Shown here: positions 1-52,539 of the stretch, in pieces
Position numbering within the stretch: the first letter of the stretch is position 1
How the letters are laid out: the number at the start of each line of letters is the position of its first letter
Source of the DNA: a virus
Lineage: Duplodnaviria > Caudoviricetes
Reading direction: 5' to 3' (one strand)
Virus record (IMG/VR): IMGVR_UViG_3300010048_000015
Span: 1-52,539 of that record
Length of the DNA: 52,539 bases
Position numbers and translations under genes: made by a program
Notes under the pieces: model-generated
What the model saw: only the letters and a program-made list of their open reading frames with translations
Databases searched by the model: none
Told to the model about the DNA's origin: nothing

Positions 1-33
1 CCCTCAAGGTTGCCCTCTCTTGATCTTACTCCT

Positions 34-63
34 ATTATATAACAGCCCCCGCTAGGAAGTCAA
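34..63 (-). promoter_or_regulatory. sigma70-type promoter firing leftward off the window edge
   Basis: Minus strand reads TTGACT-18 bp-TATAAT, with A-tracts upstream (~78-98). Confidence 0.8.
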
Positions 64-118
64 GAGATTGGAGCGGTATTTTTTTGAAATATTTTTTGTC
101 ACATGGGTACCCCTTGAC

Positions 119-442
119 TTACACTGCCTCCCCCGTCATAAGTCGCTTCTCGTCGTAGTTGGAGGTCTGTCTGCGTGCCACTTCGTTGTCGACGACTTGC
201 TGCTCGAGCTGCTTGCGGTCCTTGTACTTGACCAGCTCAAGGCCACGGTAGTCGCGTCGCATGATGCGCACAGGTGTCTTGCCATCGCTCCAAGCCTCGG
301 CCTGCCCGATGAAGCGTGCGACCTGTTGCGCCGTCCAGCTATTGCCCGGAAGCGTTGCGCAGACAAAGCAGCGCTCGTCCTCCCTCAGCGCTTCGACCTT
401 CTCGTTCATGTCTCCGACTTCGATGAGGTACTCACGTACCAC
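119..442 (-). CDS. hypothetical protein (start uncertain; ORF open to 565)
   Basis: In the leftward gene string; GTG at 442 lies near the upstream stop. Confidence 0.55.
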   Translation of the reverse strand: MVREYLIEVGDMNEKVEALREDERCFVCATLPGNSWTAQQVARFIGQAEAWSDGKTPVRIMRRDYRGLELVKYKDRKQLEQQVVDNEVARRQTSNYDEKRLMTGEAV

Positions 443-689
443 TTCTTCTGTCAGTTCTTCTGGCGTGTACACGTGCTTGTTCCTCTCGTACTGCTTGGTC
501 GATGAAGTAGTTCCTGAGCGGTTTGGTTGAGTAGTGTAGGATGATACATGCGATCGGAATGCCAACGATCGTTAGTATGAACGGCAGGGCAACAAGTCCG
601 CCGGAGAGAGCTAGAACTAGTCTCCTGACAAACTTATAACCGTGTTTCTTTGAGCGACTGGAGTCGACCAGTCGCAAATGTGATGCCAT
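432..689 (-). CDS. small membrane protein
   Basis: Hydrophobic segment LVLALSGGLVALPFILTIVGIPIACIIL; GAGGA RBS. Confidence 0.65.
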   Translation of the reverse strand: MASHLRLVDSSRSKKHGYKFVRRLVLALSGGLVALPFILTIVGIPIACIILHYSTKPLRNYFIDQAVREEQARVHARRTDRRSGT

Positions 690-846
690 TGTCGGTCCTC
701 ACGTCGTAACGGTTGCGCACCCTAAGCGGATGCACCTTCACGACCGTCACCGGGACTCGCGCTGCCCAGACTCTGCGTATGTCGACGACACTACCGCTGT
801 TCTGGATCGGGTCTATTGCTAGGTACCTCTTGCCTACCCTCTTCAC
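634..846 (-). CDS. hypothetical protein
   Basis: GGAGGT RBS; GTGA overlap with upstream gene. Confidence 0.65.
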   Translation of the reverse strand: MKRVGKRYLAIDPIQNSGSVVDIRRVWAARVPVTVVKVHPLRVRNRYDVRTDNGITFATGRLQSLKETRL

Positions 847-1034
847 GTTTCACCTCCTCTCCGATGAATTGCGTCGCGCATCGGTTCCCAGCCTATGCGA
901 TTTGGACGCTTGCGTTCCTCGTACTCGCGGTTACGCCTCTGGCCTTTAGGGCTCGTGTTGTATCTGGATTGTGCTTCCAGATACCGTCGACGCCTTTCCT
1001 CAGGCGTCTTCGCTCGTTTCCCACTGGATCGCAT
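843..1034 (-). CDS. hypothetical basic protein
   Basis: Stop overlaps the next start; Arg-rich helical sequence. Confidence 0.5.
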   Translation of the reverse strand: MRSSGKRAKTPEERRRRYLEAQSRYNTSPKGQRRNREYEERKRPNRIGWEPMRDAIHRRGGET

Positions 1035-1447
1035 GCAAACCTTGTCTCCGTGCTAGCCAGCGCATTGGCAGTTCTGCGAGCTTCGCCTGCCAAGGCAGTT
1101 TCCGCGTCGCTACTGGCCGCATCCCGTCTTCTCTTGCTACGCGATGTCCTGTGGACGTATCGCGCGGCGGTGGCGTCCATGCATAACCCATCTAGTTTCC
1201 TTACCTCGTAGCAGACGCTACTCCCGTCCGACGCGGCCCACCTGTAGTCTTTATCCACAGGCTCGAGCTCATCGCCGCCAAAGTAGAATCCGAAGTAGCC
1301 CATGTGTTTGCGTTCGCCTTCGAGCGCCTTGATGTTTTCGGCCTTTGCGAAGGCGGACTGGACGTCGTCGGCCTCTACGGTCACGTGGAACGTGATGTAC
1401 TCGGATCCGTCAAGATTCTGCATGTGCTCTTCAACTAGCCACTTCAC
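893..1447 (-). CDS. hypothetical protein (3' part overlaps alternative ORF 1000..1191)
   Basis: GGAGGT RBS and GTGA coupling to the upstream stop. Confidence 0.5.
   Translation of the reverse strand: MKWLVEEHMQNLDGSEYITFHVTVEADDVQSAFAKAENIKALEGERKHMGYFGFYFGGDELEPVDKDYRWAASDGSSVCYEVRKLDGLCMDATAARYVHRTSRSKRRRDAASSDAETALAGEARRTANALASTETRFACDPVGNERRRLRKGVDGIWKHNPDTTRALKARGVTASTRNASVQIA
1000..1191 (-). CDS. possible hypothetical protein
   Basis: RBS-like GAGGTAAGGA before ATG, but nested in 893..1447. Confidence 0.35.
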   Translation of the reverse strand: MGYAWTPPPRDTSTGHRVAREDGMRPVATRKLPWQAKLAELPMRWLARRQGLHAIQWETSEDA

Positions 1448-1629
1448 TTTGTACCTCCTCTCTCCGCTTTCAGGTGCCATACGTTTCCGCATAGGTTGCA
1501 CCTGATCCATATCTCGAAAGGGTTGTCGGTGTCGTACCAAATCTCCGCGACTTCGTACTTCGCTCGGCGAACATTAGGCCAGTAGCTGCAGTTCTTACAC
1601 GGCCTGTCACCCTTGTACGTTTTAAGCAT
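1444..1629 (-). CDS. zinc-ribbon protein
   Basis: CKNC...CNLC pairs. Confidence 0.65.
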   Translation of the reverse strand: MLKTYKGDRPCKNCSYWPNVRRAKYEVAEIWYDTDNPFEIWIRCNLCGNVWHLKAERGGTK

Positions 1630-1685
1630 AGCCTCATCCCTTCCGGTCGGGACTCTCGGCGAGAGTCCCTTCCGCACTGGAAGTG

Positions 1686-1949
1686 CTACATGTCAGGATG
1701 AGGCTCTTCCTCTTCGTCGGCGAACATCTTGTCCCAGCACTCGTCGTGTGTACCAGACAGGAGCATCTCGCGGTCTCCTGCCGACACACTCGGCATTGCG
1801 TTCTGGATCAGCGGACCCCTGCCGTCGTTCCAGGCTTCGTACTCCGAGATCGGTATTTCGACCGTTCCGATCTTGCCGCACATTGGACATGCTCTCGTCG
1901 TACACACGACTACCGTGCCGGTGTACGTAGCCTGCGTTACTGCTGACAC
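1686..1949 (-). CDS. putative Zn-binding protein
   Basis: CPMC...HDEC; AAGGAG RBS. Confidence 0.7.
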   Translation of the reverse strand: MSAVTQATYTGTVVVCTTRACPMCGKIGTVEIPISEYEAWNDGRGPLIQNAMPSVSAGDREMLLSGTHDECWDKMFADEEEEPHPDM

Positions 1950-1951
1950 TT

Positions 1952-2167
1952 CTACTCCTTGATAGTAACGATGGTTGTGTAGTGGACTCTGCCGCGAAGC
2001 ATGTCCTCGGTGTACGGCTCGTCGCCGATATGCGTGAACAACTGAGTCACCAACTCGTCAGGCAACTCGTACCATTTGAGGCCGACATTGACGACGATCG
2101 GCCTACGTGACGTATTTCCACGTCGGCGGCCATCGTCTGGCTTCACGACGTGCCTTCGGTCTGCCAT
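1952..2167 (-). CDS. hypothetical protein
   Basis: AGGAGG RBS; tight packing. Confidence 0.65.
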   Translation of the reverse strand: MADRRHVVKPDDGRRRGNTSRRPIVVNVGLKWYELPDELVTQLFTHIGDEPYTEDMLRGRVHYTTIVTIKE

Positions 2168-2226
2168 TTTCCCTCCTTTCGCTCAAGGATCGGCTCTCGG
2201 AAGAGAGCCTCACCTTCAACGTAGGA

Positions 2227-2475
2227 TCAGATCTTGCTCCTCTTCGATGCTGCTTGGTAGTCGGCGATCTCCTGAACGTACCTGTCTGCGAGTGGCATGT
2301 CGTAGATCATGGCGAACAGCTTACAGATCTCCCGTTCGAGACCCGCTGCTGCGTTGAACGCGACGAAGTTCAGAACTAGAACCCAATCGTCGTTCGTTTC
2401 CGGCTCACGTCCGTCGAGCTGTATCCGTTTCGCGGCATCCAGCATCTCGTTCGGACTGACTAGCCTTTGTGTCAT
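2227..2475 (-). CDS. hypothetical protein
   Basis: ATGA coupling; RBS. Confidence 0.65.
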   Translation of the reverse strand: MTQRLVSPNEMLDAAKRIQLDGREPETNDDWVLVLNFVAFNAAAGLEREICKLFAMIYDMPLADRYVQEIADYQAASKRSKI

Positions 2476-2681
2476 TGTTCCTCTCCTAGGTTGATTACTG
2501 ACCTGCCCTTGTTGTACCGAACCGTCAGCACGACGTCGTCAGGCTTGTCGTTCTTGTTGACGTAGCCATGCAGCTCGTAGTCGTGCACCTTGAAGTCCGC
2601 GCCTGCTTGGTAGGCGTCGATGACCTCTTGTTTCGTTCTGTAGTCCACTCCGTACGCCGGAGTGACGCTTACGTACCTCAC
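2472..2681 (-). CDS. hypothetical protein
   Basis: AAGGAG RBS; stop overlaps next start. Confidence 0.7.
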   Translation of the reverse strand: MRYVSVTPAYGVDYRTKQEVIDAYQAGADFKVHDYELHGYVNKNDKPDDVVLTVRYNKGRSVINLGEEQ

Positions 2682-2708
2682 ACCTTGGTCTCCTTCTCCA
2701 ACTAAGCG

Positions 2709-2751
2709 TTGGCGGATCGAGCCTCCGTGAGGAGGCTCTCACCGTCACTGC
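2709..2751 (-). repeat. post-stop structured element, copy 1
   Basis: GCAGTGACGG-[GAGCCTCC tcac GGAGGCTC]-ATCCGCCAA; flanks identical to 4858..4897. Confidence 0.75.
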
Positions 2752-3069
2752 TTACTCGGCAGTAACCTCTTCGGTGTCGGACATGAACTGCTCCGCGAGC
2801 AGGTCGTAGTCGACTCGAGCTGAGCCGGTCTCGCCGTTCTCGATGCGAACGACGTACCGGTCGAGCCACGTCTTGAACGCGGCTCCATCGAAGTACACCT
2901 TCTCACCTTCGGCCCTAGTCTCGTAGTTGCTCTGAATAATGTTCTTCTTGGCGTACGAGTACAGCATCTGCGACTTCACGTCACCGCTCAGGCCCCTCTT
3001 CTCCAGAACCACATTCGCAACCTTCGCTGCGACGAACGGAGTGATGTTGCTGTACTGCTTGCTGCTCAT
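2752..3069 (-). CDS. putative HTH DNA-binding protein, paralog of 5255..5545
   Basis: Shares TPFxAAKV, QMxYxYAKK, GEKVYFxGxAFKxWLD, RVDYDxLA with 5255..5545; identical RBS. Confidence 0.75.
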   Translation of the reverse strand: MSSKQYSNITPFVAAKVANVVLEKRGLSGDVKSQMLYSYAKKNIIQSNYETRAEGEKVYFDGAAFKTWLDRYVVRIENGETGSARVDYDLLAEQFMSDTEEVTAE

Positions 3070-3147
3070 TGTAGTCTCCTTGACTCTCGAGCTGGAACGA
3101 CTTTCGTTCCGGAAGGCACTCATTGAGTGCCAACCGCAGCGGAAGTG

Positions 3148-3375
3148 CTACACAAGTCTGCATGCTAGTTCGTACAGCGCTTCGAGCGCCATTGTGTGCT
3201 GCGCCACAGGAACGCTGCCGAGACGCTCTGGCGGCCATCCTGTGTCGACGAGCATCTCTGCGAGTGCCGTAATCGCCTTCCGATTCAACTGCGCCGGATC
3301 GATAACGACTTCATCAGGCGCGTTGTCGCAGATCGCTCGGTCGATGCGTACGATCATCTCGTCTACATCGTTCAT
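3148..3375 (-). CDS. hypothetical protein
   Basis: AGGAG RBS; first gene after a promoter. Confidence 0.7.
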   Translation of the reverse strand: MNDVDEMIVRIDRAICDNAPDEVVIDPAQLNRKAITALAEMLVDTGWPPERLGSVPVAQHTMALEALYELACRLV

Positions 3376-3415
3376 TCCGTACTCCTAGGTGTGCTTGTTT
3401 TTCCTTGCTACTCTA

Positions 3416-3444
3416 ATTGTATCCTAGCCTTTTGGAAAAAGCAA
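3416..3444 (-). promoter_or_regulatory. sigma70-type promoter
   Basis: TTGCTT-17 bp-TACAAT. Confidence 0.7.
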
Positions 3445-3479
3445 GGCTCTTGAAGAGGTTCTTTTGGTCTCACTTTTGG

Positions 3480-3686
3480 TCACTTAGGCATTTGCCGCGC
3501 TAGGTTGATGCGTCGCATGTGTGGTTCGTGCTCGATCAGCCTTTGGCGTTGCCAATCCCAGTAGCAGCAGCGCTGACCTACGCTGCTCCAGCACACTGAG
3601 CACTTGGCCGTCAGTGCGATAGCCTCTGTCTCACGTGCCTTCGCTTCCGCCGTATCTAGTCGGCGTCTGATTTCTTCGTAGCTCAT
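3480..3686 (-). CDS. zinc-finger protein
   Basis: CSVC...GQRC...PHMRR; ATGA coupling. Confidence 0.65.
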   Translation of the reverse strand: MSYEEIRRRLDTAEAKARETEAIALTAKCSVCWSSVGQRCCYWDWQRQRLIEHEPHMRRINLARQMPK

Positions 3687-4012
3687 GCTGGGCCTAGTGG
3701 TTGAGTTCGCGGATCGCGTTCGTTCCTGTCGAACTCAAAGTCCTCAGCGTTCGAGCCTGTCTCAGGGTTGAGCACGAAGGTAATGCGTAGCCCGCGGCCT
3801 GAGTCGACCGATTGCGTAGTTGCGCGACCTTTCCTGCGACGCGCAGCATTGTTCACCATTACGCGCATGTGTTCCGTTGGAACGGTGTAATCGACGTCTT
3901 GGAGGATTTCGCATGGCTCATTGACAACGAGCCACTCGTCCCACGGATACTTCGAAGGCCGTCCCGCTGCGGACCTTGGTTGCGGCGCTTCCTCTTTTGT
4001 GATCTTGCGCAC
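3683..4012 (-). CDS. hypothetical protein, possibly DNA-binding
   Basis: GRPSKYPWDEW motif; GGGAG RBS after promoter. Confidence 0.7.
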   Translation of the reverse strand: MRKITKEEAPQPRSAAGRPSKYPWDEWLVVNEPCEILQDVDYTVPTEHMRVMVNNAARRRKGRATTQSVDSGRGLRITFVLNPETGSNAEDFEFDRNERDPRTQPLGPA

Positions 4013-4062
4013 TACTGTGCTCCCTGGCTGTATTGTGTGCTTTTACTTGGCTGTCTTATTCT

Positions 4063-4092
4063 ATTATATCGCGTGTGCCTGCAGTTCTTCAA
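4063..4092 (-). promoter_or_regulatory. sigma70-type promoter
   Basis: TTGAAG-18 bp-TATAAT; TTGTAATACA box at 4109..4118. Confidence 0.75.
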
Positions 4093-4414
4093 GTGAGGTT
4101 CAATCCTGTGTATTACAATACATCGTTATCTCGTCTTACTGAGTTGGCGTTTCGGCCACCAACGCGAACTGCGCGAATAGAATGCTCCAGCATGAAATTG
4201 TGCCAGAAGGGTGAACTCACAGTTGTCATCGCGGGCGTCCACCGTCCAGCACTGTCGAACATTCGAAATTTATGCTTTAATAGAATATACAGAGGTAGAT
4301 ACTGAGATAATTACAAATCTGTTACACTTCAGGGGCTTTTTTGTTAAAAGCTTAAAGCTCCCAACCCTAAACGCAGACCATCAGGGGACATCGTCTGAAT
4401 AAAACAGAACACGC

Positions 4415-4750
4415 TCAGCTAGGAAAGTCAATGCTCGGCGCTCCGATCTCGTCCCAGCTCCGCGGCAGGCGGATTTGAGTGGTTTTTGCCGAGAAGTACT
4501 GCTTGGTTTCGCAGCTGCCTCCGACTGCCATCGTACCGCGCCACGTCTCGGGCTTAGTCGGCGTCGCGTTGAGCTCGTTTTCGCCGTTGTAGATCGCGCG
4601 AACCGAATTCGGACTTTGACTGAACGCGCGGCGTTGGCGCGAGCTTTGCATTCGCGTAACACGTGGTTGGCGTCGCTTCGGAGGCGTAGGTGAACGCTTC
4701 AATTCGCGTTCTACGCCTGCGACGTACTGTTCCCAATCTGCTGGCAGCAT
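4415..4750 (-). CDS. hypothetical basic protein
   Basis: GGAGGT RBS directly after a promoter. Confidence 0.65.
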   Translation of the reverse strand: MLPADWEQYVAGVERELKRSPTPPKRRQPRVTRMQSSRQRRAFSQSPNSVRAIYNGENELNATPTKPETWRGTMAVGGSCETKQYFSAKTTQIRLPRSWDEIGAPSIDFPS

Positions 4751-4787
4751 ACGTACCTCCAGGTACCTAGTCCTTTGGCTCTATTCT

Positions 4788-4816
4788 ATTTTATAGCAGC
4801 CTAGATGGAATTGCAA
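4788..4816 (-). promoter_or_regulatory. sigma70-type promoter
   Basis: TTGCAA-17 bp-TAAAAT. Confidence 0.75.
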
Positions 4817-4857
4817 GATCCAAAAGCGGAACCACTTTTGGTACCACGAAATGAACC

Positions 4858-4897
4858 TTGGCGGATAGACCCCCCTTCGGGGCCTACCCGTCACTGC
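4858..4897 (-). repeat. post-stop structured element, copy 2
   Basis: GCAGTGACGG-[TAGGCCCC gaaggg GGGGTCTA-type hairpin]-ATCCGCCAA. Confidence 0.75.
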
Positions 4898-5158
4898 TCA
4901 GGCGTGGCAGTGCGTAGAGTACGTAATCGTGACCTTCGGAGCCACGTACCGAACGTACCCGCCGGCTTTGGTGCTGTAGCGGTAATACGTGGTCGTTTTC
5001 TGGACCTCGCGATAGCACTTCGGCGAAACGAGAACCTCGTTACGCGAAGACGTCGAGAGCGTCGGGAACGAAGCCGCGTGTGACGTTGTCACCTGCGAAC
5101 CCGCGAAACCCGCAGCCGCGGCCAGAACGAGACCGGTAGCCAGAAGCCTGTTGCGCAT
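4898..5158 (-). CDS. small secreted protein
   Basis: Signal peptide MRNRLLATGLVLAAAAGFAG...SHAA; two Cys. Confidence 0.7.
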   Translation of the reverse strand: MRNRLLATGLVLAAAAGFAGSQVTTSHAASFPTLSTSSRNEVLVSPKCYREVQKTTTYYRYSTKAGGYVRYVAPKVTITYSTHCHA

Positions 5159-5210
5159 TTTGCGCTCCTTATGGAATTGTGTAGGTGGGTCAGTTCCTAC
5201 GGTGTGTATG

Positions 5211-5631
5211 TACTTGAAGACCCAATAGTGTGCCTGCTAAGAACTAACTGGTTATTACATGTACTGGTCGGCTAGCGTGTCGTAGTCGACTCGTGAGGTC
5301 GACTCGCCCGATATGACCTTCTGAACGTACTTGTCGAGCCATGCCTTGAAGGCAGTACCCTCGAAGTAGACCTTCTCGCCATCCATCCTCGAGTCGTAGT
5401 TGGACTCGATGATACCCTTCTTGGCGTAGTTGTACATCATCTGAGGACGAACCTCAGTGAAGTCTCCGTCGACCTTAGCTGCTAGGACCTTGTTCGTGAC
5501 CTTCGCGGCAGCGAACGGAGTAAGGTTAGAGAACGTAGCGCTCATTGTAGTCTCCTTGTGACGTAGAGCTGAACTGATGAAGAGTTGATGAATCGCTAGT
5601 CTCAGCAGGCACACTATTGAGTTTTCAAGTA
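5211..5631. repeat. ~35 bp imperfect inverted repeat bracketing gene 5255..5545
   Basis: 5211..5246 is near reverse complement of 5597..5631; 16 bp perfect core CAATAGTGTGCCTGCT. Confidence 0.85.
5255..5545 (-). CDS. putative HTH DNA-binding protein, paralog of 2752..3069
   Basis: High visible similarity to 2752..3069; 19 bp identical start region. Confidence 0.75.
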   Translation of the reverse strand: MSATFSNLTPFAAAKVTNKVLAAKVDGDFTEVRPQMMYNYAKKGIIESNYDSRMDGEKVYFEGTAFKAWLDKYVQKVISGESTSRVDYDTLADQYM

Positions 5632-5661
5632 GCTTTGGAACTCGTTTCACTTTCTAACTAT

Positions 5662-5690
5662 ATTATATTGTGAAATTTCGATTCAAGCAA
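5662..5690 (-). promoter_or_regulatory. sigma70-type promoter (left side of divergent pair)
   Basis: TTGCTT-17 bp-TATAAT. Confidence 0.75.
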
Positions 5691-5770
5691 GACCCGTAGG
5701 GCTCAGTGTCAGTAGGGTGACATTTTCAGTGTGACAAAGTGTTACAAGCCTAGTGTGCAGCCAGTTGGTT

Positions 5771-5785
5771 CCATGATATAATAGT
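5771..5785 (+). promoter_or_regulatory. extended -10 promoter for packaging operon, likely leaderless
   Basis: TGA-TATAAT ending 6 nt before ATG 5789; no SD; 15-mer identical to 45883..45897 (minus). Confidence 0.65.
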
Positions 5786-5788
5786 AGC

Positions 5789-6052
5789 ATGGCGGCAAAT
5801 AAGGAACTCGAGGACCTCTACGCAGGCGATGAGCCTCCGAAGGAGCGTGCTCAGAGGATATTCGACGAGAATGCGCCGTTCGCTGCAGCGGCGATAATCG
5901 ATCTGGTTCACAATGCCACGTCGGACTCGATTCGGCTGCGCGCTGCACAGTACGTGACTGACCGCGTGCTCGGGCCAGTTGGACGGGAAGAGCAGCAAGA
6001 CGTGCTCAACGAGTTCCTGAAGGGTATAGAGGGGATGGCGAACGGCCACTAG
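5789..6052 (+). CDS. terS: putative terminase small subunit
   Basis: Upstream of terL; LVHNATSDSIRLRAAQYVTDRVLG helical motif. Confidence 0.65.
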   Translation: MAANKELEDLYAGDEPPKERAQRIFDENAPFAAAAIIDLVHNATSDSIRLRAAQYVTDRVLGPVGREEQQDVLNEFLKGIEGMANGH

Positions 6053-6116
6053 GTTGCAATCCTGCGACCCTGTGGAGAGTAGCGCGTAAGGGTGGCGCGC
6101 GAGTGGAGGTCCGGAA

Positions 6117-6317
6117 ATGAGTGAACTGCGTGTAGTTCGGAAGCTGCATAGGCAGTACCATGGCGCGGCGATTCACCGGCAGCGGGTGATGGCTCTGCGA
6201 GCGGGGTACAGGTCTTCGATGATCTTGGGAGGTGGAGACAGTAATGGGCAAGAAGGACAAGCTGGGAACGGTGAAGGACCTGCGAGGAGTGGGGATGGCA
6301 GGCCGCAAGCCTGCTAA
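6117..6317 (+). CDS. possible hypothetical protein
   Basis: GGAGGT RBS; overlaps next ORF. Confidence 0.35.
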   Translation: MSELRVVRKLHRQYHGAAIHRQRVMALRAGYRSSMILGGGDSNGQEGQAGNGEGPARSGDGRPQAC

Positions 6318-6411
6318 TCGTCTGGCCGCGATTATGTCCGGCAAGGACTGGGACGCGAACGCGAAGCGGCAGCGCGAGAAGGTCGAGAAGTACAAGGACA
6401 AGGGGAAGTAG
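6244..6411 (+). CDS. small basic protein, 55 aa (not in ORF track)
   Basis: GGAG RBS; MGKKDKLG...KDKGK; stop overlaps terL GTG. Confidence 0.55.
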   Translation: MGKKDKLGTVKDLRGVGMAGRKPANRLAAIMSGKDWDANAKRQREKVEKYKDKGK

Positions 6412-7886
6412 TGGACAGGCTGACCGAGGCCTTCTGGGCAAAGGTCGGCTATACTCCGCACCGCTCACAGAGGCTGTATCACGAGAGCCCTGCTCGATTT
6501 CGAGTTCCTTGCTGCGGGCGCAGGTTTGGTAAGAGCACGATGGCTGCGAGGGACGTTACCCCCAAGCACATTATGCGGCCGAACCAGATGATTTGGATAG
6601 TGGGGCCCACTTATGACTTGGCGGAGAAGGAGTTCCGTGTAATCTGGAACGACCTGATTGTAGGCCAACGGCTGGGACGTGATAAGCGAGTCAAGAAGTC
6701 CTACGCCAAGCGTTCGGGCGATATGTACATTCAGCTGCCGTGGGGAACGCGGGTTGAGTGTCGGAGCGCTGAGCACCCGGAGTATCTGGTTGGGGAGGCG
6801 CTAGACCATGTCATCATGTCAGAAGCGGCGAAGCATAAGCGAGAGACTTGGGAGCGGTACGTCCGACCGGCACTTGCGGACCGACGAGGAGGCGCTGACT
6901 TTCCTACTACTCCCGAGGGCTTCAACTGGCTTCATGACCTCTGGCAGCTGGGTCACCGCGATAAGTACCGTGGAATTTTTGAGTCCTGGAGGTTTCCGTC
7001 CTGGGAGAACGGATTCGTGTACCCTGGAGGTCGACAGGATGAGGAGATTCTGCTCCTGGAGGATACTACGGAGCCTGAGTGGTTCATGCAGGAGATTGGT
7101 GCGGACTTCGCAAGTTTCGTAGGCAAGATATTCCCGGACTGGGACGAGAGTCGCGGTGTCATGACCTCGGAGTACAAGTTCATTCCTGGCTGGCCTAACT
7201 ACCTTGCTCTCGACTGGGGATACACGAACCCGCTTGCTGCTATGGAGTTCCAGATTAGTCCACAGGACGAGATTTATGTTTGGCGTGAGTACTATCGCAA
7301 GTACAAGACGCTCCCAGCGGTCGCCGACGAGCTGAGGAGCAGGCCGCAGCCTCCGGGCTACCACCTTGACCTTATGGTCGGTGACCCCGCAGACCCGGAG
7401 GCTGCGGCTACCATGTCGAGGCTGATGGGTGTAGGTTGCTGGGCTCCCAAGGAGTTGAAGTCGGATTATACTTGGCGTGACGGTATCGACTTGATGTCTG
7501 GCTTTATGCACCCCGTTGAGATTGACAAGGATAAGTGGGGCGCACCGATTGAGGCTCCACGCTACCACGTCGCGTACGAGTGCGTGAATCACATTCGTGA
7601 GCTCAACAACTACCGATCTAAAGAGCCAGTTCAAGGTCAGAATGTGCCGGAGCTAGGCAACAAGGTCGAAGACCATACTATCGACGCGATGCGCTATGCG
7701 CTCCTAGCCACGTTCAAAATGGGCGCGAGAGGCAATCACCTCGTGTCCGAAATGGTCGACGCTGCGCCTGTGGAATCAACTCCACGGGAGGTCGCGGCGA
7801 AGCGGACACTGCAGAACGATTTTGCGGATATGCTGGCGGGTACGTCGGGAAGTCAGGGCTTCTTCCAGATGGGTGGGGAATTTTGA
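6411..7886 (+). CDS. terL: terminase large subunit
   Basis: CGRRFGKS Walker A, HVIMSEAA Walker B, LALDWGYTNP and DHTIDAMRY nuclease motifs. Confidence 0.95.
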   Translation: MDRLTEAFWAKVGYTPHRSQRLYHESPARFRVPCCGRRFGKSTMAARDVTPKHIMRPNQMIWIVGPTYDLAEKEFRVIWNDLIVGQRLGRDKRVKKSYAKRSGDMYIQLPWGTRVECRSAEHPEYLVGEALDHVIMSEAAKHKRETWERYVRPALADRRGGADFPTTPEGFNWLHDLWQLGHRDKYRGIFESWRFPSWENGFVYPGGRQDEEILLLEDTTEPEWFMQEIGADFASFVGKIFPDWDESRGVMTSEYKFIPGWPNYLALDWGYTNPLAAMEFQISPQDEIYVWREYYRKYKTLPAVADELRSRPQPPGYHLDLMVGDPADPEAAATMSRLMGVGCWAPKELKSDYTWRDGIDLMSGFMHPVEIDKDKWGAPIEAPRYHVAYECVNHIRELNNYRSKEPVQGQNVPELGNKVEDHTIDAMRYALLATFKMGARGNHLVSEMVDAAPVESTPREVAAKRTLQNDFADMLAGTSGSQGFFQMGGEF

Positions 7887-9754
7887 ACCTCGAAGATTTG
7901 CCTAGAGTCAATCTCGACGACCTGCTCGCTTCAGGGTACGCGCCCGTTGTAGTGTCGCGAGAGGACGGACAGGAGTTTGTCGTTGTAGTGCCTGAAGGTA
8001 CAGACTTGCCTGTCGAATCCACTCCTAGTCGTAGAATGACTCCGGATGAGCACTCGCAGATGCTTGCTGATAGGCCTCTGAGGCAGCGAGTCGAGGGAGG
8101 CGCGTCGGTTGGGCGACCTGCTAACGTACCGCAAGACATTCCGGTAGACCCGCCGCCGAAGGAGCGACTAGGTATTGGGCGTATGACTAGGCAGATTAGG
8201 GTTCATACGCCCGTAGATATGGCTGTCGGCGAGGGCATTGGTCCTATGGAGCCTGTTCCTGCTTTGAACTCGGAGCTGGGTAGCGCTGCGCCTAGTCCGT
8301 TTACGTCATGGATGCGTCAGGAGTACAACCGCGACTTGATTGGCCTGAAAGGCTTGCGGATGTACGATAGGATGCGCAAGTCCGACGGTACTGTACGTGG
8401 TACTATGCGTCTTGCTAAGACTCCTGTGCTTGCTGGTCAGTGGTCGATGAAGCCTGCGTCGTCATCGTCTAAGGACCAGATGATCGCAGACTTCGTTTGG
8501 TCCAACTTGACGCAGTGGATGTCGTCCTCGTGGCCTCAGACGATGACCGAGTCGTTGTTGATGCTAGACTTCGGCTACTACATGTTCGAAGAGGTATTTG
8601 AGCGTGGCGAGACGGTTACGAACGACCCGAGGGCTCGTGGGAAGATTGTCTGGAAGAAGTGGGCGCCTCGGCATCCGATGGACGTTCGGGAGTGGTTCTT
8701 CGACCTCAATGGCGGACCTCTTAGTGTCGACATTTGGACTTCGCCTATCTTCGTTCCGACGCTAGAGGGTGGAACGACGATAGGCCAGTATCTCCAGTAC
8801 ATTAACATTCCGATTGATAAGCTCGTCGTCTTCTCGTTCGACAAGGAAGCCGGCAACATTGAGGGGATTAGTCTTCTACGTAGTGCCTACAAGCACTGGT
8901 ACTACAAGGACAACCTCTACAAGATTGATGCGATTCAGAAGGAACGTCACGGTATAGGCGTACCGGTTATACAGTTGCCGCAGGGATACAGTGCAGGCGA
9001 CTTGGCGCTAGCAGATCAGCTTGGTCGGAACCTACGAACGAATGATAGGGCTCACGTAGTTCTGCCTCCGCTATGGGTTCTATCCTTTGCCGAATTGTCT
9101 ACGCAGCCTGTTGATTGCATAAGGTCGATTGAGCACCATGACGTGCAGATAGAGAAGCAGATTCTAGGGCAGTTTCTGCAGCCTAACATGAAGACGGCTG
9201 AAGCCGATCAGACTCTGTTTCTCAAGGCAACGCGCTTCACTGCGGACATTGTCACAGACGTCATTAACTCGTATGCGATTCCGCAGCTTGTAGACATGAA
9301 TTGGGCTAGCGCTCAGTATCCGCAGCTGACTGTTAAGCGAATTGGTGAGCAGGAAGACTGGCGTACAGCCTCGTTCACGATTCGTAACTACGTTGGAGCA
9401 GGTGTCATTGTTCCTGATGATCCGCTCGAGGCTCACCTTCGCGACGAACTGGGTCTACCTCCTGCAGACCCAGCGACATCACGGCTAGTGCGTTCGACAA
9501 CCAACAGGAACATCGCTCAGCCTCCTCCGGCCGAACTGCCTGGCTCGGCTGCAGATATTCACGCGGCTATACTCTCCGGGCAGCTTACGCCGGAGCAGCT
9601 CCAGCAGCTACTCAACCAGCAACAGCCGTCCGGGCCTACGGAGCAAGGCGTTGGTGCGGTTGCTGGACAAACGCGGCAGTCACAGCCAGGACTGGTATCA
9701 CCTTCAACAGGACGAGGCGACAGATCAGGGAACTCAGGTAGGCGAGGCCAATGA
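7883..9754 (+). CDS. portal protein (DUF935/Mu gp29-like)
   Basis: Follows terL; GISLLRSAYKHWYYK, ERHGIGVPV, IPQLVDMNW motifs. Confidence 0.9.
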   Translation: MNLEDLPRVNLDDLLASGYAPVVVSREDGQEFVVVVPEGTDLPVESTPSRRMTPDEHSQMLADRPLRQRVEGGASVGRPANVPQDIPVDPPPKERLGIGRMTRQIRVHTPVDMAVGEGIGPMEPVPALNSELGSAAPSPFTSWMRQEYNRDLIGLKGLRMYDRMRKSDGTVRGTMRLAKTPVLAGQWSMKPASSSSKDQMIADFVWSNLTQWMSSSWPQTMTESLLMLDFGYYMFEEVFERGETVTNDPRARGKIVWKKWAPRHPMDVREWFFDLNGGPLSVDIWTSPIFVPTLEGGTTIGQYLQYINIPIDKLVVFSFDKEAGNIEGISLLRSAYKHWYYKDNLYKIDAIQKERHGIGVPVIQLPQGYSAGDLALADQLGRNLRTNDRAHVVLPPLWVLSFAELSTQPVDCIRSIEHHDVQIEKQILGQFLQPNMKTAEADQTLFLKATRFTADIVTDVINSYAIPQLVDMNWASAQYPQLTVKRIGEQEDWRTASFTIRNYVGAGVIVPDDPLEAHLRDELGLPPADPATSRLVRSTTNRNIAQPPPAELPGSAADIHAAILSGQLTPEQLQQLLNQQQPSGPTEQGVGAVAGQTRQSQPGLVSPSTGRGDRSGNSGRRGQ

Positions 9755-10065
9755 CACAGTACAGGTATGAGCATCCCGAAGGCAAGGGCCTTGGTGAGCA
9801 CCACGCGGGTAGGGGCGATCTTGCGCTCAGCAGACGTTCTGCGGCGTGGCAAGGTGTAGTCGGGCAAGGTAATGTAGAGGCAGCCGAAGGAGAGACGTCG
9901 ATGCGGGATCTCGATATGTCCTCAGGCACGCTGGTCGAGCTTCTAGAGTACGACGGTGAGCGTAATCTGTATCGTGTGGGCTGGATAGATGGCCTAGATA
10001 CGGAACGCATTACCTCCATCGAGCCCGACTTCTTCCTCGAGCACTTCTCGGAGGTGTCTGAGTGA
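9751..10065 (+). CDS. hypothetical protein
   Basis: ATGA/GTGA coupling on both sides. Confidence 0.7.
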   Translation: MTQYRYEHPEGKGLGEHHAGRGDLALSRRSAAWQGVVGQGNVEAAEGETSMRDLDMSSGTLVELLEYDGERNLYRVGWIDGLDTERITSIEPDFFLEHFSEVSE

Positions 10066-10511
10066 GTACGATCTCCGCTGGTCAGCTCATGACTACTGCT
10101 GAGCAGGAGGCGCTGGCGCAGGTTTTCAGGAAGACGCAAGGGCCTGTGACTTCCAGCTACTACTTGGCGCTTCTTACCAACGCAACGTCTGGTTCGGTCG
10201 ACAATACCTGGACCACGATGGCCTCTGCTACTGAGTACGGTGCTACGGGTTATGCTCGTCAGGTCTTCGGTCCCAACACGCCTTCGGTGGCTAGTCCCTC
10301 GGTCATTTCGAACACGTCTGCGATCACGTTCGGGCCTACAACCTCCTCGCCAGGCACGACGATCAATTGGGGCATGGGTACAGATGCGACAGGTGCAGGG
10401 TCTGGTACAACTGCGAAGCTGATGTGCGCCTTCCTCGTTACTACTCCGCGTACGCCGATCTCTGGCGACTCGATTCAGGCAGCAGCGTCAGCGTTCACTG
10501 CTCAGGTCTGA
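10062..10511 (+). CDS. virion structural protein (fibre-associated)
   Basis: YLALLT...GYARQ...SNTSAITF motif; Thr/Ser-rich. Confidence 0.7.
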   Translation: MSTISAGQLMTTAEQEALAQVFRKTQGPVTSSYYLALLTNATSGSVDNTWTTMASATEYGATGYARQVFGPNTPSVASPSVISNTSAITFGPTTSSPGTTINWGMGTDATGAGSGTTAKLMCAFLVTTPRTPISGDSIQAAASAFTAQV

Positions 10512-10810
10512 TGGTTGTCGTCCAGCTCGAGTTTGGCTCGGGTCCTTCGACTAACGAGTCGCGTATGTATCCCTGCGAGGCGAAGGGAATAGGATCTCAC
10601 GCTGCAATGTGCGGTGCGACACCTGCTTCTCTCTGGGAGCGTTGCTGCCTGAATGGACACTCGCGTAACGTCTGGCTTTGTCCGAGTCATGCTTGGATTA
10701 TTGCTCGTGGTCGTGGTGCGTGTGCTGAATGCGTCGAGCGCGGTACATCTAGCGTAGCGATGCTGCGTCCGAAGGACCTGATTCTGCTGAATCACGTAGG
10801 TGAGCTGTAG
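10511..10810 (+). CDS. Cys-rich hypothetical protein
   Basis: TGATG overlap; several Cys/His clusters. Confidence 0.55.
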   Translation: MVVVQLEFGSGPSTNESRMYPCEAKGIGSHAAMCGATPASLWERCCLNGHSRNVWLCPSHAWIIARGRGACAECVERGTSSVAMLRPKDLILLNHVGEL

Positions 10811-10843
10811 GCTTCCAGTCCGACTGTAGGGAGGTAGGGTGAC

Positions 10844-13687
10844 ATGCCTCTAGAGGTATTTGGGTTCAATCCTTCGACGACTGTCGCTATAGCCAAGACA
10901 GCCGTTGCTGCCGGTACGACTGAAACTTGGGTCGTCGGTTCCAATACCGGCTGGCCTACTGCAGACCCAACTGCTCTTCCCAATACGCAATTTCACATAG
11001 CCGATCCGCAGGCGACATCAGAGTCTGTTCTTGTGACGGATAACCGGACGACATCATGGAGCGTGACACGCGGAGTTGAGAGTACTACTCCTGTAGCTCA
11101 CAGCGCTGGCTTTACCATCCAGCAGGTGGTGGGGCCTACATTCCTGAGCGGCTCGGACGTACGAGGTGGTGTGTACAATGCGAAGTATCACTTTGGATGT
11201 AAGGGTGACGGTAAGCAGGTAACTGACGGAGCCATGACTAACGGCTCGGCTACGTTCACTTCTGCTACAGCGGCGTTTACAGCAGCAGACGTCGGCAAGC
11301 ATATACTTGTGGCACAGGCCACGTCGACATCCATGAGGCTCGCGGGGCGTATTGCCTCTGTGACTAATGCGACAACAGCAGTCCTTAGCGTCAGTGCCGC
11401 TCTTTCTGGTTCAGGCATGACTATGGTACTGGATGGTGTTCGTACTGTCACTGATGCTGTCACCACATCAGGTTCGGCGACTGTCACTTCGGCGACGATA
11501 GCGTTCACGGCAAATGATGTTGGCAAGGCAGTGTACGTTGAAAATGCAAACACAGTTGGTCTCAACACAACAATTAGCGGATACACTAACGCTACTACAG
11601 TGACACTAGCGGCTTCCGCGACTCGCACGTGCTCCGGATCGCTTACGACGTATGGAACTGACGACACGACCGCTATCATTAATGCATTCACATGGGCCGC
11701 TACTCCATCAGCGACGTCACTATACTTCCCGGCTAGTATGTATCTGGCCAAGCCTTCTCATCTCGGCGTTAACGCTATGAACATTCCGGCTAACGTTCGG
11801 ATATTTGGAGACGGCTGGGACACTATCATCCGATCCCTCGGTGCAGAGGACCCTGCGAATAGAAGCTGGGAGCTATGGGGCATTAACACTGGTAGCGGAG
11901 GTTCATCCGATCCGTCTACCAACGTGTCTAGTGTCATTATCGAGAACATGCAGTTTCAGGGGACGCAGGTTGAAGAAGGCTTTCTGGAGAACGGTAGCAA
12001 CCTGCTATCTCTTAATGCGGCTTCCGGTGTAACAGTGCGTTCTTGCAAGTTTTACAACTCCAGATCTGACGGCGTCTATCTCGGGTCTGGTACTGCGGGC
12101 GGAATCGAGCGGCACAATGAGAATATACGCATAGAGGACTGTCGCTTTGACGGAGTAGCGAATCAGTGTCGTAATGCTATCTCCATCATCGATGGAACCG
12201 ACGTCTCTATTGACAAGAACTTCTTTACAGGCTGGGCTAACGAGCTGATGCCTGGCGCTATCGATTCGGAACCGAATGACTATACGTTTATCCGGCTGCG
12301 TGGGATCAGGATCACTAACAATACATTTACCATGATCGGTGGCAATCAGGCCGTCGCCTCCATATACCTGAACACTCCGGCCGACTGGTACATTACCGCG
12401 CACAAGGGCTGGATATTCGAGAACAACTACATTTACAATTGTCTGTCTTCGACTATAGGCATCTTGCTATCCGACCCCAACTATCCGTCTGATGTTACGC
12501 CTCGTCTAGATGCAATTGTCTCCAATAATGTATTCAGAGGCAATCAAGCCGACTATACAGGACTCTCATACGTTGCAGACCTTGAGGGTATACGAGGGGT
12601 TAAGTTCTATAACAACTTCTTCGACATTACTCAGAATCCAATTCTACTCGGCTCCAACTATAAGTGTATGGACATCGAGATAGTAGGTAACACTTTCAAG
12701 GATGTATCTAGCCAGGCCGGGATCGCTATACAGATCATGCGCTGTGAGCGCCTGAAGATAGATGGCAACATCTTCGATCACATCTCGCCTGCGGGCTCTG
12801 GCGGTTACATCACTCGTTTCACTAATGCGTTCGCATCCCTCATTACGCCTTCCGGTGTTGTGGCTACGCCGTCGAACACCGGCGGTACCCTGACAGCCGC
12901 TCACGGAGCGTACGGTTATCGGGTAGCGGCCTACCTAGATGATGGGTCAACTACTGTAGCATCGACAGAAGTTACAGCTACTATCGCATCAGGCACAACA
13001 GGTAGCATTGCCCTTAGCTGGCCTCCCGTCTACGGTGCCAAGGGATACAACGTATATGGTCGTACGGTAGCGGGCGAGCTTCTCATGACTCCAGCGGGCA
13101 TCTCGCAGATCACTGCTCCAGGCAATGTCACCTTTACCGATACCGGATCCGTTACGCCATCTGGCGCTCTTCCTACCGCTAGTAGCTCCAACGGCCATTC
13201 TGCTAACGTTAGCTTCACCGGCAATATAATTAGGCAGGGCGCAACTAACAGCGTTGGCTTGATATCAGGCCTAGTAGCAGGACATGCGACACAGGCTAAT
13301 ACCCTAGCCTACTACAACAACATTCTGCCTAATAACCAGACGCTTCCCATCTCGCCATTTGTGTCGTCGCAGAATCAGTACACGATATCAGCTTCCGCAC
13401 AGAACGTAGATGCCTCTCTTGTTCCTGACGACGGTACGGTGTTCATGTCTACCTCTGGCACGTCGGCTGGGGCGCTGACCATTATCAATCCCACTATCGG
13501 TCAGGTCATCACGTTCATATTCAGGATAGTAGCAGCCAGTGGTCTTTATAACACTGCTGCCAATATGAAGTTTGCGGGAGGTGCATCGGCCGCCAAGTCT
13601 ACGACAGCCGGATACTCAGATATTTATACGTTCTGCTACGATGGAACAAACTGGAACGAGCTGAGTCGTGCTATCGGCGTCCGTTGA
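10844..13687 (+). CDS. tailspike/depolymerase-like beta-helix protein
   Basis: GCKGDG...TDDTTAI, LYFPA, beta-helix repeats (IRIEDCRF, ITNNTF); FnIII-like YRVAA...LSW...GYNVY segment. Confidence 0.85.
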   Translation: MPLEVFGFNPSTTVAIAKTAVAAGTTETWVVGSNTGWPTADPTALPNTQFHIADPQATSESVLVTDNRTTSWSVTRGVESTTPVAHSAGFTIQQVVGPTFLSGSDVRGGVYNAKYHFGCKGDGKQVTDGAMTNGSATFTSATAAFTAADVGKHILVAQATSTSMRLAGRIASVTNATTAVLSVSAALSGSGMTMVLDGVRTVTDAVTTSGSATVTSATIAFTANDVGKAVYVENANTVGLNTTISGYTNATTVTLAASATRTCSGSLTTYGTDDTTAIINAFTWAATPSATSLYFPASMYLAKPSHLGVNAMNIPANVRIFGDGWDTIIRSLGAEDPANRSWELWGINTGSGGSSDPSTNVSSVIIENMQFQGTQVEEGFLENGSNLLSLNAASGVTVRSCKFYNSRSDGVYLGSGTAGGIERHNENIRIEDCRFDGVANQCRNAISIIDGTDVSIDKNFFTGWANELMPGAIDSEPNDYTFIRLRGIRITNNTFTMIGGNQAVASIYLNTPADWYITAHKGWIFENNYIYNCLSSTIGILLSDPNYPSDVTPRLDAIVSNNVFRGNQADYTGLSYVADLEGIRGVKFYNNFFDITQNPILLGSNYKCMDIEIVGNTFKDVSSQAGIAIQIMRCERLKIDGNIFDHISPAGSGGYITRFTNAFASLITPSGVVATPSNTGGTLTAAHGAYGYRVAAYLDDGSTTVASTEVTATIASGTTGSIALSWPPVYGAKGYNVYGRTVAGELLMTPAGISQITAPGNVTFTDTGSVTPSGALPTASSSNGHSANVSFTGNIIRQGATNSVGLISGLVAGHATQANTLAYYNNILPNNQTLPISPFVSSQNQYTISASAQNVDASLVPDDGTVFMSTSGTSAGALTIINPTIGQVITFIFRIVAASGLYNTAANMKFAGGASAAKSTTAGYSDIYTFCYDGTNWNELSRAIGVR

Positions 13688-13700
13688 GGTGTGATGTGCT

Positions 13701-16280
13701 ATGGCCTGGACACTGCGCGGATACTTTGCCGCTAGCAGTGGCGCGAGCAACGCATCTACGTTTACGCCTCCAGTTACCGGCTGGACGACTGCTAATCCGC
13801 AGACTGGTGATGTCCTGGTCATTATTCAGGTTATTGATGTGTCAGTAGCGACAGTTGCGCAATCTGGCGGTACATTCACGTTTACTGTTCCTAACACCGC
13901 AGGCGATCAGAACTCAGGAGGAGCATTCTGCACTTGGGCTGCCTATCACGTTATGGCCTCTGGTGATACTTGCCCGACTTTGACGTTTAATGGCACTAGG
14001 TCAAGCTACCTGATATTTGCTCTGACTCCTGATTCCGGCTCTACTGCTAGTTTTGATACGCAGGCCACCCTGAAGGTAGTCACGACAGCTGCTACCTCGT
14101 TTACCCCTAACTCAGCAGCAGGAGCAGCTGCTGGAGAGGTAAGTGTTATCCTCAACGCGGTGAAGGCGTCGGCTTCTGGAGCTACTACTGGAGTCACACA
14201 GACACCTTCGTCTGGATGGACCGCAATATCTGTTAGCGGGTATGTCGGAGGTACAGGCACCAAGAACGCTAATGGCGTAACGGCTTCCTGGCAGGCCTCT
14301 ACTTCGTCTGCAACGGTTACGCCTGGCGCGGAGACGGTAGCTGCTGGCAGCACTACCGTCTGGAACAACATTTACCATTTCCTGTTTACAGAAACTACAG
14401 GAGGTGGTGGAACAACATGGGCTCTGGCAGGATCTGCTACCGCTACGTCGGGTGCTTCTGGGACATTTGGAATGCAGGGAGCTGTCTCTGGAACAGCTTC
14501 TAATAGCTCGTCCGCTTTTGGCGTCGTAACGTTGCTGCTAGTTCTAGCAGGTTCGGCTACTGTAACTTCGAGTGCTTCCGGCTCCATCAGTATTCCTGTT
14601 CAAGGTGTCTCTACCGTATTTAGTGGTGTTCCTGGAGCGTCTGTTCCGGGCGCTATGGTGCCGGGCAAGGCCGCAATTGTTCAGCCAGCAGGAGCTATAG
14701 CAGGAACATCGGTTACTGCTAGCTCAGCTTCGGGTACGATTACTCTTCTTGCAGTATTCAGCGGTACAGCTGTTTCCTCTTCTTCAGCTTCCGGTGCGAT
14801 TACTCTTCTTGCGGTCTTTAGAGGTACTGCCTCCAATACTAGTTCTGCCTCAGCACTGATAACGCTGCTCGTTGTAGCTTTCGGGACTGCTTCTAATACA
14901 AGCTCGGCTTCTGGCTCGTTTGTCGAGATCCTTGCTCTTGCTGGTACTGCTAGCAACGTCTCGTCAGCTACAGGTATCTTCGCGACCCCTATGGCGGGTA
15001 CTGCCTCGAACGTCAGCAGTGCTAGCGGTTCTCTGACTCTGCTTGTGGCTTTGGCAGGAACGTCTTCGAGCTCAAGTACGGCCACAGGGTCAATAACTCT
15101 TCTTGCAGTCTTCAGTGGTACAGCTTCGAACGTTAGCTCAGCGAGCGGTAGTCTGACTGAGCTCTTGACTTTGGCGGGTACGGCCTCCAATACCTCATCA
15201 GCTTCTGCTTCCGTAACGCTGCTTGCCAAGCTGAGTGGTTCCGCAGTTAGTACGAGCGCTGCTTCTGGTTCCATAGCTCTGACTATTCAGCTAGCAGGTA
15301 CAGCTTCCAACTCGAGTACTGCATCTGGGTCGATAACGCTACTCCTGACTTTGGCTGGTACGTCTTCTACTAGTAGCAGTGCCACGGGTACCTTCGGTGC
15401 GCAGGTGATTGCGGGTACTGCTTCGAATGTTAGCTCTGCAAGCGGTAGCTTGCAAGGGTTCACGCGTACTATAGCAGGTACAGCTGCGAATACGAGTATA
15501 GGGTCGGGTACCTTTGCTCTCGTAATGGCGTTGGCTGGTACTGCAGCAAGCAGTAGCTCTGCTTCGGGCGCGTTTATTGCTGTGAGCTTGGCGGGTACTG
15601 CTAGCAATGCGTCAGCTGCCTCGGGCTCTTTCGTTCTCATACGAGGCATAGTTGGTACTGCTTCGAATAGTAGCTCCGCCTCGGGCTCGATAGTCATTAT
15701 AGGTGGAGTCGCTGATACTAGAACGCCGCTGCACCTAGGCGGTTCGGAGACTGAGACTAATACGCTAGGAGGTGCCTGCGCGCGAATTGATACCCTTGGT
15801 GGTACTGCTTCGAATGGTAATGCGCTTGCAGGTACTGCTATCAATAACAATAGTCTTGGCGGTAACGCGACGCACGCAGTCGTCTATGGCGGTACGGTTA
15901 TTAGAACGACCAACGACAGTAGATTGGATGAGTGGACAATGCAGGAAGTGGATATCGGACTAGCAGAGTTCAACGACGAGACGTTGGCTCTAGCCATAAC
16001 GTCGAGCGGGAGTCCTCTCAATCTTACGGGCCTGACGCTCGAGATGTATCTGAAGACGGCATCAGGTATTGCGGATACCGATCCGTCAACGCTCAAGCTA
16101 TCGACTGCTACGGGCGAGATCACTATCACCAATGCAGCAGGTGGACTTGCGACCGCTGCAGTAGCGAGCTCGCATCTGCAGCCAGGTGGTACAGTGTACA
16201 ACTGGTATAGGCTCGATACTGTCAACGCAGGGAAGCGAAACACTGCTATTTTTGGAAAGGTGGCGATTACGCCGTTGTAA
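13701..16280 (+). CDS. repetitive fibre-like virion protein with BppU-like C-terminus
   Basis: Many ~19-20 aa AGTASNxSSASGS repeats; C-terminal PLNLTG...GEITITNAAGG. Confidence 0.8.
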   Translation: MAWTLRGYFAASSGASNASTFTPPVTGWTTANPQTGDVLVIIQVIDVSVATVAQSGGTFTFTVPNTAGDQNSGGAFCTWAAYHVMASGDTCPTLTFNGTRSSYLIFALTPDSGSTASFDTQATLKVVTTAATSFTPNSAAGAAAGEVSVILNAVKASASGATTGVTQTPSSGWTAISVSGYVGGTGTKNANGVTASWQASTSSATVTPGAETVAAGSTTVWNNIYHFLFTETTGGGGTTWALAGSATATSGASGTFGMQGAVSGTASNSSSAFGVVTLLLVLAGSATVTSSASGSISIPVQGVSTVFSGVPGASVPGAMVPGKAAIVQPAGAIAGTSVTASSASGTITLLAVFSGTAVSSSSASGAITLLAVFRGTASNTSSASALITLLVVAFGTASNTSSASGSFVEILALAGTASNVSSATGIFATPMAGTASNVSSASGSLTLLVALAGTSSSSSTATGSITLLAVFSGTASNVSSASGSLTELLTLAGTASNTSSASASVTLLAKLSGSAVSTSAASGSIALTIQLAGTASNSSTASGSITLLLTLAGTSSTSSSATGTFGAQVIAGTASNVSSASGSLQGFTRTIAGTAANTSIGSGTFALVMALAGTAASSSSASGAFIAVSLAGTASNASAASGSFVLIRGIVGTASNSSSASGSIVIIGGVADTRTPLHLGGSETETNTLGGACARIDTLGGTASNGNALAGTAINNNSLGGNATHAVVYGGTVIRTTNDSRLDEWTMQEVDIGLAEFNDETLALAITSSGSPLNLTGLTLEMYLKTASGIADTDPSTLKLSTATGEITITNAAGGLATAAVASSHLQPGGTVYNWYRLDTVNAGKRNTAIFGKVAITPL

Positions 16281-16321
16281 TACAGCGGAAATATAGCCTC
16301 GGGTGGCCTTCTTAGGTTTCC

Positions 16322-16332
16322 TGATATAATAG
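16322..16332 (+). promoter_or_regulatory. extended -10 promoter for capsid operon
   Basis: TGATATAATAG; poor -35; TTGTAATACA at 16275..16284. Confidence 0.65.
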
Positions 16333-16353
16333 GAGATAGTGGAAGGGCAGCAA

Positions 16354-16689
16354 ATGTCAGTGTACAGCCCCAGCGGTTCAGGAAACGTTCATGTCGACCG
16401 CATTATGGGTTCGGGAGGTAAGCGCGTGGCAGGCAGGACTGGCGGAGGGAAGAAGTCAGGCGGCGCGCGCAAGGGGATGGGGTTCAAAGCAGCAGCGGCT
16501 TCAGCTGCCAAGTCTGCAGGTGTATCGCCTAAGCAGGGAGCAGCGATCGTTGCTGCCGCTAGCCAGAAGGCTTCGAAGTCGGCGCGTGCAAGTAATCCTA
16601 ACCTCGCGAAGGTCGCTCGAAAGGGTACGACCAAGACTGCGGGAGGCAAGTTCATCAAGAAGCCCTCTGGAAAGGGGGGAAGTAAGTGA
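16354..16689 (+). CDS. basic Lys/Ala/Gly-rich protein with capsid-like N-terminus (alternative start 16339)
   Basis: MSVYSPSGSGNVHVD vs capsid MAVYAPTGSGNVHID; GTGA coupling to protease. Confidence 0.8.
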   Translation: MSVYSPSGSGNVHVDRIMGSGGKRVAGRTGGGKKSGGARKGMGFKAAAASAAKSAGVSPKQGAAIVAAASQKASKSARASNPNLAKVARKGTTKTAGGKFIKKPSGKGGSK

Positions 16690-17822
16690 GTCGCTATGGC
16701 TACTGGATCGACTTGCAAGGTCGGCAGCTCGGCGACACCTCGTGGATTCAGGCGCTGCCTATCGGTGAGTATGAGCATCCGGTGTATGGCAAGATGAATT
16801 TCACACCGGAGCGTATTCGCCGCTTCGCTCAGGGCGTTCAGGCCAAGGTTCGTGGCCAGGACCTCGACATCGACTACGATCACAAGGCTCAGGACGGCAA
16901 GGCTGCAGGCTGGGTTAGAGCCGCTGACGTTCGTCCTGACGGTCTGTATTTGCAGATCGACTGGACAGATCGAGCCTCCGAAGCAATCCGTGCAGGGGAG
17001 TACAGGTACTTCAGTCCCGAGTTCGACGATGCGTGGAAGGATAGCGCTGGCGTAGAGCACCAAGACGTTCTGTTCGGTGGCGCTCTCACGAACCGTCCGT
17101 TCTTGAAGGACTTGCTTCCCATCAACCTGTCAGAGATCACCTCAACCAAGAAGGCAGATGAAGGAGGTCAGATGGGACCTGAGCAGATCAGAGAGCTGCT
17201 GGGTCTCGAGAAGGACGCCACGGACGAGGCAGTCAAGGCGAAGATCGCGGAGCTTACGGCTGGTCCGTCGGCACCTCCTCCGCCTCCTGAGCCTCCTGCG
17301 CCTCCTCCGTCGCATCCATCCGAGCCCGTTCTCACGGGAGCCAGCCTCGACGAGGCGATCGCTAAGGCGCTCGCCGAGAATCCGCTTCTCGTGGGTATTC
17401 AGAAGCAGCTCGCCGACACGCAGCGAGCACAGACGTTCGCCGAGACCAAGCAGCGCCTGGAGCGTCTCGAGACTGTCTCGAACGGGCGCAAGTACGTTCT
17501 TCCGCCAGCCGTGATCGACGCGGTCGCCGAGGGTAGCGCGCTTTCGGATCCTGCCGAGATGTCGAGGAAGTTCGTCGACGCCATCGAGGCGTTCGGCCGT
17601 ACCGGCTACGTCGAGCTCGGAGAGCGTGGCCGGACACGCAATGGTCAAGAGAAGACCGCAGCGCAGCAACTGTCCGAGCTCGTGTCAACAGCTCGAGCGC
17701 AGCATCTGCAGACGACAGGCAAGCAGCTGTCGACTACCGACGCCATCGCTCAGGTCGTTCGGACCAACCCCGAGCTGTACCTGCAGTACCGACAGGACTC
17801 GTACGCTGGGAAGGAGGACTAG
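16686..17822 (+). CDS. Mu-like prohead protease/scaffold
   Basis: IDYDH, AAGWV, WT..A...I..GEYRYFSPEF, ALTNRPF. Confidence 0.9.
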   Translation: MSRYGYWIDLQGRQLGDTSWIQALPIGEYEHPVYGKMNFTPERIRRFAQGVQAKVRGQDLDIDYDHKAQDGKAAGWVRAADVRPDGLYLQIDWTDRASEAIRAGEYRYFSPEFDDAWKDSAGVEHQDVLFGGALTNRPFLKDLLPINLSEITSTKKADEGGQMGPEQIRELLGLEKDATDEAVKAKIAELTAGPSAPPPPPEPPAPPPSHPSEPVLTGASLDEAIAKALAENPLLVGIQKQLADTQRAQTFAETKQRLERLETVSNGRKYVLPPAVIDAVAEGSALSDPAEMSRKFVDAIEAFGRTGYVELGERGRTRNGQEKTAAQQLSELVSTARAQHLQTTGKQLSTTDAIAQVVRTNPELYLQYRQDSYAGKED

Positions 17823-17825
17823 CCG

Positions 17826-18305
17826 ATGCCTGGCATGGACCATGTACTCGCCAAGGCCTTTCTGGCTACGGGAGGTTCTGTCGCTTACAGCAGGTGGCAG
17901 GTCGTGAAGCAGCTCGGCGGCTCGACCATGCTTCCGGCGCAGTGTGCCGTCATGGTGTCGACGACTGATGCAGCCGTTCTGCCTCTCGGTGTCTGCATGG
18001 AGGACCTCGACGCCGTCAAGACCAACACAGGCAAGGCGATGATCAACATCGCACTCGAGGGCAACGTCAAGGCTATCTGGGATGGCGTGGGCGCTGCTCC
18101 GACTCCTGGTTCGGTCGTCAAGCTCTCGGCCAAGGCGGCAGGCACCGGCAACGGTCAGGTCACCGTCGCGACTAAGGCTGCGGCAGGTGTTCAGCCCGCT
18201 GCATGCCTCGGGTATGTCCTGGACATTCTCGGCAACTCGATCGGTCAGACTGCGACTGCGGGTGACTGGTTGGATGTCGAGCTCGTCCCCGGAATGATGT
18301 ACTGA
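17826..18305 (+). CDS. capsid decoration/cement protein
   Basis: Position between scaffold and capsid; small Ala/Gly-rich beta protein. Confidence 0.7.
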   Translation: MPGMDHVLAKAFLATGGSVAYSRWQVVKQLGGSTMLPAQCAVMVSTTDAAVLPLGVCMEDLDAVKTNTGKAMINIALEGNVKAIWDGVGAAPTPGSVVKLSAKAAGTGNGQVTVATKAAAGVQPAACLGYVLDILGNSIGQTATAGDWLDVELVPGMMY

Positions 18306-18318
18306 GAGGAGGTAGCTC

Positions 18319-19443
18319 ATGGCAGTCTACGCCCCAACCGGGTCTGGCAACGTTCATATCGACGTTGTGCTCACTCAGATCTCGGTTGCATGGCCGAACG
18401 AGGGACTGGTTGGCAACATCCTCTTCCCTAGTGTTCCGGTCCAGAAGCAGTCGAACAAGTACTACATCTTCCAAGGTCGCGAGGGCTGGTACCCCGCGCT
18501 GGATGACGCGCGTGCTCCTGGCACCGAAGCGAACGAGGTGCCTGGTCTGACCGTCTCGATCGGCACCTACTACGCTCAGGAGCACGCGCTCCAGATCGCA
18601 GTCACGGACGAGGAGCGGGAGAACGCTGATAGCCCGCTCAGCCCTGACATCGACGGGACGGAGATGCTCGCGTCTAGGATCGCTCTGGGAAAGGAGTATC
18701 GCATCTACAACCTGGTCGCTACCGCAGCCAACTTCAACGCGTCGTTGACACAGGCGCTGTCAGGCACGGCGAGCGGCGGCTACGGTGCGCAGTGGGATCT
18801 CGCGTCAACGACTCCGATCAAGGACATTCGTACCTCGATGCGAATGGTTCACAAGCTGGCGTTCCTCCAGCCGAACCAAGCGATCATCCCCTACAAGGTC
18901 ATGTCGGCGCTCGAGGACAACTCCGACCTGATCAGTCGCATCCAGTATGTCGAGCGAGCGATTCTGACGCCCGACCTGGTCGCATCTCTTCTGTCGCTGG
19001 ACAATGTCGTCGTGCCGGGCTTTGGTTACGCAACTAACAACCCTGGCCAGACGCTCTCGCTGACGTACCTCTGGAACATTGAGGTACTGATGGCATACGC
19101 GCCTCCACGTCCGGGTCTCAAGGTTCCCGCGTTCGCCTACCAGTTCACGTGGGGCTTTCCTGGCGGCGGAGCTGGCGGTCTAGGATTCGGCTCGGGTGCG
19201 TTCTCGGGTGAGGGTATCGATAGCGCTGGACCGACAACGCTCAACCCGTCCTCGGAGGCCAACGGTCGTCAGAGCAATCTCGGCGGCGGAATCGTCGACA
19301 GGTGGCGTGAGGAGCGTCGTGCCTCTGACGTCATTCGGTTCCGTCAGCGTTACGACCTCGAGCTGATCGGGCTCGACACGAACGGCAAGTCCATATGCGG
19401 CTTCCTGTTCACCAACGTTCTATCCGGCTCCTTCGTGGGTTAG
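18319..19443 (+). CDS. major capsid protein
   Basis: 374 aa after protease/decoration; HIDVVLTQISVA, LFPSVPVQKQSNKY; strong RBS. Confidence 0.9.
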   Translation: MAVYAPTGSGNVHIDVVLTQISVAWPNEGLVGNILFPSVPVQKQSNKYYIFQGREGWYPALDDARAPGTEANEVPGLTVSIGTYYAQEHALQIAVTDEERENADSPLSPDIDGTEMLASRIALGKEYRIYNLVATAANFNASLTQALSGTASGGYGAQWDLASTTPIKDIRTSMRMVHKLAFLQPNQAIIPYKVMSALEDNSDLISRIQYVERAILTPDLVASLLSLDNVVVPGFGYATNNPGQTLSLTYLWNIEVLMAYAPPRPGLKVPAFAYQFTWGFPGGGAGGLGFGSGAFSGEGIDSAGPTTLNPSSEANGRQSNLGGGIVDRWREERRASDVIRFRQRYDLELIGLDTNGKSICGFLFTNVLSGSFVG

Positions 19444-19451
19444 GAGGACTC

Positions 19452-19853
19452 ATGGCTGGCTACGTAGCGTATACCAACGGACTGCTAGCGACCGAGAGCA
19501 GTCCCGATGGCCTCGCTCCTGGTGACACTGTTAGCAAGGGCGACTTCGACGACGAGGAGTGGGCCTACCACGTTCTGCATGGCAACGTCGTTCGTGCAGG
19601 AGGACCGCACGATCCTAACGTTCTGGCGGCCGCCTCGGAGCCGGAAGAGGTTTCGGAGGATCCGAAGGAGCAGCGCATCAGGGCTCTCGAGCAGCAGCTC
19701 GAGATGTATCAAGGACAGCAACAAACTCGCAACTACGAGGTGCACCCCGAGTCTCATGAGGCCGAAGAGGAGGCGTCGGGAGTCAAGAAGGAGGGAACCG
19801 CCCACGCTGGGCAGTCGCGGTCGCAGCCGCGCAATCAACCGCCCACCAAGTAG
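19452..19853 (+). CDS. hypothetical head-associated protein
   Basis: AGGAGG RBS; directly after capsid. Confidence 0.7.
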   Translation: MAGYVAYTNGLLATESSPDGLAPGDTVSKGDFDDEEWAYHVLHGNVVRAGGPHDPNVLAAASEPEEVSEDPKEQRIRALEQQLEMYQGQQQTRNYEVHPESHEAEEEASGVKKEGTAHAGQSRSQPRNQPPTK

Positions 19854-19872
19854 AGGGAGAGGGGCGAGCTTA

Positions 19873-20397
19873 GTGGCACACATTACTACGTCGGACGTGC
19901 AAGTCTGGCTAGAGACTACTAAGCTCGCCATCTCCTCTATTGATCCGACGCTAGAGGTTGATGTATCCAACGAGGTAATCAGCCAGTTGACAGGGCAGTT
20001 TGGAGCCTACACCCCTACTTGGGTAGACAACACTAGTACACCTCAAATTGTCAAGCAGATCATTGCAATGGAGTACGCAGGTTGGGTCTACGACCGTGCG
20101 TTCTCTGAAGTAGTAACGAACGAGGCTCAAGTTAGTTACGGTGCAACCTTGCGAGGCTGGGCTACGAATCTGATCAATGACATACTGGGTGGTAGCATAC
20201 TAATTGCGGAGATTGGTTCAGGTCCCGTAAACGAGGCTCCTATCTTCTATCCGACCGATGTGAGTTCGACTTGGGATGCATGGCGTGCTAACATTGATTG
20301 CAACGACAATTCCCTAGGCCCTGCGAAGTTCGGAATGGGAAAGGTGTTCTTATGGCCACTACGACGTTCGGCAGTGGTCTCCGAATCGATCAGATGA
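19873..20397 (+). CDS. head-tail adaptor
   Basis: Position; TPQIVKQIIAM-type motif. Confidence 0.7.
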   Translation: MAHITTSDVQVWLETTKLAISSIDPTLEVDVSNEVISQLTGQFGAYTPTWVDNTSTPQIVKQIIAMEYAGWVYDRAFSEVVTNEAQVSYGATLRGWATNLINDILGGSILIAEIGSGPVNEAPIFYPTDVSSTWDAWRANIDCNDNSLGPAKFGMGKVFLWPLRRSAVVSESIR

Positions 20398-20990
20398 TCG
20401 ATCTCAACTTCTCATTCAAGCCTACTATGGCAATGTCCGCCAAGGCCTTCGACAAGCTAGGTACGGACATTCGTTCATTCCGGGTTCCACTCAAGCGCTC
20501 TATCCAAGAAGTCATTGCTCCGTCGATCAACAAGACCTTTCTCGCTCACGGTCGGCCTGAGGCTTGGACTCCCTACGCAGCTGACACGATCGCAATGAAG
20601 GCTAGAGACCCGAAGAACAAGTACGGGCCAGATTTCATCCTCATGCGTTCCGGGCTCCTGTGGAAGACGATGCAACAGCTCAGCATTTGGACTATAACTA
20701 CGACGCAAGCTGCGATTCTTGACTTGCCTGAGAAGATCTGGTACGGTGCGTTGCATCAGGCGGGCTATGGTCAAAGTGGTTCTTCGATGTACGCCCAGCT
20801 AGGTGGACGCTTCGCGACGCCTGAGGAGATAAAGGCATCTGGAGGGAAGGCTTTCGTCCATATTCCTCAGAGGCCGTTTGCAGTGCTGCAAGACCCTCAG
20901 GACCTCGACGACATTGCCAAGGTCTTTGATCTTTGGATTGCTGAGCGCATAGAGCTCGGGATTGGTATTAAGCACTGGAGTGGTTCCTGA
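20352..20990 (+). CDS. virion morphogenesis / neck protein (Mu gpG-like)
   Basis: YGALHQAG...IPQRPF motif. Confidence 0.8.
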   Translation: MATTTFGSGLRIDQMIDLNFSFKPTMAMSAKAFDKLGTDIRSFRVPLKRSIQEVIAPSINKTFLAHGRPEAWTPYAADTIAMKARDPKNKYGPDFILMRSGLLWKTMQQLSIWTITTTQAAILDLPEKIWYGALHQAGYGQSGSSMYAQLGGRFATPEEIKASGGKAFVHIPQRPFAVLQDPQDLDDIAKVFDLWIAERIELGIGIKHWSGS

Positions 20991-21424
20991 TGCCTCTGAC
21001 AGCCAGTGCAGAGACGGTTGCTACTGCTATCATGAATGCTATTAGGACTCAGATGGTAGCGTTGGGTGTTCAGCAAGTGTATTACGGAGATCAGACCCAG
21101 CTGCCCCAAACTCCTGCTGTTTGCGTATCGCCCGGTAATAAGACTCGTGAGTTTCAGGGTGCCTCGCTTCGAACGATGAATACGTTCGAGACCTATGTCT
21201 TCGTGTACTTCGGCAAGGTCCAAGATGTGCAGCAGAACTTGCACGCTGCACAGACTCTTGCTGATGCTATAGAGCCAGTTGTGCAAGCAGACATGACATT
21301 GGGCGGTCTTGTCATCTGGACACTATGTACTCAGAACGAGCCGGGAATGATTAATAGAATGGGTGGCTTGATGATGGGTAACCGAATGACTTTTCAGTCC
21401 GTCAGTAAGACGCAACTCCCATAG
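20990..21424 (+). CDS. tail terminator-like protein
   Basis: Position; TPAVCV...DMTLGGLV. Confidence 0.65.
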   Translation: MPLTASAETVATAIMNAIRTQMVALGVQQVYYGDQTQLPQTPAVCVSPGNKTREFQGASLRTMNTFETYVFVYFGKVQDVQQNLHAAQTLADAIEPVVQADMTLGGLVIWTLCTQNEPGMINRMGGLMMGNRMTFQSVSKTQLP

Positions 21425-21432
21425 GAGGTGAG

Positions 21433-21723
21433 ATGTCCTACTCAGTAACCATTAACCATCCCGACATGGGAGACCAGGACGTTTTCGTCCATGGGCTAGG
21501 CACGTTCAGGAACGGCTCTACGATAGAGGTATCCGACGAGCAAGACCTGATGTACCAGGCTCTCAACGCGACACAGAACCAGACGCATACTCCTGATGGC
21601 GGTCTTCAAGTAGAGTCCGTTCTGGGACCATCGGTCAGCGAGCTTGACTCGTCACCCTGGTTTACCGTGACGGTAGTCAAGCCGAGGACGTCGAACGAGA
21701 GCTCGAAGGGAGGTAAGGAGTAA
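21433..21723 (+). CDS. hypothetical protein
   Basis: AGGAGGT RBS; TAATG coupling. Confidence 0.7.
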   Translation: MSYSVTINHPDMGDQDVFVHGLGTFRNGSTIEVSDEQDLMYQALNATQNQTHTPDGGLQVESVLGPSVSELDSSPWFTVTVVKPRTSNESSKGGKE

Positions 21724-22658
21724 TGCCTTATGGTATGGGTGCGGGCGGTCTTCTCGGCGTAGCCTTTGAAACCGTTTCAGGTACATACACCGCTCCGACA
21801 AAGTTCATCCCGATCTTGTCCGAGTCGCTGGAGCTGAAGGAGACGAACATCTACCGTACGCCGATTCGTCAGTCGGCAGCACGGATCGGTGTCGTTCCTG
21901 GTGACTTCAGCGTCGAGGGAACAGTCACTATGGAGGCGACGGAGGACTGCTGTCTGTACTTCACGGAGTGTGCTAGGGCGACAGGTGTAAAGACAGGTAC
22001 GACACCTAACTTCATCTACACCTACACGCCGAACTCGAATGCGGTTCCGAACAAGACGATGTCAATCACCGTCGTGCGCAACGGCGTCACCTTCGGCTAC
22101 GTCGGATGTGTCGTCGGGAAGTCGACCTTTACGGTCAACAACAACCTTCTCGAGGCCTCGTTCGATATCTTCGGCCTGTCTGACGCTTCGCCTTCTCCCG
22201 CTCTGACGCCTGTCTGGCCGACCTCGGTACCCTACGGTCCGGGTTCGTGGACAGTCCAGATCCCAACGCCGACGCAGGTGTTCGATATGGACACGTTCTC
22301 GTTCGACATCGACGATGCGGGTGCGGAGCAGTTCCGTCTCAAGAACGCGCGCGGTGCACAGTTCGCGTCGTTCGGCGAGCGCACGTGTCAGATGACGACG
22401 ACTCGTGACTTCCTTTCCAACTCTGACTACCTAGCCTTCAAGGCGGTGACGGGTCAGAAGATTACGATCATCGTTACCAGCGGTGCGAACAACGGTATCC
22501 AGTTCGACCTATTCAACGGGATCATGGACGTCTATCAGGTTCCGCTTTCGGGTGTTGGTGATCTGATTCGGGCTTCGATCACCTACCAGACCGTTCTCGA
22601 TCCAACGGGTAACGAGTACGACATCGTCTACAAGACGCAGGAAGTCATCACTCCGTAA
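21723..22658 (+). CDS. major tail (tube) protein
   Basis: LGVAFETVSGTYTAPTKFIP N-terminus; before chaperone and tape measure. Confidence 0.85.
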   Translation: MPYGMGAGGLLGVAFETVSGTYTAPTKFIPILSESLELKETNIYRTPIRQSAARIGVVPGDFSVEGTVTMEATEDCCLYFTECARATGVKTGTTPNFIYTYTPNSNAVPNKTMSITVVRNGVTFGYVGCVVGKSTFTVNNNLLEASFDIFGLSDASPSPALTPVWPTSVPYGPGSWTVQIPTPTQVFDMDTFSFDIDDAGAEQFRLKNARGAQFASFGERTCQMTTTRDFLSNSDYLAFKAVTGQKITIIVTSGANNGIQFDLFNGIMDVYQVPLSGVGDLIRASITYQTVLDPTGNEYDIVYKTQEVITP

Positions 22659-22683
22659 CGGCTCCGATCCAGAGGGAGGATCT

Positions 22684-23145
22684 ATGCCACGCGCGACCGT
22701 ATCAGCTGAGCCACAGACCTTCGACCTTCGCTCATGTCCTGGAGGTTGGATCAAGCTTCGTCGTATGTCCTATGGCGAGCGGCTCCACCGCCAGGACATC
22801 GCGATGCAGATGTCAATGCAAGCCGACAACAAGGGGAAGACGGCGTCGATGAGTGTGACGCCGACTCAGACGCAGGTAGCAGCCTTCGAGCTCCAGACCT
22901 GTGTTGTCGAGCACAACCTTGAGGACGAGTCGGGACGCACGCTCAATTTTCATAGTGCGATTGACTGTCAGCTTCTCGACGGGCGCATCGGCGAGGAGAT
23001 TTCGAGTCTGATCGATACGATGCACGACTGGGACACCGACCTCCCAAACTCCGTAGTGAAATCCGCCGTATTGTCGTCGGAGGTAATCGACCCGTCGCCG
23101 GATGGCAACGTACAGCGGAGACCGAAGTCGCGGAACAGCTCGTAG
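22684..23145 (+). CDS. tail assembly chaperone
   Basis: Between tube and tape measure; in-frame slippery site. Confidence 0.8.
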   Translation: MPRATVSAEPQTFDLRSCPGGWIKLRRMSYGERLHRQDIAMQMSMQADNKGKTASMSVTPTQTQVAAFELQTCVVEHNLEDESGRTLNFHSAIDCQLLDGRIGEEISSLIDTMHDWDTDLPNSVVKSAVLSSEVIDPSPDGNVQRRPKSRNSS

Positions 23146-23312
23146 CGATAACCAATGCCTGCAGAGAGCTTCATTGCTTGCCACAGGCAGGAGGTTGGCT
23201 CGATCAGGACTGTTTCCTCGTAGAGGGAATGGACATGGTCATCATGGAGACGCAGGCAAGGGAGGCTGAAGAGCAGCACAAGCGGGAACTGTCAGGTAGA
23301 AGGAGGAGGTAA
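23043..23312 (+). other. programmed -1 frameshift and chaperone extension
   Basis: C CCA AAC heptamer at 23043..23049; -1 frame open to TAA 23310..23312, encoding LHCLPQAGGWLDQD. Confidence 0.8.
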
Positions 23313-26300
23313 TGCCGCTAGGCGTGCGTGAAATTCTCCTCGTTATTCGTGCACAGAACGTTAGCTCGGGAGTGCTGCGTGGACTAGTTGGCGACTTTAC
23401 CAACTTGGATAATGCAGCCAAGAAGGCTGCTCAGCGACAGATACAGACAGGCTCGGCGCTGATGGCTGTCGGCACTGCTGTTGGCGCTGTAGGTGCTGCG
23501 GGACTGCTATTCCTGGGCAAGGCTACCTCTGCTGCTGTTGACTATGGCAGACAAGTGGCCTTGACTAAGACTCAGACTTACGGTTTGAAGGTTTCGCTAG
23601 ACCAGCTGTCGCAAGCTGGTCTTGACGTTGCTCGTAACATTGCAGTTCCGCTTGATCAGATCCAGGCAGGTCTGTATGACATCTTCTCGTCGATGGATGT
23701 CAATCTGACACAAGCCAAGTTTCTGCTGACCAACTTCTCGAAGGAGGCTGTCGCTGGTCAGGTAGACCTCTCCACAGCTGAGCGCGCGACTATTGGTATC
23801 ATGAACGCGTATCGGATGAAGGTGACTGATGTCACTAAGGTCCAAGACATCATGTTCAACCTTGTCAAGTTTGGCGTCGGCACCTACGCGGACTTTGCCA
23901 ACTCTATCGGCCGTGTAACAGGTCCTGCTGTTCGTGCTAATCAGTCGTTTAGTCAGACTGCTGCGCTGATGGCGTTCATAACCAGGAACGGTTTGTCAGC
24001 TGCTAACGCTTCTGCGTCGATCGGTCGTGCTCTCGATGCTGTAGGTAAGTCACGTGCTAAGATTCAGGATATCGGTAAGACGGTTCAGGAGGCTCTAGGA
24101 CCAGCAGTCGCCGCCAAGCTGGGATTCACTGCTAAGAGCATGATTCAGGTCACTGACTCTTCGGGCAAGCTACTGCCCGTTAACGAAATCATGACCAAGC
24201 TTGGCACCTCGTTGAAGAACTTGAACCCTACGCAGCTGAACGATGTTCTGACAGCAATGTTCAAGGGCACGGGCGGCTCTATTCAAGCCATGCGCTTCTT
24301 CGACATTGCTGTCAAGAACTATGGCCAGCTGAATCAGATGGTCAAGAACATGGCCAACTCGAAGGGAGCATTGAAGGCCGCCTACGACACGATGGCACAG
24401 ACGCCTGCCATGAAGATCCAGCTGCTTAGCAACCAGTTCAAGGCCTTCATGATCGTTCTAGGCCAGCAACTGCTTCCGATCTTGGGTAAGGTTGCAGGAG
24501 CGCTAAGCAAGTTCTTCGGATGGCTAGGTTCGCTACCGAAGTCCACGATAAAGATCATTGCTATCGTACTGGGTGTGATTTCCGTTCTGGCATTGCTCGC
24601 CGGCGCTGTTATGACCGTCGTTGGTGTCTGGCTTGTGTTCTCGGCAGTACTTGCTGCTACAGAAATCGCACTAGCGCCAATCCTTCTTACTGTAGGCTTG
24701 GTCATTGCTGCTGTAGCGGCTCTTGCTATCGCCGCATACCTCATCTACAAGCACTGGGGTCCAATCTCTACATGGTTCCACAATATGTGGTTTGCTATGT
24801 GGAAGTGGATCGATCACGTCTGGCAGCTCGTTTGGAAGACGATCAACGGCGTTTGGATCAAGATCAAGAATCTCTTCAACACGATCATGAAGTGGATCTC
24901 TACCAACTTCGACAAGTGGTGGCTGACTCATGGACTAGCTCTCCAGGCTGTCTGGAGCAATACCTGGTCAGCGATTACGAACATCTTCACAGCTGCTTGG
25001 AGTCTGATTACAGGGTATATGAAGACTGCACTGGCAGCTATCGAAGCTATGATCAAGATCATATGGGGTCAGATTCAGCTCATCTTCAAGTCTGGTTGGG
25101 ATGTTATCGTAGGCATCTTCCGCGTTGCCTGGGCTATCATAGCAGCTGGTTTCAAGGTCTGGTGGGCAGTCATCACGGCTGTCACGAAGGTTGCTTGGGC
25201 GTCGATTCAGGCAATCATGAAGATTGCTTGGGATACGATCGTTGCCATGTTCAGTATCTTCCTCGACGTTATGACTGGTCACTGGCATACAGCGCTCGTT
25301 GACATTCAGAACCTAGGTAAGCAGATCTGGAACGCGATCAAGAACTTTGTCATCGCGGTATGGAACGCGATGAGGAGCGCTGCTGTACCAATTTGGAACG
25401 CGCTAACCTCCGGCTTCTTCAACGCCTGGCATGCTATCTACACGTCGACACAGCAGGTCTGGAACAACATCAAGGGCTTCCTAGGCACTGTCTGGAACGC
25501 AATCAAGTCTGGCGCTTCGTCGTTCGTCAGTGGACTTGGACAGATCTGGAATGGTTTGGAGAACGTCTTCAAGATTCCGGTTAACTTCCTCATCGGTACT
25601 GTTTACGACAACGGCATTCGGGCGCTATGGAATACCGTCATGGGTGCGATCGGCCTTGGTCACCTTAACCTTCCTGCAGTCAAGACTCTAGCAGGTGGAG
25701 GAAGGCTAAAGGGCTACGGAGGCGGCGACAGGATTCCTGCGCTGCTAGAGGCTGGCGAAACAGTTATTGATAAGCATAGGACCAGACAGTACGCAAGCAT
25801 CTTCAGAGCTATGGGCGTACCAGGGTTCCAAGGTGGCGGCGTAGCCTTTATGAAGACAGGCATCAGCTCTAATCCTACTAGAGGCCCAACGATTCCTGGT
25901 GGTGGCGTACTTCATAACATAGGACACGCTATTACTAGTGTAGGCTCCGATATCTTCCACCTAGGCGGAGCAGCAGGCAAGATGGCACTAGCTGCTATGA
26001 CAGGTAACCAAACAGCGTTCGTCAATGCTCTCATTAGTGCGTTCCCGGGTGCAAAGGGAGTTGCAGGCAATCTCGCCGCCATGATTGCTACCCTACCCAT
26101 AGCAATGGCTAAAGATGCCGTGAAAAGCGTGTGGAATAAGATTTCGGGGGCCGGGAGCAACGTCAAGTACAAGGCCGGAGCTGGTGTGCAGCAGTGGAAG
26201 CCTGACGTGCTGAAGGCCCTCGCTATGTTGGGACTGCCTCTATCTCTGGCCAATAACGTCTTGTATCAGATGCAAACGGAGTCCGGAGGCAATCCAGGTG

Positions 26301-27763
26301 CAATCAACCTATGGGACTCTAACGCTGCAGCAGGCGATCCATCGCGTGGCTTGATGCAGGTTATTGGCTCGACCTTCGCTGCGTATCACGTTCCAGGCAC
26401 GTCGTTGAACATTCTCGATCCGCTAGCTAACATTGCAGCAGCTTTGAACTACGCAATGCATAGGTACGGTCCGACATTGATGAGCGGAGGAATGGGTATA
26501 GGCTCTGGCCACGGCTACGCCGGTGGCACTTCGGGCGCTCGACGAGGTTGGGCTTGGGTTGGAGAGTATGGTCCTGAGCTTGTCAACTTCCTAGGCGGAG
26601 AGGTTGTCGTACCGCACGGCGGCTACGCTACTGGTGCAGGTGTAAGGTCGGCTGAGATTGCCAAGTACCTGGCTGAGATTGTCAACTACGAGAGGCTGGC
26701 AGCTAAGGCGAAGACAGCAGCTCAGCGCAACCTATACTATGCAGATATCAACCTGCTGCGTGCTCGTATTGCGAAGCTAGAAGCTGGTACACCTCCAAAG
26801 CCTCCTAAGCCAACTAAGATTCCACGGGCTGAGATTAATGTCGGACTGTCACTGTTTGCTTCCTACGTACAGTCTGGTCCGCTCTCGCTGTCCAAGATGC
26901 AATCGTTGCAGACGCAGTATCTGAAGGACATTGCTAAGTACTATACGGGTGGAGCGCTGCGTGCACGCGAGGCGTTGGTCGAGCGGCAGACGACAGCTAT
27001 GGAGAACGCCGACAAGAAGCTGGCTGCGTTGCAGGCTACAGCTAAGGCAGCGTCGGCGTATGCGGCTTCGGTAACAAGCAACCTGTCAGGCTACGCTGCA
27101 CTGTCGAACTTCATACCAACTGCTGGTACTCCTGTTGCAGGACAGTCGGCAACGATCTACGCAGGTGTACAATCCAAGCTGGCACAGCTCAAGAGGTTCG
27201 CAGCCGTTCTGGGTCAGCTCAAGAAGGCAGGCGTGAGCGCTGCTATAATCCAGCAGATCGTAGCTATGGGTCCGGACGACGGTTACAACTTTGCACAGGC
27301 GCTGCTACAAGGTCCGCTTGTGTATCGACAGGAATTGAATACCGCCGTTGCTCAGATCGGAGCTGTAACTGCTGCTACGGGTCGGGCTGCTGCAGCTGCC
27401 GTGTACGGACAGGCAGCTGTTGATGGCTTTAAGAGCCAAGAGGCAGCACTCACCAAGATCATGAAGAACCTAGGTGCAACTTTGGGCAAGGAAGCGGCTA
27501 AGTGGTTCCAAGTGCCTAAGGGCAAGCTCCCGAAGGGCTATCAGTCAGGGACTAGCTACGCGGCTTCAGGTTGGGCTATGGTCGGTGAGCGCGGGCCTGA
27601 GATGATATATTTCCGAGGTGGCGAGAGGGTCATGCCTCACGGTGCAGGAGGCGTTACCTACCAGAACATTACGGTCAATACACAGGAGATCAATCCGCGT
27701 CTGCACGCAGCGCAGCTGGGCTGGGAGCTTGCTAGGAGGTCGAGCTTATGCCTCCGCCGATGA
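23312..27763 (+). CDS. tape measure protein with lytic transglycosylase domain
   Basis: 1483 aa; Trp-periodic repeats; ESGGNP.AINLWDSN...SRGLMQ...NIAAA..Y. Confidence 0.95.
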   Translation: MPLGVREILLVIRAQNVSSGVLRGLVGDFTNLDNAAKKAAQRQIQTGSALMAVGTAVGAVGAAGLLFLGKATSAAVDYGRQVALTKTQTYGLKVSLDQLSQAGLDVARNIAVPLDQIQAGLYDIFSSMDVNLTQAKFLLTNFSKEAVAGQVDLSTAERATIGIMNAYRMKVTDVTKVQDIMFNLVKFGVGTYADFANSIGRVTGPAVRANQSFSQTAALMAFITRNGLSAANASASIGRALDAVGKSRAKIQDIGKTVQEALGPAVAAKLGFTAKSMIQVTDSSGKLLPVNEIMTKLGTSLKNLNPTQLNDVLTAMFKGTGGSIQAMRFFDIAVKNYGQLNQMVKNMANSKGALKAAYDTMAQTPAMKIQLLSNQFKAFMIVLGQQLLPILGKVAGALSKFFGWLGSLPKSTIKIIAIVLGVISVLALLAGAVMTVVGVWLVFSAVLAATEIALAPILLTVGLVIAAVAALAIAAYLIYKHWGPISTWFHNMWFAMWKWIDHVWQLVWKTINGVWIKIKNLFNTIMKWISTNFDKWWLTHGLALQAVWSNTWSAITNIFTAAWSLITGYMKTALAAIEAMIKIIWGQIQLIFKSGWDVIVGIFRVAWAIIAAGFKVWWAVITAVTKVAWASIQAIMKIAWDTIVAMFSIFLDVMTGHWHTALVDIQNLGKQIWNAIKNFVIAVWNAMRSAAVPIWNALTSGFFNAWHAIYTSTQQVWNNIKGFLGTVWNAIKSGASSFVSGLGQIWNGLENVFKIPVNFLIGTVYDNGIRALWNTVMGAIGLGHLNLPAVKTLAGGGRLKGYGGGDRIPALLEAGETVIDKHRTRQYASIFRAMGVPGFQGGGVAFMKTGISSNPTRGPTIPGGGVLHNIGHAITSVGSDIFHLGGAAGKMALAAMTGNQTAFVNALISAFPGAKGVAGNLAAMIATLPIAMAKDAVKSVWNKISGAGSNVKYKAGAGVQQWKPDVLKALAMLGLPLSLANNVLYQMQTESGGNPGAINLWDSNAAAGDPSRGLMQVIGSTFAAYHVPGTSLNILDPLANIAAALNYAMHRYGPTLMSGGMGIGSGHGYAGGTSGARRGWAWVGEYGPELVNFLGGEVVVPHGGYATGAGVRSAEIAKYLAEIVNYERLAAKAKTAAQRNLYYADINLLRARIAKLEAGTPPKPPKPTKIPRAEINVGLSLFASYVQSGPLSLSKMQSLQTQYLKDIAKYYTGGALRAREALVERQTTAMENADKKLAALQATAKAASAYAASVTSNLSGYAALSNFIPTAGTPVAGQSATIYAGVQSKLAQLKRFAAVLGQLKKAGVSAAIIQQIVAMGPDDGYNFAQALLQGPLVYRQELNTAVAQIGAVTAATGRAAAAAVYGQAAVDGFKSQEAALTKIMKNLGATLGKEAAKWFQVPKGKLPKGYQSGTSYAASGWAMVGERGPEMIYFRGGERVMPHGAGGVTYQNITVNTQEINPRLHAAQLGWELARRSSLCLRR

Positions 27764-28608
27764 GTACCTACGCGTTCGCATTTGGAGATACAGGTACGGT
27801 TTTGAATCCTGATGGTCAAGCCCTTCCGTTCGTTGACATTACGCAAGTGGCAGGCCTCGATACTGCGCCAATCAGGTCGACGGTTAACGAGCGTCAAGGG
27901 CAAGACGGCACATACATTCATACGAAGTATCAGTCCTCACGTGCAATCATTATGCAAGGTATGGTATATACTGACCCTTCCGATCCCGATACGTTGCTCA
28001 ACACGCTACGGCAAGAGTACTCCCTTGATACTATTAGGCCGTTCTATTTCCAGCTACCAGGCCAGACGCTAAAGTTCATCAACGGTCAGGGTGGAGGCGT
28101 AGTCTACGACGTCGATCAAAGTCGTCGAGTAGGTTATACTCCTATTCAGCTTACGATACTGGCAGGAGATCCTTACATCTACGATTATCCACCCTCAATA
28201 AGTCAGGTGCAGTCAGCTACAATTGCAGCAGTTGGCACAGGCTTCAATATGGCCTTCAACGTCGGCTTCGGAGGCGCGATCGCGCTCAACGGTGCTACTG
28301 TTACCAACGCAGGCACTCACGTCGCGTATCCACAGATCACGATTGCAGGACCGATTACTAATCCTGTGCTGACTGACAGCTACAACGGTTGGACGATGGC
28401 GTTTGCTATAACGCTTGCTGCAGGAGACATTATGGTGGTCGATTGCAAGCTGAAGTCAGTTATTTTGAACGGTACTGTAAGTCGGAGAAATACGTTGGCA
28501 GGCTTGCGTTGGTTCTCGATCCCTGCTGGCGTATCCGATACTATCTTCTTCACCGCAGATTCGGGAACAGGATCGGCTACGGTCCAGCTCTACAATACCT
28601 ACTACTGA
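27748..28608 (+). CDS. distal tail protein (Dit)
   Basis: After tape measure; AGDPYIY, VTNAG...YPQITIAGP..NP. Confidence 0.85.
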   Translation: MPPPMSTYAFAFGDTGTVLNPDGQALPFVDITQVAGLDTAPIRSTVNERQGQDGTYIHTKYQSSRAIIMQGMVYTDPSDPDTLLNTLRQEYSLDTIRPFYFQLPGQTLKFINGQGGGVVYDVDQSRRVGYTPIQLTILAGDPYIYDYPPSISQVQSATIAAVGTGFNMAFNVGFGGAIALNGATVTNAGTHVAYPQITIAGPITNPVLTDSYNGWTMAFAITLAAGDIMVVDCKLKSVILNGTVSRRNTLAGLRWFSIPAGVSDTIFFTADSGTGSATVQLYNTYY

Positions 28609-28617
28609 GGCAGTAAC

Positions 28618-29631
28618 ATGGCAGCAGTTAACCCTCCTTGGGCGTGCCAGGGGCGCGCTGATCATCCGGCGCAGCTGTTTCGAGTAGCACTGGCAGGTGT
28701 AGGTGGTGCTCCGTACGCTGCTGGTGGTACTAGTCCTGCTGGCGGCGTTGACCCTTATATGGGTCAGGCAATGGCTATTACTGGCCTCGCTTCGATGAAC
28801 GTGCAGATCGGTACGGGCCTAGTGTTTATGCCTGGTACGACTGCCTGGAACGGCGTGTATGCTGGTTATAACACGGCGACTTTCAACGTAGCTATAGCGG
28901 CTGCGTCTTCTACTCAGTACAGATCAGACTACATCGTTGCGCAGATGACTGATCCTGGAGATGCAACGGCGAACTGGAACGTCGTTGCTGTTACAGGCAC
29001 GTTCTCTTCATCTTCGCCAGGTGCCTTGCCTGCTCTTCCTGCGAACTCGGTTCCGTTGGCAATCATTCGTGTTACACCGAACATGACCGTTACCAATGCT
29101 GGCGGCACTGTAGTTGATGCTCGTGTGTTCCGAGACCTGAATGGTGTTTGGCCTACGAGCTCAAGTGCCAGGCCGTCGCTATCCTGCCCGAACGGTACGA
29201 TGTGGTACGAGGCTGACACGCACTCGCTCGGAGTCATTCTCAACGGTGCCTATCAGTACCTAGTAGATACGACGCGCTCGACTTCCAACGATACCTGGCA
29301 TGCCTTCAATCCGCTGTCGAACTCGTGGGCGGTCGGCTCCGGAGGTTGGGCGCAGTACAGGTGGGCTGATGACGGTCGGTCGATCAAGATCAGTGCTGCC
29401 AAGCTTACGCCAGGTACTCTGGCAGGTGGTACTGTCGTATCGACTAACTTCCCCTCAGGTTACAGGCCTATCTCTACTCATGAGTTTCCCGTCTCCGCCG
29501 ATGGCGTAGGATCTGGCCAGGGCGTACCTCGTATGACGCTCGATGCGACGGGCAGTCTGAAGTGCTGGGGGTTCGTTGGTAACGCAGCTAGCGAGGTGTC
29601 TTGGGAAGTCGATGTTCCTTTGGACTTGTAA
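28618..29631 (+). CDS. minor tail protein
   Basis: PALPANSVPLAII..., C-terminal FPSGYRP head. Confidence 0.8.
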   Translation: MAAVNPPWACQGRADHPAQLFRVALAGVGGAPYAAGGTSPAGGVDPYMGQAMAITGLASMNVQIGTGLVFMPGTTAWNGVYAGYNTATFNVAIAAASSTQYRSDYIVAQMTDPGDATANWNVVAVTGTFSSSSPGALPALPANSVPLAIIRVTPNMTVTNAGGTVVDARVFRDLNGVWPTSSSARPSLSCPNGTMWYEADTHSLGVILNGAYQYLVDTTRSTSNDTWHAFNPLSNSWAVGSGGWAQYRWADDGRSIKISAAKLTPGTLAGGTVVSTNFPSGYRPISTHEFPVSADGVGSGQGVPRMTLDATGSLKCWGFVGNAASEVSWEVDVPLDL

Positions 29632-30747
29632 ATGGTAGCTCAGTACACGTACTTGACAACCGACTTGGTAACTAACGCCATCCTCGGCGAGCTGCCTGTT
29701 GGTTCTGTGTCTATGGACTGTCAGCTGAACAGAGCTGGAAATATGTCGTGCGGTGCGAATTTGGACGATCCTAGAGTCCCCAACGACGATATGCTAGCGA
29801 GGACTGCACCTGGTAGGACCGCGTTCTGGGCCTACCGCGAGAATACTATCGTCTGGGGCGGGATCATTCTGTCTCGGGAGTATCAGTCGAATGGTCTGGC
29901 GTTGTCACTGACAGGTCAGACGTTCGAGTGCTATGCTGCGAAGCGTTTTCCTCGTTACGTTTTGGGCAAGACGACTCAGGTGATGAGTCAGGGTCAGTGT
30001 GCGCAAATTGACTACCTCTGGAGACAGCTGCAAAGTGTCAGAGGTGGCAATATCGGAGTAATGCCTGCTAACCTTCCTGCAGCTGATGCGACTGTTCAAC
30101 TTACTATTAACGGTTACGATCTCTCTACGTCGTATGACGATTTGATTCAGAGCATTGTAACTCAGAGTGGTGGTCCTGACTATACGATCGGCTGGTTCGA
30201 AGACGGCTATGGCAATCCTCAGAAGCAGCTGGTCGTACAGAAACCTATTGGCAATCCTATTGGTATAACGGACTTGGCCGTCGACTACCCTGGTTCTGTA
30301 GTCGATTACGTCTACACGGAGAATGCTGCTGCAGGTAGCAATCAATGGTGGGCCGTAGGCGACGGAGATGGAGCAGCTGCCATTGTAGGCTCGGCGGGTG
30401 ACGCTAATGCGCTTGCTTCAGGCTACCCGATTTGGGAAGGTGTGAATAGCTACAACGGTGTGACTGTTCAGTCTACGATCGATGCACACGCAGCTTCGGA
30501 TCTGAAGGCGCTTCCTTCACCTCTCGTTACTCATCACGTCGATCTGGAAGGCGATGCCTTTCCTCAGTTCGGATCGTACGGTATGGGCGACTACGTTGTC
30601 GTGAACATAGTCGATTCACGTTGGCCAAGCGGCTCGTCGTTCGCTGTGCGTGCTATCGGCTGGACAATAACACCTCCTGATACGGGTCAAGGTACTGAGC
30701 AGATAGCACTTGTGTTCGACGAGGCAACAGGAACTGGTGGCAGCTGA
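29632..30747 (+). CDS. minor tail / baseplate hub protein
   Basis: TDLVT..ILGELP, IVWGGII, YGMGDYV. Confidence 0.8.
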   Translation: MVAQYTYLTTDLVTNAILGELPVGSVSMDCQLNRAGNMSCGANLDDPRVPNDDMLARTAPGRTAFWAYRENTIVWGGIILSREYQSNGLALSLTGQTFECYAAKRFPRYVLGKTTQVMSQGQCAQIDYLWRQLQSVRGGNIGVMPANLPAADATVQLTINGYDLSTSYDDLIQSIVTQSGGPDYTIGWFEDGYGNPQKQLVVQKPIGNPIGITDLAVDYPGSVVDYVYTENAAAGSNQWWAVGDGDGAAAIVGSAGDANALASGYPIWEGVNSYNGVTVQSTIDAHAASDLKALPSPLVTHHVDLEGDAFPQFGSYGMGDYVVVNIVDSRWPSGSSFAVRAIGWTITPPDTGQGTEQIALVFDEATGTGGS

Positions 30748-31697
30748 TGCCTAGATACCAGCAAGCAAACACCTTCGACCTTGTACGGTCTGTGAAGAAC
30801 CTGCAGTCGTCCGTTAGCAAGCTACAGGTGCTACAGCCTGGTCTCGTTCGCAAGAGTCTGAATCAGGTTCAGGCCTCGCTGAGTACGAACGGGTACTTCT
30901 GGGGAGGCGACGTCACTGGCTGGGCAGCTACTAATGGTACATTCGTAGTCGCTAGCGATGCACCGAGTCCTCCGTACCCTTACACCGGTTTGTACGTGAA
31001 CAACGGATCCGCTGCAGGCTATCTGGGACTGTCGCTGACACCTTTTCTGGCGACACCTTTGCAGCAGTACCAAGCAATAGCTTACGTCAATTCGACAGCA
31101 TCAGTGGTTCAGATCGGATTCAATTGGCTAGACGCTTCAAACAGCCCCTTGGTAGGTCCTACTAACACTAGTGTCACAGTCACACCTAACACTTGGACGC
31201 AGATCTCTACTGCGCTTACAGCTCCTACTGGTACGGCTTCTGCTTACCCTGTTGTCGGTTCGCCTACGGCTGACTCTGCTGCGACGTATGTGACGGGAAT
31301 CATTACGCAAACGTCGTCTCCTGGTCCTGGCGTTTGGCAAGATATGCGACCACTGTCGAACGCGTTTGTCGGAACCAATGCAGGCGAGTACCCGCCACAG
31401 TACAGGCTGACTGGAGACGGAGGTGTTGAGATTGCAGGCTACATCAAGACACCTCCTACTACTGGCAACTACAACAGCGTAGTCTTCGCGACTTTGCCTG
31501 CAGCCTACAGACCAGGATCCAACGCGGGACATAGGTGGCTTGTGTCGGGACCAGCAGACGGCTCTGCTACTCCTACGTGCACTATAAATGTCAGTGGTCA
31601 ACTAGTTCTCAACTTCCTACCTACGTCGTTGGCGCAGACGCTCGTATGCATTGCGGGCAGATATCCACTCGATTCGTCAGGACTGATATTGGCATAA
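30747..31697 (+). CDS. minor tail / receptor-binding protein
   Basis: Coiled N-terminus, CBM-like middle, FATLPAAYRP head. Confidence 0.75.
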   Translation: MPRYQQANTFDLVRSVKNLQSSVSKLQVLQPGLVRKSLNQVQASLSTNGYFWGGDVTGWAATNGTFVVASDAPSPPYPYTGLYVNNGSAAGYLGLSLTPFLATPLQQYQAIAYVNSTASVVQIGFNWLDASNSPLVGPTNTSVTVTPNTWTQISTALTAPTGTASAYPVVGSPTADSAATYVTGIITQTSSPGPGVWQDMRPLSNAFVGTNAGEYPPQYRLTGDGGVEIAGYIKTPPTTGNYNSVVFATLPAAYRPGSNAGHRWLVSGPADGSATPTCTINVSGQLVLNFLPTSLAQTLVCIAGRYPLDSSGLILA

Positions 31698-31707
31698 CAG
31701 AGGAGCT

Positions 31708-32157
31708 ATGGAGGCGGCGGGGCCCCTGGTCGAAGCGTTGCACTGGGCCATGCTCGACTTCTGGGCGGTCATTGCAGCAATCATAGCAGCTCTGTTTAAT
31801 ACCGCAATGGCCATAATCAATCAAAGAAGAGTCCGAGAGATGGGAGAGACGCTAGAAGAGCTAGTACGAAGCATTCGTAGCAAGATGAAGAACGGAGGTG
31901 GCTCAATGAGTAGCGACAAGCCTGTACGAGATGCTGTGCGCAGAAGGCTTGTCCGATTTGGTGAGGAGTTCACCAGTCAGGAGGTAGATGACGGAGAGGT
32001 AGAGCTAGAAGAGGTATCGCCAGATTCTGACCCGCCGCCGGAGGATCAGCAAGCAGAGCCCTGGGGCTACGGCGAGGCTGAGAGGAAGAGGGTGCCTCGT
32101 CCGATCCGTGACGCACTGAGGAAGTACAGGGAGGAGCATCCGCGTGGAAATTCGTGA
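31708..32157 (+). CDS. putative holin-like membrane protein (internal start at 31906)
   Basis: One TM segment FWAVIAAIIAALFNTAMAII; immediately before endolysin. Confidence 0.55.
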   Translation: MEAAGPLVEALHWAMLDFWAVIAAIIAALFNTAMAIINQRRVREMGETLEELVRSIRSKMKNGGGSMSSDKPVRDAVRRRLVRFGEEFTSQEVDDGEVELEEVSPDSDPPPEDQQAEPWGYGEAERKRVPRPIRDALRKYREEHPRGNS

Positions 32158-32947
32158 AAAGTGGATGCCCTCGCCGCACTACTCGACTAGTCGCGGACCG
32201 TACAACAAGGCCGTATTCCATACGACCGAGGGCGCAATGACAATCGAGGCTCTGGGCAACTGGTTCGCCAACCCGTCGGCAGGCTGTTCTAGTCACCACG
32301 GTGCCGATCAGTACTCGCGCGGCCTGTTCGGTGCCTACGTGTACGAGAACTACAAGGCTTGGACTCAGGGCAACGCGAATCCGTACTGCCTGTCCATCGA
32401 GCTGTGCGCCTACGCTGCATGGTCACGCAGTACCTGGCTCAGCAAGCCGATTCTCGTCGACAACGCTGCCGAGTGGCTCCGGTACATAGTCGACAAGTAC
32501 AAGATCCCCTGGACCGTTCTTAGCAACTCGCAAGCCCAAGATCCGAACGCACGAGGGATCTGTCAGCACGTCAACTTCGGATCTTGGGGTTCAGGTCATC
32601 ACGACTGCGGCTCAGGCTTCCCCATGGACGTCGTCATCGACAAGGCACGCGGTGGCGTTAGTACCGCGCCAGAGGAAGGAGATGACCTTATGTCATCAGC
32701 CATCGCATACGATCCGCGCGATGGTAGGCAGATCATAGCCTACATCGACCAGGTCGGTCGCGTCTGCTGCAACGGTGGGACAGTAGACCCCAACTCGAAG
32801 GCCAAGAGCGGAGTCGGTCTCGCCATCAACGAAGGTGGGAAGAAGACCATCACGTACACCAACACCGGTGGTATTATCTGCATCTACGAGCAGCAGCCGG
32901 GCTCGAACACATGGCAATGGGCTAGCAAGAACTGGCCTGCCAAGTAA
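32144..32947 (+). CDS. endolysin, N-acetylmuramoyl-L-alanine amidase
   Basis: HTTEG, SSH, AWTQG..N...SIELC, HHDCG..FP. Confidence 0.9.
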   Translation: MEIREKWMPSPHYSTSRGPYNKAVFHTTEGAMTIEALGNWFANPSAGCSSHHGADQYSRGLFGAYVYENYKAWTQGNANPYCLSIELCAYAAWSRSTWLSKPILVDNAAEWLRYIVDKYKIPWTVLSNSQAQDPNARGICQHVNFGSWGSGHHDCGSGFPMDVVIDKARGGVSTAPEEGDDLMSSAIAYDPRDGRQIIAYIDQVGRVCCNGGTVDPNSKAKSGVGLAINEGGKKTITYTNTGGIICIYEQQPGSNTWQWASKNWPAK

Positions 32948-32958
32948 GGAGGAGAAAG

Positions 32959-33129
32959 GTGTCTTACGTTCCGGTACTGGCATGGGTACCTGACACGACC
33001 GAGGGCCCTACGACCGACGCAGTTCACCTTCGCCCGTGCGAGGTCTGTGAGGCCTACATACCGATGGAAGCGCAGGAGGTGCATACGGCGAAGGCACATC
33101 CTCCGCCTCCGGAGATGACGCCCCACTGA
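32959..33129 (+). CDS. small C2H2-like protein, 56 aa (not in ORF track)
   Basis: AGGAGGAG RBS, GTG start; CEVC...H...H. Confidence 0.55.
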   Translation: MSYVPVLAWVPDTTEGPTTDAVHLRPCEVCEAYIPMEAQEVHTAKAHPPPPEMTPH

Positions 33130-33145
33130 CGGCTAAGCTCAAACC

Positions 33146-33206
33146 CCTAGCCGGGCCTCCGGCGCCGTCCCGCAGCTGCGTCGTATTCCCTCGAGGCCCG
33201 GCTAGG
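33146..33206. terminator. hairpin at convergence of the two arms
   Basis: 14 bp perfect stem CCTAGCCGGGCCTC, 33 nt loop. Confidence 0.7.
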
Positions 33207-33708
33207 TCTCTGCCAACTGGAGTGCTCTCAGCTTAAGCATAATGAATACGTGCAACGGCTCAAGCTCGCGTGGTGTCTCGAAGACGAGGAAGTAGACAAG
33301 GTGTCTCAGTGCATCGTTCGCGTGTCTCCACTTGACGAGCGGAGTACAGAGAAGCAACAGTATACTCAGCTTCCTATCGTTAGCCCACTCCTTCTTGTCT
33401 GAGCCGTGCCACACAACCTTGCAATTGTATAGAGACCGGTATAGTTTCACGAGACCGATGTACTCAATGGACATAAGCTTAGCGAACTCGTTGCCATAAG
33501 CTTTGAACCGCTCGCAGATGATGACGTCCGGTGCCTGTGATATGAGAAAGTTCCACAGGAGCATGTGATGCTCCGTGCTGTCGCCTAGCTGGCCTTGTTT
33601 GACGTGGTCTCGGAGGAACGCCTTTGCCTTGCTGATAGTACTGCTCATGTCGATGTCTAGCATTGCCCAACCGGTAGTGCCGCCTGGGTCGAGTGAGATG
33701 ATCTTCAT
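33202..33708 (-). CDS. RuvC-like Holliday junction resolvase
   Basis: IISLDPGGTTGWA, VIICERF, HANDALRH. Confidence 0.85.
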   Translation of the reverse strand: MKIISLDPGGTTGWAMLDIDMSSTISKAKAFLRDHVKQGQLGDSTEHHMLLWNFLISQAPDVIICERFKAYGNEFAKLMSIEYIGLVKLYRSLYNCKVVWHGSDKKEWANDRKLSILLLLCTPLVKWRHANDALRHLVYFLVFETPRELEPLHVFIMLKLRALQLAET

Positions 33709-33864
33709 GTTTCTCCTTGAACGGTCTCTCTTAGTTCTCTCGCGGTCTATCATTAAGGGCGCCAAAGCTAGATAATCACGTTAGTGCGACGCTATCACGC
33801 ATGGCTCTCATTAAGAGAACACGAGAGAACATCTGTTTCCTTTGATCTTAAGAATGCAGAATTT

Positions 33865-34203
33865 TCATTTGATTAGCGCGTCCACGCTCCAGCCTTTCGT
33901 TGCTAGTTCGAAGTTGCGCTTGGTCCAGCCAGCAGGAGTCGGAAGGTGTCCGGTAGCGAAGTCGATCGCTAGTAGGGCTTCGCGCATAGACAGCTGTTCG
34001 ATTTCCGGATAGTCCTCCAGTCTGTTGCCTCCACGTACGAAGTGGAAGGCCTTTCGGACTTCGGATATACCACTAGGTCTATCTGGTCCTACCAGACCCG
34101 ATAGGTCACTTATGATTCTGCGTAGGGATGCAGCTCTACGCTCTGTCTCCTGCGCCTGGTGGTACTTCTGCATGTACTTCTTATGCGCTTCTGTTTCTGG
34201 CAT
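33865..34203 (-). CDS. hypothetical protein
   Basis: GAAGGA RBS; in operon. Confidence 0.6.
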   Translation of the reverse strand: MPETEAHKKYMQKYHQAQETERRAASLRRIISDLSGLVGPDRPSGISEVRKAFHFVRGGNRLEDYPEIEQLSMREALLAIDFATGHLPTPAGWTKRNFELATKGWSVDALIK

Positions 34204-34546
34204 TGTTGTGTCCTTCCAGGTAGATCATTGCTGCGAATAGGATTCTGGGATTGTCTCGGAAGCCTCCGAGGCCAAGATTGCATAGGTGACATATCAGGCC
34301 TCGGAAGGCACCCGTCTCGTGATCATGGTCGTAGTGGAAGGTCTCATCCTCGCCGATGGGCTCTCTACATAGAGCACATGCGAAGCCCTGCGCTGCCAGC
34401 GTCTTCTCGTACGGATACGCTTTCTTGATCCGTTGAAGCGTCTGCTGGTGCCACTTTCTACAATCCCAGCAGTAGCCGCTAGCGTTGCCTCCAGCCGTTA
34501 CGTAGACTGGATTCCTCTTGCAGCGAGCACAGAGACCCTTAGCCAC
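34181..34546 (-). CDS. endonuclease VII family protein
   Basis: CALC...DHDHETG.FRGLICHLCNLGLG.FRDNP. Confidence 0.9.
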   Translation of the reverse strand: MAKGLCARCKRNPVYVTAGGNASGYCWDCRKWHQQTLQRIKKAYPYEKTLAAQGFACALCREPIGEDETFHYDHDHETGAFRGLICHLCNLGLGGFRDNPRILFAAMIYLEGHNNARNRSA

Positions 34547-34868
34547 CGTTGCTTGCGATCTTCTTCCTAAGCTCGTCGGCTTCCGACTGCAGCTCTTCTA
34601 TCTGCGCTTCCAAATGCGCTAGTCGGGCCTGTGGAGATTTGCGGTCTCCCCGAGTCCGGAGCTCCAAGTTGTCGATGGTAGGGTTCGCACGTTTCTCTCT
34701 GCTGGTGTCAATGAGGTGTACGAATTCGCCCTTCACGAGCTTTCGTCCTAGCTTCTCCTCCATGAGTAGGATGTGAGTAGCTACGAAGCGTCCATTGGCC
34801 TTGGTATGGTGGTAACCGTTCTGGTTGACGAAAGTCGCTCCGTCATCTGCTGCTTGTCCCCTAGGCAT
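34539..34868 (-). CDS. HNH-like protein, degenerate
   Basis: NGY...HILLMEEKLGRKL..GEFVH.ID...NLEL. Confidence 0.75.
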   Translation of the reverse strand: MPRGQAADDGATFVNQNGYHHTKANGRFVATHILLMEEKLGRKLVKGEFVHLIDTSREKRANPTIDNLELRTRGDRKSPQARLAHLEAQIEELQSEADELRKKIASNGG

Positions 34869-35029
34869 GGCTTGCACACCTCCTTACAGAAGCAGTATCC
34901 TTGGAATTTGCGACGCATCTTGTTGTTGGGTAGCATTCGTGCGTTGCGTCTAGCGCGGGCAGCGCCTTCGACGTCGCCGTTGGCTTCACGCAGTCTGGCA
35001 ATATGGAACCAGAGGAAGTACGCGTTCAT
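34781..35029 (-). CDS. hypothetical protein
   Basis: TAATG coupling to polymerase stop; CFCxxxCxxC. Confidence 0.5.
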   Translation of the reverse strand: MNAYFLWFHIARLREANGDVEGAARARRNARMLPNNKMRRKFQGYCFCKEVCKPCLGDKQQMTERLSSTRTVTTIPRPMDAS

Positions 35030-37449
35030 TATAACAACTGGCCCCAATCTGTTCCGACGGTGATATCGACGTCTATGTTCACGTAGTCTCCCACGACTAG
35101 CTGTCCGGACTTGACCATATGATATCGCAGAATGTCTGACACCTTGCCTACGTCGTCCTTATGGCACTCTGCAATGATGTTGTCGTGTACGATGTTGCGT
35201 ACGTAGCCAATCCCCTTAAGTGCTGGCCTTACCCACGTGAAAGCCTGCAGACAAATGTCCGAGGCTGTCGACTGAGGCTTGAAGGCTAGTGCCTCGTTCA
35301 GTATCTCGTGCTTGTTCTCGTTCGTTATGAGCCAGAAGCGGCGATGTCTGCCGAAGACGGTGGTTAGATCTTCGCCTGCTAGGACGGCCTTTCGTGTCTG
35401 CTCTCGGAACTCGACAATGTTAGGTATGACACTGAAGAACGCACGCATACCTCGTTGCGCTTCTGCTAGTGTCAGTCCGTGCTCCTCAGCAATGCTTTTT
35501 GCCTCGCGGCCGTAACCCAGACCGTAGAAGTAAGCCTTGACACGAATGCGCAGCTCCTTCATCTGGTACTTGTCGAGATGTGAAGTATCGCCGTACAGTA
35601 CTGGTGTTAGCTCGTCGAACAAGTCACGAGTGGGATCGTTGAAGATGTCGCGCAGGTAGTCCTCTTTGGCAAGCCAGGTTAGAACTCTGGCTTCGATCTG
35701 TTTGTAGTCGGCGTTGACGAATACGTTGTCTGGGTCTACAGGGGCGAACTGCTTGCGTAGCTTCCAGCCTCGGGTGATGTTCTGAAGATTTGGGTTTCGG
35801 CAAGACGGCCTGCCTGTAGTAGTGCCATGGAGGAGGAACGTTGGAAACACCCTACCGCGATAAACCCTACGCCGTATTCCCTTGACGTAAGTGCCATAAG
35901 ACTTAGCGTCGAGGCGATGCTCTTGAAGAGCTGTGAGAAAGTCATAGTACTCTCCCCATGGTTCTCTAATCTTGGCAATTAGGTTGGCGATGACCTCTTT
36001 GTCAGTGCAAGGTCTCCACTCGCCTGCCTGGTTTCGTTTCCTCGGTACGGTAATGCCGAAGTGCTCCCGCAGGACCTTAACTGTCTGCAGAGGCGAGTTG
36101 GGATTGTAGTCCTTCATGCCTGAGGTGATCTGCATGTCGCCTCGTAGGACTGCAAGCTGCCCACGGTACTCCTGAGCCAGCTCGTCGTTGTACTTGAGAT
36201 CGATTCCGATGCCATTTAGCTCGACGTATATGAGCTCGTTTGATACGCGAACTAGGAAGTCGTGTAGTGCTCGGAGTTCTGGACTACGTGCAAGCATCTG
36301 ACTGAAGAGCTGGTACAGTGCGAAAGTTGCGGCACAATCGTAAGCGTTATACCTGTATAGCACATCTCGGGGGATGACGCCATAGCCATATCCTGGCTTC
36401 AGGTACCGCTTGATGTCGTCGTCGTATCGTGGGGTCCCGAGTAGCTCGACCGCGTTGTACTTGAGACCGTGAATACCTCTACGTTCATCCAGGACATAGG
36501 ATGCGAGCATCGTATCAAACCATAGTCTGACAGCACCGATGCGGTGATAGAGTCCCTCAAGATCGAACTTGCCGTTTTGAGCAATGATTCGATTGTGGCT
36601 TCGAAGGTAAGACCCAAGTCTTTGGAGGACCGTAGGATCGTTGACGACAGTTTCGCCCAGCACAAGAACGCCTCCTGGACGGTATCCGATACCCACACAG
36701 AGAAGACGATGTCTGGAGCTATGCTCGAATGAGGCGTCCTTATCAACATCACTCTCAATGTCAACTGAGACGCCTGTATCGGGAAGTTCGCTGATCGCCC
36801 GCAGCGCTGTGCTACGATCGTCAGCCACGAGGTAAACGGGTTCAGTCCATCCATCGTTGCTCCTGATTAGTTTGCCGAAGTCGTTGACTATGCTGGGGAA
36901 GAAGCCGTCGCCCTTGGGTCTCAGGCATGCGGCGGGGTGGAAGGTCGGTATGACCTCCAGACCAAGCTCCGATACGGGCCTTGGGGGTCCGACGCGTAGT
37001 TTTGTGATACCACCCTTAGTTCCCATGAGCGTTCCGGTCGCGGTGTTACCCAGAGCCACAACCTTTTCGACCCCTCTGTCTTGTAGCTCCTGAAGGAGAC
37101 GGGGCCTACAAGAATGAATCGCGTTCGCGGAAGGGGTTGCGTTGTCGGGTGGTCGGCAGAGGCAGGCGTTTGTGAGAAGAGTGGATGAACGTTCGATGCC
37201 GTAGTGCTCGAGGATCTTGTCGAGGAGCTTACCTGAGGCCCCCACAAAAGGCGCTCCTTTTTGCTGCTCAACCCTACCCGGAGCCTCGCCCATGACAGCC
37301 AGAGTTGCTTTCGGAGGCCCAGCCGATGGGACGTAGGAGTTGTACGCATACAGATCACACCGCTCGCATTCTGCTAGTGGATGATGCCTCTGCGGTTTAG
37401 GTCCTTGAGGCTCAGACACAGTTTCTGGGTGCTTACGCGTCTTGTCCAT
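35029..37449 (-). CDS. polA: family A DNA polymerase with N-terminal family-4 uracil-DNA glycosylase domain
   Basis: UDG: CERC, GEAPG, PFVG, CRPP.N, TFHPA. Exo: DIE, NGKFD, YNAYD. Pol: TTTGR.S...PNLQNI, DYKQIEAR, K...YG..YG, VHD. Confidence 0.95.
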   Translation of the reverse strand: MDKTRKHPETVSEPQGPKPQRHHPLAECERCDLYAYNSYVPSAGPPKATLAVMGEAPGRVEQQKGAPFVGASGKLLDKILEHYGIERSSTLLTNACLCRPPDNATPSANAIHSCRPRLLQELQDRGVEKVVALGNTATGTLMGTKGGITKLRVGPPRPVSELGLEVIPTFHPAACLRPKGDGFFPSIVNDFGKLIRSNDGWTEPVYLVADDRSTALRAISELPDTGVSVDIESDVDKDASFEHSSRHRLLCVGIGYRPGGVLVLGETVVNDPTVLQRLGSYLRSHNRIIAQNGKFDLEGLYHRIGAVRLWFDTMLASYVLDERRGIHGLKYNAVELLGTPRYDDDIKRYLKPGYGYGVIPRDVLYRYNAYDCAATFALYQLFSQMLARSPELRALHDFLVRVSNELIYVELNGIGIDLKYNDELAQEYRGQLAVLRGDMQITSGMKDYNPNSPLQTVKVLREHFGITVPRKRNQAGEWRPCTDKEVIANLIAKIREPWGEYYDFLTALQEHRLDAKSYGTYVKGIRRRVYRGRVFPTFLLHGTTTGRPSCRNPNLQNITRGWKLRKQFAPVDPDNVFVNADYKQIEARVLTWLAKEDYLRDIFNDPTRDLFDELTPVLYGDTSHLDKYQMKELRIRVKAYFYGLGYGREAKSIAEEHGLTLAEAQRGMRAFFSVIPNIVEFREQTRKAVLAGEDLTTVFGRHRRFWLITNENKHEILNEALAFKPQSTASDICLQAFTWVRPALKGIGYVRNIVHDNIIAECHKDDVGKVSDILRYHMVKSGQLVVGDYVNIDVDITVGTDWGQLL

Positions 37450-38233
37450 TTGCCCAGTTTCGCAGGGTCTGTAGGTTGGCGTTCAGGAGACCTGCATCGA
37501 CGTGATCGACGTCGGCGCCGAAGTAGTTCTTGGGTCTTCCTGGGCTCTCGTCGACTCCGAGCTTGAGGCCAGCCATGGTGTAGGTGAAGGGCGCTGTCGC
37601 GTCGACGCTAGTAATGAGGTCGGGGACAGCTTGTGCTGCATAGAGGATTTCCTTCGGCCATATCCGCGACATGCCCAGGAAGTGAATCGGGTGCGCGCAG
37701 TGGTCGTTGATCCAGTAGGCCATCTTGATACGTGCCTCTGGTTCGATCTCCGCTGTCGTCCACTTCGAGAGGCCGAGCATGATCGATATCTCGAACCTCT
37801 CCTCGATGCCTACGTAGCGAGCCACGCAGTCCTTCATCTCACTCAGGCTCGTACCCTGGACCACTCCCATGAACTGAACGGGTCTGGGAATCATCAGAGC
37901 GTGGTAGATGTCCCAGTAGTGCATGAAGCTCTCGACGAGCCTGATGGTCTCGTTCTGATCGCGCATCGCGTCGGGCAGAACGAGGATGTCTGCCTTGAGA
38001 TCGTAGACGAGCCATACGAGGTGGTCATTGTGCATGGACTTGCCGCTCGCCTCCTCGTAGGCGCCGTTGTCCAGCATAACGGTTGAGTTCAGGTTTGCAT
38101 TGAGAATGCGGTAGTGGTCTCGGTAGAACTCAGCGTACGTACGAACCTTGAGCCCTTCGGGAATGACCATGTGTAGCGGCTGGACCGCTGTCAAGTTGAG
38201 CAGACTCGCTGGAGGAATCAGTGCGACTTTCAT
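37433..38233 (-). CDS. divergent TGT/DpdA-fold guanine transglycosylase-like protein
   Basis: LDNGAY, LPD, GVVQG, IHFLG, SVD motifs; adjacent to que genes. Confidence 0.75.
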   Translation of the reverse strand: MKVALIPPASLLNLTAVQPLHMVIPEGLKVRTYAEFYRDHYRILNANLNSTVMLDNGAYEEASGKSMHNDHLVWLVYDLKADILVLPDAMRDQNETIRLVESFMHYWDIYHALMIPRPVQFMGVVQGTSLSEMKDCVARYVGIEERFEISIMLGLSKWTTAEIEPEARIKMAYWINDHCAHPIHFLGMSRIWPKEILYAAQAVPDLITSVDATAPFTYTMAGLKLGVDESPGRPKNYFGADVDHVDAGLLNANLQTLRNWANGQDA

Positions 38234-38532
38234 TCCTTGCCTTCGAACATTTCCTTGAGAGTAATGAAGCCCTCTCTGTCCGTATAAGGGTTCTGCTGCA
38301 GCATGTGCGATACAGACCGCTGGAGCAGGTAGAGCTTGATGTAGGTGAAGCGTGCGTAGTTAGCCAGGTCGAGAACCTCTTGTATCGCCTCTTCGAGAGT
38401 GTCTACCTGGAAGAACTTCAGCTCTCCATGCAGGTTCCGACCTTCTTCTAGGCGCTCCTGACACCTCTGTACGAAGCTCTCGTCGGCTTCTCGCAGCAGA
38501 GCCTCTAGCGCCTCGCCTATACTTCCGCTCAT
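38230..38532 (-). CDS. putative all-alpha (MazG-like) dNTP pyrophosphohydrolase
   Basis: ERLEEG...HG...LEEAIQEVLDLANY acidic helix; ATGA coupling both sides. Confidence 0.6.
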   Translation of the reverse strand: MSGSIGEALEALLREADESFVQRCQERLEEGRNLHGELKFFQVDTLEEAIQEVLDLANYARFTYIKLYLLQRSVSHMLQQNPYTDREGFITLKEMFEGKE

Positions 38533-39077
38533 TGTCCGATCGCCTTCAGGAACTCGTCCTTGGCAGTGCGCTCGTGGATGCCAAACACGCCACGCATCGT
38601 CGCCGTGTAGGTGGTAGTGCCAGGGGCTTGGACTCCTCTGATTGTCATGCACAGATGCTCACACTCCATTACTACTGCTACGTCTTCGGTCCCGAGTCGT
38701 TTTTCGAGCTGGTCTGCTATGTCTTCAGTCAGTTCCTCCTGCACGCATAGCGCCCTTGCTTGGTTCTGCGCTAGCCTGGCTATCTTCGATAGACCAGCGA
38801 TATGGTCCTGTGGAATGTATCCGATGTCAGCGTGCCCGAGGAATGGAACGACATGATGCTCGCATAGGCTAACGATCGGAATCCTCTTGACGACGACCAT
38901 GTTCCGGATCTTCGTCGGAAACGTTGTGAAGTGGAAGTCTTCTGGTGTCGTCATCTCCTTCAGCATCTTGAGGAATCTTGCTGCTGTACGTTCGGTGTGA
39001 GGGCTTTCTTCGTCCATACCTGCGACGTTTGCGAGTATGTACTGGGCTGCGTGGTTTAGATTGTGAAACTCTAGCAC
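38529..39077 (-). CDS. folE: GTP cyclohydrolase I
   Basis: SLCEHH..PF.G, GLSKIAR, VQEELT, HLCM..RGV. Confidence 0.97.
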   Translation of the reverse strand: MLEFHNLNHAAQYILANVAGMDEESPHTERTAARFLKMLKEMTTPEDFHFTTFPTKIRNMVVVKRIPIVSLCEHHVVPFLGHADIGYIPQDHIAGLSKIARLAQNQARALCVQEELTEDIADQLEKRLGTEDVAVVMECEHLCMTIRGVQAPGTTTYTATMRGVFGIHERTAKDEFLKAIGQ

Positions 39078-39784
39078 TATGTTCCCCTCTTGTTGACGCC
39101 GTAAATGTACTGATGGACTTGGATGTTAAGGCGCCAGGGCACCTTGTACTGCTTGATGAGCTCGACTATATCGGTAGCTCCCCACGTGTCGCTCCAGACC
39201 GGACCGACGAAGACCGAAACACCTGAGTCCTTGACTACGGTATTCCAGACGTCCATAGCGACCTCGAAGTCCTCGGCATCCGCGACTGTGAACTTGACTA
39301 CGCCTCCGTACTTGGTCATCTCTACCAAGTTGCGTGATCGCTCGTTGAGCCAGGTCTTCTCTCCTGAGCCTGGAAGCTTCCAGTCCATGACGAGCTGCGT
39401 GCCCATCAAGAAGACCTCGGCTGGTACTTCGAACGTACCGTTGGTAAAGACCTCCGTTGTCCATGGAAGCTCAGGCCCGTCGAATAGCCGTTGCAGGAGG
39501 CTGATGAGTTCCTTGTGAGGTTGGAGGAAGGGCTCGCCTCCTGTGAAGCAGATGTTCGACGCGCCTGTCTCCTTGTACTTCGCCTCGATGTCCTGCGCGA
39601 GCTCCCACGGCTGACGAGAGTACTGCTCTTCTCGATACAGCTTCGGGTCGATCGCGAACTGCGAGTCGCAAGGCCAGGAGGGGCACTTCAGGTTACACCC
39701 TGCGAAGCGTACGAACTGCGTCAGGATGCCAACTCGAGGGCCTTCTCCTTGCGTCGACACATAGTGCTCGACTAGTCTCATCAC
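39077..39784 (-). CDS. queE: 7-carboxy-7-deazaguanine synthase (radical SAM)
   Basis: STQGEG...FVRFAGCNLKC..WPCD, FTGGEP, TNG. Confidence 0.95.
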   Translation of the reverse strand: MMRLVEHYVSTQGEGPRVGILTQFVRFAGCNLKCPSWPCDSQFAIDPKLYREEQYSRQPWELAQDIEAKYKETGASNICFTGGEPFLQPHKELISLLQRLFDGPELPWTTEVFTNGTFEVPAEVFLMGTQLVMDWKLPGSGEKTWLNERSRNLVEMTKYGGVVKFTVADAEDFEVAMDVWNTVVKDSGVSVFVGPVWSDTWGATDIVELIKQYKVPWRLNIQVHQYIYGVNKRGT

Positions 39785-40167
39785 GTTGCTCCATCATAGG
39801 ACGCCCACGTCTTCGGAGTCTCCGAGACGTATATGATTAGGCCGTAGCTGTCGTGCTTCTCCCTGAGCGTTGCATCTACGCCCTTGTGCACGATGTCCCA
39901 GATGTGTCGAGCGATGTTCTCGGCCGTTGGGTTGAAGTCGACGACGTCATTGATGCATTTGTGATCGAATCGTCCGTCGATTATAGCCTTGAAGCCGTCG
40001 AGTGCTCTGTAGTCGAGAACGAATCCGATCTCGTCGAGATCCATCGTATCGATCTCGATCTCGACTTGGTAGTTGTGTCCGTGCATCTGAGCACACGGAT
40101 GCGTCGGAGGTAGACCTCGAAGGAAGTGTGCTGCGCTGAAGTCGAAGCGCTTCTTGATGCTATACAC
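39781..40167 (-). CDS. queD: 6-carboxytetrahydropterin synthase
   Basis: FSAAH...C..MHGHNY, FDH, NPTAENIA, VSET. Confidence 0.97.
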   Translation of the reverse strand: MYSIKKRFDFSAAHFLRGLPPTHPCAQMHGHNYQVEIEIDTMDLDEIGFVLDYRALDGFKAIIDGRFDHKCINDVVDFNPTAENIARHIWDIVHKGVDATLREKHDSYGLIIYVSETPKTWASYDGAT

Positions 40168-40876
40168 TGGCTACCGCCGTTCTCCAGTACTCGGTGTCCT
40201 CGTAGATGGTCTGGTCGGGAACGTGAGCTTCTGCAAGTGCCTCTAGGCGCTCGACGCATGTGCCACATCGTCCGCAGTGGTGCTTACGGCCGTTGTAGCA
40301 CGACCAGGTGAGATGCACAGGCACATCGAGGCGCTTGGCTTCGAACGCGATCTCGGCCTTAGTCTTGTCGAGGAAGGGGAGTACGAAGCTCCAGTCGTCC
40401 CTGATGACGTCGAGGTTGGCGACACGAATAGTGTCCCTCAGCAAGTTCCAGAACGACGGTCTGCAGTCGGGATAGATAGCTGCGTCGCCGTTGTGAGGTG
40501 CGGCTGCTACGTAGTGGCCGTCCTCGGCAATGCACACTCCGACGGCTATAGCCGTCATGATCATGTTCCTGTTTGGAACGATCGTCAGCTTCATCGTCTC
40601 GTGCGCGTAGTGGCCCTCGGGTACCTTGACCTTCTCGTTGACGAGGCTGGACTTGGAGTCCCTGATCGCGTCGCCGAAGTCGTTGAGTCCGATGAGTGAC
40701 CAAGGTAGGCCGAATCGCTCCGCTGCCATCTCTGCGAACTGAAGTTCCTTGACGTGTCGTTGCCCGTAGTCGAACGATACGACGTGAGGTCGGTAGTTAG
40801 TACTGACAAGGTAGTGTAGCATCGTGACGCTGTCTAGGCCTCCGCTCACGATCGCAACACCCGTAGTCATTTTCAC
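40160..40876 (-). CDS. queC: 7-cyano-7-deazaguanine synthase
   Basis: SGGLDS, YGQRH..E, VPNRN, YPDCR, TWSCY..HCGRCGTC..R. Confidence 0.97.
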   Translation of the reverse strand: MKMTTGVAIVSGGLDSVTMLHYLVSTNYRPHVVSFDYGQRHVKELQFAEMAAERFGLPWSLIGLNDFGDAIRDSKSSLVNEKVKVPEGHYAHETMKLTIVPNRNMIMTAIAVGVCIAEDGHYVAAAPHNGDAAIYPDCRPSFWNLLRDTIRVANLDVIRDDWSFVLPFLDKTKAEIAFEAKRLDVPVHLTWSCYNGRKHHCGRCGTCVERLEALAEAHVPDQTIYEDTEYWRTAVASV

Positions 40877-43038
40877 GTTTCGTCCTTTCCCAGTAGACTG
40901 TTGTACGTTACCGATCTTCCTTCTCCACCTCTAGCTATGAGTCCTCGACCTACCAGCGTCTTCTCGATATCGTCCATCTCTCGAGCCGTCAGGTGATAGG
41001 TCTGCATAAGTCTAGATCGAGCGAAGTTGCCTCGCCGTTGAATAGCGTGCAGTATGAGTTCGATCTTGTGCTCGAGTGGTCCCTTGCCGATGTTAGTGAT
41101 GATGTCTTGTGCATAGCGTCGCCAAACGTCTCCGTACATAGCTGCACGAACAATGTCTTGCTCTTCTACTACAACGTCGCCTTCGAGACACCGTGACGCT
41201 GCTAGCAGTATAGATGCCTTGAGGATCGACGTAGCTAGTCGTACGTACATCGGAACCATCGTCACTCTAAGGTCCTCGCCACTGTCAACAGCTAGCTGTG
41301 TCAAGGTCTGCTCGACTTCATTGTACCGCGACCACGCGCGCTCTGTCATCTTGACATCCACAGGCACTGTGTGAACGCCGACAACTTTGCCTTTGAACGT
41401 GGTTGGTGCAGTGCGTTCGTGTGCTTTGGCAATCTGTTGGAGTTCGGTCAGTATGCGATCCCGTCCAGTGAGATTCTCTTCTTCAGGCGGGCCGAGAGGT
41501 CTAACCTTAGATGGATCTGATTCGGCTGTTATGAATACGAATCGGGGAAGGAAGCCTGACTCAATGTCTTCCGTATCAACAATGCGCTGCATCTTTGTCT
41601 TGATGCCACCTGCGAAGAGTATTACTCGTGGGTCTCGAATGACAATCTCTTCCTTACGCAGGAGGCGCTTCTGGGTTCTGCCGTCGTACATCTTAGTCAG
41701 GAACTCTTTCATTCCTGACATGTAGTCCTTTCTGGACATCTGTTCCATAAAGCCAGTGAACTCGTCTCGTAGAAAGAGACTCACGCGTCCTGGCCTCGTC
41801 GATAGAGCCTGCATGAAGCCCTCTACTGAGCCGTCTGTCGCTAGCAGGAGGTCCGGATCGATTTCCAGGACTATGTCCATCGCTAGGTCCATCGCCGTCG
41901 ACTTTCTCGTCAGCGTCGTATCTGCCAGGATCATAAACCAGAGGTTCGGTTGTATAGACCCATAGCGCGTGAGTAGTCTGACAGAACCAGCAAGGAGCGT
42001 CGACAGTGCTGTGAAAGCTCCAGCTTCGTGATACTGGATCGCTGCGTCTCCTACTTGCTTCGCCCAATCTACGTACCTTTCTATGAATGACGGCTCTCTG
42101 GCTAGAGCTTCTCTTTCCGCTCGTGTGACGAGCGCCAGCTCAGTACCAGGCGGCAGAGTGGCCATCCGCGACTGTTCGGCATGCCGAGACTGAGCTCTAC
42201 AAATGTCCTTCCAAAGGCGTATAGGCTGACCGGTGAACTTGTTACATGCCGCGTCTCTACATACTTGAAATACTTCCGGTAGCGAAAGTCCAGCTTCCAA
42301 ACAGTACATTTCCAACCTGAAGAGAGCCGAGCTACGGTCGGTCTCAGGCTCCCTGTGGAAGAGCGTGAATGCGGCCCCGTTGATCCTGTGCCTGTTGCGT
42401 TCAAGGATCTTCTCTCCATCCTCTGGAACGAACTCCGGAAACGGTATGTCTAGGTATTCGTATCCGGGAGTTTGATCATACAGGTCTCGGAAGTCAGAGA
42501 GTGGGTGAGTGTCATCGTTCCAATCCAAGACTCTGACTTTAGGCGCCTCAGCTCCCTGTCCATATTTGTAGTTTCGAGTGCCAGGAATCCTGAGTAGCTG
42601 CGTGAGATCCCATCCGCTTCTATCACTGCCTTGATCGGAATGGTGATAAGCAATGCGTCGGGCGGCATCCTCAGCATCCTCAGCATCGACTGGTTGTGAT
42701 AGCGTCCAGAGTGCTTGGTACCTTCCAGGACTCGTCTCGTAGCAGATAGAAGGTTTGATACGAAGGTATTTGGGGTGACACTCGTCGAGGTCGGCCCAGA
42801 TGCATCCGACTTGGTCGACGTTGACTTTGACACGACGCCTCTCCTTCAGTAGCTGAGGACAGAAGTACACATTCTCTACTAGTGCTCTTGAACGGATGAC
42901 TTCTTCGGCTCGCTGTGCCTCGTCAGGGTACGAGAAGAATTGTTCTGCGAACTTGCCCTCAGGCCTACGGGTAGCGATGCAGATAAAACCTGTCGTATCT
43001 CCATATGCAGTTTCAAAGAAGTCGACTAGTCCTGCCAC
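40873..43038 (-). CDS. RepB-like primase fused to DUF3987-type helicase
   Basis: WADLD, ETSPGRYQALW, LLRIPGT.NYK; RKST, RDEF, SGFLPRF. Confidence 0.85.
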   Translation of the reverse strand: MAGLVDFFETAYGDTTGFICIATRRPEGKFAEQFFSYPDEAQRAEEVIRSRALVENVYFCPQLLKERRRVKVNVDQVGCIWADLDECHPKYLRIKPSICYETSPGRYQALWTLSQPVDAEDAEDAARRIAYHHSDQGSDRSGWDLTQLLRIPGTRNYKYGQGAEAPKVRVLDWNDDTHPLSDFRDLYDQTPGYEYLDIPFPEFVPEDGEKILERNRHRINGAAFTLFHREPETDRSSALFRLEMYCLEAGLSLPEVFQVCRDAACNKFTGQPIRLWKDICRAQSRHAEQSRMATLPPGTELALVTRAEREALAREPSFIERYVDWAKQVGDAAIQYHEAGAFTALSTLLAGSVRLLTRYGSIQPNLWFMILADTTLTRKSTAMDLAMDIVLEIDPDLLLATDGSVEGFMQALSTRPGRVSLFLRDEFTGFMEQMSRKDYMSGMKEFLTKMYDGRTQKRLLRKEEIVIRDPRVILFAGGIKTKMQRIVDTEDIESGFLPRFVFITAESDPSKVRPLGPPEEENLTGRDRILTELQQIAKAHERTAPTTFKGKVVGVHTVPVDVKMTERAWSRYNEVEQTLTQLAVDSGEDLRVTMVPMYVRLATSILKASILLAASRCLEGDVVVEEQDIVRAAMYGDVWRRYAQDIITNIGKGPLEHKIELILHAIQRRGNFARSRLMQTYHLTAREMDDIEKTLVGRGLIARGGEGRSVTYNSLLGKDET

Positions 43039-43050
43039 GCTAACTCCAAA

Positions 43051-43137
43051 GGAAGGCGAAGCTCCGGCCCGTCCAGTCGCTCTCTGCTGGTAAACGGAGT
43101 ATGCCGGCCCTTTCGCTGCGACTCGACTTCGCCTTCC
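43051..43137 (-). other. structured intergenic RNA element before primase
   Basis: 11 bp stem GGAAGGCGAAG/CTTCGCCTTCC enclosing 65 nt. Confidence 0.55.
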
Positions 43138-43146
43138 GGCTAGTAG

Positions 43147-43659
43147 TTAAGGGAGAATGCTCGCGTTGCCGCGTACAGCACCGGCCTTGGCACCTGGAGC
43201 AGGAGAGCCTGACTTCATGCCCTCCTGGTAGGGCGCGAAGCCACGCACTTCGATCCAGGACATCGGGTCGTCCTCGGGATTGGCCTTCTTAGCGTTCTTG
43301 TTCACGCCTCGGCGAGCCATGACGTGCTGTCCGATGTACGCCTCGGGAGCGTCAGGGATTTCGAGGCCGCCCTTGGCTGTCGCGTCGTTATACATGTCGA
43401 GCGCCTTGAGCAGGTTGATGATCGTGTAGAGCGCGCCTTCCCAGCAGCACGCTGTCCACTTGATCTGCCTGTCGGCGTAGGGACCGTCCTGAACGTCCGC
43501 GGTGAACTTGAGGAGCGGCTTGTCGGGGTTCGCCTCTGACTGCGACTCGGCGAACTCGACGTCGGTGATGACGACGTGGTAGCTACCTGAGGGCAGATAG
43601 CCGCTGCCGTCACCAGACTTGGATTCTCGTTCTGATACAGTATTCACTTTGATAGACAT
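43147..43659 (-). CDS. ssDNA-binding protein (DUF669-like)
   Basis: LPSG.YHV.ITDVE...DGPY; follows Sak4-like gene. Confidence 0.75.
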   Translation of the reverse strand: MSIKVNTVSERESKSGDGSGYLPSGSYHVVITDVEFAESQSEANPDKPLLKFTADVQDGPYADRQIKWTACCWEGALYTIINLLKALDMYNDATAKGGLEIPDAPEAYIGQHVMARRGVNKNAKKANPEDDPMSWIEVRGFAPYQEGMKSGSPAPGAKAGAVRGNASILP

Positions 43660-43684
43660 GTGACTTGTACCTTGTACCTTTCGA

Positions 43685-44635
43685 CTACTTGTGGATGAGT
43701 TCGAAGATGTCGTGCATGTTCGGCTGAACTACGACGAGAGGCAGGTTGCCCGACCTGTCTTTGGTCACGTATCCCTCTAGCGCGCCCGTCAGTAGCATCC
43801 GACTAACCTCGGTAGGCTTGGTCTCGTCTCCTGATGCTCCCTCCTTCGTGTATAGGTACATTACCTGATCGAACAGGCCCGCTACCTGATTCGCCAGCTT
43901 ACCGGGTAGGTCGGGACGCTTCCACATAACGCCCTTGTTGTCCCGCTCGGTAGTCTCGTGGCAGAGAAAGATGAAGTTGATAGGCAGGTCTCGGAACTGC
44001 CTTAGCGTCTTCCTCATGCGGTTGGTTGACGCGCCCCAGTCGTGGAGACCTGGCACGTCAGGATCTCGGTCTGGATGGGCAGCGAGTGTGCGTCCCATGA
44101 CCCAGTCCATGTTGATCTTCTGCAGCTCGGTTCCGGTGTCGATCGTGACCGTTCGGAAGTCGGGTAGGTCGGCCGAGTTGTAACACTGACGATCGAGCTC
44201 GTCGTAGATGGCTTCGAACTGTTCCCAGGTGACCGCACCTTGCTGCTGCGGATCGGGAATGATCTGAATGTTCTTGTTGAGCTGGAGCTTTCTCAGAGTC
44301 GACGTTCCAGCCTCGGCGTTGATGTACAGCATCGGCCCGAGATGCTTAGAGCTAGCTCCCTGACCTGCGAGGTGCGTCTTGCCTGAACCTGGCAGGCCGT
44401 AGATCATGGTGTTGACGATATCGAGCTCGGACTTTGTCGGAGGAGCAATCGGAATACCTGCGAAGAACCTAGGGCTCGCCAGTGCAGCTATGACCTGCTC
44501 CTTCTCCTCCTCCACTGCGGCTGCTCGCTCGTCGTCAGGGAGTATGTCTTCCGACGTCTCTTCCTTCTCGAACTCGAAGTCGTCTGGACCTGCTGTGTCT
44601 ACTGCTTCTTGCGCCCTGTCTGCTGCGTCTCCCAT
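43685..44635 (-). CDS. AAA_24 / Sak4-like ATPase
   Basis: YGLPGSGKT, TVTIDT, FLCHE, KDRSG.LP. Confidence 0.85.
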   Translation of the reverse strand: MGDAADRAQEAVDTAGPDDFEFEKEETSEDILPDDERAAAVEEEKEQVIAALASPRFFAGIPIAPPTKSELDIVNTMIYGLPGSGKTHLAGQGASSKHLGPMLYINAEAGTSTLRKLQLNKNIQIIPDPQQQGAVTWEQFEAIYDELDRQCYNSADLPDFRTVTIDTGTELQKINMDWVMGRTLAAHPDRDPDVPGLHDWGASTNRMRKTLRQFRDLPINFIFLCHETTERDNKGVMWKRPDLPGKLANQVAGLFDQVMYLYTKEGASGDETKPTEVSRMLLTGALEGYVTKDRSGNLPLVVVQPNMHDIFELIHK

Positions 44636-45858
44636 TACCCTATGCCTTTGTGATCGGTTGTTGCTTCGCGTAGTGCGTAGTACCTCGGTTTGACTTCGTA
44701 CAGTGTGTCAAGTGCGTATTGGTAGTCGCCACCCTGATCCATATCCATACAAGGTTCTCTGTAGGCACAGAAGCCGCAGGAGAAGCGTCCTGGCGACGGG
44801 TATAGTGCAAGGTTCGGATTTAGCATCTCGCAAGCCTGCTCGTAGAGGTGGCGTTCGAAGCTTTCGAGCTGTATCGGGCGCTTGTAGACCCTGTGGTCCT
44901 GAATGAACTTTGGACCCTCAGTCTCAAGCCAAGAGATGTACTCGTTGTAAAGACCTTCGTCGTACGCAGCTCTGTCACGCTGCATCACTGTCGCACGGAA
45001 AGTTGCTGCATCGGTGTCCTGGTTCTGACTGATGCTGAACGATCTTCCGAGTCTAACGACCTTCAGCTCGGTTGCAGGTTGCGGAAAGCCCTTCTTTAGT
45101 TCTATGTACCTGAAGCCTCGGATGTTAAGGCCTAGTGCTTTGCGTAGTGCCCAAACGTAGCCTGCGACTTGGTCGTCGAGCTCGAGGATGACATCTGCGT
45201 CCTCACCCATCAGCCTGATAGTTGTCTTCCAATCAACAATCCAGAAGTCGCCTCTGTTATCCCTTACAATCACATCAATGCGGCCTTCGTAGACTACGGG
45301 CAAGCCTATCCAGTCAGCTTCGTACCTCAAGTAGTGTCTGCGCTCAGGGTCTTCAGGCATCGTGATATCTCGACTAGCACAGACCTTAGCCCAGCACTTG
45401 TCGCACTTGCACATGAGCGGCGTACCGTCAGGATGCAAGATCGGTACTTGGAACTTGACCTCGACGTAGATCGGTACGAACTCAGCCACTGGGAGGTGAT
45501 TCATCACGTACCAGTGAATCATCCCCCTCCCCAGCTTCACCTGCTCGTCGTAGTCGCGCTCCTCATCGTCGCCCAGGCCCCTGTCCTGCAGAGAATAGAA
45601 CGCCTTCTTCTGCCTCTGTGCCTCGTCGAAGAAGGCAGCCTCTGCGAACTGAGCGATGAGTTGTTTCGGAGCGCCCCACGTCTCGGGATTGTACATCGCT
45701 TCCATACCCTTATGGAACGCGATTCCGAACTCGAACATCGACAGCGTCTTAGCAGGCTGCAGGTCGAGATCGAAGGACCAGTGATGACGCCGACGGCAGC
45801 CTCTGAACGATCTAAGCTCGGTCGTATGAATTTCATGAACCAGCTGATCAGCTTGCAC
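44635..45858 (-). CDS. Cas4-like PD-(D/E)xK exonuclease
   Basis: GCRRR, G.AFH, GRID...IVDWKT, C..C.YR..C. Confidence 0.85.
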   Translation of the reverse strand: MQADQLVHEIHTTELRSFRGCRRRHHWSFDLDLQPAKTLSMFEFGIAFHKGMEAMYNPETWGAPKQLIAQFAEAAFFDEAQRQKKAFYSLQDRGLGDDEERDYDEQVKLGRGMIHWYVMNHLPVAEFVPIYVEVKFQVPILHPDGTPLMCKCDKCWAKVCASRDITMPEDPERRHYLRYEADWIGLPVVYEGRIDVIVRDNRGDFWIVDWKTTIRLMGEDADVILELDDQVAGYVWALRKALGLNIRGFRYIELKKGFPQPATELKVVRLGRSFSISQNQDTDAATFRATVMQRDRAAYDEGLYNEYISWLETEGPKFIQDHRVYKRPIQLESFERHLYEQACEMLNPNLALYPSPGRFSCGFCAYREPCMDMDQGGDYQYALDTLYEVKPRYYALREATTDHKGIG

Positions 45859-45885
45859 TGGAACTCCTTTAGGCTGCTTAAGACT

Positions 45886-45915
45886 ATTATATCATGGATC
45901 ATCTATGTAGCACAA
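45886..45915 (-). promoter_or_regulatory. promoter for replication/modification operon
   Basis: TTGTGC-18 bp-TATAAT with TGn extension; TTGTAATACA at 45921..45930. Confidence 0.7.
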
Positions 45916-45924
45916 CCCCTTGTA

Positions 45925-46446
45925 TTACAATGACGGTATGACGTTCTCAACCTGATCAGGGTCGGTCTCGCTACGGATCTCGTCTCGCTCTTCCTGCGTA
46001 CGAGCCTCAGCACGCTCCTCCGCGACGTCGTCGGCGGTCGGTGGGTAGAGCTGAGCGTCCAGCTCGGGCAGAAGATTCTTAATGCCGACTCCTGCGAGTA
46101 GTTGGTGAACGAAGCGTCTCACGACCCATCGGTTGGGCTTGTTGCAGCGCTTGTGTACGATCCAGCCGAACCGTTGTGTCCTAATCCAGTCTTCGGTCTG
46201 TGCCGAGAACTTGCCTCGAGAGGAACCGCGGCCCTTGCCTACGATCTTGCACTCGCAGTAAGTCGTCGGTCTGGCGACCAGCGCTTCGACAGTAGCGCAT
46301 GCGGCTGCGATGGCACCGATAGCGACAGTCTCCTGCTGTAGGACTTCCGTCTGGTTGTCGTCTGCTTCTTGCGCTGCCCATAGACTTGCGATGAAATGCT
46401 CGGCTGCATCATTGTCCCCGAAGCCCAGTAGCACTATTCGGGCCAT
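45925..46446 (-). CDS. hypothetical protein, possible Zn site
   Basis: CEC...HKRC; RBS. Confidence 0.7.
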   Translation of the reverse strand: MARIVLLGFGDNDAAEHFIASLWAAQEADDNQTEVLQQETVAIGAIAAACATVEALVARPTTYCECKIVGKGRGSSRGKFSAQTEDWIRTQRFGWIVHKRCNKPNRWVVRRFVHQLLAGVGIKNLLPELDAQLYPPTADDVAEERAEARTQEERDEIRSETDPDQVENVIPSL

Positions 46447-46630
46447 TGACTTCCTCTCCGTCTAGAAAGAATCGGTGGTTGTGTCCTCTGCATACGTCGC
46501 GTGCTGAGTGGTAGTGAACGACGACGCCCTCGACATCTGGGTTGGATATGCGATCCTCCTTGGACTTGTACTTCGCGTCTTCGACCATCTTGAACTCGTC
46601 GATGGCAGGCGTGACGAACATATCACTCAT
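46409..46630 (-). CDS. hypothetical protein
   Basis: GGAGGAG RBS. Confidence 0.6.
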   Translation of the reverse strand: MSDMFVTPAIDEFKMVEDAKYKSKEDRISNPDVEGVVVHYHSARDVCRGHNHRFFLDGEEVNGPNSATGLRGQ

Positions 46631-46964
46631 GACTACTCCTCCCGTCGCTAATGATGCTCTGCTGGTAGAGTTGCTTACGTAGGATCTCGCAGCCGCCTCG
46701 AATTGCTTCGTCGACGCCATCCTGCGAGATCCAGGGATCGCTCCAGGCTGAGAGGTTACCAACATAGTAGTCGGGCCCGATCAGCTTGCCCTTGGCCTGA
46801 TAGTAGACACCGAAGCCTGGCCTGGGACCCTGAGGCGTTGGTATCGAAGGTACGAAGACGAGCTGCCAGCTGATGATTCGTAGCCCAAGACTCTGACTCT
46901 CCAGAGCGGAAAGGACCATCGGCTTGAGTCGCTCTTCGATTTCGGTAAGGTCTGAATCAAGCAT
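46623..46964 (-). CDS. hypothetical protein
   Basis: GGAGG RBS; overlaps neighbours. Confidence 0.65.
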   Translation of the reverse strand: MLDSDLTEIEERLKPMVLSALESQSLGLRIISWQLVFVPSIPTPQGPRPGFGVYYQAKGKLIGPDYYVGNLSAWSDPWISQDGVDEAIRGGCEILRKQLYQQSIISDGRSSHE

Positions 46965-48465
46965 TGAAGTACGCCTCCGGATTGGTTCTGTCGCCCAGAA
47001 TGTATTCTAGGGCTTTCCACTTGTTCGCTATGCGCGTCTTTCTTCCGAGGTCGACAGTGTCGCGTGCCATGATATCGATGACCTGAACGGGATGGATTTG
47101 ACCGATGCGGTGAGCTCGGTCCTCAGCTTGCCTATTCTTAGTCGGGTTCCAATGGCGGTCGAAAAATACGACTGTCGAAGATCGGTGAAGAGTGATACTC
47201 TCCCCTCCAGCTGCGATCGTTCCGCAGAGGACCTGAATGTGACCAGCCTGGAAGTTTGTCTCATAGAGGTCCCGGTCGTGTTGAGATACACTACCAGTAT
47301 ACGGCCGAGCGACAATTCCTCGAGCCTCAAGACGCCGTACAGCAAGGTGACTCATGCTCCTCGATTGACTGAATACGACGATCGACTCGTCAGGATTGCC
47401 ATCGATAATCTCTTCCAGGTCGTCAAGCTTGACGCTTGGATCGACTAGAGTGACCTTGGATCGAAGGTGGCGCCAAGGCTCAACGCCTGGTCCTCTGAAG
47501 ACCGGGTCCTGCTCATAGACTTCTTCGAAGTCCACAGACGCTAGGGCGAATTGTTGGAGACGGACTAGCTGTGCGACGACTGCGCCTGCAGCGAGGGGCT
47601 TGTCCCTGTTCTCTCCGACCCATGCGATCATCTCTCGACGCATCTCGTCGTAGGCCTTACGTTGTCCTGGAGGAAGGGTAACGAAGCGCTCGGTGTACGT
47701 CTTCTTTGGCAGATCGATTCCGACTTCGGACTTCTTTCTGCGCAAGTAACAAGGGTAGATCGTCGATAGCATTTCGGCTGCGCCTACGGGATTCACTCCA
47801 ACGACCTTCTTGAAGCTACGTCCCATCGCTGACTGCTGCTCGACTACGCAAGTCTCCTTAACAAATCTCCAGTACGACCTGAAGTCTTTGGGCCAGAGCC
47901 AGTTGAGGACGCTCCAGAAGTCCTGGGGCTTGTCGTCTGCAGGAGTGCCGCTGATGCCCGTCTTGTACTTAGTCTTGAGAGCCTTCAGTGCTCGTGTCTG
48001 TTGCGCTGTGCGATTCTTGATCCTGTGGACTTCGTCTGCGATGATGTGGAACCACTCGATCTCCTTGAGCACCGGCATAAGACGGAGAGCTTCGTAGTGG
48101 ATGATGACGTAGCGAGGCCAGCCACCTTCCTTGATGGCCTTTCTCAACGCGTAGTCGAGGAGCATACGCTTCTTTCTGTCGATCACCCAGATGACAGTGT
48201 TCGGACCAAGAAGCTCGACGATCGTCTTCACCCATGTGTTCCAGTGCGAGCCTGCTGGTGCGACGATGAGCGTCGGGTGACCTCCGTAGATGTGGGGATT
48301 GCGCAGTTCGATGTCACGTGCGACGCCTTCGTACGTCTTGCCAAGGCCCATGTCATCGGCGATGAGTGCTGCCTCTGCGACTTCGCCTTCGAGTGGGACT
48401 AGCTTCGCTACGCCTTCTTGCTGGAAGTGGTACAACAGGTTCCAGTACTTGCCTCTAACTTGCAT
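46957..48465 (-). CDS. SNF2-family helicase
   Basis: ADDMGLGKT, DEVH, SGTP, QAEDRAHRIGQ. Confidence 0.95.
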   Translation of the reverse strand: MQVRGKYWNLLYHFQQEGVAKLVPLEGEVAEAALIADDMGLGKTYEGVARDIELRNPHIYGGHPTLIVAPAGSHWNTWVKTIVELLGPNTVIWVIDRKKRMLLDYALRKAIKEGGWPRYVIIHYEALRLMPVLKEIEWFHIIADEVHRIKNRTAQQTRALKALKTKYKTGISGTPADDKPQDFWSVLNWLWPKDFRSYWRFVKETCVVEQQSAMGRSFKKVVGVNPVGAAEMLSTIYPCYLRRKKSEVGIDLPKKTYTERFVTLPPGQRKAYDEMRREMIAWVGENRDKPLAAGAVVAQLVRLQQFALASVDFEEVYEQDPVFRGPGVEPWRHLRSKVTLVDPSVKLDDLEEIIDGNPDESIVVFSQSRSMSHLAVRRLEARGIVARPYTGSVSQHDRDLYETNFQAGHIQVLCGTIAAGGESITLHRSSTVVFFDRHWNPTKNRQAEDRAHRIGQIHPVQVIDIMARDTVDLGRKTRIANKWKALEYILGDRTNPEAYFNA

Positions 48466-48637
48466 CAGTCTTCTTTCCTATTGCTGCTAGACCTTCACCG
48501 TGTACAGGACAATACATACCGAACATCTTGCGCCCATCTTCCTCGAAACCTGCCTGCCCGAAGCCTTCGCAGAACTGGTGCTTGACCTCGAACGTGCGTA
48601 GTACGATTTGGAAGTGGAGCTGTCTTAGCCACTTCAT
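48455..48637 (-). CDS. hypothetical protein
   Basis: AAGGGAG RBS. Confidence 0.55.
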   Translation of the reverse strand: MKWLRQLHFQIVLRTFEVKHQFCEGFGQAGFEEDGRKMFGMYCPVHGEGLAAIGKKTDAS

Positions 48638-48697
48638 CTTACTCCCTTATCGCGCCTATAAGCATCGCTGCTACTACGATGATGATCAGCATCGTAG

Positions 48698-48958
48698 TCA
48701 CTCTCTGCTCCTTTCGCCCAGAACGTCGCCGCTAACTGGACATAGCCATAGAAACACGATGAACTCTCTACGGCGCTCGTAGTCAAGCCCAAGTCTTCCC
48801 TTGCCGTTGTATGGGTGTCGTATGTGACATCTTCTGCACCACAAGCCTGCAGTTACGTCTTGCAGTCTAGGAGGTCGCCAAGAGACGCCGTCGTGCGATC
48901 TCTTCCTGTGCCACTTAGTTCGGTATCTTCCAATGAAGTCCCTTGTCTCGTCTTTCAT
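48698..48958 (-). CDS. hypothetical protein, possible Zn ribbon
   Basis: CRRC...CPVS. Confidence 0.5.
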   Translation of the reverse strand: MKDETRDFIGRYRTKWHRKRSHDGVSWRPPRLQDVTAGLWCRRCHIRHPYNGKGRLGLDYERRREFIVFLWLCPVSGDVLGERSRE

Positions 48959-48991
48959 CCGTAGCCTTAGCTGGTTTATCTTACTCCCTTA

Positions 48992-49043
48992 CCTGGCACG
49001 CTGGGTCACCGTGAATGGCCGGTCTCCCTCCCAGCGTGCCAGG
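48992..49043. terminator. hairpin, terminator or processing site
   Basis: 14 bp perfect stem CCTGGCACGCTGGG, 24 nt loop. Confidence 0.6.
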
Positions 49044-49053
49044 CTTTTAGGCA

Positions 49054-49140
49054 CTAGAGATGCTGAATAGCGTGTGACGTGTCGTCTGGACTTGAAGCCT
49101 CGATGTCTGATACCGACCAGACAGCTTCAGTATCCGGCAT
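49054..49140 (-). CDS. 28 aa acidic peptide (not in ORF track)
   Basis: AGGAGGTGA RBS then MPDTEAVWSVSDIEASSPDDTSHAIQHL. Confidence 0.45.
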   Translation of the reverse strand: MPDTEAVWSVSDIEASSPDDTSHAIQHL

Positions 49141-49166
49141 TGTTCTCACCTCCTAGTCTCCAAGGC

Positions 49167-49208
49167 CCTGTACAGGCCAGGCGAGCCTGAGCGGGACGCC
49201 TGTACAGG
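49167..49208. repeat. hairpin built from palindromic CCTGTACAGG units
   Basis: 11 bp stem; each arm contains a 10 bp palindrome. Confidence 0.6.
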
Positions 49209-49218
49209 ACGTTCGAGG

Positions 49219-49416
49219 CTAGGCCAGGTCGAACTCTCCGTCCTTGACTCCTGCTAGAAATGCTTTCCATTCCTGGCCGGTGAAGCCGAGGATTGGTCCG
49301 TCCTGATCCTTCGAGTCGCGAACTTCGACCCGATCACTGCGAGGCCTGCGTACTTCGACGCACGAGCCGTTCGGGTTGCTGTGTCGCGACTTACGCCACT
49401 TGGCGTCCATGGTCAT
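49219..49416 (-). CDS. DUF397 (BldB-like) protein
   Basis: WRKSRHS...CVEV...VRDSKD..GP.L.F...EW.AF..GVK.GEFD. Confidence 0.92.
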   Translation of the reverse strand: MTMDAKWRKSRHSNPNGSCVEVRRPRSDRVEVRDSKDQDGPILGFTGQEWKAFLAGVKDGEFDLA

Positions 49417-49423
49417 CTCTCTG

Positions 49424-50272
49424 TTAGGCGTGCACCCATGTGTCGGGAGCGACGCGAGGGTTGTTCGCGTGCACCCAAGTGTCGAGGTAGTTGGTCAGGT
49501 GAGGCTGGACCGAAGCCCACCCGGAGGCCTGGACGGCGAAGTCGGACATCAGCGGAATCGGAAGTCCGGTGTTGGCGTCCAGGTCATATGCTGCCTGTAG
49601 GGGAGTCAGCCTCGGCGGCAGCGTGCACTGGAAGTGGCGCGTCGGGAACGATACGAGGCCGTTCAGGTCGTAGAGGCCAGCCGCGATTGCGTTGCGGTCG
49701 ATGCCAGTACCTCCACCCCTGATCCACCACGGCACGTCGGTCTGAGTGACGCGGATAGAGCAGGTGAGTAGATCGATGCTGACGTCGTTCGCCACGATGC
49801 CCCTGTGATGCACGAGCACCGAGTCACCGAACACGTCGGAGAAGCGGTCGAGGACGGGGCTCACGGTGATGTCACGCCCCAAGTCGAACCGAATCGGGCC
49901 GGTACCCAGGACCTGGTCTTGCTGACGGAACACGCCAGGCGCGACCAGGAAGCCGTGATCCGAAACGTCGAACTCCTGCTGCTTGATGTTGCGGCAGAAC
50001 CGGAAGTCGGTGTTCGGATCCAGTGGCTGCGGAACGGGTTCGAGCACGACCTGACACTTCGGCGTCGGTGGAGGAGTGCTCGGGCACGGGTCGTAGCCGA
50101 ACGCTGCTGTCGGAGCGTAGGTGATTGGTGGTGGTGCTGTCGTGCAGTCGCTCGTCGGAGTCGGATCCGGCTGCCCACCAGCGGTACTGGCGTGCGCTGC
50201 GGACTGGCTGAGGCCGAACGCGAGAAGTCCCGCGGCCGTTACCCCCACGACGGTCCTCGTGATGATGGACAT
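49424..50272 (-). CDS. secreted protein
   Basis: Signal peptide ending AHA-S, Pro/Thr linker, several Cys. Confidence 0.75.
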   Translation of the reverse strand: MSIITRTVVGVTAAGLLAFGLSQSAAHASTAGGQPDPTPTSDCTTAPPPITYAPTAAFGYDPCPSTPPPTPKCQVVLEPVPQPLDPNTDFRFCRNIKQQEFDVSDHGFLVAPGVFRQQDQVLGTGPIRFDLGRDITVSPVLDRFSDVFGDSVLVHHRGIVANDVSIDLLTCSIRVTQTDVPWWIRGGGTGIDRNAIAAGLYDLNGLVSFPTRHFQCTLPPRLTPLQAAYDLDANTGLPIPLMSDFAVQASGWASVQPHLTNYLDTWVHANNPRVAPDTWVHA

Positions 50273-50387
50273 ATGCTCCCTTTCGGGCCGGGAGACCTAC
50301 CCGTTGTAGGCCTCTCGAAACCCGACTCGGTCCCGGAGCATCCCCTTCCTACTACACCGAATCGGGATTCCAGAAGCCTACGTTTGC

Positions 50388-50720
50388 TCATGGCAGTAGT
50401 CCTTGTCTTCTTGCTTCTTCTACTTCTTGATTGCGAGCCTTACCTTCATCTGTCTGAAGGTAAGCTTCATGAGCGGCTTGCTGAGCTGCTTCGTGTGCAC
50501 GTCTGTGCTCGTTGGCAATGGCATCAGACGCGTCGTAGCTGAGGTTGATCATTCCGTCTTCGATCTCCAGCTTGCCTTGCCAAACGCAGTAGCCGTCCTC
50601 GTCGTAGTAGCCGATGTGCTTGTCAAGACTCGCTGGATCCTCCATCTCCATCAGGTGTAGGAGATTCAGAAGGTCCCTCGCTGTTGGAAACAAGCTTGCC
50701 GACTGAACGTAGGTAGTCAT
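50388..50720 (-). CDS. hypothetical protein
   Basis: GGAGGA RBS. Confidence 0.65.
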   Translation of the reverse strand: MTTYVQSASLFPTARDLLNLLHLMEMEDPASLDKHIGYYDEDGYCVWQGKLEIEDGMINLSYDASDAIANEHRRAHEAAQQAAHEAYLQTDEGKARNQEVEEARRQGLLP

Positions 50721-50970
50721 CGGCTTCCTCCCTTTCAATAACCTTTCGTCCGCAATCGCACGTGCGTACCTTGATGTACTGTCGACGGATGTAGTAGTAG
50801 ATGAGTTGCGGTGTGATACCTCGTAGCTTGCCGTAGTTGACTGGTGTGATGTACTTAGCCGACTCGTCATCAAGGTCATCAAGCATCATTCGCCTGATGA
50901 GCTCGTCACTATTCGTAAACGTGCTTGAGTCGCCTGAGCTCATTTGGGCAATAACTTCGTCAATACCCAT
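50623..50970 (-). CDS. HTH (Xis-like) DNA-binding protein
   Basis: ITPVNYGKLRGITPQLIYYYIRR...GRKVIEREEADDY. Confidence 0.7.
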   Translation of the reverse strand: MGIDEVIAQMSSGDSSTFTNSDELIRRMMLDDLDDESAKYITPVNYGKLRGITPQLIYYYIRRQYIKVRTCDCGRKVIEREEADDYLRSVGKLVSNSEGPSESPTPDGDGGSSES

Positions 50971-50983
50971 GATTGTTCCTAGA

Positions 50984-51328
50984 TTAGTCGCCCAGTGCGC
51001 GTCTTGCTTCACGCTCCGTGAGGTTCGGATGAGTTGACATGTAGTCAATGAGTCGCAGCTCGTCGCGTGCGGCTTGCATAACCATAGTCGACTCACGTGG
51101 TCTCTCGAACGCCTTCGGACCCCTTCGTCCTGGCTGGGGAATCGAGCCATCAGGATTCGTTTGTACAGCCCAACGTTCACCTTCGTCCGAACAACGGCTG
51201 TTATCGCAGACGAAGATGTGCACCTTGACTCCGCGAAGGGCACCTCGCGGACGCTGAGCAGAGACTTCCTTGCCCGGTACTTGACAGCTAGGGCAGCGTG
51301 CGGCCTCTTCGAAGCTGGTGTCGGTCAA
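50984..51328 (-). CDS. zinc-ribbon protein
   Basis: CPSC...CDNSRC. Confidence 0.7.
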   Translation of the reverse strand: MTDTSFEEAARCPSCQVPGKEVSAQRPRGALRGVKVHIFVCDNSRCSDEGERWAVQTNPDGSIPQPGRRGPKAFERPRESTMVMQAARDELRLIDYMSTHPNLTEREARRALGD

Positions 51329-51741
51329 GATGCCTCTAGCAGTCGACGCATCTGGTCTTCGAGGTTAGTGAGGCGCGTATTCAGTGCGGTCACTTGACCT
51401 TCGAGTTGGCCAAGCTTGGTCGCGCTCCGAAGGCGTCGCTGATCAGCGATCTCGAAGTCCTCCCAAACAGGGTCCTTGATGAGCTCCCAGCGCGAAGGCG
51501 AATTGCCACCTCCTCTGGAGAGCTGTTTCACACAGCCCATCTTCTTGAGGCGCTGCATGACACTCGTGTAGTACGGAGTAGCCAGCTGCAAGTCGCTGAA
51601 GAGGCGAGTCAGGAAGCCCTCGTACACAAGAGCATGTACTCCCTCGATCTGAGTCGCGTGCGACTCTCTCTTCATCCGTGCGAACACTGACAAGCAGTGC
51701 TCAAACAGTTTCGGAGGTGCTTCCTCCATCTGCGCTGTCAC
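51325..51741 (-). CDS. winged-helix protein with coiled coil
   Basis: YYTSVMQRLKKMGCVKQL.RG...W; C-terminal heptads. Confidence 0.7.
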   Translation of the reverse strand: MTAQMEEAPPKLFEHCLSVFARMKRESHATQIEGVHALVYEGFLTRLFSDLQLATPYYTSVMQRLKKMGCVKQLSRGGGNSPSRWELIKDPVWEDFEIADQRRLRSATKLGQLEGQVTALNTRLTNLEDQMRRLLEAS

Positions 51742-51931
51742 TTGTCACCTTCTCTCGAATGCTACGGAGCACTCTGATCGTGTCTCCGTAATCACTTGTG
51801 CAGGAGAGAAGTGATTCCCAGCTGGTGAATCCTTCTCCTCCTGACTCTTTGTGCATCGCGTCCTCGAATCCTTCGATCTCGATGTCGAGGACGTCTCGAA
51901 GCACTACACGTTCTTCGTTGGTCAAGACCAT
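51701..51931 (-). CDS. hypothetical protein
   Basis: AAGGGAG RBS. Confidence 0.6.
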   Translation of the reverse strand: MVLTNEERVVLRDVLDIEIEGFEDAMHKESGGEGFTSWESLLSCTSDYGDTIRVLRSIREKVTSDSADGGSTSETV

Positions 51932-51957
51932 GTAATACTCCCTTGCGTGACTTAGGA

Positions 51958-51998
51958 GGGGCTCCTGCCAAAGGAGACTACAGGAAGGCAGGAGCCCC
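51958..51998 (-). other. 3'-UTR hairpin with anti-RBS loop
   Basis: 12 bp stem; minus-strand loop TTCCTGTAGTCTCCTTT. Confidence 0.7.
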
Positions 51999-52026
51999 CT
52001 TGAGTGACCCAAGACGTCCCTTCAGG

Positions 52027-52527
52027 TCACTCGGCTTCGGAGAAGAAGCTGTCCTCCTCGCCGACTTCGAGCTGCACGTCTTCGCCGCTCTCCTCGGTGC
52101 TAGTCGATGCCTGTCCATCGCGAGGCTTCCCGGACGTACCCGCAGGCTTGCCCGACGTGCCGGTGCGCTCCTTGCGTCGCTGCCACCACTCGACGCCCGC
52201 TTCCAGGTCGAGACCCGGACGCGTCCACGCTCGGGTCTCACCTTCGTTGATCTGCGGGTCGTCGTACTCGATCCCGTCCTCGTCGTAGTGCTTCACGGGG
52301 AACGGATCGGTCTTGCCTGGGTTCTTCACGAAGGTGTAGAACTGCTGCGGCTTGATGTCCTTCGGCGCCAGGCCTCGCTTGACCAGCTCGTTCTTGAGCT
52401 GGATCGGCGTGACCTTGCCTGCCGGAAGACTGAAACGCATTCCGACTCCGCCGTTGGTCTCGCCCGTGTCGGCCGCCGCTCCGGTGTCTTCCGGAGTCTC
52501 GGTCTCGGTCGCGGTGTTCCTGGGCAT
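52027..52527 (-). CDS. putative HTH DNA-binding protein with acidic tails
   Basis: VTPIQLKNELVKRG..DIKPQQFYTFVK; GGAGGT RBS. Confidence 0.75.
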   Translation of the reverse strand: MPRNTATETETPEDTGAAADTGETNGGVGMRFSLPAGKVTPIQLKNELVKRGLAPKDIKPQQFYTFVKNPGKTDPFPVKHYDEDGIEYDDPQINEGETRAWTRPGLDLEAGVEWWQRRKERTGTSGKPAGTSGKPRDGQASTSTEESGEDVQLEVGEEDSFFSEAE

Positions 52528-52539
52528 TGTACCTCCCTC

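Follow-up and report, generated by a model that had tools for sequence, protein, structure and literature searches.

A copy of the major capsid protein arm tip on a small basic protein of uncultured phages: a candidate capsid-targeting tag

Results

Gene order of the head region

The window analysed here (52.5 kb) spans an entire IMG/VR virus record, whose completeness is estimated at 82%. Its late region runs from the terminase (6411-7886) and the portal (7883-9754) through genes for proteins of 947 and 859 aa to a small gene, a protease/scaffold gene, a gene for a 159-aa protein, the major capsid gene and the tail genes. The small gene (16354..16689, + strand) encodes a basic protein of 111 aa plus stop, which consists of an N-terminal tag, a basic linker, a conserved core and a basic tail. 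We place its start at the ATG at 16354; the upstream GTG at 16339 is an unlikely one, since a stop codon directly precedes the ATG of MSVY in four relatives (L014, L019, L020 and L022). On the same strand follows a 378-aa fusion of a head maturation protease with a scaffold domain (16686..17822), recognised by PF10123 (E 2.6e-30), phrog_328 (E 2e-30) and the family alignment. Its score of 106.6 bits against PF10123, for which the curated cut-off is 25.2, identifies it as a protease of the Mu-like prophage I type. The stop codon of the small gene (TGA, 16687-16689) overlaps the GTG start of the protease at 16686 in the sequence GTGA, and a small gene overlapping the protease start is also found in related loci. 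The coupling of the two genes claimed in the earlier note is thus corroborated, while the place that it gave to the small gene, at the head of the capsid operon, could not be confirmed: the 859-aa ORF precedes it on the same strand with a gap of 73 nt, and a scan of positions 15800-19800 detected neither a promoter-like site nor a plus-strand terminator-like site.

Between the protease and the capsid lies the gene of the 159-aa protein (17826..18305, + strand), which is kept in related loci and occupies the slot that distant relatives fill with a gene for decoration or a head fibre. Searches of Pfam, PHROGs and NCBIfam assigned it to no family, and BLASTP revealed no likeness to the head fibre protein of phage Ottawa. 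Two further features of the region may be mentioned. The stretch 10844-16280, between the portal region and the head genes, holds the two large genes: the 947-aa protein contains a right-handed beta-helix (PF13229; phrog_32881, pectin lyase-like) and the 859-aa protein is full of repeats of ~20 residues (A-G-T-A-S-N-x-S-S-A-S-G-S...), an unusual location for fibre- or depolymerase-like genes. Within the protease gene, positions 17140-17200 (protease residues about 152-172) mark the junction of the protease and scaffold parts and carry a moderately conserved E-G-G-x-M-D/G-P with a conserved Met. Internal initiation or cleavage at this junction might give a separate scaffold, as in the Mu I/Z pair.

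The major capsid protein and its N-terminal arm

The major capsid protein (374 aa, 18319..19443, + strand) belongs to the phrog_1005 group (E 3.8e-58) and matches the crystal structure 3bjq in the PDB (E 1.9e-14). Its AlphaFold2 (AF2) model retrieved 3bjq with Foldseek (E 1.4e-19), followed by many phage capsids and encapsulins, in agreement with an HK97 fold; 3bjq was the sole close match in the PDB copy, which held no assembled capsid of this family. Residues 1-27 (18319..18399, + strand) form the N-terminal arm, delimited by the AF2 monomer and an alignment of 45 capsids, and residues 1-15 are the original of the tag described below. The arm is predicted with pLDDT below 50, as expected for a segment that becomes ordered only in the assembly, and no docking site for it can be read from the monomer model. 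A Gly-rich insertion of ~40 residues further along the protein (residues 281-321, positions 19159-19281) has a pLDDT of about 30, and capsids at 48-69% identity measure about 320-336 aa, compared with 374 in the window.

The start of the arm is strongly conserved. For comparison, 80 related viral loci were retrieved, and their capsids, from 94% down to 48% identity, all have at the N-terminus some version of M-A-V-Y-x-P-x-G-x-G-N-V-H-I-D, after which comes x-x-L-T-x-I-S. In the 45 aligned capsids (55-94% identity), G8, H13, D15 and L18 are invariant and Y4, P6, G10 and N11 are conserved in at least 90%. Even in the capsids of Arthrobacter phage Ottawa, Rhizobium phage RHph_Y60 and Pseudomonas phage KPP23, at ~30% identity, a G-x-V-H-x-D/N/K is kept before L-T/S-N-x-S-V-A.

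A small, cationic protein begins with a copy of the arm tip

The small protein contains 23 Lys and Arg residues, 1 acidic residue, 21 Gly, 20 Ala and 15 Ser, which gives a pI of about 12 and a net charge of about +22; its sole Asp falls inside the tag. The remainder of the protein is therefore basic and almost free of acidic residues, just as the earlier note had described it. Residues 1-18 (MSVYSPSGSGNVHVDRIM; 16354..16407, + strand) constitute the tag, a copy of the capsid N-arm tip according to alignment, codon analysis and a search of the whole record. They are followed by a Gly/Lys/Arg-rich linker (residues 19-38, 16408..16467, + strand), which varies in length and sequence among relatives, by the conserved basic core (residues 39-87, RKGMGF...NPNLAKV, 16468..16614, + strand), which defines an unannotated family of small phage proteins, and by a Lys/Gly-rich C-terminal tail (residues 88-111, 16615..16686, + strand) with 8 Lys and Arg and no acidic residue.

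The designation of this protein as histone-like holds only in terms of composition. Its Lys/Ala-rich, cationic character is in keeping with the term, but it matches no histone-like family in Pfam, PHROGs, NCBIfam or the PDB. Searches with the small protein gave no Pfam hit at E<=10, no PHROGs hit and no NCBIfam hit below E 0.1; its best match among PDB sequences had an E value of 8, and tblastn against 50,697 deposited phage records returned no match. The core could likewise be assigned to no Pfam, PHROGs or NCBIfam family, also in its stand-alone versions described below, and its sequence has no relative in the PDB, so that composition is what the term describes. A search of the ESM Atlas retrieved unnamed viral clusters only, with DUF6496 at a score of 0.77 as a mere lead, and the Atlas' own model of the protein has a pLDDT of 0.43. 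The small protein is largely disordered and strongly cationic, with a widespread basic core of ~50 aa flanked by Lys/Gly-rich stretches.

The likeness of the two N-termini, which had been reported in the earlier note as 11 identities in 15 residues with diverged codons, was found again as stated: MSVYSPSGSGNVHVD of the small protein and MAVYAPTGSGNVHID of the capsid (18319-18363) share 11 of 15 residues and 35 of 45 bases, with different codons at 5 of the 11 identical residues. A weaker resemblance extends through residues 17-18 (I-M in the small protein, V-L in the capsid). Searched against the whole record, the small protein had just two matches, its own sequence and the beginning of the capsid (residues 1-18, E 0.0025), and six-frame inspection of the window disclosed no second copy of the tag elsewhere. 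As a measure of chance, the N-termini of the 173 window ORFs of at least 80 aa were compared; the best of the 14,878 pairs reached 6 of 14 identities (3 pairs), against 10 of 14 for the tag and the capsid, a pair that stood outside this set because the ORF finder had begun the small ORF at the GTG. The match is no coincidence; what the small protein copies is the part of the arm that the capsids conserve. Judging from the pattern of residues (V-Y, a Gly/Ser turn and V-H-V-D-x-I-M), the arm tip is probably a short hairpin or hook.

The tag is preserved by selection

In the 24 distinct DNA sequences of small-protein tags, Y4, G8, G10, V12, H13 and D15 are invariant, each being encoded by 2-4 synonymous codons, which are all those available. 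The 62 capsid tag DNAs display the same pattern of unchanging residues and full use of synonymous codons. This argues that the tag in the small protein is preserved by selection on the peptide. The two copies differ at position 2, where Ser is found in 23 of 24 small proteins, and Ala, Pro or Thr, never Ser, in all 62 capsids; they have therefore been kept separately and not homogenised by gene conversion. An inert remnant, a functionless trace of an incomplete duplication that took in the capsid gene's 5' end, could account for the nucleotide identity of the two copies in the window. It is nevertheless a far-fetched explanation, given residues that stay invariant over saturated synonymous sites in 24 distinct tags, a position 2 fixed differently in the two copies, and a tag that is still kept where the capsid is only ~48-50% identical.

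Whether each tag follows its own capsid was also considered. Across 24 distinct tag/capsid pairs, the mean likeness was 10.29 of 14 residues, compared with 10.24 +/- 0.12 in shuffled pairs (4136 of 10,000 shuffles were as high); this comparison has no power, since the motif is near-invariant. The only hints are a residue at position 5 that is the same in both proteins of 13 of 24 pairs and an uncommon G-A-G variant found in both genes of locus L095; they carry little weight because the pairs are related.

A widespread basic core, mostly without the tag

The search for homologues of the small protein yielded 34 sequences (E down to 3e-38), of which 27 are tagged. They share the layout of the window's protein, with the tag at residues 1-18, a variable basic linker, a core K-G-M-G-F ... 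N-P-N-L-K-K-V and a variable basic tail, and contain on average 22% Lys and Arg and 1.6% acidic residues. An alignment of 33 of these sequences revealed G41, M42, G43, F44, N81, L84 and V87 as the invariant residues of the core. The window's protein belongs to this GMGF...NPNLKKV core family by a profile match over the ~50-aa core, and the family is large, with at least 401 relatives detected by tblastn in viral contigs and 566 cluster representatives at E<=1e-3 among 1.84 billion. Most core proteins are stand-alone, 50-120 aa in length, match over the core only and are untagged; only 4 of the best 150 of the 566 representatives match from the tag onward. Of 10 loci with stand-alone cores, 9 have them in the neighbourhood of head, tail, portal or terminase genes; in the tenth (L138) the neighbours are HNH and holin genes only. 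The untagged majority would either enter heads by another route, or the core is not a head protein at all.

A tree of 84 distinct cores, built on 50 columns and weakly resolved, groups the tagged proteins together: the label changes 9 times, compared with 28 in shuffles. Four untagged long forms nest in the window's own clade, alongside 7 tagged forms, and N-terminal modules have therefore been exchanged on one and the same core. Long basic proteins rich in Ser, Gly, Arg and Pro (177-369 aa) fill the same slot upstream of the protease in several loci (L026:3109-4218, L027:3660-4337, L103:4521-5186, L105:597-1442 and L042:887-1420; proteins P0048, P0056, P0058, P0065 and P0066). They are untagged, most of them have the core at the end, and they share the motif H-V-P-A/S-H-T/S-F-A-x-S-T-M/I-P-R. 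In more distant relatives, Lys-rich proteins of 37-86 aa with a pI of 10-12, lacking both tag and core, run up to the protease start or overlap it (L046:4082-4342, L047:4256-4369 and L051:4210-4347), so that a protease-coupled slot for a small basic protein recurs with unrelated sequences.

Presence and portability of the tag

Of the 80 capsid-related loci, 62 could be evaluated upstream of a full protease, over 450 nt. Where the capsid is at least 70% identical to that of the window, a tagged small gene lies directly upstream of the protease in 22 of 22 evaluable loci, with the core in 20 and without it in 2. Of the others, 2 loci have long untagged core proteins, 1 has the core by itself and 37 lack both tag and core, some of these having other small Lys-rich genes upstream of the protease; the capsid family is therefore able to assemble without the small protein. 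The tag persists where capsids are only ~48-50% identical to that of the window.

A degenerate DNA pattern was used to scan viral contigs for the motif, and at least 135 loci carry it. The matches listed comprise 107 capsids, 21 proteins with tag and core, and 7 others, namely 3 tags on core-less Lys/Ala-rich tails (L201, L256 and L234) and 4 in-frame fusions to the protease. In L015 and L016 the tag is likewise followed by a basic tail in which the core is absent. Across the relatives, the carriers of the tag are thus core-bearing proteins, three core-less basic tails and one protease/scaffold, with one tagged gene per genome besides the capsid. In more distant phages, with capsids of ~48-50% identity, the tagged gene lies away from the protease, in one case upstream of the terminase (L107:129-497) and in another ~6 kb upstream of the protease (L201, on the same contig as L080). 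The tagged versions at these two loci have long extra C-terminal tails, often ending in Tyr; a C-terminal Tyr motif common to portals and basic proteins was considered and dropped, as the portal ends differ. Taken together, these distributions indicate that the tag is a selected, portable module. It is also an accessory, lineage-specific device, because 37 of 62 relatives do without it, the distant tagged genes lie off the head region and most cores are untagged.

The fusion to the protease is best seen in L303 (4501-5868), where a 455-aa protease/scaffold is headed by a 27-residue arm copy and a 45-aa domain. The arm copy matches the capsid of the same phage at 22 of 27 residues, and the fusion is present in all five loci of the lineage (L299-L302 and L303). 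The second domain has a ~40-residue beta3-alpha fold (residues 30-69, pLDDT about 75) and no family in NCBIfam. The portal gene is directly upstream of the fused gene at this locus, and a separate small basic gene is absent. In the AF2 model of the natural fusion, residues 1-19 have a pLDDT below 50 and are not docked.

These carriers bear on the two roles that the earlier note had offered, an address tag or a decoy. In the second case the small protein would stay outside the head and transiently cap an arm-binding site on capsid or scaffold, thereby stopping premature or aberrant polymerisation or timing the protease. Its translation together with the protease/scaffold and its mimicry of an assembly-active segment are what a regulator of assembly would call for, and a chaperone or regulatory role of a shared N-terminal peptide is discussed by the authors of the study on phage 80alpha, in the part cited here (PMC5744158). 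A regulator of this kind would have no need of a tail with a net charge of about +22, an arm copy on the protease/scaffold points to entry of the carrier and not to blocking, and the basic tails are freely exchanged while the tag stays; we consider such a role rather unlikely. An address or co-assembly tag is a better fit than a mere decoy, because the tag is selected, portable, present in 22 of 22 loci and found on varied basic tails as well as on a head protease.

An N-terminal extension in some capsids

In three related lineages (L039/L040, L043 and L046), the capsid bears a conserved N-terminal addition of 34 residues, with the consensus ...G-R/Q-P-I-x-L-x-A-G-G, whose A-G-G end directly abuts the motif (A-V/I-Y-N-P). 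The extended genes (L039:2482-3600, L043:5887-6969 and L046:5620-6990, also L040 and L202) have a clear ribosome-binding site and an ATG. The extension may be a cleaved propeptide, and no second copy of it was found on other proteins of all the loci fetched.

As the main alternative to an address tag, the shared peptide could be a processing leader, cut from both the capsid and the small protein by one protease, of Mu-I type or from the host, and devoid of any addressing role. In L039, L040, L043 and L046, the motif stands behind the A-G-G and would be N-terminal only through cleavage, and Gly-Gly also occurs after the tag (M-G-x-G-G) and at the domain junctions of the protease proteins. A precedent is provided by phage 80alpha, in which one conserved N-terminal motif heads both the capsid and the scaffolding protein and is cut by the host protease Prp, as described in the cited part of that study (PMC5744158). 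Against a leader, the motif runs unbroken into the conserved arm (V-H-I-D-V-V-L-T-x-I-S), and V-H-x-D is kept in the ~30%-identity capsids, whose N-termini are only 5-8 residues longer; in appearance it is therefore a structural part of the capsid and not a disposable leader. Furthermore, we know of no cleavage site for the Mu-I-type protease family, and 18 conserved residues exceed the need of most cleavage sites. In phage JBD30, whose head protease is separate, residue 6 is the first of the capsid arm to be resolved, according to the cited part of the structural report (PMC11445458). A leader with no addressing role is accordingly improbable in our opinion. Processing and addressing are nonetheless compatible, because the targeting sequence of T4 is both a tag and a leader.

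Discussion

Comparison with known loading systems

Short head-loading tags are known from T4, whose prohead protease removes the tag, and capsids that carry proteins have been constructed with their help. A parallel to the system described here is offered by the capsid targeting sequence (CTS) of T4, a short N-terminal peptide on otherwise unrelated, mostly basic small proteins, which loads them into the prohead, where they lie on the DNA; in the part of the work cited, the CTS is all that the internal proteins have in common and their lysines contact DNA phosphates (PMC3012670). The differences lie in the origin and the target of the peptide: the CTS addresses the scaffolding core and is not described in that part as a copy of the capsid (PMC3012670), whereas the tag reported here copies the tip of the capsid N-arm. 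T4 also has a family of tagged proteins and its own type of prohead protease, in contrast to the single tagged gene seen per genome and the Mu-I-type protease (PF10123) of the present phages. The T4-type cleavage motif does not follow the tag, and the tag region has no Glu.

A conserved N-terminal motif of ~14 residues is likewise common to the capsid and another head-assembly protein of phage 80alpha; Prp cuts it between F and A, 13-14 residues are removed, and the motif also occurs on non-homologous proteins of other phages, according to the cited part of the report (PMC5744158). That motif is described there as copying the leader of the host ribosomal protein L27 (PMC5744158), while no ribosomal likeness was seen in the tag. 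The partner in 80alpha is the scaffolding protein; here it is a basic protein or a protease, and the motif is part of the conserved capsid arm. No F-A site is present in residues 1-30 of either the small protein or the capsid, so that a Prp leader of the 80alpha type was not found in these two proteins.

Two further systems employ shared or terminal peptides. The lambda C/Nu3, Mu I/Z and herpesvirus UL26/UL26.5 proteins are nested protease/scaffold pairs with a common capsid-binding C-terminus, and they resemble the present case in that a shared terminal peptide secures the co-incorporation of a second protein into the procapsid. There the shared end is that of the scaffold and arises from overlapping frames, whereas here it is that of the shell protein, is N-terminal and lies on separate genes. 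The cargo-loading peptides of encapsulins are short terminal peptides that direct cargo inside an HK97-fold shell; they are not copies of a shell segment and their cargo is enzymes, not DNA, whereas the present tag copies the shell arm.

A structural way for a free arm copy to dock may be found in the contacts of arm tips in phage JBD30, by analogy. Its capsid N-arms form hooks that pair at the pseudo-twofold axes and bend away beside the portal, as set out in the cited part of the report (PMC11445458). The JBD30 capsid belongs to a different sequence family, and that part describes no accessory protein with an arm copy (PMC11445458). Our literature searches found no description of a cargo protein carrying a copy of the N-terminus of the major capsid protein. 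What is new here is a putative capsid-targeting tag, copied from the arm tip of the shell protein itself, in uncultured phages.

Proposed working of the tag

We propose that the tag is a mimic of the capsid arm that brings its carriers into the procapsid, the carrier in this phage being an internal protein that neutralises DNA; to our mind the arguments for and against this proposal are about evenly balanced. The small protein bears a copy of the arm, the copy is selected and portable, and its gene is coupled to the head module. The steps could be the following. In this lineage, a small protein would have gained a copy of the capsid arm tip at its extreme N-terminus. The tag would then repeat the contact of the arm tip in the assembling procapsid, the partner being a second arm tip, the inner surface of the capsid or the scaffold. 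Through this contact, the small protein would be carried into the procapsid along with the co-translated protease/scaffold. Once inside the head, the basic remainder of the protein would associate with the packaged DNA and offset its charge, and the tag may or may not be clipped afterwards by the head protease.

In more general terms, it can be hypothesised that the copying of an arm tip is a natural and so far undescribed route for loading HK97-fold procapsids, in which the copy pairs with arms or replaces them, for instance at unpaired positions beside the portal, and that it is used for a DNA-neutralising protein and, in one branch, for the protease/scaffold. This wider proposal is plausible, with the balance leaning slightly against it.

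The family of small basic phage proteins with this core, large and previously unannotated, is now defined by 566 cluster representatives and is found in structural gene modules. Should the proposed working of the tag prove true, a peptide of 18 residues would suffice to direct any cargo to the inside of these capsids, and a phage head would be loaded in a way both new and highly economical. It would also explain how copies of a Mu-type protease and of a DNA-coating protein are counted as they enter the shell. The tag would hint at the assembly partner of the conserved arm tip, and would provide an 18-residue handle for the packaging of foreign proteins into this type of capsid.

Follow-up and report, generated by a model that had tools for sequence, protein, structure and literature searches.

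We found in the window (the whole 52,539-nt stretch of DNA analysed) a gene string in which a preQ0 pathway and a DNA polymerase accompany a 266-aa transglycosylase of the DpdA3 subfamily, and we propose, at a probability of roughly 45%, that this enzyme acts before replication, exchanging the base on the nucleotide pool. These genes form the core that serves DNA modification and replication in a phage genome of lytic type and ~52 kb. According to the ORF list, the string runs on the minus strand from primase through QueC, QueD, QueE, FolE, a 100-aa ORF (small100) and the 266-aa ORF to PolA, with successive overlaps of 4, 8, 4, 1, 4, 4 and 17 nt, the last of them between the stop of the DpdA3-like gene and the PolA start.

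A preQ0 operon within the replication region

The genes of the string are the following:

40873..43038, minus strand: primase/helicase with a RepB-primase N-terminal domain and DUF3987, first gene of the conserved string (Pfam DUF3987, E 1.9e-17; RepB_primase, E 8.6e-8; phrog_10514, E 8.7e-88)
40160..40876, minus strand: QueC (7-cyano-7-deazaguanine synthase), 238 aa (Pfam QueC, E 2e-48; TIGR00364, E 1.2e-43)
39781..40167, minus strand: QueD (6-carboxy-tetrahydropterin synthase, PTPS fold; Pfam PTPS, E 1.4e-30; phrog_2389)
39077..39784, minus strand: QueE (radical-SAM 7-carboxy-7-deazaguanine synthase; phrog_2076, E 2.3e-28; Fer4_12, E 7.4e-6; Radical_SAM, E 3e-4)
38529..39077, minus strand: FolE (GTP cyclohydrolase I; Pfam GTP_cyclohydroI, E 1.6e-50)
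38230..38532, minus strand: small100, a 100-aa protein of a virus-only family, previously called MazG-like
37433..38233, minus strand: DpdA3-subfamily 7-deazaguanine transglycosylase, 266 aa, minimal TGT-fold (beta/alpha)8 barrel (profiles and AF2 model)
35029..37449, minus strand: PolA with 3′-5′ exonuclease and an N-terminal family-4 UDG domain at residues ~28-180 (Pfam, TIGR00758)

The original prediction had described a primase-queC-queD-queE-folE-small ORF-TGT-like-polA string overlapping end to start, which the ORF coordinates bear out, and a preQ0-pathway operon whose coupling extends to the polymerase and to a compact TGT-fold protein that has no Zn subdomain, which also stands. The span it gave, 35029-40876, leaves the primase outside.

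FolE, QueD, QueE and QueC are predicted from their sequences to convert GTP to preQ0, and the Pfam and PHROGs matches agree with the identities first proposed for all four; ADG is possible instead of preQ0 if QueC stops early. The prediction had also seen no QueF, Gat-QueC or dNMP kinase, and these absences hold: tblastn found no QueF homolog in the window; QueC is without a Gat domain, its match to the phrog_1550 profile (418 positions) being confined to 144-369; and no kinase was found in the window, where five phage kinases used as tblastn queries gave no match and the AAA_24 protein at 43685-44635 is the only Walker-A ORF. Neither a MazG-like gene nor tRNA genes occur in the window, and no HD-domain or dUTPase-type protein is among the window ORFs scanned.

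The 266-aa protein is a minimal transglycosylase of the DpdA3 subfamily

The 266-aa ORF has no direct sequence match in Pfam, PHROGs, NCBIfam or PDB; its TGT fold was recognised through profiles and a structure model. The profile of 132 sequences aligns with DpdA3 of Flavobacterium phage immuto (hhalign 99.3%, E 2.9e-20, 246 columns) and with gp056 of Campylobacter phage CP220 (99.05%, E 2e-18, 201 columns), as against 0.9% for DpdA1 of phage 9g. CP220 and immuto served here as the DpdA3-defining proteins, phiST CGPG_00065 having been left out. The protein is thus a TGT-fold transglycosylase and, among the DpdA subfamilies, where the original prediction had suggested placing it, belongs to DpdA3. 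Membership in this subfamily, which already had a name, had escaped the earlier reading.

The AF2 model (pLDDT 94.6, pTM 0.92) has eight strands. With this model, all 50 of the 50 matches listed by Foldseek are TGT or DpdA (best E 3.1e-8), and the top four in VIA-align are ArcTGT (1iq8; Z 16.2), DpdA (7ui4; 15.6), TGT (15.0) and QTRT2 (14.3), generic TIM barrels following close behind with Z of at most 13.9. Across the 132 relatives, D55, N56, G57, D88, R168, H184, G187, D211 and N253 are invariant, and in the VxQG motif, V124 and G127 are nearly so. In the profile alignment to bDpdA (7ui4; residue roles taken from PMC10164549), D211 corresponds to the nucleophile D256 and Q126 to H181; for D55, the aligned segment of 9g DpdA is its LDSGAF motif; D88 was matched to the base-recognition Asp by position alone. 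The enzyme is accordingly predicted to exchange guanine for a 7-deazaguanine base, with D211 as the nucleophile and D55 as the acid/base.

The alignment to bDpdA covers only 236 of 413 residues. Some 55 residues follow the nucleophile Asp in DpdA3, which is therefore without the insertion bearing the F265 wedge, and the large Zn-bearing insertion is missing as well. Profiles, AF2 model and structural alignment all agree with the earlier description of a compact 266-aa TGT fold without a Zn-binding Cys cluster.

Related loci: a lost MazG-like gene and a conserved small protein

The clade of the window protein is very large and uncultured, comprising 1035 clusters at 50% identity; in a quick tree, the window falls in a 93-row clade, sister to a 23-row group that holds immuto and CP220. 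A gene-order census of 131 non-redundant viral loci gave the modal order primase-QueC-QueD-QueE-FolE-MazG-small100-DpdA3-PolA, complete in 52 of the 131. Where at least 5 kb of upstream sequence was available (n = 90), QueC occurs in 80/90 loci, QueD in 84/90, QueE in 80/90 and FolE in 85/90. A true MazG-like gene, which in the modal order stands between FolE and small100, occurs in 83 of the 108 loci with enough upstream sequence; the window is among only 4 of these 108 with small100 but without a genuine MazG-like gene, which has been lost secondarily from the window. The MazG profile of the relatives matches dCTP pyrophosphatase 1 (E 1.4e-12) and, weakly, MazZ (E 0.0076).

The ATG of small100 overlaps the FolE stop by 4 nt, and a longer GTG ORF, from 38652, overlaps FolE. 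The family was found in viruses only, in 78/108 related loci by clustering and in 92/133 by HMM; F20, R27, G31, Y35, G36, E52, D55, N58, Y59 and K66 are near-invariant. Its AF2 model (pLDDT 76) consists of two long helices, 5-35 and 46-80.

The original prediction had taken 38230..38532 for a MazG-like pyrophosphatase, a claim that finds no support, the true MazG-like gene being a distinct one that the window lacks. Searches of Pfam, PHROGs, NCBIfam, PDB sequences and the ESM Atlas gave no match for small100, and neither did fold searches: the best E of its profile against PDB was 0.35; Foldseek with the model reached a best E of 7.4, its top row a YpjD pyrophosphatase at probability 0.03; and the best VIA-align Z, 6.4, fell on generic helical hairpins. 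None of 60 family members matched the MazG, MazG-like, dUTPase_2 or PRA-PH Pfam families, and hhalign against 50 genuine MazG-like neighbours of the relatives gave 2.9%. The metal-binding signature of MazG is ExxE ... ExxD. In the genuine MazG neighbours, E49, E52, E77 and D80 are invariant, whereas in small100, E52-x2-D55 is the sole near-invariant acidic pair and a conserved ExxE is absent. By profile, hhalign or family match, small100 is thus not recognisable as a MazG or dNTP pyrophosphatase; it is probably a conserved accessory, not a demonstrable pyrophosphatase.

Hydrolases and kinases beside DpdA3 in other phages

In at least six phage lineages, the neighbours of DpdA3 are NTP pyrophosphatases or an HD hydrolase, together with nucleoside or nucleotide kinases. 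CP220 carries it in a three-gene island between tail genes, where the two flanking genes encode a fusion of HD phosphohydrolase and AAA_33 kinase and, separately, an AAA_28 kinase. Beside DpdA3 of immuto, there is an AAA_28 kinase homologous to that of CP220 (32% identity, E 5e-19), as well as a PRA-PH hydrolase and a PRTase. A P-loop protein overlaps the start of the DpdA3-like gene in Bacillus phage BSP7 and Weizmannia phage Youna2; a DNMK-type kinase lies directly upstream of it in locus L179; DNMK and PRTase accompany it in Brevundimonas phage StAshley; and a dUTPase/DCD-like gene follows it in loci L182 and L084. As a control, we inspected DpdA1 of 9g, and no pyrophosphatase, hydrolase or kinase gene was found among gp01-gp10.

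Comparison with known systems

Cui et al. (2023; PMC10516641) report complete G replacement in CP220, phiST and immuto, all the DpdA3 phages measured, with 100% dADG in CP220 and free dADG nucleoside in CP220-infected cells; they further state that DpdA3 failed in an E. coli plasmid model and that the DpdA types described or assumed to insert into DNA reach at most ~30% of G, against 100% for DpdA3. These authors, who defined DpdA3, read its modification as post-replicative. Like the window, immuto and CP220 combine a minimal barrel of ~255-266 aa, of the same subfamily, with adjacent 7-deazaguanine synthesis genes, and an NTP-pyrophosphatase-type gene is found nearby in this family (phiST CGPG_00068, from the same source; the immuto PRA-PH hydrolase). 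The window differs in its sequence identity to the immuto and CP220 proteins of only ~23-24%, its full preQ0 pathway without QueF, DpdL, DpdM or DpdN, its siphovirus-sized 52-kb genome, its additional small100 gene and its want of a kinase.

Enterobacteria phage 9g (Queuovirinae), with dG+ at ~25-27% of G and a DpdA1 that modifies plasmid DNA (Hutinet et al. 2019), shares with the window a Cas4-like exonuclease, Sak4/AAA_24, DUF669, primase, Que genes, FolE, a transglycosylase and a polymerase. Its transglycosylase, however, is of another subfamily and has 317 aa, not 266; unlike the window, 9g possesses Gat-QueC, and a clamp gene separates its DpdA from the polymerase; neither a MazG-like nor a small100 gene lies beside DpdA in 9g. 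The bacterial DpdA/DpdB system (Salmonella Montevideo, 7ui4) resembles the window protein in its TGT fold and in the positions of the Asp nucleophile and the Asp acid/base, but bDpdA carries sizeable insertions, among them the Zn site and the F265 wedge, and requires the DpdB ATPase, none of which the window protein has; the latter also carries Gln in place of His181.

With the Z-genome pathway (PurZ, MazZ, DatZ), the analogy is one of logic only, there being no homology to PurZ, and the chemistry here would be base exchange, not ring modification. In the relatives, a MazG-type gene adjoins the base-changing enzyme and the polymerase, and CP220 has an HD hydrolase there; depleting a canonical dNTP, supplying the dNMP, rebuilding and incorporating it would fit these relatives, while the window has no hydrolase.

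Where the base exchange may take place

In the mechanism that we propose, the exchange would occur on the deoxyguanosine or dGMP pool and not on finished duplex DNA. In the window phage, itself without a kinase, host Gmk and Ndk would phosphorylate the modified nucleotide, and the translationally coupled PolA would incorporate it. In most relatives, dGTP would be converted to dGMP by the DCTPP1-like MazG whose gene lies immediately upstream, which would both feed the exchange and exclude G; since this gene was lost secondarily from the window, replacement here may be high but incomplete. Extended to the subfamily, the proposal is that DpdA3 barrels may be dG/dGMP base-exchange enzymes, fed by MazG or HD hydrolases, their products rebuilt by kinases and written by polymerases, a generalisation that we make tentatively. 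The hydrolase and kinase neighbours lend exchange at the level of the pool real, though indirect, comparative support, and we also count as indirect evidence for it the minimal barrel without wedge insertion, along with the 100% replacement, the free dADG and the E. coli failure reported in PMC10516641.

Against such exchange, the nearest solved structures are ArcTGT, DpdA and bacterial TGT, each of which we take to act on polynucleotides, as the entry titles of two of them also indicate; the sole exception seen is Cap10 (9ntn, rank 11 in VIA-align), a TGT-like protein whose substrate is presumably a protein. With no MazG-like gene, HD hydrolase or kinase in the window, the route would here rely entirely on enzymes of the host, whose dGTP would be a competitor. 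Phage replication regions often contain NTP pyrophosphatases and kinases, so that their adjacency can be coincidental. Adjacency to the polymerase is not diagnostic either, as DpdA1 of 9g, reported to act on DNA, occupies the same slot. The conventional reading is a serious contender, if at less than even odds: a DpdA3-like enzyme would swap preQ0 into finished or nascent DNA after replication, as DpdA1 of 9g and bacterial DpdA do, and MazG, kinase and small100 would be unrelated or belong to general nucleotide metabolism. In its favour, the enzyme has the fold and the catalytic residues of TGT and DpdA, the slot between the FolE and polymerase genes is shared with 9g DpdA1 in syntenic replication modules, and Cui et al. 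(2023, PMC10516641) interpreted DpdA3 in this way. Moreover, as the window works without a MazG-like gene or kinase, the core module consists of the Que genes, small100, DpdA3 and PolA. Under this reading, however, the hydrolase and kinase flanks in CP220, immuto, BSP7/Youna2, L179, StAshley and the 83/108 loci with MazG are left without a role; depletion of dGTP would be self-defeating where G has to enter the DNA before it is exchanged; and the barrel is without the insertion in which bDpdA has its base-flipping wedge. The inactivity in the E. coli plasmid assay and the gap between at most ~30% and 100% of G, both reported in PMC10516641, also speak against it.

At the replication fork, a DpdA3 physically joined to PolA, with small100 as a possible helper, could act on single-stranded or nascent DNA and achieve near-complete replacement without a modified dNTP; a base-flipping wedge would be unnecessary on ssDNA. 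In 79% of 117 loci, the stop of the DpdA3-like gene either overlaps the PolA start or directly adjoins it, a figure that may be too high, as the longest ORFs were used. Coupling of the two proteins is, however, a supposition from gene positions; kinases and pyrophosphatases are left unexplained; and in 9g, DpdA1 is equally close to the polymerase, yet only ~25% of G is modified. We consider this reading improbable. It is very improbable that the operon serves host tRNA, through preQ0/queuosine supply or tRNA modification, and not phage DNA, as was raised for phages that carry Que genes without a recognised DpdA (Hutinet et al. 2019): a DpdA3-family enzyme is present here, the window has no tRNA genes, and three of the three DpdA3 phages analysed carry the base in DNA, according to PMC10516641.

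At stake is how fully 7-deazaguanine-substituted DNA is made, DpdA3 action after replication being the current assumption of the field. The FolE-MazG-small100-DpdA3-PolA order and the hydrolase-kinase islands of CP220 and immuto make the question biochemically testable at low cost, and several phages available in culture (StAshley, BSP7 and relatives, Youna2), whose DpdA3-like gene bears a "hypothetical" annotation, could be analysed directly. Pool-level exchange, if true, would be the first case in which transglycosylation replaces a purine before replication; it would account for the confinement of 100% replacement to DpdA3 phages, make the small100 family a new accessory of the pathway, provide a new enzymatic way to 7-substituted 7-deaza-dNTPs, and explain how these phages resist restriction and other defences that target DNA.

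PolA is a phage fusion protein

The polymerase had been called atypical; it proves to be an ordinary phage fusion of family-4 UDG, 3′-5′ exonuclease and polymerase (Pfam DNA_pol_A, E 7.2e-54; UDG, E 6.7e-26; DNA_pol_A_exo1, E 9.2e-9). The N-terminal domain is a predicted family-4 uracil-DNA glycosylase: it matches TIGR00758 (UDG_fam4) with E 1.4e-35 and a score of 122.5, just below the 125.3 cutoff, and its translation contains Cys residues and GEAPG and HPAA, which we take to be motifs of family-4 UDG. Clostridium phages without Que or DpdA3 genes carry the same UDG-exonuclease-PolA fusion.

Gene string of the replication arm

Structural genes occupy the plus strand of the window and replication genes the minus strand; no tRNA gene was found within the 52,539 bp. 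The string of genes that the original prediction had read as overlapping end to start, from the primase through the Que genes and FolE to PolA, is present on the minus strand with seven overlaps of 1–17 nt (4, 8, 4, 1, 4, 4 and 17 nt, in gene order), and the four enzymes of the preQ0 pathway are confirmed by Pfam, PHROGs and NCBIfam. This observation was largely right; the annotation of the small ORF as MazG-like was not supported.

Genes of the string (window coordinates, strand, product; calls by Pfam, PHROGs and NCBIfam unless stated otherwise)
40873-43038, minus, primase
40160-40876, minus, QueC
39781-40167, minus, QueD
39077-39784, minus, QueE
38529-39077, minus, FolE
38230-38532, minus, small100, 100 aa (ORF; no family match)
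37433-38233, minus, DpdA3-like protein, 266 aa (ORF; subfamily via profiles and model)
35029-37449, minus, PolA

The remaining replication arm (33202-34877 and 43147-48465) is syntenic with that of Queuovirinae phage 9g. Its genes encode a RuvC-like resolvase (recognised by motif), an endonuclease VII (E 1.3e-18) and a Cas4-like exonuclease whose C-terminus carries a Cys cluster, along with DUF669, Sak4-like AAA_24 and SNF2 helicase proteins; one further ORF is HNH-like.

The exchange enzyme

Direct sequence searches with the DpdA3-like protein gave no match in Pfam, PHROGs, NCBIfam or PDB sequences, nor in 50,697 phage records (tblastn, megablast), so that its assignment needed profiles. A word-indexed search retrieved eight proteins, the window's own included, and phmmer against 1.84 billion representatives retrieved 1035 clusters at E ≤ 1e-3, of which 322 reach ≤ 1e-10 and 8 reach ≤ 1e-30. 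Across an alignment of 132 sequences, D55, N56, G57, D88, R168, H184, G187, D211 and N253 (numbering of the window's protein) are invariant. Single relatives match Pfam families weakly (DUF6610 in 39 of 132, TGT in 4, DpdA in 2), and 81 of the 132 match phrog_20335. With a central family member as the query, tblastn led to a protein of Flavobacterium phage immuto_2-6A that is annotated as “DNA guanine transglycosylase” and to ORFs lacking annotation in Weizmannia phage Youna2 and six Bacillus phages.

Placed among the DpdA subfamilies, the family profile matches the immuto protein (99.3% probability, E 2.9e-20) and gp056 of phage CP220 (99.05%, E 2e-18), against 0.9% probability for DpdA1 of phage 9g. 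Immuto and CP220 are among the phages on which subfamily DpdA3 was defined by Cui et al. 2023 (PMC10516641), and, judged from profiles and the structural model, the window's protein belongs to this already named subfamily.

The AlphaFold model is an eight-stranded barrel (pLDDT 94.6, pTM 0.92), for which all 50 Foldseek matches listed are TGT or DpdA. The best four in a structure scan of 48,161 chains were ArcTGT (Z 16.2), bacterial DpdA (PDB 7ui4; 15.6), TGT (15.0) and QTRT2 (14.3), scores that exceed those of generic TIM barrels only slightly. The match to 7ui4 covers 236 aligned residues of 413; in the profile alignment, D211 corresponds to the nucleophile D256 and Q126 to H181, residue roles being taken from PMC10164549. 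Only some 55 residues follow D211, so that the Zn-bearing insertion holding the F265 wedge is missing, which bears out the description of a compact TGT fold lacking a Zn cluster. By homology, the window encodes the synthesis of preQ0 and a TGT-type exchanger that is predicted to be catalytically intact. Isoelectric point and net charge were uninformative as a proxy for DNA binding (family median pI 5.8, range 4.3–9.5, window 5.4). Across the relatives L004-L011, the DpdA3-like protein is 39–60% identical, against 70–82% for PolA and 72–88% for the primase, a much faster divergence than that of its flanks.

Census of related loci

A scan of IMG/VR with four sub-alignments (A1, A4-A6) of the 132-sequence set gave 179 viral-contig loci (L004-L182). 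Adding the window and the GenBank phage loci L001-L003 brings the sources to 183, of which 131 remain once the DpdA3-like proteins are made non-redundant at 90% identity. All neighbouring ORFs were clustered, and genes were counted over the loci with enough flank. PolA lies immediately downstream of the DpdA3-like gene in 109 of 118 loci and FolE is present in 102 of 108, as are a MazG-like gene of about 130 aa in 83 and small100 in 78 (92 of 133 by HMM). Both of the latter genes occur in 74 of the 108 loci and neither in 21, while nine have the MazG-like gene alone and four, the window included, small100 alone. The complete order primase-QueC-QueD-QueE-FolE-MazG-small100-DpdA3-PolA was found in 52 of 131 loci, most others being shortened versions. 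A PolA-based search for close relatives devoid of DpdA3, aimed at whether MazG and small100 vary together with it, returned only four loci, all compatible with the module.

Among the MazG-type structures matched by the profile of the MazG-like neighbours (E 1.3e-12 to 1e-10) is dCTP pyrophosphatase 1, and MazZ is matched weakly (E 0.0076); single members score just below the Pfam thresholds for MazG and dUTPase_2. One of these neighbours is the gene at L010 7386-7742. No such gene was found in the window. A quick tree, supported by SH-aLRT only, covers CP220, StAshley and those 118 of the 131 representatives whose lengths fall within 220–300 aa, the other 13 being left out. The window groups with L004 as its sister (99) within a clade of eight rows (100), itself nested in a 93-row clade (88), of which 76 rows carry both the MazG-like gene and small100; immuto and CP220 pair (96) inside a 23-row sister group (90). 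The nesting of the window's clade among rows with both genes makes the absence of its MazG-like gene a secondary loss.

In L008, a 137-aa ORF with a LAGLVDGEGS-type motif (7051-7464) occupies the slot of the relatives' MazG-like gene and has a paralog further upstream (5005-5343). By its motif alone it looks like a homing endonuclease, and it may be a trace of the displacement of MazG from that sub-lineage. Some close relatives have extra genes between small100 and the DpdA3-like gene (L005 7106-7908, L006 7090-7880, L009 269-823), namely a 184-aa protein devoid of a Pfam match, a roughly 80-aa ORF and a small basic ORF, rich in Cys, that overlaps the start of the DpdA3-like gene. Another relative has ORFs of 294 and 186 aa between QueC and QueD (L012 3890-5331), possibly further base-tailoring enzymes.

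The putative accessory protein small100

The original prediction took the ORF at 38230-38532 for a MazG-like pyrophosphatase, which was not borne out. Direct searches of Pfam, PHROGs, NCBIfam, PDB sequences and the 50,697 phage records gave no match for small100, which has seven close relatives; none of 60 family members matches a nucleotide-pyrophosphatase Pfam family, and the family profile finds nothing significant in the PDB (best 2p06, E 0.35). Similarity to the genuine MazG-like neighbours of the relatives is not significant, an ESM Atlas search returned viral hypothetical clusters only, and fold searches with the AF2 model, a two-helix hairpin (pLDDT 76), gave no significant match. We rejected the MazG assignment as unsupported on all these counts. 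Two non-significant top matches, 2p06 and 2gta, are pyrophosphatase-like entries and an E52-x2-D55 pair is conserved in the family, which is a lead, not support. A predicted complex of small100 with the DpdA3-like protein scored 0.01, returning no answer either for or against binding. The module is a new, very abundant version of the DpdA3 type, and small100 is a new, putatively accessory family within it.

DpdA3 neighbourhoods in other phages

In CP220, a three-gene island (L189 4862-7355) is set between the genes for the tail sheath and the tail tube. It consists of gp055, a fusion of an HD phosphohydrolase domain and an AAA_33 kinase, the DpdA3 gene gp056 in the middle, and gp057, an AAA_28 kinase. 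The immuto DpdA3 gene is surrounded by genes for an AAA_28 kinase homologous to that of CP220 (32% identity, E 5e-19), a PRA-PH-type hydrolase, a PRTase and a formyltransferase. Bacillus phage BSP7 and Youna2 share the order primase-QueC-QueD-QueE-FolE, small ORFs, P-loop protein, DpdA3-like, PolA. Brevundimonas phage StAshley has QueC-QueD-QueE, a 266-aa “hypothetical protein” (family HMM E 2.2e-27) and UDG-PolA, followed further on by RNR, a DNMK-type kinase, FolE and a PRTase.

Directly upstream of the DpdA3-like gene, L179 has a DNMK-type kinase, and the distant loci L084 (6087-6314) and L170 (2789-3097) have a DUF3310 gene (E ~1e-14), which fills the slot of small100 in the main clade. 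Loci L182, L181 and L084 have a dUTPase/DCD-like gene on the downstream side.

StAshley (vB_BpoS-StAshley, ON529865, L187; 6060-6860), BSP7 (L003; 7001-7789) and Youna2 (L002; 7001-7771) are cultured phages in which the DpdA3-like protein, beside Que genes and PolA, is annotated as hypothetical. They are ready experimental models for the family, and Bacillus BSTP phages are further cultured carriers; some of the named carriers may already be in the DpdA3 homolog list of Cui et al. 2023 (Supplementary Data S1).

Where the base exchange acts

The reading we narrowly favour, at a probability of roughly 0.45, is that guanine would be exchanged on free nucleotides before replication. In its favour, hydrolase and kinase genes recur beside DpdA3, and the wedge insertion is missing from the window's protein. 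According to Cui et al. 2023, G replacement is 100% in all three DpdA3 phages measured, versus at most about 30% with other DpdA types, free dADG nucleoside is reported in infected cells, and DpdA3 failed in an E. coli assay. A route by way of modified dGTP had been raised for Campylobacter phages by Hutinet et al. 2019. Against exchange on free nucleotides stand the known enzymology of the TGT superfamily, the synteny with 9g and the gene content of the window phage, which has neither a dGTP-removing enzyme nor a kinase, so that host enzymes would be needed and substitution might be only partial.

Exchange in finished DNA, after replication, is a competitor that we rate as almost equally probable. 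Cui et al. 2023 (PMC10516641) conclude that the modification is post-replicative, a view still stated in a paper of December 2025, and the literature we searched yielded no paper on DpdA3 exchange at the nucleotide level. The adjacency of PolA was rejected as evidence for pre-replicative action: DpdA1 of 9g, with FolE on one side and the clamp and polymerase genes on the other, likewise adjoins polymerase genes and is reported to insert the base into DNA, so that this adjacency is not diagnostic. No hydrolase or kinase gene was found in the 9g control (gp01-gp10), and within the loci sampled here such neighbours are particular to DpdA3 loci. A variant in which exchange is coupled to the fork seems unlikely, and a role in tRNA or queuosine highly improbable. 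Exchange on free nucleotides, the mechanism of the original prediction, is not established, yet its genomic context lends it more support than published work grants, and cultured phages allow a direct test.

The polymerase

In the window's PolA, a 3′-5′ exonuclease is accompanied by a family-4 UDG domain at the N-terminus (residues ~28–180; Pfam UDG E 6.7e-26), which shows GEAPG and HPAA motifs along with several Cys. The UDG-PolA fusion is conserved across the clade, with a median PolA length of 790 aa. It was rejected as a system-specific feature, Clostridium phage CP3 having the fusion without DpdA3 or Que genes; it also occurs in Clostridium perfringens phages devoid of these genes. One locus, L082, carries two tandem UDG-PolA genes (8743-11022 and 11187-13481) downstream of a single DpdA3-like gene.

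Follow-up and report, generated by a model that had tools for sequence, protein, structure and literature searches.

A hairpin loop complementary to the ribosome-binding sites of two HTH genes in an actinophage-like virus genome, with counterparts of different sequence in related phages

To our knowledge, only a few model phages control genes of their own by trans-acting antisense RNA, c4 in P1/P7 being an example. The c4 RNA of these phages carries loop complements that bind around the ant ribosome-binding site (RBS) of a distantly made phage mRNA and block its translation, as set out in those sections of a 2025 review on which we draw (PMC12197685), and it is the same trans-acting loop-to-RBS logic that has been proposed for the hairpin analysed here. 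This hairpin lies in a viral record of 52,539 bp, the whole of which was analysed and which we call the window. However, c4 is a processed RNA that controls an antirepressor in temperate Gram-negative phage, whereas the window loop belongs to a 3′-UTR/leader hairpin of an actinophage-like virus known from sequence alone. Its candidate targets, at 2.7 and 5.2 kb upstream, are small genes of presumed winged-helix type, and the hairpin does not resemble c4 in sequence (no Rfam match). In the same sections of the review, from which the word 'mycobacteriophage' is absent, P22 sar and lambda OOP are described as phage cis-antisense RNAs that repress phage regulators by pairing (PMC12197685). These are transcribed opposite their targets and are fully complementary to them, whereas in the window one strand carries both the putative regulator and its targets, at a distance of kilobases.

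Bacterial base-pairing sRNAs derived from 3′-UTRs, of the CpxQ, SroC and DapZ type, work with Hfq/ProQ and end in a U-tailed terminator. They resemble the proposed regulator in that it would have its 3′ hairpin in common with the upstream gene's mRNA and would act in trans by a short seed; however, the window hairpin has no U-tract (7/7 sequences) and its seed would lie in its own loop. A second comparison is with sRNAs that pair with Shine-Dalgarno (SD) sequences through C-rich loops, namely the 6C RNA of Actinobacteria and RNAIII/RsaE of staphylococci. Here too a pyrimidine-rich hairpin loop would pair with G-rich SD regions, but no Rfam family was found in the window (0 matches at gathering score) or in 7 related loci, where the sole match with E <=1 was a chance miRNA (E 0.31), and the window loop is U/C-mixed with one specific 12-nt target. 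Finally, the window hairpin is like an intrinsic terminator in being GC-rich and placed after a stop codon, and differs from it by its 17-nt loop and missing U-tract.

The window genome and the hairpin

The window is an IMG/VR record classed as linear and about 82% complete. Its terminase is best matched by that of Arthrobacter phage Wollypog (37% identity), then by those of Gordonia and Mycobacterium phages, and we treat it as an uncultured actinophage-like soil virus; because the terminase shares just this 37% with Wollypog, the host can be assigned only loosely to the actinobacteria. Minus-strand genes occupy 1-6400 and 33200-52539. Positions 1-116 and 52118-52539 (the last ~420 bases) are contiguous in a relative (G002, 23494-24027), with an overlap of ~4-5 nt, so that the record is probably a permuted or circularly assembled genome without true ends at this point. 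Once the ends are joined, the order along the minus strand becomes HTH paralogue 2, HTH paralogue 1, P0001, two hairpins, the P0004-family gene and the replication genes (Table 1). No tRNA was called by ARAGORN in the window or in 12 loci.

Table 1. Coordinates of the features discussed, in window positions
Feature	Position	Strand	Description
HTH paralogue 1, 105 aa	2752..3069	-	N-terminal ~65 residues modelled as MerR/Xis/BldC-like winged helix
Target 1, AAGGAGACUACA	3070..3081	-	directly 5′ of the AUG of HTH paralogue 1
HTH paralogue 2, 96 aa	5255..5545	-	58% identical to paralogue 1
Target 2, AAGGAGACUACA	5546..5557	-	directly 5′ of the AUG of HTH paralogue 2
Promoter TTGACT-18-TATAAT, sigma-70-like	34..63	-	11/12 positions; just upstream of P0001 once the window ends are joined
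P0001 gene, 166 aa	52027..52527	-	conserved central domain of unknown function; structural neighbours only weak HTH_17/KilAC-like
Hairpin 1 of tandem pair	52002..52032	-	arms 52002-52009 and 52025-52032; overlaps P0001 stop codon
Hairpin 2	51958..51998	-	12-bp perfect GC-rich stem and one closing G.U pair; 17-nt loop, 51970-51986
Loop 12-mer, UGUAGUCUCCUU	51971..51982	-	inside the 17-nt loop of hairpin 2
P0004-family gene, 76 aa	51701..51944	-	ATG 51931-51929 (gene 51931-51701); SD AAGGGAG 51944-51938; first gene past the hairpin

The two 12-nt arms of hairpin 2 (51958-51969 and 51987-51998) are 100% complementary. When the minus-strand RNA is folded the stem forms and the loop is left fully open, the opening of the loop 12-mer costing 0.21 kcal/mol; the 126-nt context has an MFE of -52.7 kcal/mol (z -2.64), and 0/200 shuffles fold as well. 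The hairpin starts 28 nt past the stop codon of P0001.

Carriers of a P0004-type gene were found in six related viral contigs and one metagenome contig, giving 7 distinct sequences, and in 7/7 of these a GC-rich hairpin of 13-16 bp ends 23-25 nt before the P0004-type ATG. Stem pairs were counted by script in a register-anchored manner, the MAFFT alignment A3 having the 3′ arms out of register. Over 14 pairs and 7 sequences, 97/98 cells are canonical and 10/14 pairs show at least two canonical types; furthermore, five G.U stem pairs would be A.C mismatches if read on the opposite strand. Canonical covarying pairs and the strand bias of G.U pairs both indicate that the hairpin is a selected structure of the sense (minus-strand) RNA. 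Stems are conserved from one orthologous leader hairpin to the next, while loops are free in sequence and in length (12-44 nt).

Judged by this orthology, the hairpin belongs with the 5′ leader of the gene that follows, that of the P0004 family, and it adjoins the P0001 stop codon in the window because the long spacer of the relatives is missing there. A U-tract or T-run after the stem is absent from 7/7 orthologous sequences, so that a defined 3′ end of a small RNA is not predicted. A terminator scan made no call at the hairpin, whose stem is like that of an intrinsic terminator but whose 17-nt loop exceeds the 3-8 nt expected there and whose U-tract is missing. As just ~25 nt separate it from the next ATG, with no room for a promoter, transcription has to run through the hairpin in at least some cases. 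Two further strong hairpins with large loops stand on the minus strand of the replication arm, at 48992-49043 (14-bp stem, 24-nt loop) and 49167-49208 (11-bp stem, 20-nt loop); each is intergenic and just upstream of an SD, and one of the loops holds a sense SD-like AGGGAGA.

The complementarity to which the earlier note had drawn attention is exact: the 17-nt loop carries UGUAGUCUCCUU, the full complement of the AAGGAGACUACA that directly precedes the AUG of both HTH genes. A genome-wide count of the 12-mer bears this out, AAGGAGACTACA occurring exactly three times, at 3070-3081 (-), 5546-5557 (-) and 51971-51982 (+), which places its complement in the minus-strand loop. The loop-target duplex is a perfect 12 bp of -18 to -19.6 kcal/mol, with target opening costs of 6.0 and 3.8 kcal/mol. 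Ranked by duplex energy, the two HTH genes come 1-2 of 70 called genes, and a third gene is close (-18.9 vs -19.6 kcal/mol).

How surprising is a match of this length? An antisense match of at least 12 nt anywhere in the window is found for the loops of 4/19 perfect hairpins (stem >=9) and for 2.9% of 5000 random 17-mers. With 203 candidate RBS sites as targets, 0.36% of 100000 shuffled loops reach a match of 12 nt, and 2.2% do so if CTCCTT is kept fixed. A null made of random minus-strand 17-mers was dropped because it re-finds plus-strand RBS sites as perfect complements. Since the match was picked from a very large scan, window statistics alone are insufficient; taken alone, the window match goes beyond chance only marginally and is weak evidence.

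Loops and HTH ribosome-binding sites in related genomes

No DNA match to 51000-52539 was found in the phage GenBank collection, and a tblastn search of the same collection with P0003 found none either; P0002 as a single query recovered no relatives from the viral contigs, nor did a search of genome contigs with alignment A1. A search with the P0001-family alignment added eight loci. Two loci from a 17-mer search of viral contigs (L010 and L011) are unrelated and low-GC, and they were taken as chance matches and dropped. Gene starts and hairpins were called by crude in-house scripts.

The HTH RBS was fixed as the target before the relatives were looked at, and a single test was applied to 10 genomes. 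Hairpins with a stem >=9 (G.U allowed) and a loop of 5-30 were collected within the spacer that runs from the P0001 stop to the P0004 ATG, and K was defined as the longest perfect loop complement to the HTH RBS (-18..+5), the controls being the other called sense-strand genes and 2000 loop shuffles (Table 2). Loops were defined by direct stem enumeration, a definition by whole-spacer MFE having been abandoned because it lost real hairpins. L047, a contig without an HTH homologue, and L026, which is too short, stand outside the K test.

Table 2. Longest perfect loop complement to the HTH RBS (K) in 10 genomes, with the control genes that reach K
Genome	K	Controls	Shuffle p
W (window)	12	0/56	0.0005
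G004	10	3/43, all three with the same 10-mer	0.001
L042	9	1/35	0.012
L039	8	0/32	0.0065
L040	8	1/33	0.0035
G003	7	2/70	0.014
G002	4	40/44	0.97
L044	4	25/29	0.48
G001	0	all	1.0
G006	0	all	1.0

K is at least 8 in 5/10 genomes (8-12 nt, covering the SD), with three sequence versions and two hairpin types, and in these five genomes the HTH RBS comes first or nearly first as a target when set beside 32-56 control genes. Fisher's combination over 9 genomes (L040 being dropped as close kin of L039) gives 0.019 with control targets and 4e-6 with shuffled loops. The duplex energies of L039, L040 and L042 are -12.5, -12.5 and -12.4 kcal/mol, with shuffle p of 0.024, 0.0045 and 0.047, respectively. Another statistic, the minimum duplex energy over all loops, was rejected as uninformative (Fisher 0.17), being dominated by spurious long 'loops'. 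All hairpin loops were also searched against all RBS candidates in six genomes, which made 170 loop-by-strand tests and brought up, in G004, a hairpin other than the orthologous leader one.

The reciprocal search, from the HTH RBS to its longest perfect sense-strand complement, ends in a unique site within the hairpin loop for three genomes, namely the window with 12 nt, G004 with 10 nt and L040 with 9 nt. For L039 and L042 the loop ties with one other 9-nt site, and in G001, G002, G003, G006 and L044 the complement lies elsewhere, is scattered or is absent.

The window sequence AAGGAGACUACA is replaced by ACAGAGGAGA and UACAGAGGA in G004/L039/L040, and by GAAAAGGGA in L042. In G004, the hairpin so found, located 42-75 nt past the P0001-type stop, holds, in its 16-nt loop, the perfect complement of ACAGAGGAGA. 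The 5′ end of this loop also pairs just past the HTH AUG (-21.3 kcal/mol, shuffle p 0.0015), and the HTH gene ranks first among 42 targets once a spurious ORF, antisense to the hairpin itself, is set aside. Furthermore, ACAGAGGAGA stands at the SD position before four early genes of G004, the HTH gene included (L038 3653, 4081, 5772 and 9017). This 10-mer resembles in kind the start-associated sequences of Cluster K mycobacteriophages.

The window, G004, L039 and L040 have a common layout, in which the stop codon is followed by a stable hairpin 1, then by 2-4 nt and by a hairpin 2 whose loop is the anti-RBS one. G004 and L039/L040 have unlike hairpin 2 stems, with a sense-strand U.G pair in L039, but agree in the loop core UCCUCUGU and the RBS core ACAGAGGA. 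In L042, where UCCCUUUUC of the loop matches GAAAAGGGA of the RBS, the hairpin with the anti-RBS loop follows the conserved CACTGGTGTCCC block, and from this place we read it as a leader-type hairpin, the type of the window hairpin. The occurrence of anti-RBS loops in two non-orthologous hairpins weakens the simple argument of a conserved element.

Does the loop, then, follow the RBS from one genome to the next? The earlier note had made its reading depend on this, and the answer is divided, with the balance tilting towards that reading. The match holds in G004, L039, L040 and L042 (8-10 nt); it fails in G001, G002, G006 and L044 (K 0-4), and also in the more distant G007 and G009, which have another gene order and were tested separately (K <=6). 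The anti-RBS loop is therefore not constant across the group. The hairpin of G001 has the identical 12-bp stem, but its 17-nt loop differs at 8/17 positions and shows no HTH RBS match (-4.5 kcal/mol; 801/1000 shuffles as good). For the orthologous leader loops of G002, G003, G004 and G006, nothing beyond shuffles was seen against their own HTH RBS, apart from a weak signal in G004 (z -2.25, 25/1000). As the earlier note had cautioned, part of each short match (L039, L040 and L042, 8-9 nt) is generic anti-SD sequence; the matched sequences reach 4-6 nt beyond the generic SD core.

Candidate functions of the loop

In the reading we favour, the loop would be a trans-acting anti-RBS RNA of the P1/P7 c4 type, which is the nearest case known. 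The RNA that bears the hairpin would be the 3′ end of the P0001 transcript, made from the strong promoter of that gene, or else a processed fragment. Its unpaired 17-nt loop, an extended anti-Shine-Dalgarno, would pair with 12 nt over the SD and spacer of both HTH mRNAs, and this pairing would block 30S binding and turn off the translation of two early winged-helix proteins. When a pre-specified target recurs in exposed loops with different sequences, RNA-RNA pairing that blocks the HTH RBS is the most economical explanation. What the sequences show is the structure with its strand and conservation, the complementarity, and the recurrence of the latter with other sequences in related phages; we infer the existence of a discrete or abundant RNA with the loop, its pairing in vivo and the repression of translation. 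Our probability for this reading is about 0.5, because half of the relatives have no match, the shorter matches are partly generic anti-SD, the gene and hairpin calls are crude and RNA accumulation is itself inferred, the region being present in one DNA run and in no RNA run. Of the trans-acting antisense mechanism put forward in the earlier note, the part that stands is the loop/RBS match, which recurs with other sequences; against it, the nearest orthologous hairpin, that of G001, does not pair with its HTH RBS.

A wider proposal covers a group of uncultured actinophage-like soil viruses, and to it we would give slightly less than even odds. Stable hairpins in the RNA that joins an early gene with a promoter of its own to the replication module would carry loops that evolve as interchangeable anti-RBS seeds. 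The loop of each lineage would match the RBS of that lineage's early winged-helix regulator, and in G004 also those of three further early genes, so as to allow an RNA-only early shut-off from an mRNA 3′ end. Should the pairing be real, it would be a compact RNA-only way of switching off early regulators, in which the seed is re-written together with its target between lineages and the regulatory loop sits in a 3′-UTR hairpin that is not a terminator.

Our first reading had been that of a chance match with a loop that is not conserved; it was overturned by the loop matches of the relatives, and coincidence stays as a rival. The hairpin may be a structural RNA element only, placed at the early/replication boundary as a processing site, a 5′/3′ stability determinant or a factor-dependent attenuator, with an unconstrained pyrimidine-rich loop whose RBS matches are coincidental and follow from its anti-SD-like composition. 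Stems conserved with compensatory changes around loops of 12-44 nt are what such an element would show, and so are the unrelated loop of G001 despite its identical stem, the several relatives without a match, and the other large-loop hairpins before genes (48992-49043 and 49167-49208). Coincidence, for its part, is favoured by the frequency of loop antisense matches of at least 12 nt in the window (4/19), by the 2.2% of CTCCTT-fixed shuffles that reach 12 nt and by the scan of very many windows from which the match came. However, coincidence fits poorly with a pre-named HTH RBS that gives K >=8 in 5/10 genomes and ranks top or near-top against controls, with a reciprocal genome-wide search that ends in the loop for the window, G004 and L040, with combined p of 0.019 and 4e-6, and with matches that include 4-6 nt outside the SD core. 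We hold a purely structural role to be rather unlikely, though it keeps a sizeable share of the probability. Should the anti-RBS match turn out not to be real, it would be a useful warning that anti-SD-like loops give striking RBS matches by composition alone.

The loop could also act in cis, by pairing with the SD/start of the P0004-family gene 25-40 nt downstream in an H-type pseudoknot that tunes its translation, the HTH match then being a by-product of RBS resemblance. Indeed, the distance between hairpin and ATG is fixed in 7/7 sequences, and the window loop can pair with the downstream CAAGGGAGUAUUACAU (-13.6 kcal/mol; 28/1000 shuffles as good), but this pairing is imperfect, with a bulge and wobbles, vs the perfect HTH match. 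Over the 7 sequences the shuffle p are 0.028, 0.635, 0.069, 0.845, 0.075, 0.583 and 0.041, and nothing is seen in 3/7. Cis action, moreover, leaves unexplained why G004, L039 and L040 have anti-RBS loops at 350-500 nt upstream of the P0004 SD, and we find it improbable. Least probable is a 12-bp DNA operator for one of the winged-helix proteins, which would be bound at each of the two HTH genes and, in inverted orientation, ahead of the replication module. There are three exact copies in 52.5 kb, the proteins resemble MerR/Xis/BldC-type DNA binders and the motif changes between lineages as if co-evolving with the protein, but the gene copies fall exactly at the SD position (0-9 nt before the ATG in the window and in 4/4 motif-bearing early genes of G004) and the inverted copy is in a single-stranded hairpin loop in 5/5 positive genomes, for which dsDNA binding gives no reason.

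The two HTH genes, P0001 and the spacer of the relatives

The proposed anti-RBS pairing concerns two proteins without any above-threshold Pfam or PHROG match. HTH_17 is matched by 6/10 members of their family, with a best E of 0.0039 and all below the gathering cutoff. The structural model (pLDDT 82) has BldC, GlnR, gpNu1 and Pukovnik Xis as its best Foldseek rows, at TM(target) 0.7-0.77 and E 0.4-1.6, and for one homologue the source gives the name 'terminase Nu1 subunit'. To regard the paralogues as small MerR/Xis-like winged helix proteins is, on this modelling, reasonable but not proven.

The earlier note had also seen in antisense control an explanation for the identical RBS regions of the two paralogues. 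The 18 nt AAGGAGACTACAATGAGC (RBS and ATGAGC) are identical in both genes of the window and occur in no relative, the relatives having ...ATGTC. The RBSs of the two paralogues differ within G002 and within L042, and in L042 just one of them matches the loop. A short gene conversion would account for the identical RBSs equally as well as selection by RNA does. The 18-nt identity (3052-3081 and 5528-5557, minus strand) stands within genes that are otherwise ~60% identical, which is suggestive of a short gene-conversion tract.

The earlier note's view of P0001 as a distant member of the family of the HTH paralogues finds weak support: BLASTP aligns them with 13/35 identities (E 3e-4), hhalign gives a probability of 22% (E 9e-4, 29 columns), and the atlas structure neighbours of P0001, HTH_17/KilAC, have TM <0.5. 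Its strong own promoter makes P0001 look like a separate, highly expressed early unit. This promoter, within 1-120 of the minus strand, is preceded by an A-rich tract and points into P0001 across the window ends.

Another promoter-like motif, ~TTGAMAAYTNAATAG, recurs upstream of HTH genes in L006, L008, L039, L040, L044 and the window (~5610-5625, minus strand), and again in the P0001-P0004 spacer of G001-G004, G006, L026, L039 and L040; the window lacks its strict form TACAACTRAATAG.

In most relatives, 300-600 nt of noncoding sequence separate the P0001-type stop from the leader hairpin. This stretch, which in L020, L021, L022, L025, L026, L039, L040 and L042 was traced from that stop to the P0004-type ATG, contains the conserved blocks GGGACAACGCTGCTGAGTG ... 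AACCAGGCACTGGTGTCCC and shows long-range pairing. The window does not have it, no Rfam family matches it, and it could be an undescribed structured RNA. In the spacer past the P0001-type gene of distant relatives, tRNA-like strings with a T-arm GGTTCGAATCC/GGTTCGACTCC and acceptor-like ends are seen in L043 (~10540-10625), L044 (~7360-7390) and L048 (~10580-10690), in none of which ARAGORN called a tRNA. In G001, an extra ORF with a signal-peptide-like N-terminus lies between the P0001-type gene and the hairpin (sense 36690-37500; L002 ~3625-4440), and it is flanked by duplicated copies of the motif ACAACTAAATAG.
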